This document shows, piece after piece, positions 1-64,000 of a stretch of 64,000 nucleotides of DNA. Below the pieces are notes generated by a model that saw only the letters and a program-made list of their open reading frames with translations, ran no database searches and was not told the DNA's origin. The DNA is taken from IMG/VR virus record IMGVR_UViG_3300038825_001395. The stretch is one strand, 5' to 3'. The DNA is from an uncultured virus (IMG/VR IMGVR_UViG_3300038825_001395). Its lineage: Duplodnaviria; Heunggongvirae; Uroviricota; Caudoviricetes. Numbering within the stretch: the first letter of the stretch is position 1; each line of letters starts with the position of its first letter. Position numbers and translations under genes: made by a program.

Positions 1-43
1 TATCACCCTTACCGGCGTTAGAATATTTTGGTGTTTTACTCAT
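1..43 (-). CDS. N-terminus of a hypothetical protein (MSKTPKYSNAGKGD...), runs off the window edge
   Basis: ATG at 43, open to the edge, 7 nt downstream of a predicted -10 box. Confidence 0.5.
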   Translation of the reverse strand, partial: MSKTPKYSNAGKGD

Positions 44-49
44 TGGTAT

Positions 50-78
50 AATCTACCGTTAATTAATATTAAAGTCAA
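50..78 (-). promoter_or_regulatory. sigma70-type promoter TTGACT-17-TAGATT
   Basis: -35 at 73-78 overlaps the def TGA stop; -10 at 50-55. Confidence 0.7.
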
Positions 79-713
79 GCACTTATTTCCCAACCCTCAC
101 TTAAAAACTTTTGAGCTTTTTTATACTTTAACACTTTAACCGCATCACCTCTTTTAATTGTAACAAGATTATTTCTACCTATTTTCTTTTCAGTTCTGAT
201 AGTAGTATTAACAACTCTATCTAATATTCTCATTCCATTTAGGTGGTCAATTTCATGTTGAACACATACGGATTCAAGAACCCTTAGTTGTGCTTCTTGG
301 TCAGCATCTATGATTGACTCTTCCCAAGTTCCTTTGGTTTTATCTGTTGATTTTAAAGCACCACTAAAATACCAATGGCTTTCTTCTTGTGCTGTAGATA
401 CAACTATGTCTCTGTATCTTTTGGTATGACAACCTTTACCTGGATAGGATAAACAACCCTCGTAAAAAGGTATCTCTACTTCTTTAGATATGATTTCAGG
501 ATTGATAAGAATGAGTGGTTCTCTAACATTAAGAACAGCCACTCTGGCATCAATTCCCACTTGATTAGCCGCCAACCCAATCCCGTCTTTTCTTTTGTTA
601 AGTATCGAAAATAGTTCTGTGGCAATCGTGAGTCCTTCTTCAACTGAAACCTCTTTTAGTCTTTTTTGTATTAGTGGATTATCTTGCTTGTAACAATCAA
701 TTATTGTATTCAA
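75..713 (-). CDS. def: Peptide deformylase
   Basis: Motifs GIGLAANQVG, EGCLS, HEIDHLNG; TTG start with GGAG upstream. Confidence 0.95.
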   Translation of the reverse strand: MNTIIDCYKQDNPLIQKRLKEVSVEEGLTIATELFSILNKRKDGIGLAANQVGIDARVAVLNVREPLILINPEIISKEVEIPFYEGCLSYPGKGCHTKRYRDIVVSTAQEESHWYFSGALKSTDKTKGTWEESIIDADQEAQLRVLESVCVQHEIDHLNGMRILDRVVNTTIRTEKKIGRNNLVTIKRGDAVKVLKYKKAQKFLSEGWEISA

Positions 714-740
714 TATAAAAACTCCGTTTTCGTTGTAAGT

Positions 741-769
741 AATTTACAAAGAAAAAGAGTCAATGTCAA
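741..769 (-). promoter_or_regulatory. sigma70-type promoter TTGACA-17-TAAATT for def
   Basis: -35 at 764-769, -10 at 741-746. Confidence 0.75.
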
Positions 770-936
770 GCAATCTTTTTAAGAATATGAGTTGGAACAA
801 CAAAAATAGTACCGGTCTCACTTTTAACTTTACTAAGTCCGTTACCTTCTTGTTCAATAACAACTTTCTCTTCTCGGTGAAGAGCACCTTTATCATTGTA
901 AAAGTCTTTAATTAATATAGCGTTTTGTTTCTTCAT
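766..936 (-). CDS. Small hypothetical protein, 56 aa (MKKQNAILIKDFYNDKG...), absent from the ORF track
   Basis: Translated by hand; ATGA overlap with the upstream gene's stop; fills the gap exactly. Confidence 0.7.
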   Translation of the reverse strand: MKKQNAILIKDFYNDKGALHREEKVVIEQEGNGLSKVKSETGTIFVVPTHILKKIA

Positions 937-1439
937 TTGTAAAACCTTTCTGCTGAAGGCATATGTCCGTTATATGATAAGTAGCAGTTTGGACATAATA
1001 ACCTTATGTTATCTAGGTGGTTGTTAGTTACATTACCATCAACATAATCTAACCGAAGAGCAACTGATTCTTTGTTCATTACAATCTCGTTGTAACCACA
1101 AGAACTACATTCTTCTTCTACCCACTTTTCTTTTATTAATCTTTTCTTGATGTAGGTTGGTCGCATACGATAAGTCTTAGAGCCATCTAAGATTTCATCA
1201 AGTGGCTTGCTCCACTTACCATATCCTTTCTTTATTCCAACACCTGATTGATTCAGATGTTTTTCAAAGATACCATACAATCTAGCATACTTACGGTAAG
1301 TTAGGTAGTTAACTCCTAACCATCTAGCAGCTGCCATATTTGATTTGGTCTGAGATTGAGCATCTTCAATCATCTTTTTAGTTAAGACTAATCTCTGACC
1401 TTTGATTCGTATAGGTTTTTGAAATCTACGACTTGACAT
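933..1439 (-). CDS. HTH plus degenerate HNH zinc-finger protein
   Basis: AAARWLGVNYLTYRKY HTH-like segment; CSSC...LDYVDGN...NIRLLCPNCY; start reassigned to MSSRRF. Confidence 0.7.
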   Translation of the reverse strand: MSSRRFQKPIRIKGQRLVLTKKMIEDAQSQTKSNMAAARWLGVNYLTYRKYARLYGIFEKHLNQSGVGIKKGYGKWSKPLDEILDGSKTYRMRPTYIKKRLIKEKWVEEECSSCGYNEIVMNKESVALRLDYVDGNVTNNHLDNIRLLCPNCYLSYNGHMPSAERFYK

Positions 1440-1647
1440 ATATCTCATCTCTTGGTTGTAACTGAATTTCTTTTCTTTCAATCAAATCAAAAGCAACACC
1501 ATCTTTTACTTTACGAAAAGACTTAGCTTTATTATCTGGTCTTAATCTAAATACCTCTCCGATATTTACATCACCAAAATAATCTTTATCAAAATCACTA
1601 CCAATGCCTGGTGGATCATATCTATCTTGAGCGTGGTCATTTGCCAT
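1426..1647 (-). CDS. Hypothetical protein
   Basis: 73-aa ORF, GGAG RBS, coupled to neighbours. Confidence 0.7.
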   Translation of the reverse strand: MANDHAQDRYDPPGIGSDFDKDYFGDVNIGEVFRLRPDNKAKSFRKVKDGVAFDLIERKEIQLQPRDEIYVKS

Positions 1648-1859
1648 TATTCTACTCCTGCTGAATCTTCTAGCTCTTTAATTTTAGTAGCAATAAACTC
1701 AAAGTTTTCTTGTATTAAATTAAAAGGAATAGTTTCTTTGTAACTTACCTTAGTAGCAATATTTTTTTCATACAAAGGTTTGTTTAGTTTATCATAAGCA
1801 TCATCCATAGCAGCTCTTATTTTTCTTAGCTCTACTAATGCTTCATTATCTATTTTCAT
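1647..1859 (-). CDS. Hypothetical protein
   Basis: Likely start MKIDNEAL at 1859 after GGAG. Confidence 0.65.
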   Translation of the reverse strand: MKIDNEALVELRKIRAAMDDAYDKLNKPLYEKNIATKVSYKETIPFNLIQENFEFIATKIKELEDSAGVE

Positions 1860-2085
1860 GTTTAACTCCAAAGTTAATTTCTGTTTGTTTTTCATTTCTA
1901 TTTTGGTTTTCGTCATTCCAAGGACCATCTTCCATCTCATCTATGTATTCAAATATAAAATCTGCGATGTCTTCTTTTAACTTAACCAATTCATTGAATG
2001 CTAACTTTCTGACAAAAAATCTTTCTTCTCTATCTACTATGGTTGTCATTAAGTTACTAATATATAGACCTAGTTTGTTTTCCAT
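1846..2085 (-). CDS. Hypothetical protein
   Basis: 79-aa ORF with GAGG RBS. Confidence 0.7.
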   Translation of the reverse strand: MENKLGLYISNLMTTIVDREERFFVRKLAFNELVKLKEDIADFIFEYIDEMEDGPWNDENQNRNEKQTEINFGVKHENR

Positions 2086-2103
2086 TATAACCTCTTATTA
2101 CAC

Positions 2104-3336
2104 TTATAAATATAAATTACTCTTACAAACAACCAACTTATCTTCATATGTTTGTAAAGAATTTATATAAAATTTAAAAATATCTAACTCCATCTCACCG
2201 ACTTCACCACTATCTTGTAGCATCTTTGATAGATTTACTATTATCTGAAAGTTGTTATTGTTTAGTTCTCTACAATCAAACTCAACTAAAATGTCATGAG
2301 ACTTAGTTACATCAGCATTACCATACATTTTTATTTTTTCATCTAAATCAAATTGAGTATTTGGTTGTTCTTCTCTTTGGTATTCAGCTGAATACTTTCC
2401 TATTGAACCGTAGTCAAGATATATTTTACTACACCAAGGTTCTAGCTCATATAGAAGTTGCTTGTTACAATTAGTAGCTTTGAAAGCAATATCATATTTA
2501 GGTGGAACTATTGGTTTAAGATATTCATCATGTTGAACCATATGTCCCCACTTACGAATAAAGTTTCTTGTACTCTTTAGATTTTGAGCCAACCATTCTG
2601 ATGATTCTCTACCTTTCATAAAGACTTGACCTGCTGGATTTCTCATAGCACCATCCTTAAACCTACTACCTCTACAAGTCATATGATATACAAACCCTTG
2701 AAATGTTTGTGTAGTTCTGTAACCAGCCAACTGAAACCTATTGAATATATCAGAGTCCTCTTTGGATTGTGGAGCATACAACGGGTCGTGGCCACCAATC
2801 TTTTGAAAATCTTTCTTATGTATAGCCCACGGAGCAAAGATACCTTGTGTATACTTTTCAGTTCTTTCTTCATTCAACCAACTCAGTAATCCTTGTTCAT
2901 CAAACTCTTCCGGTTCTATACCAAAGTCTAACAATACCTTTTCAGGACCATCGGGATGTAGTGGTGGTTCTATTCTTGTAGCAGATACAACACTACCTTC
3001 GGTTAGCTTATCTAATACTGCTTCATCCATACCAGGACAAGCATACATATCAGCATGATATATCATTACAATATCACTTGTAGCATATTCATTTACTAAT
3101 GTATCGTAAAGTATAGTATGACCTAAACGAGTAGGACCTTCATTACGATGTATCTTTACATTCTTATCTTTTTCAGCAATCTTTTGCATCCACTCCCAAG
3201 TTCCATCGTCTGAAAAATCATCAGCCCAACATATCTCATGTCTGTATCCTAAGTTCTTTCTGATACTATTGTAAGACCACTTTAGGTAACGAAGATTGTT
3301 CCTGCTGGGTTGTATAAAACTTATTACTTTATCCAT
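2104..3336 (-). CDS. Glycosyltransferase family 2
   Basis: ISFIQPSRNN, DDFSDDGT, HADMY, EDSD. Confidence 0.9.
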   Translation of the reverse strand: MDKVISFIQPSRNNLRYLKWSYNSIRKNLGYRHEICWADDFSDDGTWEWMQKIAEKDKNVKIHRNEGPTRLGHTILYDTLVNEYATSDIVMIYHADMYACPGMDEAVLDKLTEGSVVSATRIEPPLHPDGPEKVLLDFGIEPEEFDEQGLLSWLNEERTEKYTQGIFAPWAIHKKDFQKIGGHDPLYAPQSKEDSDIFNRFQLAGYRTTQTFQGFVYHMTCRGSRFKDGAMRNPAGQVFMKGRESSEWLAQNLKSTRNFIRKWGHMVQHDEYLKPIVPPKYDIAFKATNCNKQLLYELEPWCSKIYLDYGSIGKYSAEYQREEQPNTQFDLDEKIKMYGNADVTKSHDILVEFDCRELNNNNFQIIVNLSKMLQDSGEVGEMELDIFKFYINSLQTYEDKLVVCKSNLYL

Positions 3337-4312
3337 TATTTAATTCCTCTAATATATTTGTTATATAAGGTACAAAATTCTTTTCATTGTACATTGATTT
3401 AACATAATTATTTCTAGCCTCTAAACTACATTCTCTGTAAAAATCATAATTATTTGATAGACTATTTGCTGATAGTTTTGCTGAGTGTAAATCCCCATCT
3501 CCAACCGTAAGTTGTGGGTGTAGTTCTTCTTGTGTATCCAATCCCCCATAACCAATACAAGGTATTCCGTGAAATGCACAATTTAATGCGAATGTTCCAG
3601 CAGCATGAGTTGGCATCAAATGAACACCAATATGATATTGACTTAGATTATTCATCCAATCCACCCAAGTCATATAAGGCAAATGATTTATGTCCATTTC
3701 ATCTTCTCTATCTATCTTTCTACCCATTGACGGAGCGACTATTGGCATATCAAACTCCTGTGCTACTATATAAGAATCAAACCCACCATACCACCTAACC
3801 ATATTACCACCAATTATTACAGCATCACTCCACTCACTTCTCGGTTTAATACCTAATCTTTCTGCTAACATTAGCGTTGGCATCTTATGTACAGACTTAT
3901 TTGTAATTCCCTTATAGTAATTTACATCTTTATGATTATGAGCAAACAACATATCAAATTCTGTAAGAGCATTAAACCACCAAATCTGTTGTTCCATGTC
4001 ATAGTCTTGAAAATACCAATGAGGACCCTCTTGCATTGATATGGTTTTTTTACATAGTTTTTTCAAATCACCCAACATATCAAATGTCATCAATTTATCC
4101 ACATTCGTTTTAGGTAGTGTCACTATACCGAAGTCAAAATGATTCTCACCAAAATGCTGTAACACCTGTGGTAATTGAAAGATAGGATAATGTTCGGCAC
4201 CTAAAATATATTTGGTAGATACATCATTCCTCATGTTAGGATTGTCTAATGAAACCTTACCTTGCCAACCACCTTCAGTAAACCAAGCTATTTTGTAATT
4301 TTTTATCCCCAC
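3329..4312 (-). CDS. Putative glycosyltransferase (GT-B-like)
   Basis: C-terminal AAGTFALNCAFHGIPCIG resembles the GT-B donor-binding motif; island context. Confidence 0.55.
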   Translation of the reverse strand: MGIKNYKIAWFTEGGWQGKVSLDNPNMRNDVSTKYILGAEHYPIFQLPQVLQHFGENHFDFGIVTLPKTNVDKLMTFDMLGDLKKLCKKTISMQEGPHWYFQDYDMEQQIWWFNALTEFDMLFAHNHKDVNYYKGITNKSVHKMPTLMLAERLGIKPRSEWSDAVIIGGNMVRWYGGFDSYIVAQEFDMPIVAPSMGRKIDREDEMDINHLPYMTWVDWMNNLSQYHIGVHLMPTHAAGTFALNCAFHGIPCIGYGGLDTQEELHPQLTVGDGDLHSAKLSANSLSNNYDFYRECSLEARNNYVKSMYNEKNFVPYITNILEELNNG

Positions 4313-5205
4313 ACTAATTTCTCCATTTCTTCTTGTGTCATATGTTCTGCACTAGCAGAATTATAAGGTTCTGATAATTTATTATCACCTTTATTTTTTT
4401 CCATTCTAATGTGTATATCATCTCCATAGATAAAGGTGTTTGATATTTCTCTTTCTGATATTAAATCCTCATCTGTTTTCTCACCAGGTCTTTTACCAAC
4501 CACCTCTATGTCATCAGAAATAACTTTAGCTAAATCTAACATATTCACACACTTCATCTTGTAAGATTTCACGAATCCACCACCACTTTCTCTAGTAAAA
4601 TTAATTGTTCTATTAATTAAACTAGCAGCATCCTCTTTTGTGAATATCAATCTATTCATATTTGGATCTGTAAGTTTAAGAGGTTTACCATCTCTCTTTA
4701 ACTTCAACCAAAATGGTAATACTGAACCAGCACTATGTGCCACATTAGCAAATCTAGTTAATGAAAATCTGTTATCATCCGTATTAGTATTCATAAACAC
4801 CCTTTCCATCAAATACTTTGAAGCACCATATACACTCTCTGATAGACAAGCTTTATCCGTACTGATACCAACTGTTATTGGAATGTCATTTATGATACTA
4901 GCTTCTACCACATTTAAACTACCCATCACATTTACATTACATCCGGCAATTGGATTTAGTTCCATCAAATCAATATGTTTCATAGCAGCTGAATGAACTA
5001 CTACATCCGGTTTTACTTCTTTAAACACTCTTAGTAGTAAAGATTTATCTTCTATATTACCTACATAACATTTGACATTTGGATATTCTCTTTTTAAGTT
5101 AGCTATGTTTTCTTCATTTCTACTTATGCTAATATACTCATTATTATTCTGTTTTACAAGAGCTTTACCAACTGTTCCCGTTCCTCCTGTTATTAACACT
5201 TTCAT
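4303..5205 (-). CDS. UDP-GlcNAc 4,6-dehydratase-like (PseB/FlaA1/CapD family)
   Basis: ITGGTGTVG, HSAAMKHI, ISTDKA, YGASK, RPGEK. Confidence 0.85.
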   Translation of the reverse strand: MKVLITGGTGTVGKALVKQNNNEYISISRNEENIANLKREYPNVKCYVGNIEDKSLLLRVFKEVKPDVVVHSAAMKHIDLMELNPIAGCNVNVMGSLNVVEASIINDIPITVGISTDKACLSESVYGASKYLMERVFMNTNTDDNRFSLTRFANVAHSAGSVLPFWLKLKRDGKPLKLTDPNMNRLIFTKEDAASLINRTINFTRESGGGFVKSYKMKCVNMLDLAKVISDDIEVVGKRPGEKTDEDLISEREISNTFIYGDDIHIRMEKNKGDNKLSEPYNSASAEHMTQEEMEKLVWG

Positions 5206-6134
5206 TAATACTCCTCATTTATTAATAAATTTAATTTCTCAAAAAACTCTTTATCTTTCTTAGTCATAAACTTATTTAATTCTATTGATTTCATTTTATA
5301 CTTTTCATAATTCTTGTTTATGTCAATTACCATTTCTTGAAGTTCGTTTGTAGAATGTACAAAGTTCAGGTACTTTTCAGCACCATACCAGTCTATTGTT
5401 TCATAGTCATAAGTTATAATAGGACACTCACAGACAGACATTTCCGTGTATCTATTGTTTATCATACCATGTTCTCTCTGCCCTTTAGCAATTATACCCA
5501 CAGCACACTTAGCAGAGGAATATAACTTACCAATATCTAATGGTGGCAACAAACCTTTTGAGTGTGGGAAATCGTTCCAACCATTTCCATAAACACCAAA
5601 ATCAAAAGATTGTTGTTTAAAAAATATATCTCTTTCTAAACTATATTGTGAGTCAGTCAATCTATTGAAACCCATTCCCAAAAACACACACTCATGGCTA
5701 TACCTACTTTCAAATTGTTTTTCATCTTCTTTTATAGCAGAGTGATAATATTGATAATGTTTTGAAACTATCCCATTTTTCTGAAACTTTTCCAACATAA
5801 TTTTAGAGCCAGTAAATATTTTATCATACCACTTACCTTTATAATCTAAAATAGCATCATAATCCACCAAAACTCCACCAGAGGCATGTAATAATATTTT
5901 CTGACATTTCATTTGTTCTACTATCTTAAATGTCTCCTTGTCTAACATTTCATAATAAACCAAATCAAAGTCCATGTTAAGTATTTGCTCCACATACTCA
6001 TCAGTAGGTAACTGACCATTTAATTGTTCTAATGCATAGACTTCGTGACCATCAGATTCTAGTCTATCTGCTACTGCAATATTCAACTTATAGTTACCCA
6101 TCGGCCAAGGTTGGTGAAAAACTAAAATTCTCAT
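5205..6134 (-). CDS. CgeB-like glycosyltransferase
   Basis: VYGNGW, LYSSAK, INNRYTEMSVCECPIIT. Confidence 0.7.
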   Translation of the reverse strand: MRILVFHQPWPMGNYKLNIAVADRLESDGHEVYALEQLNGQLPTDEYVEQILNMDFDLVYYEMLDKETFKIVEQMKCQKILLHASGGVLVDYDAILDYKGKWYDKIFTGSKIMLEKFQKNGIVSKHYQYYHSAIKEDEKQFESRYSHECVFLGMGFNRLTDSQYSLERDIFFKQQSFDFGVYGNGWNDFPHSKGLLPPLDIGKLYSSAKCAVGIIAKGQREHGMINNRYTEMSVCECPIITYDYETIDWYGAEKYLNFVHSTNELQEMVIDINKNYEKYKMKSIELNKFMTKKDKEFFEKLNLLINEEY

Positions 6135-6799
6135 ATTGCTAAAACCATTTCCATGTGATACGGTTTATAAATACCAACATCAAAATTATTTCTTATTTTT
6201 GATATCCATTCAAAAACAACCTCAAAAGTAACCTCTCTGTAGTCACACGCACTATTACCATTCTTGTCAATCTGTTTTTTTCCAAAAAGATGAGCATCGT
6301 CAATACCAATCACATGATTTTTAATATGATGATTCGATATTACTTCTAATTCTTTTAGTAACGGAACATCAACATCACCGCGTGCATATTTAGATGCACC
6401 AGCGTGGGCGTCTAACCAAAAACAAACTGGCTCATCAATCTCCGAAAGAATCTCTTTTAATTTTACAGATGAATCACCACAAATTAGTTTTAATTTATTA
6501 TCAAAAAAATATTTCTCTTCATTGAATAATAAATCTTTTTTATTTTCATGTGGGTTAAATTTAGAAACATCACAATTGTTACTTTCAAATAAATTGTATC
6601 TGTGACTGGCAACTTGACAAATTTCTTTTCCCAACTCTATCGTATACCATTTATCAAATGGTTTTAAATTACCATAAGTCTCCATAACTCTATGTGGAAT
6701 ACCACCCATGAAAGTACCAGTCTCAACAAAAACTTTTGGTAGTTCTCTATCGTGCTCTTGACAAAGTGACTCATATATTTCTGGTAAAATATAACCCAT
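6131..6799 (-). CDS. SAM-methyltransferase-like protein
   Basis: FVETGTFMG, GDSS, FWLDAH, IDDAH. Confidence 0.6.
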   Translation of the reverse strand: MGYILPEIYESLCQEHDRELPKVFVETGTFMGGIPHRVMETYGNLKPFDKWYTIELGKEICQVASHRYNLFESNNCDVSKFNPHENKKDLLFNEEKYFFDNKLKLICGDSSVKLKEILSEIDEPVCFWLDAHAGASKYARGDVDVPLLKELEVISNHHIKNHVIGIDDAHLFGKKQIDKNGNSACDYREVTFEVVFEWISKIRNNFDVGIYKPYHMEMVLAI

Positions 6800-6808
6800 T
6801 TATCAACC

Positions 6809-7768
6809 TCACGAAAGTAATTTTAAATCATTATCAACCATTTTACCCACCATCTCCTCAAAAGATGTTTTCGGTGACCACCCCAACTCATACTTTGCTT
6901 TTGTTGAATCACCTCTTAATACATCCACCTCAGCAGGTCTTATGAATTTTGAATCTTGTTTTACATATTTACCCCAATCCTTTTCACCGACATGTTGAAA
7001 GGCGATATCTAAAAACTCACCTATAGTGTGGTCAACACCAGTAGCTATAACATAATCAGATGGCCTGTCTTGTTGTAACATCAACCACATTGACTCCACA
7101 TAATCAGGAGAATAACCCCAATCTCGTTTAGAATCTAAGTTCCCCAAACTTATATAATCCTCTATTCCTAATTTAATACGAGCCACACCATCAGTTATTT
7201 TACGAGTTACAAACTCAATACCTCGTCTCTCTGACTCATGGTTAAATAAAATACCACTTACATTAAACATATCATAAGACTCTCTGTAGTTTTTAGTAAT
7301 CCAATGTCCATATAATTTAGCAACCCCATAAGGTGAACGAGGATAAAAAGGCGTAGTTTCTTTTGCTGGATTTTCAACCATACGACCAAACATTTCAGAT
7401 GTTGATGCTTGGTAAAACTTAATCTCTTTACCATATTCTCTTATAGCTTCCAACATTCTTAAAGCACCAAGACCTGTTACATCACCTGTTTGTTCTGGTG
7501 TATTCCAACTCTCACCAACAAATGATTGAGCAGCCAAATGGTATATCTCATCCGGATCACATTCTTTTATACACCTAAACAAAGAGTTTTGGTCTGTTAA
7601 ATCACCATTTAAAAATGTTATTTTTCCCTCTAAGTGTGAGGTGTTTAATCGATTAGGGTAAGAGGTTCGTCTCTCCATACCGAATACCGTGTAACCTTTC
7701 TCTAATAAGAAATCAGCAAGATGGCTACCGTCCATGCCATTAATACCTGTTATTAATGCTGTATTCAT
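6809..7768 (-). CDS. gmd: GDP-mannose 4,6-dehydratase
   Basis: ALITGINGMDGSHL, LAAQSFV, YPRSPYGVAK, LFNHES, FVTRKIT, RPAEVDVL. Confidence 0.95.
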   Translation of the reverse strand: MNTALITGINGMDGSHLADFLLEKGYTVFGMERRTSYPNRLNTSHLEGKITFLNGDLTDQNSLFRCIKECDPDEIYHLAAQSFVGESWNTPEQTGDVTGLGALRMLEAIREYGKEIKFYQASTSEMFGRMVENPAKETTPFYPRSPYGVAKLYGHWITKNYRESYDMFNVSGILFNHESERRGIEFVTRKITDGVARIKLGIEDYISLGNLDSKRDWGYSPDYVESMWLMLQQDRPSDYVIATGVDHTIGEFLDIAFQHVGEKDWGKYVKQDSKFIRPAEVDVLRGDSTKAKYELGWSPKTSFEEMVGKMVDNDLKLLS

Positions 7769-8811
7769 TTTTTCTCCATTATATTTTTAAAATCTTCATA
7801 TGTATTAAATCTATTTTGTGATTTTCCAAATGTTGATAAATTTACATTAGCCAAATGTTTCAAATTCTCATACCAACCACCTCGTTGGTTTGGTCCTTTT
7901 TCTTGTGTACATATTCTATCACCTTCCATTTGTAAACAATATCTTCTTTTCTTTGGGTGATTTCTATTATGAACTTTCAAAATATTTTTTATAACAAATT
8001 GAACATAGGCATCTCCCATTATTTGTTTACAACTACTCATCATACTAGTATCATCAACCGCATGACCTAAAATACATCTTGGAACATTCACACCATTTTT
8101 TAACAAATCCGAACTCAACACCAAAATAGATCCATCAAATTGAGGTTGTTTTAAAACTCGAACATCCAATTCATCACATCTTTCATTTATCTCATTCATC
8201 TCATCAATAGACATTGAGTATCTAATACTATGTGGTTCTGTAAATGCCTTTTCATTTCTTGTACCATCTGGTAACTCAGTTTCGTAATATTGTTTATCAG
8301 TAAATTCGTTATGCTCTAAAACCTTCCAAGAATCATCCCACATTTTTCTTAATGCAAATGTAACTACATATCTGTATATGTTATTTTGATTAGCATACTC
8401 TTTCAATGAATCTAGTGTACCAAATGTCTCTTTTGGTAACAATGCATCTGACTCACCCCATATTACATAATCATTATCTACACAACCATAATAGTTTAAG
8501 TCTCTTCTATAATCTACCATTGTAATAGGATTGTCATTATCTTCATATATTTTATATGTAACATTACAACCAGTAGACTCAACTGACTTTACTAATTTTA
8601 AAAACTTTTCTATCAAATCACCCTTTGATATTTCTTCTCTATTTATTTTTTCAAAAAACTCAGAAATATTATAGAATAAATCTATCGTAATATTATCTTT
8701 ATTTTCAACCGTATTAACAGCATTAATCAAACTTTGTATATGTTCTTTAACCATATCAATTTCATAGAACATGATATGCGTTCCAATTATATATTTATTA
8801 TGTACTTTCAT
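7765..8811 (-). CDS. Putative glycosyltransferase (GT-A-like)
   Basis: VIWGESDAL DxD-like motif; island context. Confidence 0.5.
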   Translation of the reverse strand: MKVHNKYIIGTHIMFYEIDMVKEHIQSLINAVNTVENKDNITIDLFYNISEFFEKINREEISKGDLIEKFLKLVKSVESTGCNVTYKIYEDNDNPITMVDYRRDLNYYGCVDNDYVIWGESDALLPKETFGTLDSLKEYANQNNIYRYVVTFALRKMWDDSWKVLEHNEFTDKQYYETELPDGTRNEKAFTEPHSIRYSMSIDEMNEINERCDELDVRVLKQPQFDGSILVLSSDLLKNGVNVPRCILGHAVDDTSMMSSCKQIMGDAYVQFVIKNILKVHNRNHPKKRRYCLQMEGDRICTQEKGPNQRGGWYENLKHLANVNLSTFGKSQNRFNTYEDFKNIMEKK

Positions 8812-9434
8812 ATTTTTTTACAGAGTATCCCTTCCCATGTTTCATCTAAATCTTTATTTTTTACAGGTTTTTTTTCATAAAATTCCATTTCTTCCCCAAG
8901 ATATGATATAAATTCTAATTTTCCATCTTTTATAAATTTGTGAACTGCTCGTCTAACACCAAAGTTATCTTCGCTAAGTGTATAATCATCAAACACAAAA
9001 TAACCTCCCATCTTTACATACTTTAAACCATTTGTTATATCAGAGCAACATTCTTCATATCTATGAACACAATCGATAAATATAGCATCTAATTCCGGAA
9101 AGTTCCACTCCGTAGCATAAGCATCTAACGGAATAAACTTAACATTATCTCTATCCTTTAAATAGGTATATGGCGTGTCTCCTATTTTTCCCATTATTCT
9201 AGTGTCGAAATTATTTGGATGTTCGATAAATAAAATATTTTTAAACAAATAACTTAAAATTCTAGTCGTATGACCACCCCAACCAGAAACTTCAGCTATC
9301 GTATTTAAATTTTTATCTATAAAAAAATCTATCAAATCCGATTTAAACTTACTTGTAGTTGTAGCATATGCATCTCTTTTATCTTTAGTATTTTTCATTA
9401 TTTCTTCTTTAGTAATTATCATTTTATTTTCCAT
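8808..9434 (-). CDS. Class I SAM-dependent methyltransferase
   Basis: AIFIDCVHRYE, GGYFVFDDY. Confidence 0.75.
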   Translation of the reverse strand: MENKMIITKEEIMKNTKDKRDAYATTTSKFKSDLIDFFIDKNLNTIAEVSGWGGHTTRILSYLFKNILFIEHPNNFDTRIMGKIGDTPYTYLKDRDNVKFIPLDAYATEWNFPELDAIFIDCVHRYEECCSDITNGLKYVKMGGYFVFDDYTLSEDNFGVRRAVHKFIKDGKLEFISYLGEEMEFYEKKPVKNKDLDETWEGILCKKI

Positions 9435-10170
9435 ATAAGTAATTATAAGTTGCTTCCATCCACGCTCTGGGATGTGGTTTTACACCACAGTTAAAATGAT
9501 ATACCCATCCATATTTAGTATGCAACATATCATTTCCCAAGACTTCAAATCTATTCATATCTTGCATATTAAATTCATATGGTAATATCTTTAAATCAAT
9601 ATTATGTTTTTTTAGTAAAAAATTCATCGGTGTTTGATCTGTCCCATTAAATAATTTATTTTGTATTTGTAATAAATTGTCTTTATTATTTAAATAAAAT
9701 TCAATAACAGATTTCAAAAACTCTTTATGTTTTTTATTAAAAATTTGAAAACCACCATTTATATACTCATAGTATGGAAACATTTTATTATCAAAAAAAT
9801 AATGACTATAGTTTTCCATGCTCCTTATAACCCAATCCATACTACCATAGTTATGAACACCAGCGTATTTATGTTCTGTGAGTTCAAAGAAGTTTGGACA
9901 GTTTGGGTGAACTAATGTATCCGCATCTACCATTAAAACTTGGTCATAATCAACACCATCATTTTCTAACATCTCTAAGGCATGATATCTTTGCCAAGTT
10001 ATTTTCATTTCATCATAGTCATAAATTAAATCTTCCATTACAACTAATTTACAATCGTTTATATCACACCAATGTTTCCAACTTTTTACTGATAAGTCGT
10101 ATGCAACTTCAAGTAAACGTTTTTTATCCGTTCCTTTAACTTTTGGTATGAATACTATATTTTTTTTCAT
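9424..10170 (-). CDS. GT-A (GT8-like) glycosyltransferase
   Basis: LMVDADT, YINGG, GTDQTPMN, HFN. Confidence 0.75.
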   Translation of the reverse strand: MKKNIVFIPKVKGTDKKRLLEVAYDLSVKSWKHWCDINDCKLVVMEDLIYDYDEMKITWQRYHALEMLENDGVDYDQVLMVDADTLVHPNCPNFFELTEHKYAGVHNYGSMDWVIRSMENYSHYFFDNKMFPYYEYINGGFQIFNKKHKEFLKSVIEFYLNNKDNLLQIQNKLFNGTDQTPMNFLLKKHNIDLKILPYEFNMQDMNRFEVLGNDMLHTKYGWVYHFNCGVKPHPRAWMEATYNYLYGK

Positions 10171-11078
10171 CTTACAATTTTGTCTTTAATGAACTTTATT
10201 ATGTCACCTTTTGGTTTCCAACCTAACACATCCCTAGCTTTTGTATCTTCATTTAATGTTTCTCTCATTTCACCAGGTCTTGCTGGTATATACTCAACTT
10301 CTGTCTCTCCAAAAGCATCTACTAAATCAAGAATAGAATAATTCTTACCGTTACCCAACTCAAATGATTGCCCATTTACATCACCATTACCCCAAACATC
10401 TAAATGAGCTTCTCCACATCTAATTAAACCGTCAACAATATCACCGACATGAGTAAAGTCTCTTCTCTGTTCTCCATCACCTGTAACTGTTAGAGCTTTT
10501 CCTTCTTCATACAACCTTTCAAAAATACCTAACACATTGCAGTAAGCACCCTCTGTTGCTTGGTGTTCACCATAAACATTGTAAAACCTACATACAGAAG
10601 TTGGTAAGTCGTATATCTTATTGTATAAATTCAATAAATGTTCATTCTGCCACTTAGTAAATGTATAAGGGTTTGCGTAAACATCACCAGTTACAGAAGA
10701 AGAACCAGCATAAATCACAGGTGTCTCCCAATGTCTAGCCCACTCTAAAACATTTATTGTTGTCATCGGACCTGATTTAAATGTATCAACTGGTTTTTCA
10801 AAAGATGGAACTATTCTTGGAAGTGCAGCAAGATGGAATATTATATCAACCGGTTCGATTTGGCAATCACAGGTAGTATCACAATCGTCTTCACTCCATA
10901 GAGCCCACCAAATACTATCTGATAAGTCTTTGTCATAATATTGACAACCTTTTTGTTCATTCTCTTTCTTACCTGTGGAGTAATTATCTACTGAAATGAC
11001 CTCATATCCGTCTTTCATTAATCTTTTTATTAAGTTAGTGCCTACAAATCCAGCACCACCTGTAACTAAGGCTTTCAT
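10167..11078 (-). CDS. NAD-dependent nucleotide-sugar epimerase/dehydratase
   Basis: MKALVTGGAGFVG, YTFTK, RFYNVYG, GDGEQRRDF; start reassigned. Confidence 0.9.
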   Translation of the reverse strand: MKALVTGGAGFVGTNLIKRLMKDGYEVISVDNYSTGKKENEQKGCQYYDKDLSDSIWWALWSEDDCDTTCDCQIEPVDIIFHLAALPRIVPSFEKPVDTFKSGPMTTINVLEWARHWETPVIYAGSSSVTGDVYANPYTFTKWQNEHLLNLYNKIYDLPTSVCRFYNVYGEHQATEGAYCNVLGIFERLYEEGKALTVTGDGEQRRDFTHVGDIVDGLIRCGEAHLDVWGNGDVNGQSFELGNGKNYSILDLVDAFGETEVEYIPARPGEMRETLNEDTKARDVLGWKPKGDIIKFIKDKIVR

Positions 11079-11887
11079 ATATACATTCCTTTTATTGCAT
11101 CCCAAGTTTGTCTCATCATATCTTCCCTACCACCCCTTTGTGGAAAACCACTATAAAACCATATGTAACCATGTTTTATAAAAAAAGGTGTTTCGTCTTG
11201 TTTGAGTTGCCAGTTGTGACTTAGCCAATCAAACCTATGTAAATGATTTAAGTAATAAGATGGTGGTAATTTATGAACGACATTGACATTTTCTATTTGT
11301 AATAGATAGTTATAAACTGGTTGATCTGTTCCTCGTTTTACTTTATCATTTTGTAATATCATTATATCGTCATAATTATCATAATAAAAACTTTTTAGTT
11401 TTTCTAAAAAAGCTTTGTGTTCCTTATCAAATATCTGCCACCCACAACTAGAATATTTTTTTAAATCAAATCTAAAATTTGAATAATGATTTTTAAAAAA
11501 TTCCTCATAACCTGTAACACCTTCATTTACCCACCTAATATTTTCAAGTGACCTAAATAAATTTACCTCGCCATTATTAACGAAATCAAAAAAGTTTGGC
11601 GTATCCCATCTAATGATTGTACAAGCATCTATTAATGCTATCTTATTATAATCTATTTTAGTTCTATCTAATTGGTCAAATAAATCAAACCATCTTTGCC
11701 AAGTTATCTTATGTTTAACATGTTCATCATCAGAAGGCGTGTCATAAATTACAAGTTCAACATTGTTTTTTTCGCACCAATACTCCCAAGATGGGATTGA
11801 ATATTTAAAGTATTTAAATCCACCATGTTTTTTATTTAAGTATTCATGTTGACTTGCTGCTGCTATTAGGAATACAACATTTTTCAT
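11075..11887 (-). CDS. GT-A (GT8-like) glycosyltransferase, paralog of 9424-10170
   Basis: Shared SWxxWC, KITWQR, GTDQ motifs. Confidence 0.7.
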   Translation of the reverse strand: MKNVVFLIAAASQHEYLNKKHGGFKYFKYSIPSWEYWCEKNNVELVIYDTPSDDEHVKHKITWQRWFDLFDQLDRTKIDYNKIALIDACTIIRWDTPNFFDFVNNGEVNLFRSLENIRWVNEGVTGYEEFFKNHYSNFRFDLKKYSSCGWQIFDKEHKAFLEKLKSFYYDNYDDIMILQNDKVKRGTDQPVYNYLLQIENVNVVHKLPPSYYLNHLHRFDWLSHNWQLKQDETPFFIKHGYIWFYSGFPQRGGREDMMRQTWDAIKGMYI

Positions 11888-11905
11888 TTAATAAAACCTA
11901 TTTTG

Positions 11906-11944
11906 TATATACATAAATATAAACTATTTTATCAAAAACTTCAA
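11906..11944 (-). promoter_or_regulatory. Promoter TTGAAG-17-TATATT overlapping an ATATTTAT motif
   Basis: -35 at 11939-11944 contains the upstream TGA stop; 20 bp identical to 18681-18700. Confidence 0.6.
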
Positions 11945-13488
11945 GTATTTTTTATTTTTATGTTTAATTTATTTCCTATACCCTTTCCACTTTTTAAAGA
12001 AAAGCACCAGTCATGATGAGGACAATAAAGATTTTCACCTTCAATTCTTCCGTTAGATAAATCACCTAGTGCATGAGGACAATACCTTTGAATCTCTAGC
12101 CTCTGACCATTGATTTCTTTAATGAATGTTTCTTGAAGTTTTTTATCCCTTTCCATCAATTTATGATGTTTCTCCAAATATCGAAAACAGTCCTCGTCAG
12201 CAAATTTTAAGAAATTGATTAATAGTTGGTCAAATTCATCAGGCTTTCGAAAGACTTTAAATCTAAAACTTAAAAACAAATCTTCCCAAAATAATTCTTT
12301 TTTAAAAATTAAGTTTAAATATTTAGCATCTATATCGAACTTATACCAATATTGCTCAGACCATAAAGCCTGAGTGGTGTGGTATTGACTAACACTATTA
12401 CTAACTTTTGAAAAGTCAATTAATATTTGTTCTCTAATAGAACCGAAAACATTTATCAATAACTTACCTTTACTATTTTCTCTAAAAAATTTATTTGATT
12501 CTATTAATGGTTCAAAATAATTTTTACAATCTGTCAACAAACTAGTTTGAGTTGGCTCAGAAATTTTTTGCATGCTTTCTTTTATTATCTTTGTTCTTCT
12601 GTCTTTATATTTTTTTAAATAATTTCTCTTGTCAGAATAAAACTCCTTTTTCAAATTATTTTCAGATATTAGTTCACAATTGTCTTTTGTAATCTCATCG
12701 CCTGGTGTAACCAATAATATTTGATTATTTAGTTTTGAACTAAGTTTTTCATAAATAAAATCACCGGTCATGAAAATTGAATCTTCAATAAAATTTAAAT
12801 GAAAAAATTCTTCATCCAAGAAACATGGAGGACCTGCACAAGGAATCGAAATATCAGCATTCAAAGCCTTGACCGTATTTTCAGCTTTTTTTAAATATGA
12901 TTTTATCTTACTTTGTCTAATCCTTCTTTGTTCCTCATCCGAATACTCATAAGAATGTGGATGCCATGAGGCGCCTGCTACTTGAAAAAATAAGTAATCC
13001 ACATTATCAAAATTATTATTTATCCACTTTTTATCATCAGTTGACAAATTCATATCATTCGCATTTACTATAACTTCGGAGTCGGTTTTAAAAATCAAAC
13101 ACGCATCATCCCAACCTGGTGTGCAAATAATTGGTGTATACTGAATCCCTTTTAGGTCGATTGTTTTTTTGGTCGGAACTTCTATTATTTCATTATCTAT
13201 GGCATCTGATATTAGATTATAAAATCTTCGGTTTCTGAATTTTGGAATTATTACTTTTACTTTATCATTTAGTGTTTTCAACCATAGTGGATCGAAGTGG
13301 TCTTGGTGTTCATGTGAAATACAAACAAAGTCTAACTCATCTTTCCATGTCATATCAATTTGACTATTATCAGGAAATTGATGCCAATTATGTAAAAACG
13401 CACCAGTCTTTGAGAACCAAGGATCAGTAACTATTGAAACATAATTACTCTTTATGTAAATACACGCATGTCCTAAAAATTTTATCAA
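11941..13488 (-). CDS. Metallo-beta-lactamase-fold protein with C-terminal Rieske [2Fe-2S] domain (CMP-Neu5Ac hydroxylase-related)
   Basis: LGHAC, TDPWF, SHEHQDH, PCAGPPCFLD; Rieske ligands CPH and CPHH; probable TTG start overlapping the upstream TGA. Confidence 0.8.
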   Translation of the reverse strand: MIKFLGHACIYIKSNYVSIVTDPWFSKTGAFLHNWHQFPDNSQIDMTWKDELDFVCISHEHQDHFDPLWLKTLNDKVKVIIPKFRNRRFYNLISDAIDNEIIEVPTKKTIDLKGIQYTPIICTPGWDDACLIFKTDSEVIVNANDMNLSTDDKKWINNNFDNVDYLFFQVAGASWHPHSYEYSDEEQRRIRQSKIKSYLKKAENTVKALNADISIPCAGPPCFLDEEFFHLNFIEDSIFMTGDFIYEKLSSKLNNQILLVTPGDEITKDNCELISENNLKKEFYSDKRNYLKKYKDRRTKIIKESMQKISEPTQTSLLTDCKNYFEPLIESNKFFRENSKGKLLINVFGSIREQILIDFSKVSNSVSQYHTTQALWSEQYWYKFDIDAKYLNLIFKKELFWEDLFLSFRFKVFRKPDEFDQLLINFLKFADEDCFRYLEKHHKLMERDKKLQETFIKEINGQRLEIQRYCPHALGDLSNGRIEGENLYCPHHDWCFSLKSGKGIGNKLNIKIKNT

Positions 13489-14276
13489 GCTCGTAAATAT
13501 TGCGTTATTGTTTTTATCCACAAGTCTTTTAAGTCATCACCTCTTGTTGTTCCCCTACCATAATGATACACAAAAGGTTTATCATTTATCCAACCTTGCT
13601 CTCCGTGTGGTAAATCTAAAACATGATATTTTGTTAATTCCCTTTGGTTTAAACTATTCTCACAAATATAAAACTTTTTATTCTTCTGTCTTGCCCATAA
13701 TGACAATAATCCTAAAGTATCTTTGTAATGAATATTAGGGTACAAATCACCTTTTTCAAACAAGTAATCGGAATCAAATATTGATCGTTTCATTACCGAC
13801 CATTGTGGTAAATTTGCTTGGTCAATATCATGTCTCCAAGCATAACATACAAATTCGTTTTCTTCTAACATCGGTAATATATCATCTGTCCACTCATTTA
13901 AAAACACAACATCAGTTTGTATAAAACTGACATACTTACTCTTTCCAGCAAGTAAACCTATTTTAAGACCTTCTGCGAGTGAATAACTTGCTAAATGAAC
14001 TTTTCTTCTATCATGTTTTGTGTGTATCCAAGGATCTTCTATGTCCTTTTCTAATCCAGGAATAGAACTATCAGGTAATTGTTCAACTCCTTTGACTATA
14101 TGAACATTGTCTTTTTCTTTAAACAAATCACTCAGCACTAACATATCACGGTCATCACCATTATTTACAACATAAACTTTATATGGTATCTTAACAAATT
14201 TTTCTATACTTTCCAATACAATTTTTACTAAATCTGGAGTTTTCCAATTAACTGTAATAAAATCAATGTTAGACAT
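13485..14276 (-). CDS. Glycosyltransferase family 2-like
   Basis: IDFITVNWKT, VVNNG, QTDVVF; start reassigned to MSNIDF. Confidence 0.7.
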   Translation of the reverse strand: MSNIDFITVNWKTPDLVKIVLESIEKFVKIPYKVYVVNNGDDRDMLVLSDLFKEKDNVHIVKGVEQLPDSSIPGLEKDIEDPWIHTKHDRRKVHLASYSLAEGLKIGLLAGKSKYVSFIQTDVVFLNEWTDDILPMLEENEFVCYAWRHDIDQANLPQWSVMKRSIFDSDYLFEKGDLYPNIHYKDTLGLLSLWARQKNKKFYICENSLNQRELTKYHVLDLPHGEQGWINDKPFVYHYGRGTTRGDDLKDLWIKTITQYLRA

Positions 14277-14871
14277 ATTCAATTCCTTGTTTAATTTTAT
14301 CTTTTTTTGTTTCAAAATAATTATAACCATCATCCAATGCTGTTTGTCTTTTTCTACCTTCTAAATTTAAAGAAACTTGAATACCATGTGTTACAGCTTG
14401 TGAAAAATCCCAATAATCAGAGTGTCGTGTTCTCGTATACAACCAAGGATGAATAGCAGTTAGTCCACATATTCTCATTAATGCAGTTAAAGTCCTTTCA
14501 TCAAACAAACAATAATGAAATTCAAAATCATATGTTTGACCACCAACTAAAGGACCTAAAACATTTTCTAATTTATCTGTCTTGTCATATATTTCAAGAG
14601 CACTTTTAAATGATGGAACTGAAATTCTGACTATACCATCTACCTTAACAACTCTAACCCATTCTTTAAGAACTCTTTCCACATCGTTTCTTGGATAGTG
14701 CTCTAATATATGAGACGCATAAATCATATCAAACGTATTATCGTCAAATTGAGAAAGGTCATCGGCTGAACTAACATGGTCTACACCATCAAAGTCTCTC
14801 CCATCAAGATTTTCAAACGGTGGTGGTAAAATGTTAGGACCACATCCTATATGTAAAAATCTGTTACTCAT
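14269..14871 (-). CDS. SAM-dependent methyltransferase (type 11-like)
   Basis: LHIGCG, YASHILEH, RVVKVDGIVRISVP. Confidence 0.85.
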   Translation of the reverse strand: MSNRFLHIGCGPNILPPPFENLDGRDFDGVDHVSSADDLSQFDDNTFDMIYASHILEHYPRNDVERVLKEWVRVVKVDGIVRISVPSFKSALEIYDKTDKLENVLGPLVGGQTYDFEFHYCLFDERTLTALMRICGLTAIHPWLYTRTRHSDYWDFSQAVTHGIQVSLNLEGRKRQTALDDGYNYFETKKDKIKQGIEYV

Positions 14872-15742
14872 TTAAATACCTATTAGTTTTTTCTAACCAT
14901 TCTACCAAAGAAGATTCAGGCCTATAAGCTCCTCTCGTTTGATGAAGAAGAAATGGTTTGTTATTTATCCAAGCTTGTTCAGCGTCGGCTATATCTATGA
15001 CATGCTCCTTCGAGGACATATGCCAATCTGAAACATGTCTTTTACGAATTCTATAAGCTATTCTTTTATTTTCATTCCAATATGAATTTTTGCATATATA
15101 AAAATCATAATCATTTTGTTGTGCAAAATATGTTATGTTACCCCAAATATCTCTATAATCACAATTTGGATATAAATCATGTTCTTCCATCATATTTCTC
15201 TTCATTAACCAAAACATAGGTCTTGCCATACCTAACTCAGGTTTAGGATTTTTAGCCTCTTTAAATAAATTACCAGGATCCCATCTGTTCGATATGAAAA
15301 GATATTTGTCTAACATTGGTACGGCATGATCAACCCATTCATTTAAAAATATAGCATCTTGATCCATACAACAAACATATTTTCTTTTACCAACTTTCAT
15401 CCCAATTGCATATCCTAGCTCACCATATTTACTACCAGAAGCAACTTCACAACCATCAATTTTACCTTTAAAAACAATACTACCATTTTGTCTAAAAGTA
15501 CCATCGTTACCTATTATACTTGTTTCTGATTGATCTACACCTTTTAAAATAGTTATCTTATCATCTCCTTCAAATATATCCTCTAATTCTTTTCTTTCTT
15601 TATCTTCATCAACATAATTATTTACTATGTAAATCCCATAGTCTATTCCATTAACATATTTGTGGATACTTTTAACAGCCATTTTCGCATAACTTGGTTT
15701 ACAATGACTAATTATAACAAAATCAATACCTTCTTTATACAT
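14864..15742 (-). CDS. Glycosyltransferase family 2-like, paralog of 13485-14276
   Basis: IDFVIISH, MDQDAIFLNEW, LYPN, FYICKNS. Confidence 0.7.
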   Translation of the reverse strand: MYKEGIDFVIISHCKPSYAKMAVKSIHKYVNGIDYGIYIVNNYVDEDKERKELEDIFEGDDKITILKGVDQSETSIIGNDGTFRQNGSIVFKGKIDGCEVASGSKYGELGYAIGMKVGKRKYVCCMDQDAIFLNEWVDHAVPMLDKYLFISNRWDPGNLFKEAKNPKPELGMARPMFWLMKRNMMEEHDLYPNCDYRDIWGNITYFAQQNDYDFYICKNSYWNENKRIAYRIRKRHVSDWHMSSKEHVIDIADAEQAWINNKPFLLHQTRGAYRPESSLVEWLEKTNRYLNE

Positions 15743-16616
15743 TATATTTCTCCATAAAATAATTAATTGTTTCTTTAATACCATCTTCTAATCGTGTAAA
15801 TTTAAAAGATGGAAAATGGCTTCTAAATAAATCATTAGAACATAGTTTAGTATCAGATGTGTAGCCTTTAGTGTCCCAATTGATTTTTCCCTTATAATTA
15901 AAATGGTCTACCATAATTTCAACTATTTCTCGCACAGAAGCACTCTCATTAGAAGATACTATAAAAGGTTCTGTATATGAAAAATCATCCAATGATAATA
16001 AATTTAAAACCTTGTTAACATCTTTGCCGTAAATAAAGTTTCTCGAAGATTTACCGTTACCCTTTAACTCAATGTCAGTTTTATTTTTAATTGAATCTAT
16101 GAACTTACAAATTAATATGGGTATTACTCCATTATCTTTTTTTTCAACGTTTAAACCATAAGTGTTAGACAACATTGGCGTTATACATTTTATTCCATAC
16201 TGTTCGCTATACAATTTAGAAAGAATGTGTAAAACTCTATTTTTATGAGATTCGGCATAACAAAAATCAGACGGATTAGTTTTCCACAAATATTTTTCAA
16301 CCACAACACCAACTCCTTGAATAGCATTTATAGATGAAACTGATATTATTTTTTTTACTTTACATAATTCTCCAGCTTTGTAAACATTTAAATTAATTGA
16401 TGTATTTTGATGAAAGTGATCTGCTTGGTTTTCACTCATTGTTTTGTGATTTCTTTGATATGCTGCACAATTGACGATTGTATTTATGTTGTTTTCAGAT
16501 ATACATTTGGTGATTTGATCTAAATTATGCAAATCACACGATTTTCTATCGAATTTAAAATCAGCAAAATCAATGTGTGAACCAACCAAACCATTAGAAC
16601 CAAATAAACCTATCAT
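15735..16616 (-). CDS. GDP-L-fucose synthase-like SDR (Fcl/WcaG-like)
   Basis: GSNGLVG, NCAA, NTYG, GVIPILI, GNGKSSRNFIY; catalytic YxxxK looks altered (YAESHK). Confidence 0.7.
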   Translation of the reverse strand: MIGLFGSNGLVGSHIDFADFKFDRKSCDLHNLDQITKCISENNINTIVNCAAYQRNHKTMSENQADHFHQNTSINLNVYKAGELCKVKKIISVSSINAIQGVGVVVEKYLWKTNPSDFCYAESHKNRVLHILSKLYSEQYGIKCITPMLSNTYGLNVEKKDNGVIPILICKFIDSIKNKTDIELKGNGKSSRNFIYGKDVNKVLNLLSLDDFSYTEPFIVSSNESASVREIVEIMVDHFNYKGKINWDTKGYTSDTKLCSNDLFRSHFPSFKFTRLEDGIKETINYFMEKYNV

Positions 16617-17761
16617 AAATATTCTTCCTCTACCCACCTATTACACCAATAAATCACATAATCAATGTCCTCTTCAACCATTCTATTGTGAACTGGCAAA
16701 GATATAAACTTTAACCATTCTGTATCTGCTACCGCATAGTGTCTATTTTGTAATAAAGGTTTGTACATATGAAGTGGTTTGAAATGTACCGATGTGTGTA
16801 TTTTTTTTTCTGCTAAATAATCAATCAAATTATCTCTCGTTACCTTACTACTATAACCACTACCATCTGGTGCTGGATTTATTATTTTTTCTGGTATTCT
16901 TGGACAATAATATTGTACGGTTTCTGAATGTGGTGGTCTTTCAAATATAGGATGTAGTTCCTCATTATATCTTTTTTGCACATGCCTACGAAACTCCAAA
17001 TTAGCTGGTAGTTTTTTCATCTGTTCTAAACAAATAGCAGCTGCTATATCAATCATGTAATACTTGTAACCAAGTATATCTACTTGATAATCCCAAGCAT
17101 ATCCTGGTGTAGCACCACTAGCTCTACTCCAAGTTGATGAAACACCAAACCAAGTCATCTCTCTACATTTTTCAATTAATTCTTTATCATTACTGGTTAT
17201 CATTCCACCGTCACCACACGGCATTGTCTTGACTGCTTGAAATGACCAAACTGCCACATCACCACCTTGTCCAGCACCTGGTGTGTAACAACTATGAGCA
17301 GTATCTTCAAGTATGAACCCACCAAATACTTTTCTTAGAGCTTCGTAATCAGCGGAGACACCAGCTTGATTTACAGCTATCATAACTTCACTATTTGGTT
17401 TCTTATACTTTTCTACATCTTCTGGATCTATACACAATGTATCTCTCTTTACATCAACTATGTTAGTAGTAAACCCATTCCATAATGGAATCATCGCTGT
17501 GGCTATAAAAGATATCGTTGGATTAATAACATCAATACCTTTGAATCCCATAGCTTTCATGACCAAATCTTGACCGTGAGACGCACTTGTGACAGCCACA
17601 GCATATTTGTGACCAACCATTTTTGCAAACTTCTCTTCAAATTCAGCCACTTTAGGACCTTTGCCCCACCATCCACTTTCTATGACTTCTTGAAGAGCCT
17701 GTATCTCTTCTTTCCCACCTTTGGGAGCTAATACCGGTAACATCTTATCTCTAATTTCCAT
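16613..17761 (-). CDS. DegT/DnrJ/EryC1/StrS PLP aminotransferase
   Basis: LEDTAHS, SFQAVKTMPCGDGGM. Confidence 0.92.
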   Translation of the reverse strand: MEIRDKMLPVLAPKGGKEEIQALQEVIESGWWGKGPKVAEFEEKFAKMVGHKYAVAVTSASHGQDLVMKAMGFKGIDVINPTISFIATAMIPLWNGFTTNIVDVKRDTLCIDPEDVEKYKKPNSEVMIAVNQAGVSADYEALRKVFGGFILEDTAHSCYTPGAGQGGDVAVWSFQAVKTMPCGDGGMITSNDKELIEKCREMTWFGVSSTWSRASGATPGYAWDYQVDILGYKYYMIDIAAAICLEQMKKLPANLEFRRHVQKRYNEELHPIFERPPHSETVQYYCPRIPEKIINPAPDGSGYSSKVTRDNLIDYLAEKKIHTSVHFKPLHMYKPLLQNRHYAVADTEWLKFISLPVHNRMVEEDIDYVIYWCNRWVEEEYL

Positions 17762-17978
17762 TATCTTCCTCCGAAAATACTTCCACCATCAAAACATTAT
17801 TATCATTTATCATTATATAACGACCATCCTTACATTTAAATTTAGTAAATTGCCCTTGTTCTATTGATAATGTATCTATCCCATGAATAGTTTTTCTATA
17901 ACCTTCTTTAAAGTGAATTATTTGTGTAACATATCTACCCTCATGTGCAACCGAGGATAATAAATTCTTTTCACTCAT
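17751..17978 (-). CDS. Hypothetical protein
   Basis: 75-aa ORF, translationally coupled. Confidence 0.7.
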   Translation of the reverse strand: MSEKNLLSSVAHEGRYVTQIIHFKEGYRKTIHGIDTLSIEQGQFTKFKCKDGRYIMINDNNVLMVEVFSEEDNGN

Positions 17979-18668
17979 TTATTTTACCCTTATTACATTT
18001 ACATTACTAAAATCACAATCATAATCAGTAGTGGTAACTATGGTAAAGTTCTTTTCTTTTTGTGTAGACAAAAAATTAGTTAAGAAATCTCTCATCATTT
18101 TCGGGTCTTCTCCTCTTGATACCAAGTCAGCTTTAGACTTACCATACGCGTAATCTGATTGATAAAAGTCTAAACCAATGATAAAAATATTCTTTTTACC
18201 ATAATCAATTGTTCCATGAACAACTCCAGCAATACCAGAAGTTGGATATGAATAAGCATATCTTGTATCTCCATCTGGTCTAGTACCTCTCTTAAACATA
18301 TAATCTTTGTGTATATCACTTAATACATATGATGGTATTGTTTTACCATCATACCCTTCGATGGATTGTGCTGAGCCTGGCACAGTTTCTCTTACATATG
18401 GTAGTACCAACTTATTTATTTTGAATTTTTTATAATGACCTCTCTGTATCATTAAAGTTGGTTCATCTGGAACTAAACTTAGAACTTGTGTCATATCTTG
18501 CTCATATAATTTATTACTAACATTTTTTTGCTCTAACTCATCACCAAATCTATTAACAATTATGTACTCGTCAACATTTGGTATCTTGTCGATAAATTTT
18601 AACGACTTACCTCTACATAATATTGCTATACTATTTTCTACTGAATAACTATTTTTGTCAATAACCAT
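17979..18668 (-). CDS. Sialyltransferase-like protein (GT42/Cst or Maf-type fold)
   Basis: IAILCRGKSL; PTSG...YGKKNIFIIGLDFY resembles Cst-II TSG...GYKEIYLSGIDFY; adjacent to neuB. Confidence 0.6.
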   Translation of the reverse strand: MVIDKNSYSVENSIAILCRGKSLKFIDKIPNVDEYIIVNRFGDELEQKNVSNKLYEQDMTQVLSLVPDEPTLMIQRGHYKKFKINKLVLPYVRETVPGSAQSIEGYDGKTIPSYVLSDIHKDYMFKRGTRPDGDTRYAYSYPTSGIAGVVHGTIDYGKKNIFIIGLDFYQSDYAYGKSKADLVSRGEDPKMMRDFLTNFLSTQKEKNFTIVTTTDYDCDFSNVNVIRVK

Positions 18669-18680
18669 TACTTTTTATTA

Positions 18681-18700
18681 TATATACATAAATATAAACT
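18681..18700 (-). promoter_or_regulatory. AGTTTATATTTATGTATATA element, putative phage promoter
   Basis: Exact 20-bp copy of 11906-11925; intergenic. Confidence 0.55.
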
Positions 18701-18730
18701 TTTTTTCATAACTATAAAACTTTTTCAAAA

Positions 18731-19582
18731 CTACCCTCTTAGTTTGTTTCTTATTTCCTTTTCAGATGAAGATACTGTTCTTTCATACTTACCAAGCATT
18801 GTCTGAATATTATTACACCTCTTTTTTAACATATCCATAGCTACGACTTCCAAACTAGATTTTTGATCTGTTCCCCACATATTATGGTCTAAAGTTATAT
18901 GTCTTTCTATTATGTTAGCACCTAAAGTAACAGCAACCATACAAGCCTCTAAATCTTGTTCGTGACCAGAATATCCTATTGGGACATTATATTTATCTTG
19001 CATCATTTTTATATTATTTAAATTCAAATCTTCTTCTGGAGCTGGATAGGTTGAATTACAATGTAATAAAGTAAAGTCACTTTTTCCTAAAACATCCACA
19101 GCGTGGTCTATCTCTTCTATCGTGCTCATACCTGTACTTAAAATTATTTGTTTTTTCGTTCCAACTGTTGCTTCTATCAATTCATCATTAGTTAACATAG
19201 CAGATGGTATCTTTATAAATGGTACATCATAGTTTGATATAAAGTTTACACTATCTATATCCCAAACTGATACTGTCCAATCCATCGGTTTTTCTTTACA
19301 ATAATCATTAATATAATCATACTCTTCTTTACCAAACTCCACTTTGTGTTTATATTCCAAGTATGTTATTCTACCCCAAGGCGTGTCTCTTATAACATCT
19401 TTTTGGTGGTCTGGCACACACACATCAGGATTTCTCTTTTGGAACTTGACACAATCCCAAGAAGTCGCAAAACTAGCATCAATCAATTTTTTTGTTATGT
19501 CAATATCACCATTGTGATTTATACCAATTTCGGCAATAAAATATAAATCATCTAATGTTTTAAAATTTACCACGATGTCCAC
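18731..19582 (-). CDS. neuB: N-acetylneuraminate/nonulosonate synthase, short form without SAF domain
   Basis: FIAEIGINHNG, VKFQKR, KIPSA, LSTGMS, HCNSTYP, GYSGHE, IERHITLD. Confidence 0.93.
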   Translation of the reverse strand: MDIVVNFKTLDDLYFIAEIGINHNGDIDITKKLIDASFATSWDCVKFQKRNPDVCVPDHQKDVIRDTPWGRITYLEYKHKVEFGKEEYDYINDYCKEKPMDWTVSVWDIDSVNFISNYDVPFIKIPSAMLTNDELIEATVGTKKQIILSTGMSTIEEIDHAVDVLGKSDFTLLHCNSTYPAPEEDLNLNNIKMMQDKYNVPIGYSGHEQDLEACMVAVTLGANIIERHITLDHNMWGTDQKSSLEVVAMDMLKKRCNNIQTMLGKYERTVSSSEKEIRNKLRG

Positions 19583-20238
19583 CCCCCATCTATTTTTAAG
19601 TTTTCACCAGTCATATAGCTGGACTCCTTTGAGCATAAAAAACTCAACAAACCATTTAGTTCACCAACCCTCATCATTCTTTTCATAGGAGCGTGATTAC
19701 TATACTGTTGAATAAATTCTTCATCTTGATTAAATTCAACTCCGCCAGGAGAAACACAGTTCACTCTAATATTAGGAGCTAAATGTACGGCTAAATGTTT
19801 AGTCAATTGTATTACTCCAGCTTTAGATACACCATATCCAATGTGTTTTTCACCATTCGTATACATACTTGGTATTGGAGAACCACAACCATATGTTGAA
19901 GAAAAATTAACAATAGAACCTTTGTTGTTATTTCTAGCAAATTCTCTACATACAGAAAATAAAGATGTTAAGTTTACCTTTAAGTAATCGTCAAAAGAAT
20001 CTAAAGATATATCAAATAATGTCTCACCACCATCCTTACTTATGTGATGATTTAAAGCAAATACATTGATTAAATAATCAGCTTTATTTTCTTTGAAAAA
20101 ATCTTTTACAAAAGACTCATCGTTTAAGTCGTGACCAAGTGATAAATCACATTCTTTTACTCTATCAGTTTTTTTGAAATAAGATGTAACTTCAGTACCT
20201 ATTAGACCAGATGAACCTGTTATTATTATATCTCTCAT
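19567..20238 (-). CDS. Short-chain dehydrogenase (PtmA-like)
   Basis: ITGSSGLIG, YGVSKAG, RVNCVSPGG, DGGW. Confidence 0.85.
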   Translation of the reverse strand: MRDIIITGSSGLIGTEVTSYFKKTDRVKECDLSLGHDLNDESFVKDFFKENKADYLINVFALNHHISKDGGETLFDISLDSFDDYLKVNLTSLFSVCREFARNNNKGSIVNFSSTYGCGSPIPSMYTNGEKHIGYGVSKAGVIQLTKHLAVHLAPNIRVNCVSPGGVEFNQDEEFIQQYSNHAPMKRMMRVGELNGLLSFLCSKESSYMTGENLKIDGGWTSW

Positions 20239-22127
20239 TAATCAAAATACTCCAATGTTTTTTTAAGAGCATCTACTTGAACTTTTATTTCACTATTATC
20301 TTTTTGATTAGTTGTAAATTGCATTAAATTTTTTTGTAGTTTCTCAGCAATAGGAACATCACCCCAACCTATTTTGTTATCTTTAAAACAAGGTTCTTGG
20401 TTTTGAGTTTTCCAAGCAGCATAAATCCCATCGCCACCAAACTCAATATATTTTTTTCTAAAAGTTTGCCATTCAATACCGTATTTTTCACCATTAAACA
20501 AAGCACCAAATGTATAATAAGAATTAATAAAACCATCAGGTGACTTCTGTGGTTTCAACAAATCAGTATTACTATCGAGTATTGTTTTTAAATACGAATT
20601 ACCAGCTTTAATTCTCTTATCACAAAATTCTTCCATTCTTTCAGTTTGAGCTAAGGCAACAGCACCACATAACTCTGGCATTCTGTAATTGTAAGCCATA
20701 ACATTGTGTCGTTTCCAATTAGGATCTTGAAACTTATCTCTTGATATTCTAACTTTTCCACTACTAGCAGTTAAATTTTTAAATCCTACACCACCAAATT
20801 GTCTCATACTTTTTGCTAATTTTTCATCGTTAGTAGTAACTATCCCACCATCACCACACGATAGATGCTTTGAATTTTCAAAACTCCAACTACCTATATG
20901 TCCGATAGTACCTGATATATCACCATTATTATCTTTTGCTAAAAAACATTGAGCACAATCCTCTAATACATATAATCCATACTTATCAGCAATATTCATT
21001 ATAGAATCCATATCACACATTAAACCATATATGTGAACTGCCATTATAGCTTTAGTTTTATGTGTAATTTTATTTTCCACATCTTTACAATCCATAAGAA
21101 AAGTATCTTCTCTGACATCACAAAAAACAGGAACTGCACCTGTTTGCCATATTGAATATCCACACATAGCAGGTGTTAATGCTGGGACAATAACTTCATC
21201 ACCAACTCCAACTCCAAAGGCATTTAGAGCAGCATGTAAAGTTGATGTTCCTGAGTTGAAACCTATAGCATATTTTTGATTGTGTTTTTCTGAAAATAAT
21301 CTCTCTACTCTCTCAACCATAGTCCCATCTTCACCAGCACTAAACCCACTATCTAAAGTCTTAGTTAAGTAATCAGTTTCATTTCCTCTAAATCTCCAAC
21401 CCTTATCCACACCTAATTGGTTTTTTTTCCATTCTTCTTCTCTAAAATAATTTATATCAACAACCGACTCATTTTTTAAAAGATAATTCAACACATCTTT
21501 AAATGTAAAATTATCATTTAAATTTTCTATCACATTTTTAAAGAACTCAAAATCTTCTTGATAGTCTAGTGTCATTCTTATATTTTGTTTTTTAAAATAA
21601 TGAGGCACATCTGTTAGTTGACTTACTTTAAAATCTTTATTTTTTAAAAAGTTTACAATTTCATGTGGTTCAATAATTTGGTTTTTTTTATCTTCTATAA
21701 CTTCTTCTAAAAAAGTATCCTTAAAACCATAAGTGTCATTGTATAAACCTTGACCATTGACAAAATCGTTATCTTCTAATTGTTCAAAACATAAATCTGC
21801 TAATTTATGGTCATAAAATAAATCATCACCATCAACTGTAACGAATGATTGACAAAGTCTTGACCTAGAAGCCCACCACCATCTATCAAGTTTGTCGTGC
21901 TCACTACCCCTAAAAACATCAACTCCATTCTTTTTTGCAATATCATATAAAATATCATCTTCACCATTTAAAGTCGTACATAAAACAATCTTATTAGCAT
22001 ATTTTGATTTTTTTACACTATCTATCACATACTCAATAGTATATTTACCTTTTATTTTTAAAATAGACTTATTGGGTAACCTAGATGAACCAGTTCTTAC
22101 TGATATGAATATAGCTTTAACCATCAT
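20238..22127 (-). CDS. Fusion of SpsF/NeuA-type cytidylyltransferase and DegT aminotransferase
   Basis: N-terminal RTGSSRLPNK, FRGSEHD, RMTLDYQED; C-terminal NSGTSTLH, EDCAQ, SFENSKHLSCGDGG. Confidence 0.88.
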   Translation of the reverse strand: MMVKAIFISVRTGSSRLPNKSILKIKGKYTIEYVIDSVKKSKYANKIVLCTTLNGEDDILYDIAKKNGVDVFRGSEHDKLDRWWWASRSRLCQSFVTVDGDDLFYDHKLADLCFEQLEDNDFVNGQGLYNDTYGFKDTFLEEVIEDKKNQIIEPHEIVNFLKNKDFKVSQLTDVPHYFKKQNIRMTLDYQEDFEFFKNVIENLNDNFTFKDVLNYLLKNESVVDINYFREEEWKKNQLGVDKGWRFRGNETDYLTKTLDSGFSAGEDGTMVERVERLFSEKHNQKYAIGFNSGTSTLHAALNAFGVGVGDEVIVPALTPAMCGYSIWQTGAVPVFCDVREDTFLMDCKDVENKITHKTKAIMAVHIYGLMCDMDSIMNIADKYGLYVLEDCAQCFLAKDNNGDISGTIGHIGSWSFENSKHLSCGDGGIVTTNDEKLAKSMRQFGGVGFKNLTASSGKVRISRDKFQDPNWKRHNVMAYNYRMPELCGAVALAQTERMEEFCDKRIKAGNSYLKTILDSNTDLLKPQKSPDGFINSYYTFGALFNGEKYGIEWQTFRKKYIEFGGDGIYAAWKTQNQEPCFKDNKIGWGDVPIAEKLQKNLMQFTTNQKDNSEIKVQVDALKKTLEYFD

Positions 22128-22783
22128 AATGGAAATTTCTTACTTGTGTACATTTCAAATTGTTTAGATGCTTGTAACCTAGCCAATTGTTTTCCTGTAT
22201 CTGTATTCACTAAGCAATCAATCCATTCATTAGATTTGGTATGTAGTGTGTACTTTAAACTTTCTGGTATACAACTATAAATAATTGATTTATGTGTCAT
22301 ACCCAACTCCAAATGAATTCCATTTTCTTTTCTTGTTCGTTGTTCCACATCAAATCCACTTTTCTCTGCAGCCCATTTTACTGCTTTAGCATAACCACCA
22401 TTACCCAATATAACCAATGGTTTTCTATTATCATAATTTGATAGAAATTGTTCAGCAGCCCAAGCATCTGTGTTGTAAGCTTTCAAACTACCATTTGTAT
22501 TAATAACAGTATTAGCAGCTCCTATCTCCTTAACAGAATCTTCCATATCATGAACATACTTTAATACTTCCACTTTATATGGCATTGTTATAGCAAACCC
22601 TTTAATATCTAAAGTTAAGACAGCATTAACAGCATCCTCAATGTTCCTTACTGAAAAAGATTTATATATCTTATTCAATCCATAATAATAAAATGCTGTG
22701 TTCATCATCTGACAACCTGTGTTACCAGCATCCTTAGCAAATGAACAATATAATTCTGTGTTTTTATCTACCCAACGATTCAC
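22124..22783 (-). CDS. Shikimate dehydrogenase-like (SdhL class) oxidoreductase
   Basis: GFAITMPYK, IGAANT, YNTD, GNGGYAKA. Confidence 0.8.
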   Translation of the reverse strand: MNRWVDKNTELYCSFAKDAGNTGCQMMNTAFYYYGLNKIYKSFSVRNIEDAVNAVLTLDIKGFAITMPYKVEVLKYVHDMEDSVKEIGAANTVINTNGSLKAYNTDAWAAEQFLSNYDNRKPLVILGNGGYAKAVKWAAEKSGFDVEQRTRKENGIHLELGMTHKSIIYSCIPESLKYTLHTKSNEWIDCLVNTDTGKQLARLQASKQFEMYTSKKFPL

Positions 22784-23702
22784 TTAAAACTCTCTTTGCA
22801 ATTTGTCCAGCACTCAACCCATACTTTTCGTATAAATCTTTAGGTGGTGCTGATTCAGGAAATATATCATTCAATCCAATTCTTACAAGTTTCTTAGGGC
22901 ATTCATCAGTTAATACCTCTGATACTGCTGAACCTAATCCACCAATTATTGAATGGTCTTCAACCGTAAATAGTATGTCACTTGTTTTTGCACATTCCAC
23001 AATTGTATCCGTATCTATTGGTTTAAGTGTTGGTATATTTACAACTCTAACACTATAAGATGTGTTATTTTCTATAAGTTTAGATGCGTTAATTACATCA
23101 CCTAAAATACAACCTGTAGAAAATAAAGTTATATCAGATGATAATGTGTTTCCATCTTTAACTATCTGACCTTTTCCAAATTCAAATGGCATCTCTATAT
23201 CTTCAACTGGTTGTCTACCCAATCTCAAATAGTGTGGTGATTCTAATTCTGTATCACATAGGTATTCAATAACTTTTATAGCCTCAGAATAAGATGCTGG
23301 ATTCAGTACAACCATATTAGGTAATGCTCTCATAATACTAACATCTTCTAATCCCATTTGAGTTACACCATCTTTACCAATAGCCATACCAACATGAGTT
23401 CCAACTAAAACTACTGGTCTGTTAGGATATGCTAAACTACATCTTATCATATCATACCTACCAGTAAGAAATGAACCAAACGATGCTAAGAATACTTTAT
23501 AATCATATTCTGATAAACCTGAGGCGACTCCAATCATATTAGCCTCAGCAATACCCATCTGAAAGAATCTATTAGGATGTACTTGTCCGAAACTAGCAAT
23601 CTTAGTAGCCTTACCTAAGTCAGCATCTAATGCCACTATGTTATTATGTTTCTCACCCATCACAGGTAAGTGTTCTCCAAATGCTTCTCTTGTAGCCCTC
23701 AT
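22764..23702 (-). CDS. Transketolase, C-terminal subunit
   Basis: LDADL, GIAEANMIG, DGVTQ, VEDHSIIGGLG. Confidence 0.92.
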   Translation of the reverse strand: MRATREAFGEHLPVMGEKHNNIVALDADLGKATKIASFGQVHPNRFFQMGIAEANMIGVASGLSEYDYKVFLASFGSFLTGRYDMIRCSLAYPNRPVVLVGTHVGMAIGKDGVTQMGLEDVSIMRALPNMVVLNPASYSEAIKVIEYLCDTELESPHYLRLGRQPVEDIEMPFEFGKGQIVKDGNTLSSDITLFSTGCILGDVINASKLIENNTSYSVRVVNIPTLKPIDTDTIVECAKTSDILFTVEDHSIIGGLGSAVSEVLTDECPKKLVRIGLNDIFPESAPPKDLYEKYGLSAGQIAKRVLSESLGR

Positions 23703-23703
23703 C

Positions 23704-24471
23704 TTAAACTCCTAACTCTTTCATAGCGATTTCATATTCCTCTTCCGTAGGAACTTTACAATGCCAAGATGGATTTTCCATAAAAGAAACTCCCTTGCCT
23801 TTTATAGTATCCAATATAACACACAAAGGTTTACCGACTTCTACAGTTTCAAATGAATTTCTTATAGCATCCATATCATGTCCGTCAATAACTGTGGTAG
23901 TCCAACCAAAAGATGATATTCTTTCTTCAAGATTGTCATACATAATACTGAAATCTTTTGAGTATCCGTCATTCTGACCTTTATTCCAATCAATAATACA
24001 TACTAAATTATGTAAATCAGTTTTTGGATAATACATCAAAGCCTCCCACACTTGACCTTCTTGTAATTCTCCATCACCCAATACACAAAATATTGTACCA
24101 TCTTCGTTTTTTAACTTCTTACCAAGTGAGTGTCCGATAGCTATACTCAAACCTTGTCCTAAAGAACCTGTTGTAGCATCCATTAATGGTAATCTTAATT
24201 TATCAGGATGTCCTTGAAGTGGTGAATCAATTTCTCTGAATAAATCTAAATCATCATCACTAATCTGACCTAACTCGTGCAACACAGCATATATAATTGG
24301 AACAGCGTGTCCTTTAGATAAAATCAATTTATCTTTACCACCAATATCATAGTCTTCATACAGTACAGCAGTTAGTTCAGCCATAGAGAAAGCCCCACCT
24401 ATATGACCTGATTGTTTAGCTACAACCATGTCTATTACTTTCTTTCTTAGTATGTTTGGATTAATTTTCAT
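23704..24471 (-). CDS. Transketolase, N-terminal TPP-binding subunit
   Basis: SGHIGG, LSKGH, LQGHP, TGSLGQG, GDGELQEG. Confidence 0.93.
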   Translation of the reverse strand: MKINPNILRKKVIDMVVAKQSGHIGGAFSMAELTAVLYEDYDIGGKDKLILSKGHAVPIIYAVLHELGQISDDDLDLFREIDSPLQGHPDKLRLPLMDATTGSLGQGLSIAIGHSLGKKLKNEDGTIFCVLGDGELQEGQVWEALMYYPKTDLHNLVCIIDWNKGQNDGYSKDFSIMYDNLEERISSFGWTTTVIDGHDMDAIRNSFETVEVGKPLCVILDTIKGKGVSFMENPSWHCKVPTEEEYEIAMKELGV

Positions 24472-25093
24472 TATGTACTTTCTCCTTCAACAATCCCACA
24501 GAGATATGAGTTATCTTAGACAAAATATCTTCGAAGTGAAAGTTATTGTTATTACCACCTGTTTGACCAGGAAATTCTGATGTACCTTCAAGTGATATAG
24601 TTAAATCAGCAAAGTCATTACAATTATTAACTGAGTTTCTTGTAACTAATATTGTTTTCATACCTCTATCTTTAGCAACTCTAAATGCTTCTAAAACATT
24701 CTTAGAATTACCTGAACCGGACATGCCAAATACAATGTCACCTTCAACACCTTGATACTTTAGTTGTTCACTAAATATAAATCTAAACCCTAAATCATTA
24801 CCGATGCCAGTAATACTAGCTTGGTCACTACACAAACTAACACATTTGAATTTGTTTCGTGGAATAGTCTGAGCTCCTTTATCTTCTGATACGAAAGGAT
24901 GCATGTTCATATCTACAACTAAGTTTTGGACAGATGCTACATTTCCACCATTGCCACAAGCAAATACTGTTTGTTCATTTTCATAAGCATCAAAAACCAT
25001 CTCTACAAACTTAGCTATTTTCTCACTTGAAATAGAGCTAAATACATCTGTTGATTCTCTTTTATATAAATCTATTAATTTAACCTTGTCCAT
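24461..25093 (-). CDS. SIS-domain phosphoheptose isomerase-like (GmhA-like)
   Basis: CGNGGN, IGND, MSGSGNSKNV. Confidence 0.85.
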   Translation of the reverse strand: MDKVKLIDLYKRESTDVFSSISSEKIAKFVEMVFDAYENEQTVFACGNGGNVASVQNLVVDMNMHPFVSEDKGAQTIPRNKFKCVSLCSDQASITGIGNDLGFRFIFSEQLKYQGVEGDIVFGMSGSGNSKNVLEAFRVAKDRGMKTILVTRNSVNNCNDFADLTISLEGTSEFPGQTGGNNNNFHFEDILSKITHISVGLLKEKVHNEN

Positions 25094-25119
25094 TTGTTCT
25101 CCAAGTTTATGTTACCTAT

Positions 25120-25148
25120 AATATACACAAAAACACCATAAAAGTCAA
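25120..25148 (-). promoter_or_regulatory. sigma70-type promoter TTGACT-17-TATATT
   Basis: -35 at 25143-25148 overlaps the upstream TGA stop. Confidence 0.75.
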
Positions 25149-26686
25149 GCAGTATTAAGATGTTTTGACAGTAAATATTTTCCATATAAAAACAAAAAAT
25201 TTCCATACTTACCATCTTTAAAATTATCATACAATGTACAAATATTTAAATATTGTAATATACCTAATAACTCAACCTTACTCCAAATATAATTATTTTT
25301 GTGACAAAAATCAAGAAAAATCTGGTTAAAAAATACTAAATTACTTTTCGCATAAAAGTTTAAGTTTGCTGTGTTGGAAGTTATAGTATAATCAAACATA
25401 TCATTCAAAATACATTTACCATTTATTAGTATGGCATGGTATAATTTAGCCAAATCATAGTAAGTGTCACCTACTTCTAAATTACTACCAAATTGTTGTC
25501 TCCAATCTATCAATACAAATTTATCATTATCCTCATCATAGAGTATATTTTCTGGTTGTAAATCACCATGAAAGTGTGTAGGTTTACCATTAGTAATTAA
25601 CCAGTTCCAATCAATTTCATCTAACATATCTTCAACAGGTCTAACACTAATTCCATTTATAACAGAAATATTATCAAGTTCCGAACCAGATAATGATTTA
25701 ATCCTTTCCTTAGTTTTAACTTCATACATGTTTTTACAATCTTCAAAAAATGTATCGCTTGGTTGTTGAGTAAACCATAACGAAGATTGACACTCATCTA
25801 AAAATTTTTTCATCAAACTTTCATCTGAAATATTAGATAGTAGTTTACCACGAATATAATCGTAGGCATACATATTATCATTAATCACTTGGACATCAGG
25901 ACAATTTTTTAGATATTTTAATCTATCAACTCTCATCTTAACCTTTTGTATATTGTCAAAATACTTTATGACTTTACCATTATCAATGAAGATAGCCTCA
26001 TCACTTTTGTTTGCAACCACATCGTTTGGGAATGATTTTTTAGTCTCCATATACGATTTATTATTACCTGTATCGTACCATGTAAAATCTATAATATTCA
26101 TTTTATCCAAACCTATTATACCAGAATCTACTTGGTATTCATTTTTAACTACCGACTTCATTTTCAACTTAGTCCAAAATGTTTTATAATCATAGATTCC
26201 ACACATACCTATAAATGCTTTATCACCAACACCATAGTATAACTCATCAAGATGTTTGTCGCCTCTAACCAAACAATAATTTAAAGAAATTTCCTTATCT
26301 ATTTTTGATACACCAATCCAATTTTTATCTTTTGGTAGAAGATAAAAATCTTCATCTACTATAGTATCTACAGCGGTATACATAAAAGAATCTTGTAATT
26401 CTTTTTCACAACACAACAAACTATAACCAGGACCAGAACCTTGTTCATCATAATTATCAACATAAACGAAAGTTAATTTTCTATCACTATGCACATACTC
26501 AACATAACTTCTTACTTGTTCAGCATTATAACCCAAAGCAATTACAATTTCAACTTCACCATTTACTTTATCTATTATATGTGATATAACAGGTTTATTT
26601 TCTAATGGTAATAACGCCTTATGTAGACCAGAAACATTTGTATTTCTAGTTCCACGACCAGCAGCTAATATACAGAATTTATTCAA
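25145..26686 (-). CDS. Sugar-phosphate nucleotidyltransferase fused to APH/choline-kinase-like phosphotransferase
   Basis: ILAAGRGTR...KALLP, WYDTG; HGDLQPENI, LIDWR, YDLAKL. Confidence 0.85.
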   Translation of the reverse strand: MNKFCILAAGRGTRNTNVSGLHKALLPLENKPVISHIIDKVNGEVEIVIALGYNAEQVRSYVEYVHSDRKLTFVYVDNYDEQGSGPGYSLLCCEKELQDSFMYTAVDTIVDEDFYLLPKDKNWIGVSKIDKEISLNYCLVRGDKHLDELYYGVGDKAFIGMCGIYDYKTFWTKLKMKSVVKNEYQVDSGIIGLDKMNIIDFTWYDTGNNKSYMETKKSFPNDVVANKSDEAIFIDNGKVIKYFDNIQKVKMRVDRLKYLKNCPDVQVINDNMYAYDYIRGKLLSNISDESLMKKFLDECQSSLWFTQQPSDTFFEDCKNMYEVKTKERIKSLSGSELDNISVINGISVRPVEDMLDEIDWNWLITNGKPTHFHGDLQPENILYDEDNDKFVLIDWRQQFGSNLEVGDTYYDLAKLYHAILINGKCILNDMFDYTITSNTANLNFYAKSNLVFFNQIFLDFCHKNNYIWSKVELLGILQYLNICTLYDNFKDGKYGNFLFLYGKYLLSKHLNTA

Positions 26687-27163
26687 TTAGTTTCCTTCGT
26701 GCTCTGTATTTATTTTACCACTTCCTCTATCCGAATCATCCTCGAATCTAATACAATCGTTTAGATGTGCAGTAGAACATTCAAGTGCAGTATAATCTGT
26801 TGTAGCTATAACTCTATGTTTAGTCTTTAATGGAACACACCAACCATCACCAGCTTTATAAGTTCTCGATTCCATTGTTCCATCTTCATTTTGTAATAGA
26901 ACTTCGGCCTCACCTTCAATAACATAATTGGTTTCTACTTTTTTCTCATGCCATTGTAAACTACTTTGGTAGCCTTTGTTCATGTGAATTAGTTTATAAG
27001 CATAATGTTCATTTAATTCTAACCATAGTTCATATCCCCATGGCTTCTCAACTCTGTATGAACTAATGTCCAAGCGATGAGATTTGTTCTCATCTATTTT
27101 ATCTTTGTATTCTTCCAATGCTTCTTTTACCCAAGCATCTTCAATGTGACTATATTTCGACAT
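26687..27163 (-). CDS. Cupin (type II mannose-6-phosphate isomerase-like)
   Basis: KPWGYE, SLQWHEKKVE, KHR, ECST. Confidence 0.85.
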   Translation of the reverse strand: MSKYSHIEDAWVKEALEEYKDKIDENKSHRLDISSYRVEKPWGYELWLELNEHYAYKLIHMNKGYQSSLQWHEKKVETNYVIEGEAEVLLQNEDGTMESRTYKAGDGWCVPLKTKHRVIATTDYTALECSTAHLNDCIRFEDDSDRGSGKINTEHEGN

Positions 27164-27521
27164 CTTTAACTCCTGTATCTCGTTTCAAATTTATTGCAAT
27201 TGCAGTATCACCATCTCTATGTGGCTTTAAATCATTAATTAAAACTCTTGTGCCACCACCGATTCCCATGATTAGTCTATCGTAAATTATACCAGCTTCT
27301 CTTAGTTGTCTTTCTGTTGTTTCTCTCATACCTTCTTTTCTACCAGTGGTCAATATAATCATATGACCAGCCTTATCCCAATCCCATAATTTTTTTAAGG
27401 TTTCAGGTAATGGCCGCATGACTTTTTTATCGAAATCGTAATCACCCATTTCTGATGAATAAGGATAATAACATAAAGTTCCGTCTATATCACAAAATAT
27501 TGTTTTTGGTTTATTATTCAC
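27150..27521 (-). CDS. HAD-family phosphatase
   Basis: FCDIDGTL, LTTGR, RVLIND. Confidence 0.85.
   Translation of the reverse strand: MNNKPKTIFCDIDGTLCYYPYSSEMGDYDFDKKVMRPLPETLKKLWDWDKAGHMIILTTGRKEGMRETTERQLREAGIIYDRLIMGIGGGTRVLINDLKPHRDGDTAIAINLKRDTGVKDVEI
27483..27521 (-). repeat. 39-bp imperfect direct repeat, copy 1 (5' end of HAD gene)
   Basis: 36/39 identical to 29511-29549. Confidence 0.85.
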
Positions 27522-28374
27522 TTTCTAATTCCTTTAAAATATCCTCTTCAGATAAATTTCTATATCTTATTATGTCATAATCAGTTTTTCCTTCTTGATT
27601 ATCAACCATAGCTGGAGTATATGTACTAAATGATTTTTTAACTATATCTGTTGATAATAGTCCTAACTTTCTTAAATGCCACACCATTAAAAAATGATTT
27701 GATATCGTATTCCATTGTGGACATTGACCTGGTAAAGTATATTCATCTATTTTATCAAATAAAGTTGTAAAATTATCCATATTTTCAGAACTAGATGCGA
27801 AAATGTGATCTAATATTTCAATAGGAGTATGTTTTCCCCCATCAGGCCATCCATAAGTAGGTTCATCAGGAAAAATTGGAATATGAAATTTACTATCTTC
27901 ATTCCACCATTCCAATTCATTCATTTTTACCAATTTACTAAAATCAAATGGTTTATTAAAACACAAGTCAAATCTAGCATTAACAACTAAATCATATTTA
28001 AAATTATTCTCTTTTTCATATTCACTTTTAAGTTTCATCACCTCTTTAAATCCATACCACCTACTTTGATATGCAAATACTCTTCTGGTATTTCCATATT
28101 TCAAGTGTTCCGGACATTCAAAGTCAATTTGTGGTATCAATTTCATCTTTTTGGGATTTAATTCTTTTTTGAATTCATTCTCTTTATCTGTTTCCCAACT
28201 AAAAATAAAAATATCTACATCATTTTCATCTACTACATATTTCCTTAAAAATTTAGAAGTGTATCTTAACGCTAATCCTGATAAGTATTTATAATCATCC
28301 TTAGCAGCAGAATCTACATTTTTTTCTGTACCAAATCCCCCAACTAAACCATTTATTGTATAAGCTATTCTCAT
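27514..28374 (-). CDS. Hypothetical glycosyltransferase-like protein
   Basis: DIFIFSWE, YDLVVNARFDL. Confidence 0.55.
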   Translation of the reverse strand: MRIAYTINGLVGGFGTEKNVDSAAKDDYKYLSGLALRYTSKFLRKYVVDENDVDIFIFSWETDKENEFKKELNPKKMKLIPQIDFECPEHLKYGNTRRVFAYQSRWYGFKEVMKLKSEYEKENNFKYDLVVNARFDLCFNKPFDFSKLVKMNELEWWNEDSKFHIPIFPDEPTYGWPDGGKHTPIEILDHIFASSSENMDNFTTLFDKIDEYTLPGQCPQWNTISNHFLMVWHLRKLGLLSTDIVKKSFSTYTPAMVDNQEGKTDYDIIRYRNLSEEDILKELESE

Positions 28375-28377
28375 ATT

Positions 28378-29484
28378 TTACCCTTGTGTTTCATCGTGAT
28401 GTGAAAGTGAAGATACACATTTATTACAAACAGGATGTTTCCAATATTCGCCTTTTCTATGTATATCTCTTAAAAATTTAAGTTCTGGACTTTTCCAAGT
28501 CTCTTCTATAGTTCTCATAACTAACTTACTCTTATCCTTACTTGATTCCAATGGTGATTGTCTCTCACCAATATTTTCAGTTGTAGAATATTTTACATCT
28601 GGTTTTGTGTTACTTTTCAGTTTAGCTACAGATAATTCCGCACCGAAAAAAGTACAACAAGGTAATATATCACCATTGTATCTTATTGCCATATGATTAA
28701 ATGGCTGTGGACACTTAAATTCCTTTATTCCCGCAACCTTAACACCTTCTGTTGGTTTTACAATATTTACCAAATCTTGTATCGCAACAGCATCAACTTT
28801 ATCTTTCCAATACTCAATAAAATCTTCCATCTCATGTTCATTTGTATCTGTTTGGACAAAATTAACTCTAACAGTTGGTAATTCGGATTTCATTTCACTT
28901 CTAATTTTCATAAATCTATTAACATTAGATATTACCTTGTCAAAATTACCACCAACTCTAATTATATCAAAAATTTCTTTAGTAGCAGCATCTAGGGATA
29001 TTTGTAGTCGTGTCAAACCCGAAGTGATAATTTCTTTTGATATTTTTTCAGTTAATAATGAACCATTAGTGCTCATATATATATCAAGAATACCAGCATC
29101 TCTAGCATAAGTTATAAACTTAATTAAATCTTTTCTAATTAATGGTTCATTTATATAATTTAGTCTAATACACTTTAGTCCTTTTTTAACACCTTCATCT
29201 ATAACTTCCTTATAAACTTCAAAATCAAACCAAGTTTCTTTGCCATATTTACCAGTAACTTCTTCACTCCAAGTACACATTGGACACCTAAAATTACAAG
29301 AATAATTTAACTCAAAATCTAATTGAATTGGAAAGTCTGGAACAGGTCCTAACTCATATGACCTTTGCCATAACTCTCTATAGTCATCATAGGCATCAGA
29401 GTCTACATATTTTTTTATTACATCATGTAGATTTTTACTTTCATAAACTCTAGTTATATCTTTTTTATTTTCTGTTCTTGGCAT
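28378..29484 (-). CDS. Radical SAM protein with SPASM/twitch domain
   Basis: CNFRCPMC, NEPL, STNG, ISLDA, CPQPF...GDILPCC, CNKC. Confidence 0.92.
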   Translation of the reverse strand: MPRTENKKDITRVYESKNLHDVIKKYVDSDAYDDYRELWQRSYELGPVPDFPIQLDFELNYSCNFRCPMCTWSEEVTGKYGKETWFDFEVYKEVIDEGVKKGLKCIRLNYINEPLIRKDLIKFITYARDAGILDIYMSTNGSLLTEKISKEIITSGLTRLQISLDAATKEIFDIIRVGGNFDKVISNVNRFMKIRSEMKSELPTVRVNFVQTDTNEHEMEDFIEYWKDKVDAVAIQDLVNIVKPTEGVKVAGIKEFKCPQPFNHMAIRYNGDILPCCTFFGAELSVAKLKSNTKPDVKYSTTENIGERQSPLESSKDKSKLVMRTIEETWKSPELKFLRDIHRKGEYWKHPVCNKCVSSLSHHDETQG

Positions 29485-29498
29485 ACTATAGTTTCTTC

Positions 29499-29549
29499 TT
29501 AAAACATTTTGTCTATATCAAAAAATGTTGTTTTTGGTTTATTATTCAT
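29499..29549 (-). pseudogene. Truncated remnant of the HAD phosphatase 5' end (MNNKPKTTFFDIDKMF*)
   Basis: Matches MNNKPKTIFCDID of 27150-27521. Confidence 0.75.
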
Positions 29550-30471
29550 TGAAAAAATTATCCTTAGATGTATACCAATCTATTAATTTTGGTAAAGTTT
29601 GTTTCAAAGTTCTTGTCGGTAACCAACCCAAAGACCTTAATTTATCACTATTTGATAGATAAATTGGATCTTGAAATAATCTATCATCTACATACTCTAC
29701 ACAATCATTAAAATCCTCTCCCATATCATCACAAATCATTTTTGTAACTTCCAACACAGTATAGGATTCATCCGTAGATACATTGTAAATGTTTTTATTT
29801 ACACCTTTATCCATAACTACTTCAACAGCATCTACAAAATCATCTATGTTTAAAAAAAATCTAACTTGTTTACCAGAACCATGTATTGGTAATTTTTTAT
29901 TATCTTGTAACTTACTAATAAAATAAGGTATTAATTTATCAGGAAATTGCATTGTTCCGTATGTATTATTTAGTCTAACAACTTTCCAATCTAACCCATA
30001 ACAATAACCATAAGCATGTAAAATAGATTCACCACTAGCTTTAGTAGCTGAATATGGATTTGTAGGTAGTGTCATAGAATTCTCATATAAAGGCTTTCCA
30101 TTTCCAATTACTTCATCCGTACTTAAATGTAACAAAGGTGTTTTTGTCTTAATACAAAATTTACTAAGATGATGTATTCCTAAAATATTAGTATCAATAA
30201 AATCCGTTGGTCTTTCAAATGACTCATCGACATGAGTTTCAGCAGCAGAGTTAATTACTAAATCAAAATCAGAATCAAGGTTTTCGTAAACACTCTCATC
30301 TTGAATATTACCAACTATAATTTTAGGATTATATTTTTTAATATTTACTCTGTTCAGACAAGATGTGTGACCACGATTATCTAAAATTACAACATCATAT
30401 TTTGCATCTATAAATCTATTTACTATATGTGAGCCAACAAATCCAAGTCCACCCGTAATTAATATTTTCAC
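29542..30471 (-). CDS. rmlB: dTDP-glucose 4,6-dehydratase-like
   Basis: AAETHVDES, STDEV, NPYSATKA, QFPDKLIP. Confidence 0.85.
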   Translation of the reverse strand: MKILITGGLGFVGSHIVNRFIDAKYDVVILDNRGHTSCLNRVNIKKYNPKIIVGNIQDESVYENLDSDFDLVINSAAETHVDESFERPTDFIDTNILGIHHLSKFCIKTKTPLLHLSTDEVIGNGKPLYENSMTLPTNPYSATKASGESILHAYGYCYGLDWKVVRLNNTYGTMQFPDKLIPYFISKLQDNKKLPIHGSGKQVRFFLNIDDFVDAVEVVMDKGVNKNIYNVSTDESYTVLEVTKMICDDMGEDFNDCVEYVDDRLFQDPIYLSNSDKLRSLGWLPTRTLKQTLPKLIDWYTSKDNFFNE

Positions 30472-31496
30472 TACACTACCTCAACAGTATTTAAATTTTT
30501 AAATATGTTATACCAATATAAACATAGTTTATCATAGTCATATCCATCTATAAATTTCTTTCTGATGTTTTCATTTATCTCAATATTCAGTTCATCAAAA
30601 TTTGATAAAATGTAATCAATTTTTTCTTCTAAATCAGACCAATCGTATTTTACATCAATATATGTTTGACCGGCTTCATATATGTCTGGTATAGTTTTAA
30701 CTAAATCATGATTAGGTTTTATCATTATAGTCCCATACTGCATACATTCAAAATCTCTAAAACAGATTTCACCCATACCAAATGGTGAAAAAGATATTTT
30801 AGAATTCATTAAATTTTTAATATATTCCTCAAATGGTAACCTGTCATAAATCATATTATATTTTGATTTTAAAGGTTCTAATATATTCCATAAACCATTC
30901 CTATGAGATGTGTAAAGATGATCATTTCTACTTTTATGGTCTTCATTGTAATTATGCTTACCTTGAAAAATAGCACATACATCAATAGTTTTATTTTGTT
31001 TTATTGGTTGAAAATTTCTATAATTTTGTACAAGTTGTCCTACATTCCAACCTGTAAATTTTATTCTATTCCACAAGTCATCGGGAATATCATATGATAA
31101 ATCTAAATCACTACCACTACCCCAAAACCATTTATTGTGAGCATAAGGAACTTTATAAGCATCTTGCGATGGCAACATTTGGTTTTTAAACAAGTAAATA
31201 GCATCACTTTTTTCAAAAACTTCATAACCACCCATTAGTGATGTGGAATCCGAACCCTCAAATAAAAAGTAATCACCAGTTACTTTTGATAAATTTTCAA
31301 GTCCATAGTCAATACTATCTTGTAATGTTTTTTTCTTATCAATAAAATCATGCATTCCAATAAATAGATAATCAAAATCATTAGAATTAGTGAATTCAAT
31401 ACTATAGTCCCTCAACATATTTTGAATAAAAAGAAATGGTCTAAAGGTAGGTTCGTTTCTATAAACCGTAGGATTTTGTATTTTTATTTTAATCAT
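30471..31496 (-). CDS. Putative GT-B glycosyltransferase
   Basis: SKISFSPFGMGEICFRDFE. Confidence 0.7.
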   Translation of the reverse strand: MIKIKIQNPTVYRNEPTFRPFLFIQNMLRDYSIEFTNSNDFDYLFIGMHDFIDKKKTLQDSIDYGLENLSKVTGDYFLFEGSDSTSLMGGYEVFEKSDAIYLFKNQMLPSQDAYKVPYAHNKWFWGSGSDLDLSYDIPDDLWNRIKFTGWNVGQLVQNYRNFQPIKQNKTIDVCAIFQGKHNYNEDHKSRNDHLYTSHRNGLWNILEPLKSKYNMIYDRLPFEEYIKNLMNSKISFSPFGMGEICFRDFECMQYGTIMIKPNHDLVKTIPDIYEAGQTYIDVKYDWSDLEEKIDYILSNFDELNIEINENIRKKFIDGYDYDKLCLYWYNIFKNLNTVEVV

Positions 31497-31683
31497 CTAA
31501 AGAAAAATTCTCATTTATAAATTCTTTTACCTCAACCCAACCTTGTCTTGGATATTTACTGTAAATCTTTTTATCACCAATTTTTATTGCTTCCCTCAAT
31601 ACTTCTTTCACTAATTGAACACTCGTATCATTTCCGTGCCCTTCATATGATAATTCTATACCTTGTTTATTTTTATATTTCAT
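31489..31683 (-). CDS. Hypothetical protein
   Basis: 64-aa ORF coupled on both sides. Confidence 0.65.
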   Translation of the reverse strand: MKYKNKQGIELSYEGHGNDTSVQLVKEVLREAIKIGDKKIYSKYPRQGWVEVKEFINENFSLDD

Positions 31684-32315
31684 CTTCGTATCCCACTTAT
31701 TTCTTCATTGTAAAATTTATTTTGTTCTACTTGTCTTTCTATCGTCTTTGGGTGAATGATAGAATACTTATGCTCTGTAGGTAGATGAGCATATGTTTGA
31801 AAACCAACTAGTTGTTCATGAACTGGTTTTTCCCAACGAATGTTTGGTCGGTTACGAAAGATGCGACCTTGCCAATCAGGATAATTTATCCAACCTCTTT
31901 CATTTATTTTATACCCATACATTCTACAATGTTCTTCTGTTATACCTTTTACAGTATTTACTCTTGGTAAAAAAATTAAGTCAACTGGATTACCTTCAAG
32001 TATCTCGTGGATGTCTGCCATAAACCAACGTGAAATCATCTCATCAGCATCTAAGTTAAAACTATAATCACCACTACACATTTTCTTTAGATAGTTTTTT
32101 TGTGAACCAAAATCTTGTAAAAGGTTTCTTTGCTCAAATACTATGTTCTCAGTAGACACATAGAAATCTAAGATAGTTTTTGTTTTTTCATTGTCTGAAT
32201 AATCATCAAGGATAACTATCTCATCTTGTGGTTGTTTATACTTAATTAAAAACTTTAGTAGCTTTTCAAGAGTAGTAGTTTCATTGTGGGTTAATATGGA
32301 ATAACTAATTTTCAT
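31680..32315 (-). CDS. Glycosyltransferase family 2
   Basis: ISYSILTHNE, LDDYS, NLDADE, KPVHE. Confidence 0.9.
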   Translation of the reverse strand: MKISYSILTHNETTTLEKLLKFLIKYKQPQDEIVILDDYSDNEKTKTILDFYVSTENIVFEQRNLLQDFGSQKNYLKKMCSGDYSFNLDADEMISRWFMADIHEILEGNPVDLIFLPRVNTVKGITEEHCRMYGYKINERGWINYPDWQGRIFRNRPNIRWEKPVHEQLVGFQTYAHLPTEHKYSIIHPKTIERQVEQNKFYNEEISGIRR

Positions 32316-32321
32316 TGATAT

Positions 32322-32350
32322 AATTTACTATAAAATATTGATAAAGTCAA
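32322..32350 (-). promoter_or_regulatory. sigma70-type promoter TTGACT-17-TAAATT, probably leaderless
   Basis: -35 overlaps a TGA stop; ATG 7 nt after the -10. Confidence 0.7.
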
Positions 32351-32805
32351 GTGATAAATTGAGTATTTATCTGTGTAACCTTTAATGATGTTAACTTGGT
32401 AAGTTTATATGACCTGTATGCTTCTTTAAAATATTTATCAACTGATATGATGTCACCATAAAATCTTTTAGGTGTCATAGCACTTCTTTTCTTTGGATTA
32501 GCAATCTGTAATCTAAAGTATTCTTCTTTTAAACCAATTAAGTTTTCTATTTCATCCGTTTCTGTTTTTTTAAAGTCAGCAACTTGAAATAACTTTTTTA
32601 ACTTAGTTGGATTAAGATAGTTTATATTTAAACCTTCTATGTTTTTACTTTTCTTATCCGTATTTAGATAAAGTAGAATAGGTCTAGGATCCATAACACC
32701 TGGTTCTGAGTAATTAAATGTAATTATCATACCAGGTAGTAACCTACCTTGACCTATTGTTTGAACAGATTTAACTATTCGTTTGTTGTTGTATCTGCTC
32801 GCCAA
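32347..32805 (-). CDS. Possible T4 gp2-like DNA end-protector protein
   Basis: PGMIITFNY...DPRP...EGLNINYL resembles the gp2 pattern. Confidence 0.45.
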   Translation of the reverse strand: MASRYNNKRIVKSVQTIGQGRLLPGMIITFNYSEPGVMDPRPILLYLNTDKKSKNIEGLNINYLNPTKLKKLFQVADFKKTETDEIENLIGLKEEYFRLQIANPKKRSAMTPKRFYGDIISVDKYFKEAYRSYKLTKLTSLKVTQINTQFIT

Positions 32806-33187
32806 GAACTTTCTCCAATTTTTCTACCATTTTAAAAGCATCCGAAAATGTAGGCATTACTACTTCTGTAGCAGGATCTGCTTGAGCATAAACTCTCCAC
32901 TTTAATCCATTATCTACTAGTGGAACAACCATATAATTTTCTGTTGTGAATACAGATGGCGCCCAATACCTACCTTGATTTGTTTCAACACATACTTCTT
33001 TAAAGTCATCAGGAAATGGTTTGATATGAGTTTTCATAGTTTTATTAGAAGCATAACCACAGGCTAAGCACTGCATATTCTGTTCTTCATCACCCAATAA
33101 AACCATTGACTCTAATATCTCACCACCAGCAACAATACACTCTTTTGTATCATTTGGACATTTGACCTTTAATATCATATCATCCAT
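32771..33187 (-). CDS. Hypothetical Cys-containing (Zn-ribbon-like) protein
   Basis: CPND...C, CLACGY. Confidence 0.65.
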   Translation of the reverse strand: MDDMILKVKCPNDTKECIVAGGEILESMVLLGDEEQNMQCLACGYASNKTMKTHIKPFPDDFKEVCVETNQGRYWAPSVFTTENYMVVPLVDNGLKWRVYAQADPATEVVMPTFSDAFKMVEKLEKVLGEQIQQQTNS

Positions 33188-34542
33188 TATGTTACCTTCT
33201 TTAGTTTAGGTAGTTTTATTTTTGTTGGTTGTGAAGTTTTACTACCTACTTTTTTAAGTTTAGGTAGTTTTAAACTAACAGGTTTTGGAACTGAATTTAA
33301 CACATTATCTATAATCTTATTAAATTGTGTTGCCATAGCAGTTAATGAAAACTCTCTTCTGTTTTTCTTACCCAAACGAGTAGCTTTCTTTTGTATTAGT
33401 TTTCTTTTCTTATGAAAAGTTCTAATCTTTCTAACTACATCTGCTTCATTTACATCAAACCATTTAGATGGTTCTATAATAATAGGATCCCATAGAACTG
33501 ATTTAGGAACTGGCTTAATAAACCCATCAATTAACATAGATTCTGAGTCTGTAAGAAAGTCAAGATGACCACTCCACTTACTAGCAATTACAGGTAAGTC
33601 ACAACAACTAGCTTCTAACATTGGTCGTCCAAAACCTTCACCATGAGTACAAGTAATAAAAGCACCAATCTTTGGGTGGTTGTAAAGTGTTGACATTTCT
33701 TCAATAGTAAAATCACCATGTATTAAATAAATATTAGGTAACTCAACTCCCTTAAACATATCTTTAACTGATTGTATTCTTTTCTTTATATTAGCCTTAT
33801 CAAGAACACTAAAGTTAGCACCATTGGTTTTAAGAACAAGTGCTGGTGCATTAGGAATATTAGCAAAAGCTTTTAGAAAAGACTTAATCATAACACCGAT
33901 GTTTTTCCTATCTTCCCCAAAACCTTGTTGTCCCCATTGTCCAACATGAAGATAAGCAAACTCTTCTTTGATAAGTTCATCTAACTCTTCATAAAGACCT
34001 TTTTCCAATTCATGTTTTTGTTTTGGGCAATACACATCTGTATCTACACCTTCAAATAAAACTGAAATAGGTTTTTCATTTTTTATCTCACCGACTTTTT
34101 GTTTTTGTCCGTTAGGAGCATCTTGCATCTTATCAAATGTACATCTGTTAAATGTAGCTGCTGTAAACTTAGATGGAACTATATTAAGGTTCATCTTGTT
34201 CATACCCTCTAAAAATTGAGGAGATACAACATCAGTTTCTACACCAGCAGTTATACCAATATTTATCTTACCACCTTGTATAAACTCATTAGGTATTCTA
34301 ATATCAATAACAATATCAGGTTGACTTGTTATTTTATCCTGTGTTGTGAAACTATTTAACAACCTCTGATGTCTTTTGACTTCAGGTCGTAAGTGATTTC
34401 TAGGTGTTGAACCCCACTTGACATCTAAACATTTAATGTCTAAATCTTCTCTATCCATAATAGAGTAATAAATAGAACGAGCATGGTCACCATACCCACT
34501 ACGGGTATTAAAAGGTGCAATCATAACTACCGAGCGTTTCAT
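33187..34542 (-). CDS. GT4-like glycosyltransferase with basic repeated tail
   Basis: SGYGDHAR, RKNI, HGEGFGRPMLEA; tail carries KLPKLKKV twice. Confidence 0.9.
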   Translation of the reverse strand: MKRSVVMIAPFNTRSGYGDHARSIYYSIMDREDLDIKCLDVKWGSTPRNHLRPEVKRHQRLLNSFTTQDKITSQPDIVIDIRIPNEFIQGGKINIGITAGVETDVVSPQFLEGMNKMNLNIVPSKFTAATFNRCTFDKMQDAPNGQKQKVGEIKNEKPISVLFEGVDTDVYCPKQKHELEKGLYEELDELIKEEFAYLHVGQWGQQGFGEDRKNIGVMIKSFLKAFANIPNAPALVLKTNGANFSVLDKANIKKRIQSVKDMFKGVELPNIYLIHGDFTIEEMSTLYNHPKIGAFITCTHGEGFGRPMLEASCCDLPVIASKWSGHLDFLTDSESMLIDGFIKPVPKSVLWDPIIIEPSKWFDVNEADVVRKIRTFHKKRKLIQKKATRLGKKNRREFSLTAMATQFNKIIDNVLNSVPKPVSLKLPKLKKVGSKTSQPTKIKLPKLKKVT

Positions 34543-35930
34543 ACTGCCTCCATCGTGTATTTTGGTTTTGGTTTCCAATTATCAAATGCCCCATCCATAG
34601 AACTAATAAACTCTTGTCCCATAGCTTTTGATGTCATTAGATTTTCTTTACAAAACTCAGATCCTAATGAACCAAGTCTTTTTCTTTCATCTCTACCTAA
34701 ATCATATAGTTTCTTTAACTGAACAGAAGCATCTTCTGGCTGACATCTATCATCAAAAATATAAGGTGTCATAGGTGAACCTTGAAGTGAACGATTAGTT
34801 GGATAAACAGGAAATACCCACTCACCATGTTCAGTATAAGTTCCTTTATGATTAGAACCTAACTCAACATAATCTTCAGGTGTTAGTAGTTCTTTAGCAA
34901 ACCCACTACCATCTGGTGCCACGTTCTTTTTGTAAAAACCACATTGGTCTTGTAATCCACCAGTAACATTAACAATAATTGGTGTTCCAACGGTAAGTGC
35001 TTCAGCACTACCTAATCCAAATCCCTCATTACTAGCCAAGTTAATATAAACATCAGCAGAGTTAAATAATAAATTCATGTCATTATCATTAAATGGCCGT
35101 CCATCTGTTTCATATGTAAAACAAACATCATATTCAGGACATAAGTGTTTATGAACTCTTGGTAAATCTGTTCCGTTATCATCAACTGGTGAACAATGAA
35201 ATATCAACACACACTCTTCTCTTTGTTCAGGTGTTAAACCATCCATAAAGTATTTATATGCCAGTAAAACATCACCAGGTTGTTTTCTTCTGATGTTTCT
35301 ATTACTATAAAGTATCTTAAATTTCTTGTTAGCGATACCGTGTTTAGAATTAAAATCAACCAAAGAAACATTATCATCTTCTACCTTATTAAATCTTCTT
35401 TCTGATATGCCATGTGGCACATAAGTTATTTGCCAATCTTCATAATCAGGTAATAATCTTTTATTGATACCATAGGTTTGTTTTGATATACCCATCAACA
35501 AATCAGAACTCTTGTAGTAGTTTGTATTGTATTGTGGATCTGGTAAATCATCCCATATATTATAATAAAAGATAGGAATATCTCTACGGATTTCTGCTTC
35601 CATGTTATAAAACCAAATCCAAAATCTTGGATCGGTGTAGTGAAGTATAGCATCTGGTTTTTCCATAGCAATAACATCTCTAAGTAAATCTTCATTACCA
35701 TACCCATCAACTGGATATATCCGTAAGTAACCATCTTTTATACCAAAATCTTTTTGGAGATGTTCTGACATATCAACAATCTTTCCAGCTTCAGGATGTT
35801 TAATAGCTCCACCCATCTGAACCCAATCATATTTATGTAATGTCTCAAATACAATATCTTTTGATACAGTAGCTACTCCACTATGCATCCGTAAATCATC
35901 GGACATCAGTAGTATCTTTTTCTTAGCCAT
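34539..35930 (-). CDS. GT4-like glycosyltransferase
   Basis: YVPHG, NRNIRRK, ASNEGFGLGSAEA. Confidence 0.9.
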   Translation of the reverse strand: MAKKKILLMSDDLRMHSGVATVSKDIVFETLHKYDWVQMGGAIKHPEAGKIVDMSEHLQKDFGIKDGYLRIYPVDGYGNEDLLRDVIAMEKPDAILHYTDPRFWIWFYNMEAEIRRDIPIFYYNIWDDLPDPQYNTNYYKSSDLLMGISKQTYGINKRLLPDYEDWQITYVPHGISERRFNKVEDDNVSLVDFNSKHGIANKKFKILYSNRNIRRKQPGDVLLAYKYFMDGLTPEQREECVLIFHCSPVDDNGTDLPRVHKHLCPEYDVCFTYETDGRPFNDNDMNLLFNSADVYINLASNEGFGLGSAEALTVGTPIIVNVTGGLQDQCGFYKKNVAPDGSGFAKELLTPEDYVELGSNHKGTYTEHGEWVFPVYPTNRSLQGSPMTPYIFDDRCQPEDASVQLKKLYDLGRDERKRLGSLGSEFCKENLMTSKAMGQEFISSMDGAFDNWKPKPKYTMEAV

Positions 35931-36174
35931 TTATAACCTCTTTATTTTTTTTATATGTAGTATATAATGGAAAATATTTTTTTAGTGAATTTAACTTGTC
36001 ATCATATTCAGATATTATAGCCAGTTCTTTTTCAATAGTATCCATAATATCACCGTGTTCAGCAACACCGACACCATTATCTAATAGATTTTCTACATTA
36101 ATTCTGTGTTTTTCAATGTGAGCTTCAAAATGTAATTTACTTGCTTGTATTAAATCATCTCTCATAGTACCCAT
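35923..36174 (-). CDS. Hypothetical protein
   Basis: 83-aa coupled ORF (GVGVAEH). Confidence 0.7.
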   Translation of the reverse strand: MGTMRDDLIQASKLHFEAHIEKHRINVENLLDNGVGVAEHGDIMDTIEKELAIISEYDDKLNSLKKYFPLYTTYKKNKEVING

Positions 36175-36377
36175 TAAAACTGACTCCCACTTGTATGAAG
36201 TTTATCATAACTCTCTATGCTTTCTTTTATAACATTATCGTGAATGTATTGATGGATAGAGCGATTAACTAATTTTTGTAAATTCATTGATGAGTTAACT
36301 GTTCTAAACTTAAAATCTTCATATAACGATTTAAGAATCTTTACCGATGTCAACTTTGTTAAAGTATCTTTTTTCAT
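36174..36377 (-). CDS. Small putative ribbon-helix-helix DNA-binding protein
   Basis: LTSVKI strand followed by two predicted helices. Confidence 0.5.
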   Translation of the reverse strand: MKKDTLTKLTSVKILKSLYEDFKFRTVNSSMNLQKLVNRSIHQYIHDNVIKESIESYDKLHTSGSQF

Positions 36378-36422
36378 AACCTGTCCCTCGTTGTGTATAA
36401 CTGGTATATATAAATATACATA

Positions 36423-36839
36423 TTAATTAATAACAAGGGTTTTTTTTCCAAATTTTTTAGCATAATTTATGGTTGACATAGAACCTTTAGACTCAACTCC
36501 TCTTGGAACAAATGAAACAACATATTGTGAATAAGCAGCTATGATTTTGTTTCTAACATAATAGTTTTTTACGCTGTATGGTTTGTTATAATCTTTTTTA
36601 TCTTTTGGACAATATAAATTCCAATTTTCATGTTGAGGTGGAAACTCTTGGTATTCTAATCCCAATTCTAAAGCATACTTTTTAGCATAATAATCAGCGC
36701 CTGTTTTACAACCACCACTAACTATTATAGTATCCGAACCTTTTTCATTCTTTAATTTAAAAATAAAATCTTTTATCTTTTTTCGGTTCTCGTATTTTCT
36801 ACTACCTACTATTGCTACTCTTAAAGTATCTTTCCCCAT
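36423..36839 (-). CDS. SLOG (DprA/YspA-like) protein
   Basis: VAIVGSR, IVSGGCKTGAD, RNKII, SKGS. Confidence 0.8.
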   Translation of the reverse strand: MGKDTLRVAIVGSRKYENRKKIKDFIFKLKNEKGSDTIIVSGGCKTGADYYAKKYALELGLEYQEFPPQHENWNLYCPKDKKDYNKPYSVKNYYVRNKIIAAYSQYVVSFVPRGVESKGSMSTINYAKKFGKKTLVIN

Positions 36840-37684
36840 TCACAATGCTCCGTTTTTACAAACTCACAGAACTTACAAGCACTACCAGGAGAAGCGTTAT
36901 ATGTTCTGTCTGTTTTATGGTTTCCCTTTTCATCAAAGATAGCTTCACGGAATTCTGTAAAAGCTTTCATAGTTTTATTTACACTAACTTTACCATTAGC
37001 AGGCTCAAACCTTTGTAACCTACTGATAGGAAAGTCACTCTGTTTTGCTATCTTTCTTTTTAATATCAAGAACTCCACAGATATTTTATCCAATGGAACA
37101 TCAAACTTTTCTGAATAAAATTGTTTGTAAAGTAATAACTGAGCTTTCTTATAGAAGTTCTTCTTATGGTAATCTGTCCAACTTCTAGTGGAAGTTTTAA
37201 GGTCAATAATAGTTATCTTACCTGATATTTTATTTCTTATCACAACATCAAGAAAACTTTTTAACTCTACGTTCTCTTGTAGTTCCATAGTTATAGGCAA
37301 CTCAATACCAACTAACTCATAGTTCTTTTTCATAAAATACTTACCACGATGTTTTCTAAAGTGTTCAAGTATAGCCAATCCATCTTGGTAAAACTCTACC
37401 ATCTCGTCTTGTGTACACGGTAAAGTTTCTTGACTTTCTTTTATAAGTTTAAACTCACCCATCATTTCAGTTTTCAACATACCATTTAAGTCAAGTGCTT
37501 CAGCAGCCACAATAGACTTACCATACATCACCGTGAGATATTCTTGTATCACGGTGTGCATAGCAGTTCCAAAAAGAGTATGTATGTTACCGGTAAAAGT
37601 TCCTAGTTTGTCAATGTAGCGAAGTTTCCATTTAAGGTTACATTCACTATAAGAAACAAACTGACTATGTGATACATGTCCCAT
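36821..37684 (-). CDS. PD-(D/E)XK RecB-family exonuclease
   Basis: SHSQ...C, FGTAMH, FLD, IIDLKT, QLLLY, CKFCEF...C. Confidence 0.88.
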   Translation of the reverse strand: MGHVSHSQFVSYSECNLKWKLRYIDKLGTFTGNIHTLFGTAMHTVIQEYLTVMYGKSIVAAEALDLNGMLKTEMMGEFKLIKESQETLPCTQDEMVEFYQDGLAILEHFRKHRGKYFMKKNYELVGIELPITMELQENVELKSFLDVVIRNKISGKITIIDLKTSTRSWTDYHKKNFYKKAQLLLYKQFYSEKFDVPLDKISVEFLILKRKIAKQSDFPISRLQRFEPANGKVSVNKTMKAFTEFREAIFDEKGNHKTDRTYNASPGSACKFCEFVKTEHCEWGKIL

Positions 37685-38295
37685 TATATTATCTCGTCAA
37701 TCATCCCATATTTTAAACAAGTTTGAGCATCCCACATTAAATCGTGTTTTAGCATTTCATCAAGTTTTTTCATAGGTAATTTAGTGTATTGTTTATAAAT
37801 GTCTTTTATTGTTTTCATCATTAAATCTAAGTTTTTCTTTTCATCATCAAAGTTAGAGTATGTTCCCCAAAAGTTACTGCTTAATTGGTGGATTAACATA
37901 TAAGAGTTTCTACTCATAAACCTTCTCTTACCGACCACACTTAAAAATGTTCCAGCACTAGCAGAGAATCCATCAACATAAGTTTCCACATCAACTTTAC
38001 ATCTTAACATGGTATCCATAGAAGCAATACCACTTACTATACTTCCACCACCTGAATTAATATGTATCTTAATAGGTGGTGGTAATATACCAAGAGTGTT
38101 TGATAAAGTCAAGGACTTTCCTTCTAATTCACCAATTTTTTTGTTTAACTCACTACAACTATTACGGTTAACACCAGCATAAAAATAAATCTTATTGTCT
38201 TGAACTGAAATATGTTTTTCAGCAGCATCGCCATTAGATTTTCTAACTGGTGTTTCTTTTTTAGCACCCCAATATTTTTCCATTATTTTCCCCAT
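37684..38295 (-). CDS. ClpP-like protease
   Basis: INSGGG, SASAGT, LIHQ, GMIDEII. Confidence 0.88.
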   Translation of the reverse strand: MGKIMEKYWGAKKETPVRKSNGDAAEKHISVQDNKIYFYAGVNRNSCSELNKKIGELEGKSLTLSNTLGILPPPIKIHINSGGGSIVSGIASMDTMLRCKVDVETYVDGFSASAGTFLSVVGKRRFMSRNSYMLIHQLSSNFWGTYSNFDDEKKNLDLMMKTIKDIYKQYTKLPMKKLDEMLKHDLMWDAQTCLKYGMIDEII

Positions 38296-38663
38296 TTACC
38301 ATTTTTAACAATTGTAGCCATTATACCATAGTTACTTACATCTAAATAAGCATCTTCCATCGGCTCACCTTGAACTGCATTATCCCTACCACTCATTAGT
38401 AAAGTTTTTAGTCTCTGTATCTTATCATTCATTCTAAACCATAAGCCAGTAAGTGATAGATGAACTTCTTCATCAGTTTGTAGTTGTGTCCCTACGGAAA
38501 TATTACCAGGACCATAATCATGTTGTTTCTTTAAAAACAATTCATATTGTTCTTTTTGTAACCTACGGAACTCTTTAGTCATTTCAGGCCACTCTTTTTC
38601 CATTTGTTCTACAATTGGATGAGTATCCTCTAAAACTCCGAGTTCTCTTTCTTTTATTTTCAT
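38283..38663 (-). CDS. DUF1599-like (nucleotide modification-associated) all-alpha protein
   Basis: KKQHDYG, RMNDKIQRL, EDAYLDVSNYGI; start reassigned to MKIKER. Confidence 0.75.
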   Translation of the reverse strand: MKIKERELGVLEDTHPIVEQMEKEWPEMTKEFRRLQKEQYELFLKKQHDYGPGNISVGTQLQTDEEVHLSLTGLWFRMNDKIQRLKTLLMSGRDNAVQGEPMEDAYLDVSNYGIMATIVKNGKWGK

Positions 38664-38671
38664 TGTAACCT

Positions 38672-39016
38672 CTATTTTATAATTAAATGTGATAATTGTA
38701 TCATAATGATAACAGCAGATAAACACAGGCATATAATTGTTCTTGTGTCTGGTACTTCATTTAATATCAACCATGTTAGGATACCAAATGTTATTGTACC
38801 TAATCCAAATCCAACTGGTCTAACATACCAATAAACACCAAAGTATTCATAGAACCAACGAGTGCTGTAATAAAAACAAAAACTAATTGGTATTCCACCG
38901 CATATTACCCACCAAATACTTTTAGCCCATTCATACTTAAATTGACCTTGCATATGAAACCAAGCTATAATATTTCCAACTACCGATAGTAATACAGCAA
39001 AAAATAACTTGCTCAT
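38672..39016 (-). CDS. Small 4-TM membrane protein (DMT/SMR-like)
   Basis: Four hydrophobic segments. Confidence 0.65.
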   Translation of the reverse strand: MSKLFFAVLLSVVGNIIAWFHMQGQFKYEWAKSIWWVICGGIPISFCFYYSTRWFYEYFGVYWYVRPVGFGLGTITFGILTWLILNEVPDTRTIICLCLSAVIIMIQLSHLIIK

Positions 39017-39432
39017 TTAACACCCATCTTTTTTATTTCTTTATCTGTTTTACCATATTGTTTTAATAGTAGCTTTAACTCATCAGTAGTCATTAAGTTA
39101 TAATATTCACTAGCCTGTAACTTACTAACCTCAAAATACTTTTGTATGAAAGGAACAACCTTTTCGTTTGTTTTGGTTTTCTTTCCACTAAGGTATCTTA
39201 AATAAGTTTTCTTCTTTGGCAATAAGGAGCAGTAAAACTTATATACCACTCCTATTGGCATTACCTCAATCGTTAGTTTCTGAAAGTGATTTATTATTGG
39301 TAAAAAATCATTGTTCATACTTAGGTAACGATTTACCATAAATGGACTAAACTTTTTTTGGTCTTCAGCAGAAAAACTATCCCAAGCTCTTTTCTTGACA
39401 AATAGTTCATCTATCCAACTAAATAAGTTCAT
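39013..39432 (-). CDS. Clamp loader small subunit (gp62-like)
   Basis: FSPFMVNRYLS, YFEVSKLQA; operon position. Confidence 0.75.
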   Translation of the reverse strand: MNLFSWIDELFVKKRAWDSFSAEDQKKFSPFMVNRYLSMNNDFLPIINHFQKLTIEVMPIGVVYKFYCSLLPKKKTYLRYLSGKKTKTNEKVVPFIQKYFEVSKLQASEYYNLMTTDELKLLLKQYGKTDKEIKKMGVK

Positions 39433-39667
39433 CCAACTCCCCACCCATAGGTAATAACTCACCACAACTTCCACAATTAAATACTTGTATCGGTGCTACT
39501 ACTTCCTTTCCGGTTGGGGAAAGTATAGCAGAAATCTTCTTTATGATATAACCTTGTATAAAGATTTTGTTTTCACACTTTTGACAAGCCATTGTATCTG
39601 CTTGAGTTAAATCAACTTGAACTTGTTGTTTTGGTTTAGCTATTGGTTTCATTGGTTTCATACTCAT
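39419..39667 (-). CDS. Zn-ribbon hypothetical protein
   Basis: CQKC and CGSCG. Confidence 0.7.
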   Translation of the reverse strand: MSMKPMKPIAKPKQQVQVDLTQADTMACQKCENKIFIQGYIIKKISAILSPTGKEVVAPIQVFNCGSCGELLPMGGELDELI

Positions 39668-40575
39668 TATATTCTCCTTAGAATATTAGAAATGGTTGCT
39701 ATAAAGTTTATCTCTTTATCTACACATAGAACATCTTGATAAGCACCATTTGATATATCAACAATAACTTCTGGTAGTTTATCAACCGATATGTTCTCTA
39801 CCTCATCATATAAGAACCGATATAGTTCTGTATAATCTGTAAAGTTACTATCAGCTACAAACTTACGGATAGTTCTTAAATCAACACCATTTTGTATCAT
39901 CTCTAAGAACTGAAGTTTAAACTCATTATGTAACATACCATCTTTGTCTATCTTTAACTTACCATCTACCGATTGTCTTTGTAAATCATTAATGACCTTT
40001 CGTAAATCAGGATAACCAGCAGTTACAACCAAAGCCAAATCATCCAAATCAAAGGAAATGTTTTCTTGTTCCAAGATATACTTGGCATGAACAGCAACAT
40101 CTTTTTTTGATGGTGGGATGATTTTGTAAGTTTGACATCTACTTTGTATCGGGTCAATAATCTTCTCAACATAGTTACAAGTTAAGATAAATCTACAATG
40201 AGCAGAAAATGTCTCCATGAGATTACGGAGAGCCGGTTGAGCTGAATTAACATTAAGATAATCAGACTCATCCAAGATTACTATTTTGTTTGGTTTAAAA
40301 CCAACCGAAGAAGCAAAGTTCTTTAGTTTGTCTCTAACCAAATCAATGTTTCTCTCATCGGAGGCATTAATATAGAGATAGTCACACTCAATTGAATTTA
40401 CGATAATCTTGGCAAGAGTTGTTTTACCCCCACCGGCTCTACCATACAGTAGTAGATGTGGAACATTTTGTTCTTCTATAAACCTCTCAACCTTAGTTTT
40501 AAGATTTTCATTACCAACATAAGTTGTTAAATCTTGAGGTCTATACTTTTCTACCCATAATCCGTGTGAACTCAT
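39667..40575 (-). CDS. Clamp loader AAA+ subunit (gp44/RFC-like)
   Basis: WVEKYRP, GRAGGGKTT, INASDER, LDESD, SRC. Confidence 0.95.
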   Translation of the reverse strand: MSSHGLWVEKYRPQDLTTYVGNENLKTKVERFIEEQNVPHLLLYGRAGGGKTTLAKIIVNSIECDYLYINASDERNIDLVRDKLKNFASSVGFKPNKIVILDESDYLNVNSAQPALRNLMETFSAHCRFILTCNYVEKIIDPIQSRCQTYKIIPPSKKDVAVHAKYILEQENISFDLDDLALVVTAGYPDLRKVINDLQRQSVDGKLKIDKDGMLHNEFKLQFLEMIQNGVDLRTIRKFVADSNFTDYTELYRFLYDEVENISVDKLPEVIVDISNGAYQDVLCVDKEINFIATISNILRRI

Positions 40576-40576
40576 A

Positions 40577-41299
40577 CTATACCTGCTGTGATACTAAGTA
40601 ATACTTAACAGAAAAATCATCTATCTTAAACTCAATGTGAGCAAGACCTTTATCAGCAACCTGAAGAACTGCCTTTGAACATTCTTTGTTCGCACTTAGA
40701 ACTTCTTTGAATAGGTTAGCATTAAAAACGATTGGTTCGGTTAACTTTACAGCACCACTTTGAACTTTAATACTGATACGATTTGAGTTGATGTCACTAA
40801 AACCGATAACAAACTCTACACCACCATCTGCTGGTTGAATAGAAAAATGTTCTACATCGGATAAAGCACCCTTACCACGAATAAAAGAATTGATAAATTG
40901 AGTATCAATATTTACAAGAGTAGTAAACTCAGGAATGTTCTTTAGTTCTGGTACATCAGGAATCACACCAAGAGCAGCAAGAACATAATCAACAGATATT
41001 TTACCATCTGTAAAGTTAAATGCTACTGGTTGTGAATCATCTACTGGTGATTTAGTTAAACTGAAATCAACTTTATCAGCAAGTGTTCCCATCATCTTTG
41101 ATAGTAATGGTGTATCATAGACACCAACCTCAAAGTTTGGAAGTGATTGTTTACTTAGTGATAACTCACCCAAAAGACTTTTATCTGGTGATATAAAACG
41201 AGTAGAAAGTGTGTCGCCGTTAGACTCCCACTTTACTGAGTTTATACTACCACCAAGATTATACTTTTGGATAAAGGTATCTAATGTGATTTTATTCAT
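40577..41299 (-). CDS. Sliding clamp (gp45-like)
   Basis: 240 aa, between polymerase and clamp loader; C-terminal YYLV. Confidence 0.7.
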   Translation of the reverse strand: MNKITLDTFIQKYNLGGSINSVKWESNGDTLSTRFISPDKSLLGELSLSKQSLPNFEVGVYDTPLLSKMMGTLADKVDFSLTKSPVDDSQPVAFNFTDGKISVDYVLAALGVIPDVPELKNIPEFTTLVNIDTQFINSFIRGKGALSDVEHFSIQPADGGVEFVIGFSDINSNRISIKVQSGAVKLTEPIVFNANLFKEVLSANKECSKAVLQVADKGLAHIEFKIDDFSVKYYLVSQQV

Positions 41300-41325
41300 T
41301 ATTGTTATTCTCCATATTATGTGTT

Positions 41326-41354
41326 AATTTACTAATTGTTTTTGTAAAAGTCAA
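41326..41354 (-). promoter_or_regulatory. sigma70-type promoter TTGACT-17-TAAATT
   Basis: -35 at 41349-41354, -10 at 41326-41331. Confidence 0.75.
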
Positions 41355-41355
41355 G

Positions 41356-43890
41356 TTAAAAAAACCTTTCAATTGAGTTATTTTTATCAACCGGCATATC
41401 CCAAGACATAGCGTCATAAAACATCTGTATCTTCTTCTTTAGGGCTTTATCAAATAACTTGTCTCTATCTACATACTGATTGATAAAATCTATGATTTGT
41501 TTAGGATCATCATAACCTTTGTAAGCAAGTCCATCTATTTTAAGTGGATTTTCTTTTAGATAAACCCAGCGAACTTTATTACCATTTGATATTGCTTCAT
41601 GTTTGTTTACCTTAAAGTATCTCAATAAGTCATTGTAAATAACCGAAGCTTTGGTATGAACAGGAGCACCCTTTTCCATCTCGGTAAATATACTTTTACT
41701 ATTAGCACCAAATCCACTTCTAGTTTTTTTCTTGGTGTATTTTTGGATACCCTTTACACCGGTTGGAAGAGCAATCTTATCCAACTCTTCATTTTTTAGA
41801 TTATTCTTAAAGTCAAGGATAAACTCATCTATTCTTTCCTTTGGAACTTTAGCAAGAATAGCTTTTAAAACCTTAGTCATAAAGTCACGGAATGCTGGTG
41901 GAAATGAACTACGGACAATATCTAAACCTTTAACATCAAGTTTTTCACAAGGTGTCCCACCATCATTAATAATCCATTGGCCATATCTTTTCTTGGTAAC
42001 CCAAAAAGCAGCCTTAGCAATCATCTCTTGTTTAATCTCAAACCGATGGTCACCTTGTATATTTAAGAACTTACTACTGAAATAGTTATAAGATTTATTG
42101 ATGTAAGATTGAACCTCATCGGCAATATCCAATATCTGTTCTGTCATAAACTTTTCATCTTTAACATCAGCATTTGGAAATCTGTTTTTAACAAGTGGAA
42201 GAGCAGAATAGAAAACCGAGTCTGTATCTGTGTAGATACAATAATCTTTATCCGTTTTTAAGATTTTATTATAATAACTATTTGTAACCTTTTCGGTAAA
42301 CTGAATAAGTTTCTGACCTGTGGTGGTTGTCCCTTCAGCGTTATCAATATCATAAAATCTAAATACGGTTAAGCCCAATACTCCGTACAAACTATTAAGT
42401 AAAATCTTTTGTACCAGCTGCCTTCTGTTGAAGTAACCATGTAATTCTTGGTCACCTTCGGTTTCGTACTTCTTTGCTAGTTTTCTATACTCTACTCTCT
42501 CATTAAACCATTTCTCAAGTATCGCCGGTATAACACCTTTCTTACTTAGGTCATACAAGACTCCATTTGATGAAATGGATATTTGATTTTTCCCAAAGAA
42601 ATCTTTGAGTTCCCCACTTGTAAAGGTTCTGATAACTTTCTTATCCTTCTCCACAGAATAATGTTTATCTTCACCTCTAATAAATTCTTCAGCATCCCAA
42701 CCGTTTATCTTACCTATCTTTGTCTCAGGCGACATATTCAGAGACATAATAATACTTGGATACATAGAAGTTAAATCTAAATCAAACACCCAATCATAAC
42801 AACCAGGAACGGGTGATTTCACATAAGCACCACTAAACCTACCTTCTGAACCATCATAACTAGCAGTAGGTAATTTACTTGGAGCAACTAAACCTAAACT
42901 ACGAAGATAAACTAACATAGCACCTTCAATATATCTTGAACTAAAATATACCTCTTCATAAGGTATTCTACCCAAGTGAGATACAGCACGAGCCAAGTCT
43001 AACAACTTGAACTTTTGGTCAAGTGCTTTAACTATCTCAACATCATTTAAGTTATATTCAATAAACTTATCAATATCATCTCTGTATAAATCATCAAGTG
43101 TTCCTTCATACTCAACCTTACCTATACCAACTTCAATAGTTCCGATATGGTCTAATCTATAACTTGATTGCTGGGTGTATGTAAACTTTCTATATAAATC
43201 CATATAATCTAATGAACTTACACCAGCAATACGATACATCTTTTTGTTTGGGTTATACTTTACGATTTGTATTGGTGAAAGGGCGTTAGCAAACTCCTCA
43301 CCTAAAACTTTTGTTATTCGGTTATATAGATAAGGAATATCAAAACCATTTGTATTCCAACCTGTAACACAAGTTGGTTGGACATCTATCCAATACTTTA
43401 AAAACTCTTGTAATAATTGACTTTCGGTTGTGTAGAAGCGAATATCAACACCATCTTTAATATTATCTTGACCTTCACCTAAAACATATACACGATATTT
43501 CTCATCATGTTTGGTATACATAGCAACCGAAGTAACTTTGTTTGCTGCTTTGGATGGTTCAGGAAAACCATCTGTAACCTCTACCTCAATATCAAAGAAT
43601 AGTTCTCGGTGGTCTTTTGACGGTTCATCAGAATCTTCATATCTATCTAAAAGAATACGAGTATCTAATGGAATATCCGACTCAAATACTCTACCAGTTC
43701 TGAAATCTTCTTCTGTCCAATATGTAACTTTCTTTAACTTATCTCCGTAGATAGAGCGGTATTGACCACTTCCATCACGAACATAAGCATAATTCTTAAA
43801 TATAAAGTTTTGATAACCAGCAACATCATCCCAAAGATGAACTTCTACTTGATTACCACCTCTTTTCTCACACCAAATATTCTGATAAAT
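41356..43890 (-). CDS. Family B DNA polymerase (gp43-like), 844 aa, probable ATT start
   Basis: Frame is open 123 codons upstream of the tracked ATG and includes ExoI FFDIEV; also GWNTNGFD, DLTSMYPS, KILLNSLYG, YTDTDS, KKRY; clamp-binding-like tail SIERFF. Confidence 0.92.
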   Translation of the reverse strand: MYQNIWCEKRGGNQVEVHLWDDVAGYQNFIFKNYAYVRDGSGQYRSIYGDKLKKVTYWTEEDFRTGRVFESDIPLDTRILLDRYEDSDEPSKDHRELFFDIEVEVTDGFPEPSKAANKVTSVAMYTKHDEKYRVYVLGEGQDNIKDGVDIRFYTTESQLLQEFLKYWIDVQPTCVTGWNTNGFDIPYLYNRITKVLGEEFANALSPIQIVKYNPNKKMYRIAGVSSLDYMDLYRKFTYTQQSSYRLDHIGTIEVGIGKVEYEGTLDDLYRDDIDKFIEYNLNDVEIVKALDQKFKLLDLARAVSHLGRIPYEEVYFSSRYIEGAMLVYLRSLGLVAPSKLPTASYDGSEGRFSGAYVKSPVPGCYDWVFDLDLTSMYPSIIMSLNMSPETKIGKINGWDAEEFIRGEDKHYSVEKDKKVIRTFTSGELKDFFGKNQISISSNGVLYDLSKKGVIPAILEKWFNERVEYRKLAKKYETEGDQELHGYFNRRQLVQKILLNSLYGVLGLTVFRFYDIDNAEGTTTTGQKLIQFTEKVTNSYYNKILKTDKDYCIYTDTDSVFYSALPLVKNRFPNADVKDEKFMTEQILDIADEVQSYINKSYNYFSSKFLNIQGDHRFEIKQEMIAKAAFWVTKKRYGQWIINDGGTPCEKLDVKGLDIVRSSFPPAFRDFMTKVLKAILAKVPKERIDEFILDFKNNLKNEELDKIALPTGVKGIQKYTKKKTRSGFGANSKSIFTEMEKGAPVHTKASVIYNDLLRYFKVNKHEAISNGNKVRWVYLKENPLKIDGLAYKGYDDPKQIIDFINQYVDRDKLFDKALKKKIQMFYDAMSWDMPVDKNNSIERFF

Positions 43891-43917
43891 AACTAACCTC
43901 TACATTTTCAATACTTT

Positions 43918-43956
43918 AATATACACAAAAAACCCTATACAAGTCAAGGGTTTTTT
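43918..43956 (-). promoter_or_regulatory. Promoter TTGACT-18-TATATT within a 10-bp inverted repeat
   Basis: Arms AAAAAACCCT 43927-43936 and AGGGTTTTTT 43947-43956. Confidence 0.7.
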
Positions 43957-43960
43957 TGAT

Positions 43961-43986
43961 AAAAGGGGCGAAATTAATCGCCCCCT
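43961..43986 (-). terminator. Intrinsic terminator after the TonB-dependent receptor
   Basis: GGGGCGA-TTAATT-TCGCCCC-TTTT. Confidence 0.85.
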
Positions 43987-43998
43987 AGTTTTATCATT

Positions 43999-46728
43999 TT
44001 AGAAATTGACAGATAGTCCTAAGTTAAAGTTTCTTGGTGTTCCAAGAAATACTTCAGCATTATGAGCAGCGTGAACTTTGTCACCATACCCATTATATTG
44101 ACTATTATCAACAGCGTCTTGAACATATACTTCGTCAAGAACATTAAATAAATGACCACTAATGGTCATATCCAAACCAGCAATCTCTGGTAGTTTGTAA
44201 GATAGATGTAAGTCTAACTTGCCGTAGGATGGAGTTTTCCATACTTGAGCTCTGTCAGCATCACCACTAACCTCACGAGAATCAGGACTCCAATCAGCGT
44301 AGTGATTGTCGTACCATCTGTAAAGACCTTGTACATTTAGACCTTTGATTGGCTTTAATGTTAATCCACCGACATATGCTGTCTGTGGCATATCACCAAC
44401 TTTTAAGTCTTTAAGAGCATATTCATACTCTGTTGTAGTTTGACCTATTACTTGTCCATCATCATTATATTCCATCTCCTGATAATCACCTTTAGCATCT
44501 CCACCAAAATACCAATTACCAGTACTGATAGCAACATCTAATGATACCATTTCGTGAAGAGCAACTTTGGTTTCAATTTCAACACCACTATGGCTTTGAT
44601 TTACACCAGTTAGATAAATGATGTCTGTGTCACCTGAGTCACCTTGACCTGTATTTACAGATTTGGTTAGGTTTCTATCTTTCCATTGAGTGTTGTAGTA
44701 ACTACCTTTGATAGCAACTAACTCACTCTTATATTCTCCACCGATTTCGTTGGAAATGAACTTCTCATTGTCTGGATTCTGTGAAACAGTTCCGTCATAA
44801 GCAATTACATTATCCAAAATTGGTGGTTTCTCAACATAGCCAATGTTAGCAAATGCTGAAAGTCTATCATCAAGATTGAATCTACCACCACCTTTTACTT
44901 GGAAAGTAGTAATAGCATCAGCCTCAACAACTTCTTTATCAACTGAGAAATGGTCTTGATAGGTATATCCAATAGTGGATACTCCACCCATACCATATAA
45001 GTTGAACTTAGCGATGTCGTATTTACCTTGTATAAAAGCACCAAACCAATCAACTGTGGTTTCATTGTGGTAAGCGATAATATCACCCAAACCAACTACT
45101 TTACCATCAGCAGCATTGTCATCAGCGTAATCTACATAGTAGTCTCCACCAAGTAAGTCACGAACTTCTCTAGCGTGTTCAATACCAGCAGTTCTCCAAT
45201 CAATACCGACTTGAACTTCCAAGTCATCACTAACTTCATAGTTTAACTTTGAAATTAAACCAAGTGTGTTTTGTCTATTGATTGAGTTTCTTAGAATACC
45301 AGTTGAACGGTTTTCGGTTTCAGAGAAAGAAGAATCTACATTAGCAGAGTTCTGTGCAATCTCAGCATTCCAATCCCATATCCAAGGTGAACTTGCATAC
45401 CATCTTTCACCTTCAATAGCAGGAGCTCTTGAAACACTACCATAAGTACCAGTTCCACCACCTGAACCACCACTCCAATAAGCAACGGAACTTAGTCTAA
45501 CTTGTTCATTTACATCATAGAAATGATTTAAGTTAACTAACGGTTTGTGAAAAAAGTTCTCTCTTTCATTTAAGAAATCAGAACCAAACCTATCCTGTGT
45601 TTTATCACCATACATATAAAAGTATTGTTTACCTTTATAAGAAGGATCAACAGGAGCCCAATTCTGATTGTAGAACCTACCAGCTTCAGTTTCAAACTTC
45701 TCACCAGCTACATAAGCAGAATCATTATACCCGTCAATACTTCCAGCTAACTCTTGTGAGTAGGTAGCAATATTTTGTTTGTATAAGTTCTGTCCGTGTC
45801 TTTGGGGAGCGCCGATACCATATAGTTCGACTCTCTGTTTGTCACTTATGGCGTAACTAGCACCAGCATAATAAGCCCAAGCATCTGTCCAAGTTCCATC
45901 TATAAGACCATCACCAGTTTTACGAACAATAGTTCCACTAAGTGCTAGTTTATCAGCGATTAAACCTGAGTTATAGTTTAAAGTAGTTTTTAGAAAACCA
46001 CCAGCTCCAGCTTCTTGTTTAAACTTACCACCTTTCTCCTGAGCAGCAGGATCGGTAATAATGTTCATAGTTCCACCAATAGATGGTGTAGCAAGATTTA
46101 CAGCTGATAGACCTCGTTGCATCTGAATGGAAGAAGTAGCATCACCTACCCCATCCCAATTAGACCAATAAACCCATCCGTTCTCCATATCGTTTTGGGG
46201 AACACCGTTTATCATAACTGCCACATTTCGTTGGTTGAAACCTCTTACATTGATACGAGCATCACCCGCACCACCACCTTGTTGAGTAGCATATACACTT
46301 GGTGTAGTGTTCAGAATCATTGGAATATCTTGACTACCAAGACGAACTTCCATCTCTTCTTTAACTATTGTAGTGTAAGCCACAGGTGTTGTTTCATCAG
46401 CCCTAGAAGCAAGAACTTCTAATGCTGACATTGATACTGCATCAACTTTAAGATTAAAGTCAGCAACAGCATCACCCTCTCCAACAACTACAGATATAGT
46501 TTCTGAAGAGTATCCAATAAAAGAAGCAGTAACATCGTATGTCCCAGCAGGTACATCTTTGATAAGATAACTACCTTCGCCGTTTGAAACTGAACCAAGT
46601 TCTGTTCCTACTACAACGACATTTGCTCCTTGAAGTGGTTTTTCACTACTTACAACTCCTGAAATAGATTGAGCAAACAATCCTGTCATCATCACAAGTA
46701 GTGTTATTAGATTACGTTTATTTCTCAT
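43999..46728 (-). CDS. TonB-dependent outer-membrane receptor with N-terminal carboxypeptidase-regulatory-like domain
   Basis: Signal peptide, ISGVV...PLQGANV, plug INVRGF...INGVP, beta-barrel pattern, C-terminal Phe (LGLSVNF). Confidence 0.93.
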   Translation of the reverse strand: MRNKRNLITLLVMMTGLFAQSISGVVSSEKPLQGANVVVVGTELGSVSNGEGSYLIKDVPAGTYDVTASFIGYSSETISVVVGEGDAVADFNLKVDAVSMSALEVLASRADETTPVAYTTIVKEEMEVRLGSQDIPMILNTTPSVYATQQGGGAGDARINVRGFNQRNVAVMINGVPQNDMENGWVYWSNWDGVGDATSSIQMQRGLSAVNLATPSIGGTMNIITDPAAQEKGGKFKQEAGAGGFLKTTLNYNSGLIADKLALSGTIVRKTGDGLIDGTWTDAWAYYAGASYAISDKQRVELYGIGAPQRHGQNLYKQNIATYSQELAGSIDGYNDSAYVAGEKFETEAGRFYNQNWAPVDPSYKGKQYFYMYGDKTQDRFGSDFLNERENFFHKPLVNLNHFYDVNEQVRLSSVAYWSGGSGGGTGTYGSVSRAPAIEGERWYASSPWIWDWNAEIAQNSANVDSSFSETENRSTGILRNSINRQNTLGLISKLNYEVSDDLEVQVGIDWRTAGIEHAREVRDLLGGDYYVDYADDNAADGKVVGLGDIIAYHNETTVDWFGAFIQGKYDIAKFNLYGMGGVSTIGYTYQDHFSVDKEVVEADAITTFQVKGGGRFNLDDRLSAFANIGYVEKPPILDNVIAYDGTVSQNPDNEKFISNEIGGEYKSELVAIKGSYYNTQWKDRNLTKSVNTGQGDSGDTDIIYLTGVNQSHSGVEIETKVALHEMVSLDVAISTGNWYFGGDAKGDYQEMEYNDDGQVIGQTTTEYEYALKDLKVGDMPQTAYVGGLTLKPIKGLNVQGLYRWYDNHYADWSPDSREVSGDADRAQVWKTPSYGKLDLHLSYKLPEIAGLDMTISGHLFNVLDEVYVQDAVDNSQYNGYGDKVHAAHNAEVFLGTPRNFNLGLSVNF

Positions 46729-46756
46729 AAAACGATCTCCATGTTATTGTTGTTAA

Positions 46757-46796
46757 GACACATTTTTTATCAGGTGTGTCGTCTGCCTGTCCGCAT
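46757..46796 (-). promoter_or_regulatory. Candidate H-type pseudoknot / leader mini-ORF (MRTGRRHT*)
   Basis: CAGG/CCTG and GACACA/TGTGTC interlocking stems with an ATAAAAAA linker. Confidence 0.4.
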
Positions 46797-48809
46797 TTAA
46801 TTTGCATAGTCTTGGTCATCATTATCACCAGTCATCGGTACAATCTCACACGAATCATTGTTACAGAAAACATCTACTTCTGCTTCTTCATTTTTTATTA
46901 CCCCAAAAGATAACTTACCTAATTTTTTAACTTCGGCATTATATGTATCCTCTTCAATAGCTTCATATGGCATTTGTTGATAAGCACCATAATCATGTCT
47001 CGGTAATAAACTAATACCCTTTAAGTGGTATTGATAATAATTTAGAGCAGGAGCAATTTGGTCTGCTTCTGTCTCTGGATTAAAAGTAACTGTACAACTA
47101 ACTTGGTTATCAGCCCAATGTCTTTGTAAGAAAGCAGCTAAACTAAATTGTTCCCAAATTGAAAGTTCAGCTGCTGTTCTTATCCCCTCACCGACATCTA
47201 CAGGAACTTCAACAACCATTGTTGTGTCCTCTGAACCAAAAGCTGGTTCTAATTTATACCCAGCTTTTTCTAACGGTTGCAATAGTTCTGAATGTTTTGA
47301 TAATCTAATTCTTCTAATGTAAAATCTTGATTCAGGATAGTGAAGTCCTGGTGTAGCACCAGCAAGTAAAGATACAGTTCCACTTGGTTTAACCGAAGTA
47401 GTTTTTATTGAATTAGGAACAGCAAACCAATCTGAATATTGATTGTCCCATTCTTGTATTGTATTGTATCCACCCTCTAACCATCTCTTAAACTCATCTA
47501 AACCTCTATTAGTAACAAACTGAGCAACACCACTTACACTACATCCGATTCTTCTATTTCTTAACATAACTCGGTTGGTTTCAGACCAATGTGTTCTTCC
47601 CAATGTTACTGTTTTAGCATACAGATAAGCATATTTTAAAGTTCTTTGATAATCTTCTAATGAATCGTGGTTTGCTGGAAATGTTTCTACTAAACAACAT
47701 AACTCATATGATTCTAGTGATTGTTCTAAACAAGGATTACCACCCATAACTCTATGGTCTTTGTTATCTCCACCATTCTTCATACGAGAGTATTTTCTCA
47801 TATTGTCTAACCACGCAAATCCAGGCTCACCATTATCCACAATTCGTTTGGCAGCTTCTGTATAATCCATACCCAATTCAGCGAATATACTATTATTAGA
47901 TGTCCATCCATATGTCTCCCTATGTGGGTTAACTTTATAATTTTTTAAATCCAAGTATTCTTCATCATGTGGATCTCCAAATACAATTTCTGCCGTTCTT
48001 CTTACATTACCAGCAACAACACATTTACCAATTAGGTTCATTATGTCTACTATGGTAGTGATAGTAATTGGCTCTCCACTATTTTTTTCTAATACTTTCT
48101 TTATATCATCATGAACTTCTAAAAGTGGTTCATGCCCACTTGATACCCCACCAAAACCATTTATTGGTTCACCAGCTGCTCTAATTTTATTATAATCAAA
48201 CTTGATGGAAGCAGTTCCGTGAAAATAACTTTCTAACAGAACTTTTAATGACTCAACCCAACCTTCTCTTGTGTCTGGTATTTCAAAGATAGATTCATCA
48301 CGACCTTTGTCTACACCCTTTACAATAATCTCACCAGCACCTTTTGTATCAAATCCTACACCCACTCCTAACATACTAGCATCCATAAGGAAACAGAAAG
48401 GTTTAGCGTAATCATCTTTTATTGTTTTGGTTGATACAAAAGCACAGTTATTAAGGGCGGCGTATAAGCCTCTTTCTTCGGTTATGGCTGTTCCCATAGC
48501 CCAAAGTCCACGACCAGGTGGCAAGAACTTCATATTGAAGATACGCTCATACATCTCTTGTGCTGACTTTTGAGCTTGCCACGGATTCCACCCTAATTGA
48601 TGTGAATCAATGTGATTTTTTTGCATAGAGTAAGTTCCCTCTACAACTCTTTGAACGGTTTCCCACCATCGTTCATTTTTTCCATCCTCTTTTATTCTTG
48701 AATAGGTTCTCATATAAACCAATTCACCTAGACCATTAAAACCAAATGGCGCCTTTTTTCTTTTATATTTTGCTATAAAATTTTCCGATAATACAAACTT
48801 CTTACTCAT
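46797..48809 (-). CDS. nrdJ: Class II adenosylcobalamin-dependent ribonucleotide reductase (monomeric RTPR type)
   Basis: PPGRGLW, LNNC, GNVRRTAE, NPCLEQ...CCLVE, VKPSGTVS, C-terminal CNNDSC. Confidence 0.93.
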   Translation of the reverse strand: MSKKFVLSENFIAKYKRKKAPFGFNGLGELVYMRTYSRIKEDGKNERWWETVQRVVEGTYSMQKNHIDSHQLGWNPWQAQKSAQEMYERIFNMKFLPPGRGLWAMGTAITEERGLYAALNNCAFVSTKTIKDDYAKPFCFLMDASMLGVGVGFDTKGAGEIIVKGVDKGRDESIFEIPDTREGWVESLKVLLESYFHGTASIKFDYNKIRAAGEPINGFGGVSSGHEPLLEVHDDIKKVLEKNSGEPITITTIVDIMNLIGKCVVAGNVRRTAEIVFGDPHDEEYLDLKNYKVNPHRETYGWTSNNSIFAELGMDYTEAAKRIVDNGEPGFAWLDNMRKYSRMKNGGDNKDHRVMGGNPCLEQSLESYELCCLVETFPANHDSLEDYQRTLKYAYLYAKTVTLGRTHWSETNRVMLRNRRIGCSVSGVAQFVTNRGLDEFKRWLEGGYNTIQEWDNQYSDWFAVPNSIKTTSVKPSGTVSLLAGATPGLHYPESRFYIRRIRLSKHSELLQPLEKAGYKLEPAFGSEDTTMVVEVPVDVGEGIRTAAELSIWEQFSLAAFLQRHWADNQVSCTVTFNPETEADQIAPALNYYQYHLKGISLLPRHDYGAYQQMPYEAIEEDTYNAEVKKLGKLSFGVIKNEEAEVDVFCNNDSCEIVPMTGDNDDQDYAN

Positions 48810-48895
48810 ATACTTAATTCCTGTTTAATTGTTAACGATTTTGTGTGGAGGTCTATCATAAATATTAACTCAACTTATTCTTTTTCTGATAAATG

Positions 48896-49969
48896 TCATT
48901 TTTTAAAACAAAATATCGGTTCATACTTGTATCCAGCACCCATTATACTTGATAAAGTTAGTTCTATTGTCTGCTCTTGTTTAAACCCTAATTCAGTTGC
49001 AATTCTGATGGTTTCTTCTTCTATAAACTTGTATTTTGGTGTGTTTGCTATGTTAATTAACATATATTTATTACCTTTTAGTCCGTTATAGCAGTTTTCA
49101 ATTGTTTTGTATAAAAATCCATTTATCCATTCTTCCTTTGTTGGGTATTTCTTAAAACTTTGAGTTTCTTCATCACTATATTTTTCCGTGTCAAAATAAG
49201 GTGGTGAAGTAAAACACAAATCCAAAGAATTAGCATCTGGTCTAAATTCTTCACTACCTAATTTATGTAATTCTACTGACTTTGTCAAGTAATTAAAATC
49301 TTTTTTTATCTTTTTTAATCCTTCAAAGGTTAAACTTGATGGTTCTGTTCCAATATACTTTGGTCTTGAACTTGCCAGAAAACCTATAAGTCTTCCACCC
49401 CATCCACATGACATATCCCAAATAGCATCACCACCAAACTTTTCATATATCATTTTAGCAGCAGTTGGTCGGAAGTTACTTACTGCTTGTGTACCTGTAT
49501 AGATTTTTAGGGATTGTCTAAACCTATTTTCTCTAAATCTGTTTTTATCAATACCCTCTTCTCCAGCAAATTGAGTAGAACACCATCTCCAACATTTTTT
49601 GATAACAGCTTTAAGTTTATCATCATCCATAAATGTATCCATCGGTGTTCTTGGAGCATTACCACATTGTATATCAACCCAATGTGGAAAATAAGTCCAA
49701 GCTAATCTCAATCCATGCATAGTTTGATTTATTTTATTATCATTAAAAATAGTATCAGTATCAAACCTTTGTAGTTTTCTCATCATACTATGTTTTTCAT
49801 CTTCTCTAACCTGATAATGTGGAAAACCTTTCTTTCTCCAATAGTTAAAAATAACTTCTATTCCATATTCAGGATCATGTCCTCTTAAATCAGAAGTTAC
49901 TTTTTCATATTCTACTTCATCTTTATCAAAACCAAAAACATCCGTTAATATAGTAGGATTATTATTCAC
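48896..49969 (-). CDS. Amino (N4-C/N6-A) DNA methyltransferase
   Basis: WDMSCGWGGR SAM motif, FTSPPY catalytic motif. Confidence 0.88.
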   Translation of the reverse strand: MNNNPTILTDVFGFDKDEVEYEKVTSDLRGHDPEYGIEVIFNYWRKKGFPHYQVREDEKHSMMRKLQRFDTDTIFNDNKINQTMHGLRLAWTYFPHWVDIQCGNAPRTPMDTFMDDDKLKAVIKKCWRWCSTQFAGEEGIDKNRFRENRFRQSLKIYTGTQAVSNFRPTAAKMIYEKFGGDAIWDMSCGWGGRLIGFLASSRPKYIGTEPSSLTFEGLKKIKKDFNYLTKSVELHKLGSEEFRPDANSLDLCFTSPPYFDTEKYSDEETQSFKKYPTKEEWINGFLYKTIENCYNGLKGNKYMLINIANTPKYKFIEEETIRIATELGFKQEQTIELTLSSIMGAGYKYEPIFCFKK

Positions 49970-51323
49970 TCATCAAATCCTCATAACGAGCAGACAACAT
50001 ACTTTTAACTTGATTGTCTCTATTGTTTATTTTGTGTTGAACACCCTTACCTTGAACCGAATTACTTTCAAATATTTCTATTTTACCAATATTTGTATTT
50101 ATCTTTGCTGGATAAGTTAAACCATCAGGACCAAATCTGTTTTTGATTACATGAAATCTACCGGTGTTCCCTATCTTATCTTCTATCTTTCTACTTAACG
50201 ACATAACAAAATCTGCTGTCATTACCTTTGAGTAACTTTCAGCAACCTTACTAGCCTCAATAACATCCTCATCTAACGCACTTCTGTTAGCTTGTGACGC
50301 CGTCCATACTGGAACTTGTAATTCACCAGCCATACCTCTTAAATCTTCATAGATATTACCAAGAGCATGTCTCATTTCTGTTGCTTTACCAATATCTTTC
50401 ATAATATCAGCATAATCAACCAATACCATATCTACTTTTTTACCAAATGTAACTACTTTTTTAAGATGAGCAGAAAGTGTATTTACTGTACAAGATTTTG
50501 TTGGATAATATTTAATGGTTAAATCACCTTCTAACTTAAATAACTTTTCCATCACTTCTTCTTTGTGGTATTTAAGGTTTTGACTTTCTACACCACTAAA
50601 AATACTATCATATCTTAACCCAACATATGCTTCATTTAATTCTAATGTATAATGAACTACATTTAGTCCTTGTGATAGAGCATAAGCACCCATAGAACTT
50701 AACACCCAAGATTTACCAATACCAGCAGGAGCAACTACAACACCAAGTTCTCCAGCACCTAAACCACCTTGCATCAACTCATTCATTATATCCCAAGGTG
50801 TTGGTGATGTTATACGAGCAGATTCTTCATATCTTTCTTCTATATCTTGTAAATAGTCATGCCCTAAATCTCTTTCTACACCAGCTTGCATAGCAGAGTC
50901 AATAAGTGCTTTTATCTCATCTGTATTACCATCTACTTCTAATATTTGTGCTGATTGGATAACAGCATCTTTTAATACTTGTGTTTTGTGAAACTCTAAT
51001 GCTTTATCTTTAATCCACTCCAAGTCTTCTGCTTCCATACTCTTAAAAACTTCTTTAAGCGAGTCTTTTATATTTACCTGTAATAAATCAGATTCTACTT
51101 CCTTTACATTAATCTTAAAAACTTCCATTGTAATGGTTGTTTTATATTCTTGGTAGTATTCTCTTATTTGTTTTACAATCCACTTAAATCCATCATTATC
51201 AATATATTTCTCATCTAATATATCAACAATTTGTTCTAAGAATAGCTTATCGGTTATCAAACAAACAATAAACTTTGTCTGAAAGCTATATCCAAATTCT
51301 GAAATGTTTTTTGTTTTACTCAT
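49962..51323 (-). CDS. Replicative DnaB/gp41-like helicase
   Basis: APAGIGKS, YTLEL, VDYAD, TASQANR, KNRFG. Confidence 0.93.
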   Translation of the reverse strand: MSKTKNISEFGYSFQTKFIVCLITDKLFLEQIVDILDEKYIDNDGFKWIVKQIREYYQEYKTTITMEVFKINVKEVESDLLQVNIKDSLKEVFKSMEAEDLEWIKDKALEFHKTQVLKDAVIQSAQILEVDGNTDEIKALIDSAMQAGVERDLGHDYLQDIEERYEESARITSPTPWDIMNELMQGGLGAGELGVVVAPAGIGKSWVLSSMGAYALSQGLNVVHYTLELNEAYVGLRYDSIFSGVESQNLKYHKEEVMEKLFKLEGDLTIKYYPTKSCTVNTLSAHLKKVVTFGKKVDMVLVDYADIMKDIGKATEMRHALGNIYEDLRGMAGELQVPVWTASQANRSALDEDVIEASKVAESYSKVMTADFVMSLSRKIEDKIGNTGRFHVIKNRFGPDGLTYPAKINTNIGKIEIFESNSVQGKGVQHKINNRDNQVKSMLSARYEDLMSE

Positions 51324-52378
51324 TTTTTATTTTTCCAATAATGGTCAAGGATATTAAACTCTGTTATCCAATTATCAAAGTTAGGTATTTGTCCCCATAA
51401 TTTATCCTTTACAAACAAAGTTTGCAACTGATATTTTACTAAACTTGGCGCCATACCTCTGACCGAGTCTCCTATTTTTAGTTTTGTCTGATTTTTTATA
51501 TCAGGATTTGATAACTGCATTAATAGGTAGTTCCTCTTTATTATTAATTCATTATCTTTTATCATATTTGATATTCTAGTATCCCTAGAGTTAGCCATAT
51601 CCAAAAGGTCTTTAGTTGTAAAGGTTCTATCTTCTACTAACAATGGAAACTCTTTAACTAAGGTTTTGACACCTATACCTCTTACTCCAGGTATATCATC
51701 CGATTTGTCCCCATCTATCACCCTACAAGTTAACACATTTTGCGGGTAAACTCCAAACTCTTTTTTCACTAATTCTCTATCATATAGTATTTTTTTGGTT
51801 GGAGAATAAAGCTTTACCCTTTCATCTACTAACTGATAGAAGTCCTTATCAGAAGACATTATTGTAAAATTACTGTCTTTAAGAACAACACTAGGAATAT
51901 AACTCATTATATCATCTGCTTCCAAGTTATCAATAGATACAATAGTTAGTGGTAAGCATTCCAAATACTCAACTAGTCGTTTAAGTTGCATTCCCATACT
52001 TTCTCGTTCATTGTGTGGACCTCCACCCCAATCTACAAGACGATTTAGTCTGCTTCTAACTTTACGACCAGCTTTGTATTGTGGATATATTTTTTGCCGT
52101 GGTTTAGAAGAGTTTTTACCGTCAAATACAATAATACAACGAGTTGGTTTAAACTTGTTAATTGTATATCTTATGGATTTTAAAAACCCTACTAAACCAC
52201 CTACATGAGCACCATCCTCATTTAAAGATGGATTGACGCTGAAACTACGAATAAATGTATTAAAACCATCAACCAATAAAACATGGTCGTTTAGATTCTT
52301 AGTTTCTGGATTTACGTCAATCTCTTCTTTAACTTCATAGAATCTTTTTGTTAATAGATTCTTATCGGATTTACTCAT
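51320..52378 (-). CDS. 5'-3' exonuclease / flap endonuclease (RNase H-like)
   Basis: LVDG, VFDG, EADD, SSDKD, GDKSDDIPGVRGIG. Confidence 0.93.
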   Translation of the reverse strand: MSKSDKNLLTKRFYEVKEEIDVNPETKNLNDHVLLVDGFNTFIRSFSVNPSLNEDGAHVGGLVGFLKSIRYTINKFKPTRCIIVFDGKNSSKPRQKIYPQYKAGRKVRSRLNRLVDWGGGPHNERESMGMQLKRLVEYLECLPLTIVSIDNLEADDIMSYIPSVVLKDSNFTIMSSDKDFYQLVDERVKLYSPTKKILYDRELVKKEFGVYPQNVLTCRVIDGDKSDDIPGVRGIGVKTLVKEFPLLVEDRTFTTKDLLDMANSRDTRISNMIKDNELIIKRNYLLMQLSNPDIKNQTKLKIGDSVRGMAPSLVKYQLQTLFVKDKLWGQIPNFDNWITEFNILDHYWKNKK

Positions 52379-53468
52379 CCGCAAACTCATCTTCTGTTGT
52401 TACATCATCAATACCAAGTTGAGCAGAGTCATACTTTAGTATTAACTTTTCACAGATAGATTCGTATATGTGTTTTTGTGTTTCCTCATCGGAAATTAAA
52501 GCACCAAAGTCTTTTGATTGAAACTTATGGTCTTTACCATTTTGGTCTGTATAAGTGTACCAAGCACCAGCTTGTTTAACTAACTTATGGTCTTTCATTA
52601 TAGTTAACCAACTACCAAAGTCATCAATACCCTTATCAAAGTATAAAGGAAACTCTGCACTTCTTAAAGGTGGACCTAATCTGTTCTTGATTACTTGAGC
52701 CCTAATCTTAATACCAATAGTATTCTTTTTAGTATCTTTGATTTGTCCCATATTCTTTAAACGAATACGAGTAGAAGCATGGAAAGGTAAAGCCTTACCA
52801 CCACTTGTTGTCCAAGGATCACCGAACATTACACCCATCTTTTGTCTTAATTGATTTGTGAAAATCAAACATACTTTTTGACGAGCAGTTAATTGAGTTA
52901 TCTTTCTCATAGCTTTAGATAAGACGATAGCTTTACTTGTAGCCCAACCATCTTTGTCAAAGTCAGCATCCATCTCTACTTTAGTAGAAGCAGCAGCCAA
53001 ACTATCTACAAGAATTGTAACTAATCGGTCATTATCTGATTCTCTTACTTTTGTAACAATTGTTTCAATCGCATCAAATATATCTTCAACAGTTTCTAAA
53101 TGAATATACATCATAGATTTGGTATCTACACCAATTGATTGTAAAAACTCAGCTGATACAGCAGATTCAGTATCAATATAAACAGCTAAACCATCTTTCT
53201 TCTGTGTAGAAGCAAGAGCGTGAGCACCAATAAGTGATTTACCAGTTCCCTCTAGTCCGTTTATTTCAGTAATCCTACCAGCAGCTAAACCACCATTAGG
53301 TCTGTTTGATATTGCTAAATCTAATAAGGTAGAGCCTGTTCCAACCCAATCTGTAATATCGGTTGGTGTTTCTTGAGCACCATCTAAAAAGTAAGCAACT
53401 TGATGTGATTTGAATTGTTTGTTTAATTCACCGGCAAGAATACCGGCTAATTCATCTTTATTTGACAT
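52371..53468 (-). CDS. recA: RecA/UvsX recombinase
   Basis: GLEGTGKS, YIDTE, VDSLAA, FTNQLR, TTSGGKALPFHAS. Confidence 0.93.
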   Translation of the reverse strand: MSNKDELAGILAGELNKQFKSHQVAYFLDGAQETPTDITDWVGTGSTLLDLAISNRPNGGLAAGRITEINGLEGTGKSLIGAHALASTQKKDGLAVYIDTESAVSAEFLQSIGVDTKSMMYIHLETVEDIFDAIETIVTKVRESDNDRLVTILVDSLAAASTKVEMDADFDKDGWATSKAIVLSKAMRKITQLTARQKVCLIFTNQLRQKMGVMFGDPWTTSGGKALPFHASTRIRLKNMGQIKDTKKNTIGIKIRAQVIKNRLGPPLRSAEFPLYFDKGIDDFGSWLTIMKDHKLVKQAGAWYTYTDQNGKDHKFQSKDFGALISDEETQKHIYESICEKLILKYDSAQLGIDDVTTEDEFADE

Positions 53469-53478
53469 TTATTTCTCC

Positions 53479-53523
53479 AAAAAAATGAGGTGTGCCGGAA
53501 AAAGGAGGAAACCAGCACACCTC
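53479..53523 (-). terminator. 12-bp hairpin with U-tract between ssb and recA; anti-SD sequence in the loop
   Basis: GAGGTGTGCTGG-TTTCCTCCTTTTT-CCGGCACACCTC-ATTTTTTT. Confidence 0.7.
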
Positions 53524-53537
53524 GACCACGCGGTTAA

Positions 53538-54278
53538 TTACGAATTAAATAACTTATCAAAATCATCTTCTACATTAGAAGATTTTTCTGTAGTAACCAT
53601 TTCTGGTTCACTTGTGGTTTCTGTTGTAGAATCTTGTGGATTCAAGAAACCTGATAAATGTTCTTTTAACTCATCATAAGTTGGTTCATTATATAACTCT
53701 GTCAAATTTGGTTGTGTTTCCAAAAGTTTCTGAAGTGTAGTAGAATCATCAGAAAGATTTGTTTGATTTGGCTTGACACGAATAGTTGTCTTACCATACT
53801 GATTACCAGCTTCAGCAGGTGTTTGTCTTTCAACAACAATATCACGACCTGTTGTAGAATCGGATATATCACCGTAATCTGGATCAGCTATTATACCAAG
53901 AAGTTCTTGATATACAGTTTTACCAAAACCCCAAAACTTAACACCTTCACTCTCTTCACCACGAACAATGACAGGAACGAAAGTTCTCATCTTTGGTTCA
54001 ATTCTCTTTCCTTGAATCCATTCATCTTTGTTGCCAGAACCCTTAAGTTTGTCAGCAAATTGTTGAACTGGATCAGGTCGTCCAAATGATAAAGGTGATA
54101 ACACCGTTTTATTTGGTACTAATGAGTAGTGAAAGAAAAGCTCACTAAAAGGATTGCTCTTATTATGTAAATAAGGTACTATCCTAATTTGTGATTTTCC
54201 AGGTTGAGGTTTCCAAAAACTATTTGTAGTAGTACTTTGTAACTGATTGAGACGGCTTTTTATAGCATCTAAGTCCAT
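53538..54278 (-). CDS. Single-stranded DNA-binding protein (gp32-like)
   Basis: FWKP, IRIVP, FHY, VKFWGFGKTVY, acidic tail DDFDKLF. Confidence 0.85.
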   Translation of the reverse strand: MDLDAIKSRLNQLQSTTTNSFWKPQPGKSQIRIVPYLHNKSNPFSELFFHYSLVPNKTVLSPLSFGRPDPVQQFADKLKGSGNKDEWIQGKRIEPKMRTFVPVIVRGEESEGVKFWGFGKTVYQELLGIIADPDYGDISDSTTGRDIVVERQTPAEAGNQYGKTTIRVKPNQTNLSDDSTTLQKLLETQPNLTELYNEPTYDELKEHLSGFLNPQDSTTETTSEPEMVTTEKSSNVEDDFDKLFNS

Positions 54279-54323
54279 TATGTTTCTCCATTATGTTTAT
54301 TTATTATTATTAGTATTACTAGT

Positions 54324-54394
54324 ATAAATATTCATTTAAAATATTTACTTGTAACCTATCCATATAATATACGGATTTTTTTATTAAAAAACAA
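54324..54394 (-). promoter_or_regulatory. ssb promoter region: TTGTTT-17-TATATT plus ATATTTAT motif
   Basis: -35 at 54389-54394, -10 at 54366-54371, motif at 54324-54331. Confidence 0.55.
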
Positions 54395-54397
54395 GCT

Positions 54398-55000
54398 TTA
54401 TTTTAGCCTTTTTAGCTTTTTTATTTGTAGCTTTAGGTTTTTTAATTCTTTATTCATCTTTTCATATCTCACATTGTATTCTTGTGATTGTTCCTCTAAT
54501 TTACTAAATCTTTCTTCAATTGTCAAGGGTTTTGTTCGATAAGCCATAAATTGTTTATAGACCATATCAATCATCTTTTCCTTATCTACAACATTTGATG
54601 GAAGATTGGCTTTATTAACTTCATACCACAATATAACATCTTTCTTCCACTTATCCAAGTCTTTTATTGAACTATTTTTTATGTCAAAGTGAGGTAAAGC
54701 TGTTAATGGTTTTTTATAATCAATTGGTTCTGCTTTAAGAAACTTTCTGATGTCTCTTATATCCTTATAACCTAAAAGCGTTGTTCCTATATTTGAGTTA
54801 TACATTAGTGGAACAACATTTTGTAGCTTATTCATACGAATGATGTTATCGTAGATTGTTTTTGATTTTTGGTCGTCAATAGAAAGTATTTCTATCTTTT
54901 GTTCGTCATTTAATGTTTCGTTTATCTTATCAATAGACGGTTTCATCTTTTGACACCAGATACAACCACTTCTGGTAAAAAAATATATTGGTGATGCCAT
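54398..55000 (-). CDS. Thioredoxin/glutaredoxin-like protein with C-terminal coiled coil
   Basis: FTRSGCIWCQKMKP, VVP cis-Pro motif. Confidence 0.75.
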   Translation of the reverse strand: MASPIYFFTRSGCIWCQKMKPSIDKINETLNDEQKIEILSIDDQKSKTIYDNIIRMNKLQNVVPLMYNSNIGTTLLGYKDIRDIRKFLKAEPIDYKKPLTALPHFDIKNSSIKDLDKWKKDVILWYEVNKANLPSNVVDKEKMIDMVYKQFMAYRTKPLTIEERFSKLEEQSQEYNVRYEKMNKELKNLKLQIKKLKRLK

Positions 55001-55396
55001 TTATAACTCTATTATTTTAAGTATTCTTGTAGGTATTTTCTGTAATCCTTCCTTATTGGAAATCAATATCATATTTTTATAGGTATCCCATTCGACCTGA
55101 TAGTTTGTATCTAACACACCATTGTTTATGGTCTTTATCAGTTCGTTTAGGGCGTTTATCGTGTATAGTGTATTTGTAATTTTCTTTCTATGTAATGAGA
55201 TAGTATTACTTACTGCATTAAAATCTATTTTTTCTTCTCTATCTACATTATAAGTACAAATTAACTCTTTTGTTTTTTCTTCGTTTTGTAATACATAAAT
55301 TTTGTCAAATACAATCTTAAAGTTTTTCGTTATATCACGAATTGATTGCTCAAGATTGTGTTGAGTTGTAAATGTACATAATAGTTGTGTTCTCAT
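55001..55396 (-). CDS. Hypothetical phage protein
   Basis: 131-aa coupled ORF. Confidence 0.75.
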   Translation of the reverse strand: MRTQLLCTFTTQHNLEQSIRDITKNFKIVFDKIYVLQNEEKTKELICTYNVDREEKIDFNAVSNTISLHRKKITNTLYTINALNELIKTINNGVLDTNYQVEWDTYKNMILISNKEGLQKIPTRILKIIEL

Positions 55397-57228
55397 TATT
55401 CTTCTTCCACCCTTTTAGCGTCACGCTCGTCTTTTTCTTTTTTTAATTCCTTTGAAAGTTTATTTAATTGTTCAGGTGTCCATTTATCTGTATCAAACGA
55501 ACCCACTTTAAGTGCTAATGCCATAAAAGATGTTTGCCCTAACTCCATAACAGGTGCTGAACCAATACCTCTTGAACGACCTGACATATAAAACAAGGGG
55601 TATTTCATTTCGTTTTCATGTTTAAATAATATTTCACCAGAGTCATAGTTTATTTCTATTTTATCAGCCATAAATTCTTCTAAATCTTTTGGCTCTTTCT
55701 TTTTATTTCGTACCTCATCTATTCTTTCAAGCAAGACCTCACCAAACTCCGTTCCAAATAAATCTGTTAAATTTTTCTCATCTAACACAGCACCATCGGG
55801 TGGAATACCATACATTGTTACAAAATCATCAACTCCACCTAATTTTAATGTTTCATTAAGCCCTAAAGTATCTAAAACATGCATTGACTTTAAAACATGC
55901 TTATTCATACCCTTTTTAGCAGAGTCTGATTTATTTAAAACTGAAAAGGCCTTTTGTGTTAAAAAATCATCAGATTCTCTAATATGTTTTTCACCTTCTT
56001 TATCCTTTAATTTAAAAAGACGATGTAGAGACTTCATTTCATCACCAGATAAAGTTCCACTATTAGCTTTCTCTAGCAGATTTTGAGAATTTTTTAGAAT
56101 ATCCATATATGCTGTTGGTTTACCACCATCTAAACCTACTTTTTTTATTTCTTCTGGTTTTAAACTATTGGTTAGTTTTAAAATTTCTTCGGCTGAATAT
56201 TTGCTAGAAACTTCTTTAAATCGGTTTGATCTATCTGCGTTGTAATTATCAATTGACATAGCCTCTACTAGTTCAGCATGTTCTTCATCGGGCATTTGTT
56301 CTTTTAATTTATCTAATAGTAAACCAGATTGTTTAGCCCAACCACCATTATTTAAAAATACACTTCCATCTTGTTTTAGTGATATCCCTACATTCCTACC
56401 ATCTTTAGTTCTAACAAACATATCAGCTGATGTCTCTAGTTTTGTATCTACACCAATAGCTTCCCTACCTTCAGGTGTATCCCAAGAAACATCACCAATG
56501 TTTTCTACACCTATTTTTTCTTGAATAGAATTTAAAGTTGATGTAGTAGCATTTACCCATTTTTTGTCTAAAAAAGTATCTTTATCATTAGCAATATCCA
56601 TTAACTCATTTTGAATTTCATCTATTGATTTTCCATCTTGTAACATACGGATACCTGTATGAACAGCTGCTTCACCAGCTCTTGATGTATCAGTTCCCAA
56701 ACCAACTCCCGCACGACCACCAGATTCTTTATCTTTTTTTGCTTGAGTCTTAGTATACCTCAAAGTATTTTCTACAGTTTCATGGTCTTTTGATAATAAT
56801 TTCTCTTTTGATTTTAGTTTTTGTTCTTTATTTTCTTTATCATCTTTTTTCTTATCCTTCGATAAATATCCACCACCTTTATCTGGATCACTTTCAAATT
56901 CGTTAGGAGTTATTTTATCTCCACCTGGTTCTTCTTTTTCTTCGCCATCTTTCTTTTCTACTTCTTCATATCCACCATCTTCTATAGCTTTATCTCTACT
57001 TTCTTCAGAACCAAAAGCAGCTACATTACCAGTTTTTTTGTTTCTAGCTGTAAATTTTTCTTCTTTCTCCATTACCAACATTACACTATCTACTATTTCC
57101 GTGCTGATACCCTTTGATAGACATATCTCTTTTAGTAAGGTTAAATGGTAAGCGTTCTTTGGATTAGGTACACCCGTAGGTACAATTCTTCTCCACTCTA
57201 TAAAAAGACTATCTAGGTTAAAACTCAT
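55396..57228 (-). CDS. Large hypothetical protein with possible restriction-endonuclease-like domain
   Basis: Charged linker; AGE...SADMFV...GISLK pattern. Confidence 0.5.
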   Translation of the reverse strand: MSFNLDSLFIEWRRIVPTGVPNPKNAYHLTLLKEICLSKGISTEIVDSVMLVMEKEEKFTARNKKTGNVAAFGSEESRDKAIEDGGYEEVEKKDGEEKEEPGGDKITPNEFESDPDKGGGYLSKDKKKDDKENKEQKLKSKEKLLSKDHETVENTLRYTKTQAKKDKESGGRAGVGLGTDTSRAGEAAVHTGIRMLQDGKSIDEIQNELMDIANDKDTFLDKKWVNATTSTLNSIQEKIGVENIGDVSWDTPEGREAIGVDTKLETSADMFVRTKDGRNVGISLKQDGSVFLNNGGWAKQSGLLLDKLKEQMPDEEHAELVEAMSIDNYNADRSNRFKEVSSKYSAEEILKLTNSLKPEEIKKVGLDGGKPTAYMDILKNSQNLLEKANSGTLSGDEMKSLHRLFKLKDKEGEKHIRESDDFLTQKAFSVLNKSDSAKKGMNKHVLKSMHVLDTLGLNETLKLGGVDDFVTMYGIPPDGAVLDEKNLTDLFGTEFGEVLLERIDEVRNKKKEPKDLEEFMADKIEINYDSGEILFKHENEMKYPLFYMSGRSRGIGSAPVMELGQTSFMALALKVGSFDTDKWTPEQLNKLSKELKKEKDERDAKRVEEE

Positions 57229-58414
57229 AATTCTTCAATGTCCCATATGTATTGCCAACTTTACTATGAATAATAAAGTCATCTTCTTGTAAGATGTTTT
57301 GGATGTTGTGTATTGTTTCTTTCCCATCTTCTTTGGCGTAATCAAATAAAAAACTATCGTAGTTATAATGAACTATGTTAGTCTTCTTCTCTAATAAATA
57401 TATGTGTAATTTGTTTAAAATAGTAACATTCCGTTCTGTTTCATACGATTGTATGTAGTAGTTAAATAACTTTTGAGCATTTAGGTCACCTAAATTAGCT
57501 CTCTTCATTGGTCGTTTATAAATATGTGATAGGATATGATTCCGTGTCATATATTCGTCATAAAGTATAGTTACTAGATTTTCTACACCTCTGAAAAACT
57601 CACTCATCTTAGCAATATCTTTTCTTACACCACCATATAGATTTTGAAATGTTATTGTCTTTGCTTCTGACTCTGTAACATTAAGGTCATCTGCTAACTT
57701 ACCATAAACCGATGAGTTACCGAAGTCATAGTCAATTAATTTAGCAATCAACCTTGGGTGATAAGAAGCAAAGTCAAACTCAACAAATACATCGTTAAGT
57801 GGTGAAAAGGCTTTTCTCATATCAGGTGTAAGAGCAGCAAAGTTAAGATTGTGTATGGAGTTGGATGGTCTTGATGTGGTTGTAAAAAAGTTATAGTTCT
57901 GATATATCTTTTTATTGTGAATATACTTTAACATATGCTCACCAAATATCTTTGTAAAGTCTGTATTTACTCCAATACCATTTTTTTCTAACTCACCGAA
58001 GGCATTTACAAAATCTTTATGAAACTTCATAAATGTTTTTTCATTAAACATACTATCGTATTTTGGAACTTTTTCACATAATTGTTCTATCATCTTATCT
58101 AACGGATAGTAATATGTAAAATCATCTTGATCGTAAAAGTTGTCCCATTGTATATGTTCAAGTGGTTGGTTTAACATCCAATAGTTTAGGATGTCGGCAC
58201 AATACTTAGGGCGACCAGCAAAAGAATAAGCATGTCCAACCTTCCAATCATCAATCAGCATACCCTCGTCTGCTGGATAATCTATTTCTACTGTTGTGTG
58301 TTCGTAATGGTCAGCATAAACTAACTTATGTTCCATAGCATCATACATAAGAACTAGCTTATTTAGGGGATGTGATTTTGACCAATTAGGCTTTGTAGTA
58401 ACCATTTTTACCAT
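57218..58414 (-). CDS. Divergent family A DNA polymerase-like protein
   Basis: TTSRPS, motif A EFDFASYHPRL, motif B AKTITFQNLYG, motif C YNYDSFLFD. Confidence 0.8.
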   Translation of the reverse strand: MVKMVTTKPNWSKSHPLNKLVLMYDAMEHKLVYADHYEHTTVEIDYPADEGMLIDDWKVGHAYSFAGRPKYCADILNYWMLNQPLEHIQWDNFYDQDDFTYYYPLDKMIEQLCEKVPKYDSMFNEKTFMKFHKDFVNAFGELEKNGIGVNTDFTKIFGEHMLKYIHNKKIYQNYNFFTTTSRPSNSIHNLNFAALTPDMRKAFSPLNDVFVEFDFASYHPRLIAKLIDYDFGNSSVYGKLADDLNVTESEAKTITFQNLYGGVRKDIAKMSEFFRGVENLVTILYDEYMTRNHILSHIYKRPMKRANLGDLNAQKLFNYYIQSYETERNVTILNKLHIYLLEKKTNIVHYNYDSFLFDYAKEDGKETIHNIQNILQEDDFIIHSKVGNTYGTLKNYEF

Positions 58415-58419
58415 ATGGT

Positions 58420-58448
58420 AAGTTAAGGATAATTTAGTAGAAAGTCAA
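58420..58448 (-). promoter_or_regulatory. sigma70-type promoter TTGACT-17-TAACTT, probably leaderless
   Basis: -35 at 58443-58448; ATG 6 nt after the -10. Confidence 0.65.
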
Positions 58449-58459
58449 GTGGTTTTATT

Positions 58460-61400
58460 TTAAAACAGAGGTGTTTGTTCTGATACACCTTGAAGTGTAT
58501 CGGAAGGAGCAGAATCGTTAGAATAAGAAAAAATATCTGCTAATGCTCCTTGATACTCTTCCCATATTTTTTTATATAAAGTCACAACATCTATCTTTAA
58601 CAAAAAAGTTGGTATTTGAATCAATGGAAAACTCAGCGTTGATTGGCTATCATCAAAGTATAACATTTTAAATTCATTAACAGTTGATGATTTTCCAGTT
58701 TCATCATATCCGATTTTATTTAAAGGCCAATCTATTCTATGTAAAAAATGAAACCCACTTCCTTTCCAATTTTTTTGATCTATGTCCTTTGAAATTATCT
58801 GTTTATAACTTCGTAAAAACCCGTCAACTGCTAATTGTTTTTTATTATCCGCATCTATTCTCAACATAATTTTTATTTTTTTTAAAATCTGCTCTTCGTA
58901 ATAATCGCTATACTCACCATTATAATCTTGTGAACCCACAAAAATTCTACCAGTAGGAACACTTGATATTTCAGCAATTTCATTACTTTTTTGAAGCGTA
59001 AGCTTTCCTATTTTTTTATTGTTATACTTGAAATCTGACCAATTTATCACATCATCCCCTAGTAGCAATTTACTAACTGCAACATGCCAAGCAAGTCTTT
59101 CATCTGTAAAATATGGTAGAGAGTTAGCAGCTAGTGTAATATATTTATTATTACTTTTAGTTTCTTGTTTTATATCTCTCTGTTCTCCAAAAAATGGTTT
59201 TTCTTTAAAAACTTGTGAATTTTTAAGGTAATCATACTTAGCCCTATACACCTTTACAAAAGAGCTATCACTATTAGGGTAGTTATATTTTAGTATTTCT
59301 TGATCATTAGCTTCAAATAATCTAACCATATTTTTTTGATGAGTATTAAATAAACCAGCACCAGCGGATGACTTGAATTTTTGAAATATTTGTTCAACCA
59401 CCACGCCACTAAATACTATCTTTACTCTATCACCTAAAACTGCTAAATCATCACTCTGAGTATTTCCGAATTGATAATATTTTTTATTTGAGTATGGTCG
59501 CATAACTGTATTATATGTTGTTTTCCAATTTGATGTGGATACACTATGATCAACACCTACTATTTGAAAATAAACTCTTTCTTTAAAATGTTCTGGTAAA
59601 AAATTTATTGTAAAATAATCACCTATGTTTAAAAAGTTATTACCATATATTTCCAAAGTTAAACTAATTGGCAATACAGGTGATATAGAGTTAGCATCAG
59701 TTTTTATAAAATTTTCTACCTTTGCTTTAATGAGTTGGATATCCCTTTCACTATCAGCAGTGAATGTTTTTCTATCATCGTCTTCATCTAGCACTAATTT
59801 TATTTCAACATCTTCTCTTGGAGATTTATTTTTTTCTAATTCTAAATTTTTTAATGTTTTTTTTCTGTTTTGTTTATAAGTTTCATAATCATCAGAAGAA
59901 ATAGGAGCATCAGCCGTTACAGAAGAATGTGATGACAAAATACCTTTTAAATTTACATCAATAACCTTTTCTATTTTAACATTTTTACCAAAAATAGGTA
60001 AATGCCTTATTTGTTTTTTCTTACCATCACTTTGTATGGCATTTAAAATATTAAATCTCATTAACTGAAAATCATCAAATATATCAGGAGTTGATAATCC
60101 ACCAATAGCTATCATACTTGATAGACCAGCTTTTGGAGTTTCAAACTTTAAATCTACATTTTGAACAATTGTATTTCCACTTGTTATATCAAACTTAAAA
60201 GTCTCGTTAGGTTTTTTCTCAATTTGTTCAATATTTACATCATGAAATGTTAATGAGGATTCAAAATCATTGTTTTTCATTAATCTAATATTAATTAAAT
60301 TACCAGAATCTTCAAATATATTATCAAATATTCTTTCAAGAGCATCATTTATATTTGACGATGCTTCAAATGCTTCTATTATAATAGAAGTTCTAATAAA
60401 TAATTCTCGTAATGGTATCCTTCTTTTTAATTTATCATCTTTTGTATCTTTCCAATTTACATTAGGATGATTTTTATTAGAAGTATACCCTTTATCCCAG
60501 CTATCAGGATAAAGAAAACTTAACACTCTATCATTTACATTTGGTTTTATTTTCATCATAGTGTATAAATTTTTATCCCAACGTACAAATGTATTTCTAC
60601 TATCAAAATTAGGTATATTTATTTTTTTATCCGAATTGATTTCTGTTTTGTTACCATTATCATCCACTTCATATACAATGCTCACATAATTATTTAAAAA
60701 GTCATCCTCGAACACAGCAAAAGACATATATAAAGACTCCTTTTGATCTAATGGGGATTTATTATTATTAACAATATTTTGGTAAAAAACTCCTACTTGC
60801 TTTGAATAATCATCTATTAAAGGCCTAGTTGGTTGTTCCATTTGTTTATTTGTATCAAAATACTCATATATATATTCAGACCTTTCTTCTCTTGGTACTT
60901 CTTTCCATAAATGTCTCATTGAAAGTTCTTCTCTAACTAATTTTGCTCCATCTTTTTGACTTCTTAAATATTTTAACAACATCAAATCTTCCAATACATT
61001 TGTAAAGATAAATTTTAAATTATTATCTTCACTTATCTCTTTATCTAATAGTTGATAATTGCCAGATACAAATTCTAATGTACATTCAAATGATTGATTT
61101 TGATTTATATTAACATCATACTTGGTTACCTGACCACTAACAGTAGTTGTAAAGCCACTTTTAATTTTATCATCATCGTTATAAATTGTATCATAAAAAT
61201 TACCCATTTCTAAATCTGTATTATTTATAAAATCATTTGGATCATATAAACTAAAGGCTTTATCAGACCAACCAAAGTCAACAAATATATGAGAACCTGG
61301 TTTTAAGAAAAAAGGTAAAAAGGTTTTATCAAAATCTTCTTTATTATGAACTACAAACTTAACAACCGTTCTTCGTAAAGCACCCAAAGAACCTTCTGCT

Positions 61401-61780
61401 CTTGAAGTTACTTCTGTTACACCAGCAGCAGGTTTTAATAAAGAGTTATTACCTAGTTCGGAAACAGAATCTAATTCACTTGATTCATAAGAATTAAAAC
61501 TATTATCATTAACTATATAAACCGAATTTTTACCATTTCCAATCGGTTTGAATTTAGACGGATTATCTGGATCTTTTTGTACCGAAACAACATTTACAGC
61601 AGTCCACATTCTAGCATATGGAGTTCTATCCCCAAGATATGTTTGTGTGCTAGAATCAAAAGATGTATCACTTAAAGAATCACCTGGTTGTATATCAAAA
61701 GTACCTTTCTGTAAGTTTTTAAAATATTCTTGTATTTCAGGATCTATATTAGAACCAAAAATCTTTTTACTTAAATCCAT
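58460..61780 (-). CDS. Putative baseplate hub / tail-associated structural protein
   Basis: 1106 aa; IFVDFGWS, LTLEIYG...GDYF...FQIVGVDHSV hub-like pattern; position after baseplate genes. Confidence 0.6.
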   Translation of the reverse strand: MDLSKKIFGSNIDPEIQEYFKNLQKGTFDIQPGDSLSDTSFDSSTQTYLGDRTPYARMWTAVNVVSVQKDPDNPSKFKPIGNGKNSVYIVNDNSFNSYESSELDSVSELGNNSLLKPAAGVTEVTSRAEGSLGALRRTVVKFVVHNKEDFDKTFLPFFLKPGSHIFVDFGWSDKAFSLYDPNDFINNTDLEMGNFYDTIYNDDDKIKSGFTTTVSGQVTKYDVNINQNQSFECTLEFVSGNYQLLDKEISEDNNLKFIFTNVLEDLMLLKYLRSQKDGAKLVREELSMRHLWKEVPREERSEYIYEYFDTNKQMEQPTRPLIDDYSKQVGVFYQNIVNNNKSPLDQKESLYMSFAVFEDDFLNNYVSIVYEVDDNGNKTEINSDKKINIPNFDSRNTFVRWDKNLYTMMKIKPNVNDRVLSFLYPDSWDKGYTSNKNHPNVNWKDTKDDKLKRRIPLRELFIRTSIIIEAFEASSNINDALERIFDNIFEDSGNLINIRLMKNNDFESSLTFHDVNIEQIEKKPNETFKFDITSGNTIVQNVDLKFETPKAGLSSMIAIGGLSTPDIFDDFQLMRFNILNAIQSDGKKKQIRHLPIFGKNVKIEKVIDVNLKGILSSHSSVTADAPISSDDYETYKQNRKKTLKNLELEKNKSPREDVEIKLVLDEDDDRKTFTADSERDIQLIKAKVENFIKTDANSISPVLPISLTLEIYGNNFLNIGDYFTINFLPEHFKERVYFQIVGVDHSVSTSNWKTTYNTVMRPYSNKKYYQFGNTQSDDLAVLGDRVKIVFSGVVVEQIFQKFKSSAGAGLFNTHQKNMVRLFEANDQEILKYNYPNSDSSFVKVYRAKYDYLKNSQVFKEKPFFGEQRDIKQETKSNNKYITLAANSLPYFTDERLAWHVAVSKLLLGDDVINWSDFKYNNKKIGKLTLQKSNEIAEISSVPTGRIFVGSQDYNGEYSDYYEEQILKKIKIMLRIDADNKKQLAVDGFLRSYKQIISKDIDQKNWKGSGFHFLHRIDWPLNKIGYDETGKSSTVNEFKMLYFDDSQSTLSFPLIQIPTFLLKIDVVTLYKKIWEEYQGALADIFSYSNDSAPSDTLQGVSEQTPLF

Positions 61781-61781
61781 G

Positions 61782-62051
61782 TTATTTTAATTTTGCTTGT
61801 TCTGTTGAAACCGGCACCCTTAACTGAGTTCCAGCCTCAATGTTATTGGATGATAAATTATTTACTGAAGCAACATACCACCATAGTTCAGTTGTTCCGT
61901 AGTATTCTTGTGCTATTAAATCACACCTATCACCTTGTGTAGCGATAAGAAGAATATCTGAGTTTTTATCTTCGTGTTTTGGAAAACGTGCTGTTCCTAT
62001 AGAAGTAAATCTTTTATTTTGAATTTTTTTTATATTATCGTATCTACTCAT
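61782..62051 (-). CDS. LysM-like baseplate wedge / tail-X protein
   Basis: GDRCDLIAQEYYG...LWWYVASVN...GTQLRVP. Confidence 0.75.
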   Translation of the reverse strand: MSRYDNIKKIQNKRFTSIGTARFPKHEDKNSDILLIATQGDRCDLIAQEYYGTTELWWYVASVNNLSSNNIEAGTQLRVPVSTEQAKLK

Positions 62052-62063
62052 TATTTTTTCTCT

Positions 62064-63089
62064 TTAGGATAGGGANNNNNNNNNNNNTTTTTTACTTAAA
62101 ATCTGATAAGATATGTTTATATCAAATAGTCTTGGCAATACTCTTAAAGCATCCCAATCACTTTCACCAGGCACATTATATGATATTGATTTAATAAATC
62201 CAAATTGACCTTGTTTTTTATCTCCAATGTGAGCCATATAAAGTTCTGTAAATGGTGGTTTCATTCTAGTTTGACTATCTGAATTGTCGTCTAAATCATA
62301 CTCAGGATAAGCTAAGCTTGTTAATTTTTTTAGCTTATCATACATCAATTTCTGTTCTGTAAAATTAGCAGGATGAATCTTTAGATTAAAACTTATATCC
62401 CTATCAGCTCTTTCATACATATAGACAGGCTCACTTCTACCAATATAATTTGTAGGTGTGAATGATGGACTAACATTTTCTGTTATACCAGTTACGAATC
62501 CTCTAAAGTAAAGTAAGTTATTATTTCTTAAATCCTTTATCTTTACATAAAAATCACCTTTTTTATTTGGAGCTATTTGGTCATCAACTTCAGATGTTGT
62601 GACCGGCTGTGAAGAAACATAATCAATATAATTAGTTTCACCAGGTCCTCTTGATAAGTCTATGAAAGGTGTTGGTTTTCCAATAACAGGTACTTGAACT
62701 GTCTCACTTAGTTCTCTAGCAGTTCGTACCTTTAAAGCACTTATTGTTTTATTAGCTTTATCAATTATAAATTGAGACACATTACCACCACTACTAGGCA
62801 CATCAGGTATTTTATTAAGGGCGTCATCAACTTCTTTTTCCAATTTCTTTGGTGGATTATCCCCAAGATTTTTAAAAGGTAATCCTAATGTAGCCCTTAA
62901 AGAATAATCTAAATCAATTAAAGAAGTAATATCTCCTATATCTCTATCTGTACTAGCAGCAATTATTAAATTTTCAGTTGCCTTTACCGCGTTATCAAGT
63001 GTAATATTACGTTTAACTTCACTAGCTTTCTTTTTAGCGTTATTTATACTTAAATTATTATATGCTGATTTTAAATTTTCTAATGCCAT
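62064..63089 (-). CDS. Putative baseplate/tube-initiator protein; 3' end uncertain because of an N gap
   Basis: YIGRSEPVYMY...RDISFNL, GFIKSISY, LPR. Confidence 0.6.
   Translation of the reverse strand: MALENLKSAYNNLSINNAKKKASEVKRNITLDNAVKATENLIIAASTDRDIGDITSLIDLDYSLRATLGLPFKNLGDNPPKKLEKEVDDALNKIPDVPSSGGNVSQFIIDKANKTISALKVRTARELSETVQVPVIGKPTPFIDLSRGPGETNYIDYVSSQPVTTSEVDDQIAPNKKGDFYVKIKDLRNNNLLYFRGFVTGITENVSPSFTPTNYIGRSEPVYMYERADRDISFNLKIHPANFTEQKLMYDKLKKLTSLAYPEYDLDDNSDSQTRMKPPFTELYMAHIGDKKQGQFGFIKSISYNVPGESDWDALRVLPRLFDINISYQILSKKXXXXSLS
62076..62087. other. Assembly gap (12 N)
   Basis: Run of N. Confidence 1.
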
Positions 63090-63091
63090 AA

Positions 63092-64000
63092 TTAACCTCT
63101 AGCCGAAAGTGATTCTGTTCCACTTCCATCAAATTCTACCTCTGCAAGTAATGGAATATCCCTTCCACTAATACCTCCAGTTGAAACATTAATATTCATA
63201 TTCCCACCACCAACATTCATTGAACCAGCTGGTCCAGATTGAAAATCATTTACAGATATCGGATTGGTTGTTGCCAACACAGAATCTCTTGGGTTTAAAC
63301 TAAATACACCAGCAGGTCCCATCATAGTTGTTATACCACCAGGTCCTGATTTGAAATCGTTTACACCTCTAACACCTTGTGATATGCCACTTACTAAATT
63401 ACCCAATGGAGTTAAAGCAAAATTAACAACTTTTGCTACTGCCATTAGAATAGGACCAACCGTATTAGCAAGAGCAACACCAAATATTTTTAATTCGTTC
63501 ATCGTAGCAGTTAGTTCGGACATAGCATCTTTACCGATTATATCGGCAAATGATTTTGCTGTTTCTCCAGCCAACATATTTGACTTATCTTGATTGGCAA
63601 CCATCTTTGCCATATCAGCTACACTAACACCAATAGAATCAGCAAGAGCTTTTCTTTGTATTACATTTAATTTGTTAAACTCCGCTTCACTACCTAACTG
63701 ATTAACAATGTTAGACATCGCTCCTTCTATATCATTATCAAGTGCTAATTCTCTAGCCTTTTGAAAGTTAAGTTGTTTTCCTATTAATACTGATGCTTCT
63801 ACCTCTTTATTTATAGAGTTTTCAAAATCCAATAAACCCTCTGCTATCTTTGAAGTAGTATCTAATGATAATCCTAAAGCTCTAGCTTGAACGGCCGCTT
63901 TAGCAAGATTGTCTCCACCATCTTCAGAAAACATAGCGAATGCTTCTGAAGCACCAGCCATATCTTTTAATACAGCAGACGGATTAACTCTGTTCATACC
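63092..64000 (-). CDS. Tape measure protein, C-terminal part (truncated by window)
   Basis: Ala/Leu-rich helical sequence (LAKAAVQARALG, ALADSIGVS), upstream of baseplate genes. Confidence 0.7.
   Translation of the reverse strand, partial: GMNRVNPSAVLKDMAGASEAFAMFSEDGGDNLAKAAVQARALGLSLDTTSKIAEGLLDFENSINKEVEASVLIGKQLNFQKARELALDNDIEGAMSNIVNQLGSEAEFNKLNVIQRKALADSIGVSVADMAKMVANQDKSNMLAGETAKSFADIIGKDAMSELTATMNELKIFGVALANTVGPILMAVAKVVNFALTPLGNLVSGISQGVRGVNDFKSGPGGITTMMGPAGVFSLNPRDSVLATTNPISVNDFQSGPAGSMNVGGGNMNINVSTGGISGRDIPLLAEVEFDGSGTESLSARG

Follow-up and report, generated by a model that had tools for sequence, protein, structure and literature searches.

An uncultured phage DNA polymerase gene of the gp43 type with a predicted ATT start codon in a start region that varies among relatives

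The window analyzed here is a stretch of 64,000 nucleotides from an uncultured virus of the Caudoviricetes (IMG/VR record IMGVR_UViG_3300038825_001395). Its minus strand carries a gp43-like family B DNA polymerase gene (41356 to 43890; 844 codons from ATT to TAA), whose product matches Pfam DNA_pol_B (PF00136; E = 6.7e-37, 127.8 bits against a cutoff of 23) and DNA_pol_B_exo1 (PF03104; E = 8.6e-23, 81.4 bits against a cutoff of 23) and, in a PDB sequence search, the structures of RB69 gp43 (E = 1.6e-74). Polymerases of family B share an ExoI motif (DxE) and motifs A (DxxSxYPS), B (KxxxNSxYG), and C (YxDTDS). All are found in the translation, as FFDIEV, DLTSMYPSII, KILLNSLYG, and YTDTDS, and line up with the RB69 motifs. 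With both domains and every motif in place, the enzyme is a family B polymerase of the T4/RB69 gp43 type, encoded, as in those phages, with a T4-like replication module (gp32-like, UvsX/RecA-like, clamp-loader, and DnaB-like genes). The ExoI motif FFDIEV (43582 to 43599, minus strand; catalytic D100 and E102) aligns to FDIEV of RB69 gp43 and occupies residues 98 to 103 when numbering begins at the ATT. The first 94 residues were unaligned in the PDB search, which therefore does not fix the N terminus; this was fixed instead by alignments with Microcystis phage Mel-JY01 and with metagenomic relatives.

On the minus strand, the 5' end of the gene reads ATG (43905 to 43903), TAG (43902 to 43900), AGG, TTA, GTT, ATT (43890 to 43888), TAT, CAG, AAT. 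The frame is open from the TAG at 43900 to the stop at 41356, and there is no ATG, GTG, or TTG in the first 123 polymerase codons, between that TAG and an ATG at 43519 to 43521 (minus strand), the first canonical in-frame ATG and codon 124 counted from the ATT. The first-pass annotation, made from the letters alone, had described just such a frame, running 123 codons above its first ATG without a canonical start and holding FFDIEV, and its description was confirmed. When all minus-strand frames in the window that span 80 codons or more from stop to stop were compared (70 frames), the polymerase frame had 126 startless codons and none of the other 69 had more than 15; the startless gap therefore exceeds chance. 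No canonical start could yield the conserved N terminus of the polymerase. Public gene calls begin at the ATG at 43521 and shorten the product to 721 amino acids, a form recorded on 16 contigs; as this call omits the ExoI proofreading motif, it could be mistaken for an exonuclease-deficient enzyme. As judged from substitution patterns, the startless codons are shown to be under purifying selection, with pN/pS of 0.07 to 0.12 over codons 2 to 124 (10 informative pairs). Loci L040 and L041, both with ATT, differ there by 9 synonymous and 3 nonsynonymous changes (ratio, 0.08).

The proposed start codon (43888 to 43890, minus strand) aligns with the ATG of Mel-JY01 and with the start position in 67 related 5' regions. 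In Mel-JY01, whose polB is 45.5% identical, ATG-TAT-AAA-AAT-ATC stands opposite ATT-TAT-CAG-AAT-ATT of the window. A pattern scan returned 50 rows from the viral collection (ATG 29, ATT 14, TTG 7) and 58 from the metagenome collection (ATG 32, TTG 15, ATT 8, and 3 chance non-polB matches); the two collections overlap, and the distinct polB loci number 67, of which 46 have ATG, 14 TTG, and 7 ATT. The chance matches (L140, L147, and L170), in which stops directly follow the motif, were left out of the counts. A check proposed beforehand was whether the ATT both matches the start of homologous genes and is conserved: it does match, while the codon itself is not constant, and the suspicion that all close relatives might have ATG is dispelled by the TTG and ATT loci. 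Because relatives have ATG, TTG, or ATT at the same position, the predicted ATT-start gene is taken to be real and whole. On a tree of 37 polB rows, ATT requires 4 changes and all start states together require 8. By comparison, when the same loci were examined, the start codon was fixed in four neighboring genes (ATG in 71/71, 71/71, and 65/65 loci and GTG in 62/62); start codons of the receptor gene were left out, as tblastn extrapolation was noisy. Two public proteins, P0007 and P0010, differ from the polymerase by one residue besides the first, which is M in place of the ATT-coded I, so alleles with canonical starts occur among strains, and ATT is no requirement. The string ATG-TAG-AGG-TTA-GTT-ATT is found again at five loci of another, diverged lineage, among them L088, L102, L106, and L118. 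Taken across loci, these alignments show ATT as an allele at the family's start position, recurring in several lineages and studies.

The letters at the start are no error, since Logan contigs from runs X1, X2, and X7 (three studies, depth 7 to 10), each of which may be the window's own source, show 0 differences over it and the string is repeated in the diverged lineage. Positions 43888 to 43905, where a misread ATG had been considered, repeat the ATT in these contigs, with no ATG at 43888 to 43890. Every sampled word of the stretch is contained in 14 runs from 9 studies (2017 to 2025). A contig over the start from an RNA-library run (X16) belongs to a relative of the TTG type, differing by 17 letters and 7 gaps, and bridges the intergenic region, but the library may contain DNA and the contig cannot show where transcription or translation starts.

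Upstream of the ATT lies a Shine-Dalgarno sequence, GAGGT (43896 to 43900, minus strand), separated from it by the 5-nucleotide spacer TAGTT (43891 to 43895), as the first-pass annotation had read it. Its predicted duplex with the anti-Shine-Dalgarno sequence has a free energy of −6.5 kcal/mol at spacing 4 to 5; the host's anti-Shine-Dalgarno sequence and the behavior of its IF3 were assumed to be standard. Duplexes of −4.5 kcal/mol or lower precede 49% of 65 genes in the window, compared to 14% of random positions. All six ATT contexts have a GAGG or GGAG core at spacing 4 to 5 (−6.5 to −7.9 kcal/mol), whereas spacing is 9 to 13 in 22 of 24 ATG contexts and has a median of 5.5 in TTG contexts. 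Since it comes from about a dozen cassette types with common ancestry, this association of start codon with spacing is no statistical proof of compensation. The gene at 62064 to 63089 has a ribosome site nearly the same as that of the polymerase, TAGAGGTTAATT-ATG, but with ATG as its start. In L040, the ATT lies 3 nucleotides after the TAG stop of an upstream gene of 107 amino acids, a coupled arrangement. T4 gene 43 starts at AUG, and its product represses its own translation through an RNA operator. Unlike T4, the window's polymerase start has no operator-like hairpin and no Rfam match: no stable fold was found there (−4.6 kcal/mol; z = +0.66), and Rfam returned only two subthreshold matches (20.3 bits where the gathering score is 50, and 14.4 bits where it is 44). 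An RNA structure or operator at the polymerase start was rejected on these two results.

Farther upstream is a sigma-70-like promoter, TTGACT-18 nt-TATATT (43918 to 43947, minus strand; 10/12 consensus matches), from which the transcription start was inferred, about 7 nucleotides beyond TATATT, and which is kept in most relatives. Its −35 hexamer is in the loop of a predicted hairpin, AAAAAAACCC...GGGUUUUUU (43927 to 43956, minus strand), preceded by a terminator-like hairpin, GGGGGCGA...TCGCCCC with a U-run (43957 to 43996, minus strand), which follows an upstream receptor gene that is present or absent among relatives. Folded together, the two hairpins reach −30.8 kcal/mol (z = −6.49). The first 150 nucleotides hold 11 differences between loci L024 (ATT) and L026 (ATG), and positions 300 to 1499 hold none, a contrast that marks a 5' recombination tract. 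PeSL cassettes (promoter-early stem-loops) of T4-type phages consist of a sigma-70-like promoter joined to a stem-loop, with a Shine-Dalgarno sequence and start codon after it, and lie in plastic, recombining regions (PMC2839356). The polymerase in the window likewise has a sigma-70-like promoter and stem-loop before its Shine-Dalgarno sequence and start, and recombination between relatives is seen at the same 5' site. PeSLs occur as repeated copies that recombine with each other; the window has one copy, and no second copy of the promoter-hairpin motif was found in its 64 kb at up to 3 mismatches.

We consider it likely that the gp43-like polymerase is translated from the ATT at 43890 through the GAGGT Shine-Dalgarno sequence as a full product of 844 residues. 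Transcription from the gene's own sigma-70-like promoter would give a short unstructured leader, in which GAGGT, 5 nucleotides upstream, would position the host 30S subunit at the ATT. The initiator tRNA would then read AUU as a near-cognate start, giving an 844-residue enzyme with its proofreading site. Because initiation at AUU would be weaker than at AUG, each mRNA would yield less polymerase, although the well-placed Shine-Dalgarno sequence would make up for part of the loss. The polymerase start region may be a variable cassette (ATG, TTG, or ATT with differing Shine-Dalgarno spacing) swapped by recombination, and the ATG-TAG may have arisen incidentally when an old leader ATG came to stand next to the Shine-Dalgarno sequence in its TAGAGGT form. 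The original proposal of an ATT start is supported by the ATG and TTG of aligned relatives, by purifying selection, and by the Shine-Dalgarno sequence in 6/6 contexts. An alternative hypothesis is that the start is damaged, so that either a truncated polymerase without proofreading is made from the ATG at 43521 or none at all, the genome surviving by coinfection or as a short-lived variant. Gene finders do call the 721-amino-acid form, near-identical proteins with canonical starts exist, and AUU performs poorly in reporters. Yet the startless codons are under purifying selection, also within the ATT/ATT pair L040/L041, and ATT occupies four separate places on the tree and is found in seven distinct 5' regions, with a well-placed Shine-Dalgarno sequence kept in every ATT context. 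Given also that the exact stretch occurs in runs of 9 studies spanning 2017 to 2025, we regard a damaged start as very unlikely.

Two further alternatives take translation to begin at the in-frame ATG-TAG (43900 to 43905, minus strand), whose TAG overlaps the Shine-Dalgarno sequence. Ribosomes could load at the ATG at 43905, stop immediately at the TAG, and begin again 9 nucleotides on, at the ATT, with the overlapping Shine-Dalgarno sequence retaining them so that the minigene feeds or gates polymerase translation. Besides the in-frame overlap, such reinitiation would suit the leader ATGs with open reading frames of 1 to 4 codons that end 3 to 12 nucleotides before the start in 38/53 distinct contexts, and the upstream gene of L040, which stops at a TAG 3 nucleotides before the ATT. 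Start-stops in Escherichia coli bind ribosomes and modulate host genes (10.1101/520783). The minimal open reading frames described there, in yecJ and hslR, likewise have an ATG directly before a stop, but they possess their own Shine-Dalgarno-like sequence and lie inside genes (10.1101/520783), whereas the ATG-TAG in the window lies in a leader, has no Shine-Dalgarno sequence upstream of its ATG at 43905, and is not conserved. Only 2/6 ATT contexts have ATG-TAG; two have AAG-TAG (L158) or AGG-TAG (L183) and two neither, among them the L089 group (11 rows) with ATA-AGG. Furthermore, the ATG would lie only about 4 to 7 nucleotides from the 5' end inferred from the promoter position, and in this phage ribosome sites commonly contain an ATG with purines after it. 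Reinitiation is accordingly improbable, though less so than the second alternative, in which the TAG is read as an amino acid by suppression or recoding and the polymerase gains 5 residues. That start is in frame with the polymerase, and a suppressor tRNA could be encoded in the genome outside the 64-kb window. Nevertheless, TAG closes 7 of the 70 long minus-strand frames, no other frame is interrupted by an internal TAG or needs its readthrough, a tRNA scan of the 64-kb window found 0 tRNAs, and the ATG, itself lacking a Shine-Dalgarno sequence, is missing in 4/6 ATT contexts; we rate decoding of the TAG as extremely improbable. TAG is an ordinary stop here, and the signs expected of stop-codon recoding (in-frame TAGs across genes, avoidance of TAG as a stop, and a suppressor tRNA) were not seen in the window. 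With ATG-TAG in only 2/6 ATT contexts and TAG an ordinary stop, the first-pass suggestions that the minigene adds control or that amber readthrough provides an alternative start are left unsupported, and the ATG-TAG is probably incidental.

AUU starts are already known: in E. coli, infC (encoding IF3) and pcnB (encoding poly(A) polymerase I) are confirmed AUU-initiated genes, and the infC AUU is conserved and acts as an IF3 sensor. The phage polymerase would add another, a well-supported case of natural AUU initiation beyond the few bacterial examples. Like infC and pcnB, it pairs an AUU start and a Shine-Dalgarno sequence with an enzyme that may have to be kept in limited supply, but whereas the infC AUU is constant, the polymerase start is polymorphic (ATG, TTG, and ATT) among close relatives, and we know of no feedback loop acting on it. 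A limited literature search turned up no description of a phage DNA polymerase that starts at ATT. In E. coli reporters, AUU reaches about 1 to 2% of the AUG level (range, 0.02 to 3%) (10.1101/063800). In Staphylococcus aureus, cvfC1 (AUU) and ccpN and infC (both AUA) lie behind extended Shine-Dalgarno motifs, their weak starts are conserved across species, and weak-start reporters reach about 10% of the AUG level (PMC13009471). The polymerase similarly couples a weak start with a strong, start-proximal Shine-Dalgarno sequence, although it keeps only the pairing of sequence and spacing, its core of 5 nucleotides not being extended. By analogy with these genes, it is plausible that polymerase dosage is translationally throttled by the ATT; as ATG and TTG alleles coexist with it, a low dose is no fixed requirement.

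Within a single wild phage population, one replication gene switches its start codon among ATG, TTG, and ATT together with Shine-Dalgarno spacing while its neighbors stay fixed, and this allelic variation lends itself to tests of how the dose of polymerase is determined. We tentatively raise the possibility, on balance a doubtful one, that the start region serves as an expression dial, subject to recombination, through which selection holds or switches polymerase dosage. Alleles of such a dial would combine ATG, TTG, or ATT with Shine-Dalgarno spacing and with a tiny leader open reading frame or upstream coupling, against the fixed starts of neighboring genes, and the dosage would perhaps be matched to differences between hosts in their ribosomes or IF3. 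If so, an abundant marine phage group would hold a natural allelic series for the tuning of translation initiation.

On the minus strand, the window's family-B DNA polymerase gene (41356-43890; 844 codons from ATT to TAA) opens with a long run of codons that holds no conventional start. Its 5' end reads ATG TAG AGG TTA GTT ATT TAT CAG AAT (43905 down to 43879), the frame is uninterrupted between the TAG and the TAA at 41356, and the earliest in-frame ATG, GTG, or TTG is an ATG at 43521, with 123 codons ahead of it counting from ATT (43890-43888). The product matches family B (Pfam DNA_pol_B, 6.7e-37; exonuclease domain, 8.6e-23; RB69 gp43 structures, 1.6e-74), and its FFDIEV motif (residues 98-103 from ATT), which aligns to the ExoI motif FDIEV of RB69 gp43, falls within the startless codons. 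Frame, translation, and the RB69 gp43 alignment thus bear out the first-pass annotation, which had reported both the missing ATG/GTG/TTG and the position of ExoI. Among the 70 stop-to-stop frames on the minus strand that reach 80 codons, the polymerase stretch is exceptional within the window: 126 startless codons, compared to 15 or fewer in each of the other 69. In practical terms, the public gene call for the ATT allele, a 721-aa protein on 16 contigs, omits ExoI.

Comparison with relatives places ATT at the start of the gene. The annotated polymerase start of Microcystis phage Mel-JY01 (ATG TAT AAA AAT ATC) lies codon for codon opposite ATT TAT CAG AAT ATT. Of 76 related loci in IMG/VR (72-100% identity), 48 had matches extending to the 5' end; in these, the codon opposite ATT is ATG, TTG, or ATT, and the sequence upstream of it is noncoding, with indels that are not multiples of three. 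Codons 2-9, run as a degenerate pattern on overlapping collections, matched 50 viral rows (29 ATG, 14 ATT, 7 TTG) and 58 metagenome rows (32 ATG, 15 TTG, 8 ATT, and 3 chance matches whose frames close at once). With the overlap resolved, there were 67 distinct polymerase loci (ATG in 46, TTG in 14, ATT in 7). ATT therefore aligns with the homologues' Met, a check that the first-pass annotation had proposed, and a uniform ATG among close relatives, the finding that it had named as contrary to its reading, was not seen. Codons 2-124 gave pN/pS ratios of 0.07 to 0.12 (ten informative pairs), and two loci that both carry ATT, L040 and L041, differ at 9 synonymous and 3 nonsynonymous sites (ratio, 0.08); such purifying selection indicates that the startless codons are translated in ATT lineages. 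These comparisons show that the gene is a whole polymerase, with ATT at the family's start position behind a good Shine-Dalgarno (SD) site, and that purifying selection has kept the ATT allele in several lineages and samples.

A sequencing error concealing an ATG at 43888-43890, which the first-pass annotation had flagged for checking, is contradicted by assembled contigs, the form in which all runs were compared. Logan contigs of three runs from three studies (X1, X2, and X7; depth, 7-10) cover the start with zero differences and carry ATT, although each is flagged as a possible source of the window, which limits their independence. In 14 runs from 9 studies (2017-2025), every sampled word of 43500-44300 was present. 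The string ATG-TAG-AGG-TTA-GTT-ATT also recurs, behind different upstream sequence, in a second lineage (L024, L025, L054, and L073), in which 119 of the first 125 polymerase residues are identical to those of the window, 6 differ, and synonymous divergence is 0.60.

The phage uses SD sites: anti-SD duplexes of -4.5 kcal/mol or below occur within 20 nt of 49% of 65 window genes compared to 14% of 500 random positions, based on the standard anti-SD motif, which may not be the host's. The polymerase has GAGGT at a 5-nt spacer (-6.5 kcal/mol), as first described for an ATT at what is also the relatives' start position. A near-identical site precedes the gene at 62064-63089 (minus strand), where TAGAGGTTAATT at 63090-63101 is followed by ATG, compared to TAGAGGTTAGTT and then ATT in the polymerase. 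The upstream context of the gene whose ATG is at 62051 holds an N 25 nt ahead of that codon, at about 62076 (minus strand). At the polymerase start, no stable fold (-4.6 kcal/mol; z = +0.66) and no Rfam family match were found. Across distinct 25-nt contexts from relatives (rows with shorter flanks dropped), all 6 ATT contexts have SD duplexes of -6.5 to -7.9 kcal/mol at 4-5 nt, the 10 TTG contexts have a median of -6.0 kcal/mol at 5-10 nt (weak SD in two), and the 24 ATG contexts have a median of -5.5 kcal/mol, with spacings of 9-13 nt in 22. Weak start codons thus tend to pair with a well-placed SD and ATG mostly with a distant one, an association that is suggestive rather than a test because the contexts represent roughly a dozen related cassette types.

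The ATG-TAG at 43905-43900, read in the first-pass annotation as a start-stop minigene that could add control, did not hold up as a conserved element. It occurs in two of the six distinct ATT contexts (the window and L088 types); the others have AAG-TAG (L158), AGG-TAG (L183), ATA-AGG-GAG (L089 group, 11 rows), or a different arrangement (L083 type), so that conservation lies with the SD sequence, (T)AGAGGT, rather than with the ATG. Of 53 distinct contexts, 38 carry a leader ATG, which in the remaining 15 is often replaced by ATA or ATT, and no SD was found ahead of it. Most ATG-type relatives and several of the TTG type use it to open a 4-codon open reading frame (ORF) whose end lies 3-8 nt ahead of the polymerase. 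This ORF, ATG GGG AWK TTA TAA, is found 20 nt before the polymerase ATG (e.g., in L090 and L095); unrelated cassettes (L116, L131, and L154) likewise contain a 4-codon ORF, with its stop directly adjoining the start of the polymerase. Elsewhere in the window, ribosome sites frequently show an ATG with purines after it. In our reading, the ATG-TAG arose where an old leader ATG ran into an SD of the TAGAGGT form.

Reinitiation behind the start-stop is a conceivable, though improbable, route to ATT in the window allele. ATT alleles do occur in a termination-reinitiation setting, since in L040 and L041 a real upstream gene of 107 aa, which contains GGGAG, ends in a TAG 3 nt ahead of ATT, a classical coupled arrangement; the scarcity of ATG-TAG among ATT contexts and the leader ATG's lack of an SD argue against this route. 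(In L040, at 2339-3000, and also in L041, small genes of 112 and 107 aa are inserted between promoter-hairpin and polymerase.) Amber readthrough from the ATG at 43905, also suggested earlier, is unsupported: TAG is an ordinary stop in 7 of the 70 window frames (TAA in 43, TGA in 20), no other gene is interrupted by it, and no tRNA genes were found within the 64-kb window, an incomplete genome. Judged on these comparisons, the polymerase start is neither a recoding case nor a conserved start-stop element.

In E. coli reporters, initiator tRNA reads AUU at about 1-2% (0.02-3%) of the AUG level; at the time of that study, E. coli had only two confirmed AUU-started genes, infC and pcnB (10.1101/063800). 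Staphylococcus aureus AUU/AUA starts behind extended SDs are reported at about 10% of AUG (PMC13009471), and IF3 is described as policing AUU-type starts (PMC9723500). The polymerase resembles these genes in its sequence-level features; in the literature searched, no description of a phage DNA polymerase starting at ATT was found. By analogy, each mRNA of the ATT allele would probably yield less polymerase than one with ATG or TTG, a loss for which the close SD would partly compensate. The allele could represent adaptive dosage control, as the first-pass annotation proposed, or tolerated drift in an often-recombining region. A strict requirement for low polymerase dose is hard to reconcile with three start codons existing side by side; that ATT always comes with a well-placed SD speaks for selection on expression.

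Start codons changed repeatedly on a tree built with IQ-TREE from 37 distinct full-length polymerase sequences (36 distinct rows from 47 sequences, i.e., 46 loci and the window, with Mel-JY01 as the outgroup; the tree left out four partial loci and the alignment's first three columns). The minimum was four changes for ATT, four for TTG, and eight for all states together, a total as low in 0 of 200 shuffles. L024 (ATT) and L026 (ATG) encode near-identical proteins, and their DNA differs at 11 positions in the 5'-most 150 nt, 1 in the 150 nt that follow, 0 in 300-1499, 6 in 1500-1649, and 0 thereafter, suggesting that part of this lability is exchange and not new mutation. The public 844-aa proteins P0007 and P0010 differ from the polymerase at one residue besides the first (M where ATT codes I), so that at strain level an almost identical gene also occurs with a canonical start. 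Four downstream genes in the same loci have constant starts (ATG in 71/71, 71/71, and 65/65; GTG in 62/62), so the variability is specific to the polymerase start; a fifth has ATG in 54 and GTG in 2, with 3 rows probably misaligned. The labile, recombining start region recalls the promoter-early stem-loop cassettes described as mediating shuffling in T4-type phages (PMC2839356), but the promoter-hairpin motif is present in only one copy in the window.

Directly upstream lies a TonB-dependent-receptor-like gene (43999-46728, minus strand; 909 aa; CarboxypepD_reg and Plug domains), present in 36 of the 76 related loci at 65-99% identity; in others, the reductase gene abuts the polymerase. Its matches in the phage collection were only unannotated metagenomic records below 30% identity, and inside a replication module it looks like an unusual phage-carried outer-membrane transporter. 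Two strong hairpins separate it from the polymerase (together -30.8 kcal/mol; z = -6.49). The first looks like a terminator, and the loop of the second holds the -35 hexamer of a predicted sigma-70-like promoter (TTGACT-18 nt-TATATT; 43947-43918, minus strand), use of which would leave a leader of about 20 nt before ATT and place the ATG at 43905 only about 4-7 nt into the transcript. In run X16, an RNA library, a contig corresponding to window 43780-44089 (depth, 18.7) spans a TTG-type relative's intergenic region and both gene ends and may be DNA carry-over or read-through RNA.

All long genes of the window (whose G+C is 31.8%) are encoded by the minus strand and make up a T4-like phage replication module that includes a class-II ribonucleotide reductase, DnaB-like helicase, 5'-3' exonuclease, RecA/UvsX-like and gp32-like proteins, and clamp-loader subunits; the nearest isolate in the phage collection is Mel-JY01 (45.5% identity over the polymerase). 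ClpP-like protease (37684-38295) and PD-(D/E)XK nuclease (36821-37684) genes adjoin the clamp-loader genes, and a sugar-modification-type run at 27514-35930, likewise on the minus strand, comprises radical SAM/SPASM, NAD-dependent epimerase/dehydratase, and three or four glycosyltransferase genes.

Follow-up and report, generated by a model that had tools for sequence, protein, structure and literature searches.

A TonB-dependent transporter gene with a pseudoknot leader as accessory cargo between the reductase and polymerase genes of T4-like phages

Why a phage should carry the gene of a TonB-dependent receptor directly behind that of a B12-dependent ribonucleotide reductase is the question raised by this locus, which lies in a stretch of 64,000 nucleotides from an uncultured member of the Caudoviricetes (IMG/VR record IMGVR_UViG_3300038825_001395); the whole of this stretch is referred to below as the window. 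The two genes may share a function, the receptor importing the cofactor of the reductase, or they may share only a place in the genome.

The reductase-receptor pair and its surroundings

The upstream gene (46797..48809, minus strand) encodes 670 aa and is assigned to the class II, monomeric-type, adenosylcobalamin-dependent ribonucleoside-triphosphate reductases (RTPR), with a score of 370.9 bits against NCBIfam TIGR02505 (equivalog cut-off 340.05), an E value of 2.7e-137 against PHROG 367, and additional matches to the Pfam domains RNR_Alpha and RNR-II_ins_dom. Exactly 68 nt (46729-46796) separate it from the receptor gene, TBDR (43999..46728, minus strand). All genes of this region are on the minus strand, in the order RTPR, RNA pseudoknot, linker, TBDR, terminator and family B DNA polymerase (PolB), and they are surrounded by a T4-like replication cluster with UvsX, a gp32-like SSB, a DnaB-like helicase, a 5'-3' exonuclease, PolB and a clamp loader. 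Coordinates, domains and neighbours thus bear out the sequence-only reading of this DNA, which had placed nrdJ and an intact 909-aa receptor 68 nt apart in the replication cluster. It had also reported a terminator only downstream of the receptor, and the hairpin scan agrees: the only G+C-rich hairpin with a T-run, GGGGCGA-TTAATT-TCGCCCC followed by TTTTATC (43965..43984, minus strand), is an intrinsic terminator located approximately 15 nt beyond the receptor stop, with six of its seven pairs being G-C. The other six terminator-like hits have just three G-C pairs each, and the total of seven is no more than in shuffled sequences (4.2, sd 2.2). The window also holds a sugar-nucleotide and glycosyltransferase cluster of approximately 35 kb.

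RTPR is immediately upstream of the receptor gene in all 72 related viral loci having upstream DNA, the remaining five of the 77 viral TBDR loci beginning within the receptor gene, and the adjacency of the two genes is therefore not a matter of chance. Both are far better conserved than the neighboring genes, with identities to the window across loci of 77-92% for RTPR and 71-94% for TBDR as compared with 46-57% for PolB in most loci. As the adjacency is universal wherever the receptor is present and both genes are unusually conserved, position by itself does not exclude a functional link. A megablast search of the pair against deposited phages returned zero matches. Contigs from RNA libraries (four metatranscriptome runs from three studies) cover both RTPR and TBDR, and two (X15 record 4, 46514-46833, and X16 record 13, 46316-47384) run across the spacer; these are assembled contigs in which DNA carry-over is possible, and what they attest is presence in RNA libraries, not transcription as such.

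An accessory cassette in a variable cargo slot

Relatives of the window that lack the receptor show what kind of position it occupies. RTPR belongs to the core genes of these phages and is found in relatives with and without the receptor: 446 viral stretches carry the reductase and 358 carry receptor relatives, and among the 61 informative close RTPR relatives the receptor is present in 51 and absent from 10. At five empty sites (L182, L186, L200, L211 and L246) the RTPR stop is followed directly by the PolB promoter, without a pseudoknot and without the terminator-like hairpin. One locus, L203, is a deletion scar that retains the last 11 receptor codons together with the terminator, and three further loci (L229, L230 and L234) are of a replacement type, in which the pseudoknot and the first receptor codons are retained before an unrelated 483-aa ORF. 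Elsewhere the same slot holds a glutamine synthetase, a thymidylate synthase with a PNKP-type phosphatase, dUTPase-like proteins, an SLT transglycosylase, a DNA methylase or an AAA_28 protein.

The downstream border of the slot is formed by PolB (41356..43890, minus strand, assigned by Pfam), the true N-terminus of which lies approximately 123 codons upstream of the listed ATG, at an ATT codon; PolB homologues start with MYQNI, and the window reads IYQNIW after an in-frame stop. Upstream of PolB is a promoter-like site, TTGACT-18-TATATT (43918..43947, minus strand), with 10 of 12 consensus matches. Matches to the promoter consensus occur at chance level (51 found, 49.4 expected); the same element directly follows the RTPR stop in the cassette-free relatives L182, L200, L211 and L246. 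Exchange of the cassette between divergent phages is visible in two mosaics, L002, where TBDR has a dS of 0.24 and PolB one of 2.70, and L070, where RTPR and DnaB are 92% and 91% identical to the window but TBDR and PolB 80% and 53%.

The receptor unit, consisting of the pseudoknot leader, the gene and the terminator that closes it, is thus shown to be an accessory cassette, and the slot that it occupies, between RTPR and PolB, takes variable cargo. Its adjacency to a B12-dependent reductase most likely reflects the place of cargo insertion and not a common function, and such a slot can produce an adjacency that is perfectly conserved yet non-functional. On synteny the sequence-only reading fares unevenly: RTPR does precede the receptor in every receptor locus that can be judged, but the converse fails in 10 of the 61 close relatives.

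Kinship of the receptor and its probable role

The 909-aa product of TBDR has, by Pfam, AlphaFold2 and Foldseek, the domains of a TonB-dependent transporter, namely a CarboxypepD_reg-like N-terminal domain (residues 21-102), a plug (PF07715, residues 112-220, 50 bits against a cut-off of 23.9) and a 22-strand barrel. Reading by eye suggests a Sec-type signal peptide, MRNKRNLITLLVMMTGLFAQ/S, a TonB-box-like SALEVLAS and a terminal LSVNF with the C-terminal Phe. The Pfam barrel model gave no match in TBDR; the AlphaFold2 model (pLDDT 87.8, pTM 0.83) is a 22-strand barrel enclosing the plug. Foldseek aligned this model with solved TonB-dependent transporters at E values of 1e-43 to 1e-34, including Fiu (1.5e-43), PqqU, YncD, FhuA and FecA (1e-43 to 1e-38), and of at least 500 matches counted 458 had E <= 0.001. 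Against PDB sequences phmmer found none at E <= 0.01, whereas a profile search succeeded, reaching a SusC homologue (8aa4, E 9e-23) and RagA (6sli, E 7e-13) through the N-terminal part. The fold search gives no clue to the substrate, as all TonB-dependent transporters score alike, and a search of the ESM Atlas returned generic names only, in clusters of Fidelibacterota and Uroviricota.

Cellular relatives of TBDR are 51-68% identical over the full length and form one orthologue group, mostly from Marinimicrobia (SAR406). The 118 hits were reduced to 80 genome loci, of which 56 are titled Marinimicrobia, Neomarinimicrobiota or Fidelibacterota, and 17 belong to unnamed bacteria. L079 and L080 represent phage contigs that had been assigned to MAGs in binning, and L081, a contig of 4.3 kb from a Marinimicrobia MAG on which receptor genes stand in tandem, is placed within the phage clade. 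A further locus, L083, shows 72% identity over residues 10-399; it comes from a MAG contig of 40.9 kb, with no RTPR or PolB in the 17.7 kb examined. The phage copies form a single clade (FastTree SH-like support 100 with 39 phage rows; IQ-TREE SH-aLRT 100 with 12 rows), which is nested among the cell rows in both trees. The AU test does not reject a topology that unites the 26 sampled cell rows in a single clade (p 0.194), and the phage clade is therefore best described as lying either within the Marinimicrobia group or next to it as its sister. The sequence-only reading had asked how the receptor relates to BtuB and to host homologues, and its nearest relatives turn out to be this orthologue group rather than the BtuB family.

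The cellular orthologue, itself uncharacterised and approximately 910-990 aa long, has the same domain order (CarboxypepD_reg, plug, barrel) and the same strong AAGGAG-type ribosome-binding site. Of 121 genomes sampled from the presumed host phylum, 61 have it at E <= 1e-100, in most cases once per genome. It is preceded by a SRAP gene, whereas the phage gene lies between RTPR and PolB. Its other neighbors (DnaE2-like, DnaG, RecO and rhomboid genes) are housekeeping genes without a transport partner, and nothing in this context points to a ligand. The plug is nearly identical in phages and cells (conservation 0.95 and 0.91, respectively, with 91% of the consensus the same and no fixed differences), and the linker and TonB-box region is conserved as well (0.88 and 0.83). 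Phage and host consensus agree at 70% of outer-loop positions and 71% of strand positions, and only four of the 12 fixed differences between phage and cell copies are located in loops. Comparison with 16 relatives (dN 0.04-0.20, dS 0.24-1.34, dN/dS 0.10-0.17) indicates that selection on TBDR is purifying, and no full-length copy is disrupted. These observations, together with the predicted parts listed above, uphold the earlier description of the receptor as intact and support an intact transporter, predicted to be an importer, that is maintained by selection.

The likely host phylum is Marinimicrobia, which is abundant in the ocean but uncultured and for which, to our knowledge, hardly any viruses have been described, and the cassette would provide a link of gene kinship between it and a large, widespread group of T4-like phages. 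The gene has the features of an auxiliary metabolic gene, with cellular kin in the presumed host group, a single phage clade, patchy presence and purifying selection. It is rather probable that it is a host-derived accessory cassette which adds import capacity for the substrate of the host orthologue, and the most likely role of TBDR, judged by comparison with its relatives, is that of an extra copy of a host nutrient importer powered by host TonB. The trees suggest that an ancestor of this marine T4-like phage group may have captured, probably once, a stand-alone Marinimicrobia transporter gene of approximately 930 aa, which would then have acquired a phage-specific pseudoknot leader, a terminator of its own and a place between the RTPR stop and the PolB promoter. 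During infection TBDR would be transcribed at the time of the replication genes or shortly afterwards and, as expected from the transporter family, its product would be exported via Sec, put into the outer membrane by the BAM machinery of the host and energised by host TonB-ExbBD through the conserved TonB-box region. As plug and outer loops have remained similar to those of the host, the substrate would be the one that the host orthologue takes up. It appears that phages can carry a complete outer-membrane TonB-dependent transporter, a predicted importer, under long-term purifying selection, which would add the outer membrane to a repertoire of nutrient piracy that comprises periplasmic binding proteins and functions of the inner membrane.

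The alternative that first comes to mind is that TBDR takes up cobalamin or some other corrinoid and thereby keeps RTPR supplied with adenosylcobalamin while replication is at its height, as the sequence-only reading had inferred. TonB-dependent transporters can be promiscuous, and gut Bacteroides carry several BtuB paralogues. By family RTPR does require this cofactor, it lies directly upstream in 72 of 72 loci without a terminator between the genes, and both genes are unusually conserved; in addition, enhanced B12 uptake has been put forward as a speculation in a study of RTPR-carrying virioplankton (PMC10547690). However, TBDR has no BtuB match at E <= 0.01 in NCBIfam (TIGR01779 / NF007926), and the PDB profile search reaches BtuB through the plug only (E 1e-7), after 29 other chains. 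BtuB (TIGR01779 / PRK10641; PDB 1NQE) shares the superfamily fold (Foldseek E 4.7e-35, in 38th place; TM 0.82 normalised to BtuB), but TBDR is approximately 300 aa longer, with an N-terminal extension domain, and is not accompanied by a cobalamin riboswitch, none (RF00174) being found in the 64-kb window. The host orthologue adjoins such a riboswitch in none of the 50 host-phylum genomes having both, and upstream of it no Rfam element other than tRNA was detected in the 11 host loci scanned (11/11). In the four genomes examined the riboswitch instead precedes a different, BtuB-like receptor of approximately 681-693 aa (4/4), the best family of these riboswitch-linked receptors being TonB-B12 (TIGR01779), below its cut-off; the one such receptor compared with the phage TBDR is 21% identical to it. 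RTPR was not found with the phage query in five host genomes, which use NrdJ_Z (one of them, G006, has neither a riboswitch nor an RNR barrel match and may be incomplete), and as this host reductase is also B12-dependent, the cofactor pathway is already in the cell. The 10 close RTPR relatives without a receptor argue in the same direction, and so do 1225 deposited phage records with an RTPR-like gene, as a receptor-like match occurs in just 13, all below 30% identity. Cofactor supply is thus decidedly unlikely, the substrate of TBDR being, to judge from these comparisons, very probably something other than cobalamin, and the finding corrects a reading that a B12-dependent reductase makes tempting and that lacks support.

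The remaining readings concern what a phage gains, if anything, from a receptor of host origin. TonB-dependent transporters are classic phage receptors, the Foldseek matches include structures of FhuA with its partners T5 pb5 and the exclusion lipoprotein Llp, and the phage copies are a distinct clade only 51-68% identical to those of cells; on these grounds the host orthologue might be an adsorption receptor, and the phage variant might transport while blocking or misleading other phages. Superinfection exclusion or receptor replacement had also been the alternative offered by the sequence-only reading, but it finds no support in the outer loops, which are as conserved and host-like as the strands and hold only a third of the fixed differences (4/12). 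No exclusion-type lipoprotein is encoded beside TBDR, and extra receptors of its own on a cell near lysis would be expected to trap the phage's progeny, so a decoy of this kind seems unlikely. That the slot is a recombination hot spot in which the cassette spreads like a selfish insert, without benefit, would fit the many unrelated inserts, the swaps between divergent phages (L002, L070) and the dispensability of the cassette in 10 of 61 relatives; it is very unlikely in view of a dN/dS of 0.10-0.17 over dS values of up to 1.3, the lack of disrupted full-length copies, a plug conserved at 95%, carriage by hundreds of contigs (the 358 viral stretches) and a dedicated, covarying RNA leader. A role other than uptake, in which TBDR would export some product of the phage or the host or would act with the large set of phage glycan genes in remodelling the outer membrane, is suggested by the CarboxypepD_reg domain, common to Oar-like and SusC-like transporters, and by the 35-kb glycan cluster in the window; an Oar-type transporter of Myxococcus reportedly acts in outward transport. 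Nothing connects the TBDR region with that cluster, however, the host orthologue, which 61 of 121 genomes have, is a stand-alone gene, and the plug and TonB-box region are retained as in importers, which makes this the least probable of the explanations considered.

Uptake by an extra host-type importer has a partial precedent. Passages of a report on marine megaphages (Mar_Mega_1, LR745206) annotate TonB-dependent receptor 'SusC' genes as auxiliary metabolic genes (PMC9723777), and both these and TBDR are phage-encoded receptors read as boosting uptake. The megaphage records are among the 13 deposited phage records with any TBDR match, but the alignment is confined to the plug region (18-24% of the query, 27-29% identity), the genomes are of approximately 0.6-0.7 Mb as against T4-like phages with contigs of up to 165 kb, and the passages concerned describe no pseudoknot leader, slot or host orthologue for the 'SusC' genes. 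With the SusC/RagA family of Bacteroidota (TIGR04056) TBDR shares a CarboxypepD_reg-like N-terminal extension before the TonB box; it has no TIGR04056 match at E <= 0.01, and neither the phage gene nor the host orthologues examined have a SusD-like neighbor. A full-text search of the literature, covering main texts, found no description of the TBDR cassette and yielded only the megaphage annotation (PMC9723777) and the speculation on B12 uptake (PMC10547690).

The pseudoknot leader

In the spacer between RTPR and the receptor gene, alignment and covariation define an H-type RNA pseudoknot (46757..46790, minus strand), in which stem S1 pairs ACAGG (46790-46786) with CCTGA (46774-70), stem S2 pairs GACACA (46780-75) with TGTGTC (46762-57), and the second loop is A-rich. 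Across an alignment of 45 spacers, from which that of L059 was left out, 97.7% of cells are paired and five of the 11 pairs have changed on both sides, a level of pairing and covariation reached by none of 500 shuffles. The motif is present as a single copy in the window and in all 74 phage loci with upstream DNA, as compared with none of 90 cellular or other loci, and thereby sets the phage gene apart from the Marinimicrobia orthologue. A gathering-threshold scan of the whole window against Rfam 15 returned no RNA family for it, and a scan of 46650-46850 at E <= 10 gave two chance-level matches only, to a snoRNA and a lncRNA model. The nested fold of the spacer is not distinctive (z -1.53), the folding tool being unable to represent pseudoknots. 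Between the knot and the receptor gene lies an A/C-rich linker (46729..46756, minus strand) with a Shine-Dalgarno-like GGAG (46740-46737) located 8 nt 5' of the receptor ATG, and the order pseudoknot, linker, (A)GGAG and ATG is seen in 46 distinct spacers. The leader is thus a compact and well-supported new RNA motif.

In the translational operator of the T4 gene 32 mRNA, a pseudoknot at the 5' side is joined to the ribosome-binding site by a stretch that is rich in A and U and unstructured. The leader described here is alike in layout alone (an H-type pseudoknot, an A-rich linker and a ribosome-binding site in a T4-like phage); the same knot was not seen by eye in the leader of the SSB gene of the window. 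The pseudoknot, the unstructured A/C-rich linker and the ribosome-binding site probably tune the translation or stability of the receptor mRNA. A bolder proposal, which we offer tentatively and consider rather unlikely, is that the pseudoknot represents a new class of phage cis-regulatory RNA gating a stolen host importer, either as a small ligand-sensing riboswitch that would respond to what the transporter carries or as the operator of a phage protein such as the gp32-like SSB. An SSB-bound operator would tie importer synthesis to the state of DNA replication; if the proposal is true, the cassette would serve SAR406 phages as a nutrient-piracy module that regulates itself, and its RNA would offer a handle on the substrate of the transporter. 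A readthrough or frameshift signal for RTPR was ruled out, as the knot begins anywhere from approximately 6 to approximately 45 nt beyond the RTPR stop.

The reductase-receptor pair and its junction with PolB

Every gene of the 64-kb window is carried on the minus strand. The sequence-only reading had placed a B12-dependent reductase and a TonB-dependent receptor 68 nt apart in the replication cluster, with a terminator after the receptor only, and this arrangement is borne out by ORF positions, family matches and a hairpin. The adenosylcobalamin-dependent class II reductase RTPR (46797..48809, minus strand, 670 aa) matches NCBIfam TIGR02505 at 370.9 bits (cut-off 340.05) and PHROG 367 at E 2.7e-137, and the receptor (43999..46728, minus strand, 909 aa) has CarboxypepD_reg-like and Plug domains. 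A terminator-like hairpin, G+C-rich and with a T-run, lies at 43965-43984 (minus strand), about 15 nt past the receptor stop; none was found in the 68-nt gap. The surroundings form a T4-like replication module (UvsX, gp32-like SSB, DnaB-like helicase, 5'-3' exonuclease, PolB and clamp loader), and a head protease and a baseplate gene are also encoded. G+C over the pair (44001-48000) is 0.37-0.38 vs ~0.28-0.35 in the rest of the window. Elsewhere on the minus strand, ~35 kb (~2100-35930) is occupied by a sugar-nucleotide and glycan synthesis cluster of a size uncommon among phages, with six nucleotide-sugar epimerase/dehydratase-like ORFs, two aminotransferases, two glycosyltransferases, a radical SAM protein, methyltransferases and a FabG-like reductase. 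Two more ORFs, one peptide deformylase-like and one encoding an HNH endonuclease, lie at the low end (75-713 and 933-1481).

Receptor relatives are encoded on 358 stretches of IMG/VR contigs, from which 77 loci were kept (71-100% identical, contigs up to 165 kb). All 72 loci with DNA upstream of the receptor have RTPR directly before it, on the same strand; the remaining five start within the receptor gene. In a large protein collection 6161 of 8000 scored entries matched at E <= 0.001, and the 120 best of them are 83-95% identical on contigs of up to 192 kb. Deposited phage genomes contained nothing close (13 matching records, best 29% identity), and the megaphages among these align via the plug only. 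A 'TonB-dependent receptor (SusC)' of a marine megaphage is annotated as an auxiliary gene in a passage of PMC9723777, and full-text literature searches found no description of the cassette of leader, receptor gene and terminator.

The RTPR query returned 446 viral stretches, including 76 new loci that were checked for synteny: the receptor is present in 51 and missing from 10, and 15 end too early to judge. At five empty sites (L182, L186, L200, L211, L246) the RTPR stop is followed immediately by a promoter-like element of PolB and then PolB, with neither leader pseudoknot nor terminator; the phage of L200 is otherwise close to that of the window (PolB 87%, DnaB 91%). L203 bears a deletion scar, where ..GDNDDQ of RTPR adjoins, in a different frame, the final 11 codons of the receptor gene with the terminator behind them. 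Three replacement loci (L229, L230, L234) retain the leader RNA and the first codons of the receptor gene, with an unrelated ORF of 483 aa behind them, and L199 has a glutamine synthetase gene in place of the receptor. Other cargo between receptor and PolB comprises glutamine synthetase, thymidylate synthase with a PNKP-type phosphatase, dUTPase-like proteins, an SLT transglycosylase, an N6/N4 DNA methylase, an AAA_28 protein and several family-less ORFs; loci with cargo between RTPR or receptor and PolB include L013, L019, L030, L034, L039, L048, L055, L199 and L229. Given these varied inserts and empty sites, RTPR and PolB flank a hypervariable cargo slot. RTPR is a core gene and the receptor accessory cargo, and their universal adjacency probably arises because cargo lands in that slot.

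The pair is far more conserved than its neighbours, judging from its low divergence relative to PolB. By the NG86 method against 16 relatives, with the higher dS values near saturation, dN was 0.06-0.13, dS 0.61-1.94 and dN/dS 0.06-0.10 for RTPR, and 0.04-0.20, 0.24-1.34 and 0.10-0.17 for the receptor; PolB gave dN 0.36-0.50 and dS 1.6-2.7 at loci where it is 46-56% identical. Mosaic loci, judged by sequence divergence, show exchange between lineages: against the window, L002 has a receptor dS of 0.24 and a PolB dS of 2.70, and L070 has DnaB, exonuclease, UvsX and RTPR at ~86-92%, the receptor at 80% and PolB at 53%. The nearest deposited PolB, that of Microcystis phage Mel-JY01 (46%), retains the order PolB, hypothetical protein, clamp loader, with neither RTPR nor receptor beside it.

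The ATG given for PolB in the ORF list (43521) is internal: the true N-terminus, with the ExoI motif FFDIEVEV, is encoded further upstream. Homologues begin MYQNI... with ATG; the window has ATT there (43890..43888, minus strand, region 43888-43905), preceded by an in-frame ATG-TAG. Ile also occupies this position in L002-L004, L055 and L069, and Leu in L020, L026, L023, L051, L034, L070, L071 and L074. This pattern points to repeated use of a non-ATG start codon by the polymerase gene, possibly with a regulatory role. Between DnaB and RTPR lies an ORF of 357 aa that weakly matches DNA methylases (48896-49969, minus strand), found at the same site only in a subset of loci (L001, L021, L026, L038, L052, L054, L057, L070); as DnaB abuts RTPR in other relatives, this junction is a second variable insert site.

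A pseudoknot leader of the receptor gene

The RTPR-receptor spacers (64-90 nt, 46 distinct sequences) hold a conserved H-type pseudoknot. In the window its first stem pairs ACAGG (46790-46786) with CCTGA (46774-46770) and its second GACACA (46780-46775) with TGTGTC (46762-46757), all on the minus strand, with a first loop of 5 nt and an A-rich second loop of 7 nt. In an alignment of 45 spacers the paired fraction is 97.7% of cells and both sides vary in 5 of the 11 pairs, a level reached by none of 500 shuffles, and slid controls were 18-58% paired. The motif occurs once in the window and is present in all 74 phage loci whose sequence extends upstream of the receptor; the 90 cellular or other loci compared have no copy. 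Since it is missing at the five empty sites and retained in the L229-type remnants, it is part of the cassette. No Rfam family matched it in scans of the window and of its spacer. The knot is followed by an A/C-rich linker, GGAG and the receptor ATG, a layout that appears to resemble the pseudoknot, linker and ribosome-binding site of the T4 gene 32 operator; the knot may act in translation control, in stability or as a ligand sensor.

Both genes are covered by contigs from four metatranscriptome libraries of three studies (30, 30, 16 and 26 of 30 bins), and two such contigs span the spacer. As these are assembled contigs rather than reads, with DNA carry-over possible, they hint only weakly at co-transcription.

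A short motif, (T)TCACATAC, lies 5' of the knot in 11 of the 46 distinct phage spacers (L025, L034, L037, L038, L050, L056, L061, L069, L072, L073, L074), and L014 and L016 carry TTACACAA instead; the 68-nt spacer of the window has no copy of the motif. A similar motif is located ~60-100 nt upstream of some host orthologues (L101, L103, L082), and the phage motif may be a remnant of a host promoter or leader.

Cellular relatives and the likely host

With each prokaryotic species represented by a single genome, a search gave 118 receptor relatives, of which 80 were kept. Two of these, L079 (RTPR and PolB) and L080 (RTPR, DnaB and exonuclease), are phage contigs binned into MAGs, because RTPR sits with phage replication genes there; in the remaining 78 loci the receptor is 51-72% identical and RTPR is missing. 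Of the 80 record titles, 56 refer to Marinimicrobia, Neomarinimicrobiota or Fidelibacterota (the SAR406 phylum) and 17 give no group, and a receptor orthologue (E <= 1e-100) is present, mostly as a single copy, in 61 of 121 sampled genomes of the phylum. The phage copies form one clade (39 phage rows plus L081; SH-like 100, 114-row FastTree) nested among Marinimicrobia rows, in agreement with a 42-row IQ-TREE (phage clade SH-aLRT 100). An AU test did not reject a tree with all 26 sampled cell rows together (p 0.194), and the phage clade is therefore placed inside or sister to the Marinimicrobia group. Gene kinship alone, that of the receptor with Marinimicrobia orthologues, points to SAR406 as the likely host. 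The receptor gene is best read as an auxiliary gene of host origin that carries a new RNA leader, and the main value of the cassette lies in SAR406 virus-host biology and in the RNA motif. The first Marinimicrobia viruses were reported in PMC4611503, whose retrieved passages mention neither TonB nor the reductase.

The host orthologues neighbour housekeeping genes (SRAP peptidase, DnaE2-like polymerase, DnaG, RecO, rhomboid protease), with no transport partner gene among the neighbours examined. The orthologue lies directly behind the SRAP (SOS-response-associated peptidase) gene in L103 (7148-7840), L138 (7151-7843) and L148 (4066-7774), where a DnaE2-like polymerase precedes SRAP; this synteny is conserved across several Marinimicrobia genomes and has no obvious transport link. 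In a Marinimicrobia MAG, the 4.3-kb contig L081 (986-4265) has two tandem receptor genes behind an opposite-strand DegT-type aminotransferase. The first of them falls within the phage clade; a donor-like lineage, a phage-to-cell transfer or misbinning of phage DNA could account for it. L083 (7592-9712, in a 40.9-kb MAG contig) holds a relative whose best segment is 72% identical over residues 10-399, with no RTPR, DnaB or PolB relative in the 17.7 kb examined, and may be a broken copy or a different context.

Receptor function and the cobalamin question

An AlphaFold2 model built from an 80-row alignment (pLDDT 87.8, pTM 0.83) comprises an N-terminal beta-sandwich, a flexible linker (residues 96-103), a plug and a 22-strand barrel, and matches solved TonB-dependent transporters in Foldseek at E 1e-43 to 1e-34. 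A Sec-type signal peptide, a TonB-box-like ..ALEVLAS.. motif and a C-terminal Phe are recognizable by eye. It had been proposed that the protein serves superinfection exclusion or receptor replacement, but a surface-altered decoy or exclusion variant is disfavoured by region-wise conservation (39 phage vs 62 cell rows): the phage and cell consensus agree at 70% of positions in the extracellular loops vs 71% in the barrel strands. Conservation in phage and cell rows is 0.86 and 0.71 for the loops, 0.87 and 0.79 for the strands (four fixed differences each) and 0.95 and 0.91 for the plug (91% same consensus, no fixed differences), and fixed differences total 12 of 909 positions. This pattern of sequence conservation would fit an unaltered transport function.

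The other proposal, that the receptor supplies B12 to RTPR, has a parallel in PMC10547690, a passage of which speculates that RTPR viruses may enhance B12 uptake; in the passages retrieved from its preprint version, SAR406 appears in the association analysis only. The hosts' own reductase is a B12-dependent NrdJ (TIGR02504, 537-542 bits), so the infected cell already runs on adenosylcobalamin, and RTPR was not found in the host genomes examined with the RTPR query used. The proposal is made unlikely by the lack of a BtuB family match, of a riboswitch in the window and of host adjacency, and by a separate BtuB-like receptor in the hosts. No match to the NCBIfam BtuB or SusC families was obtained at E <= 0.01, and the receptor-family profile reaches PDB BtuB via the plug only (E 1e-7). 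An Rfam scan detected no cobalamin riboswitch in the 64-kb window and, across 11 host loci, tRNAs alone near the orthologue. Exactly one such riboswitch is present in four of five host genomes examined, and in all four it stands directly before another receptor, 681-693 aa long, that scores best against the NCBIfam TonB-B12 family, below cut-off; the only pairwise comparison, of the L167 receptor with the phage protein, gave 21% identity, confined to the N-terminal part. Among the 121 sampled genomes the riboswitch occurs in 94, and in none of the 50 that also have the orthologue do the two adjoin; where a single contig carries both (three genomes), they are separated by at least 128 kb. The receptor is thus very probably not a B12 importer, and is best described as a predicted importer for a substrate other than B12.
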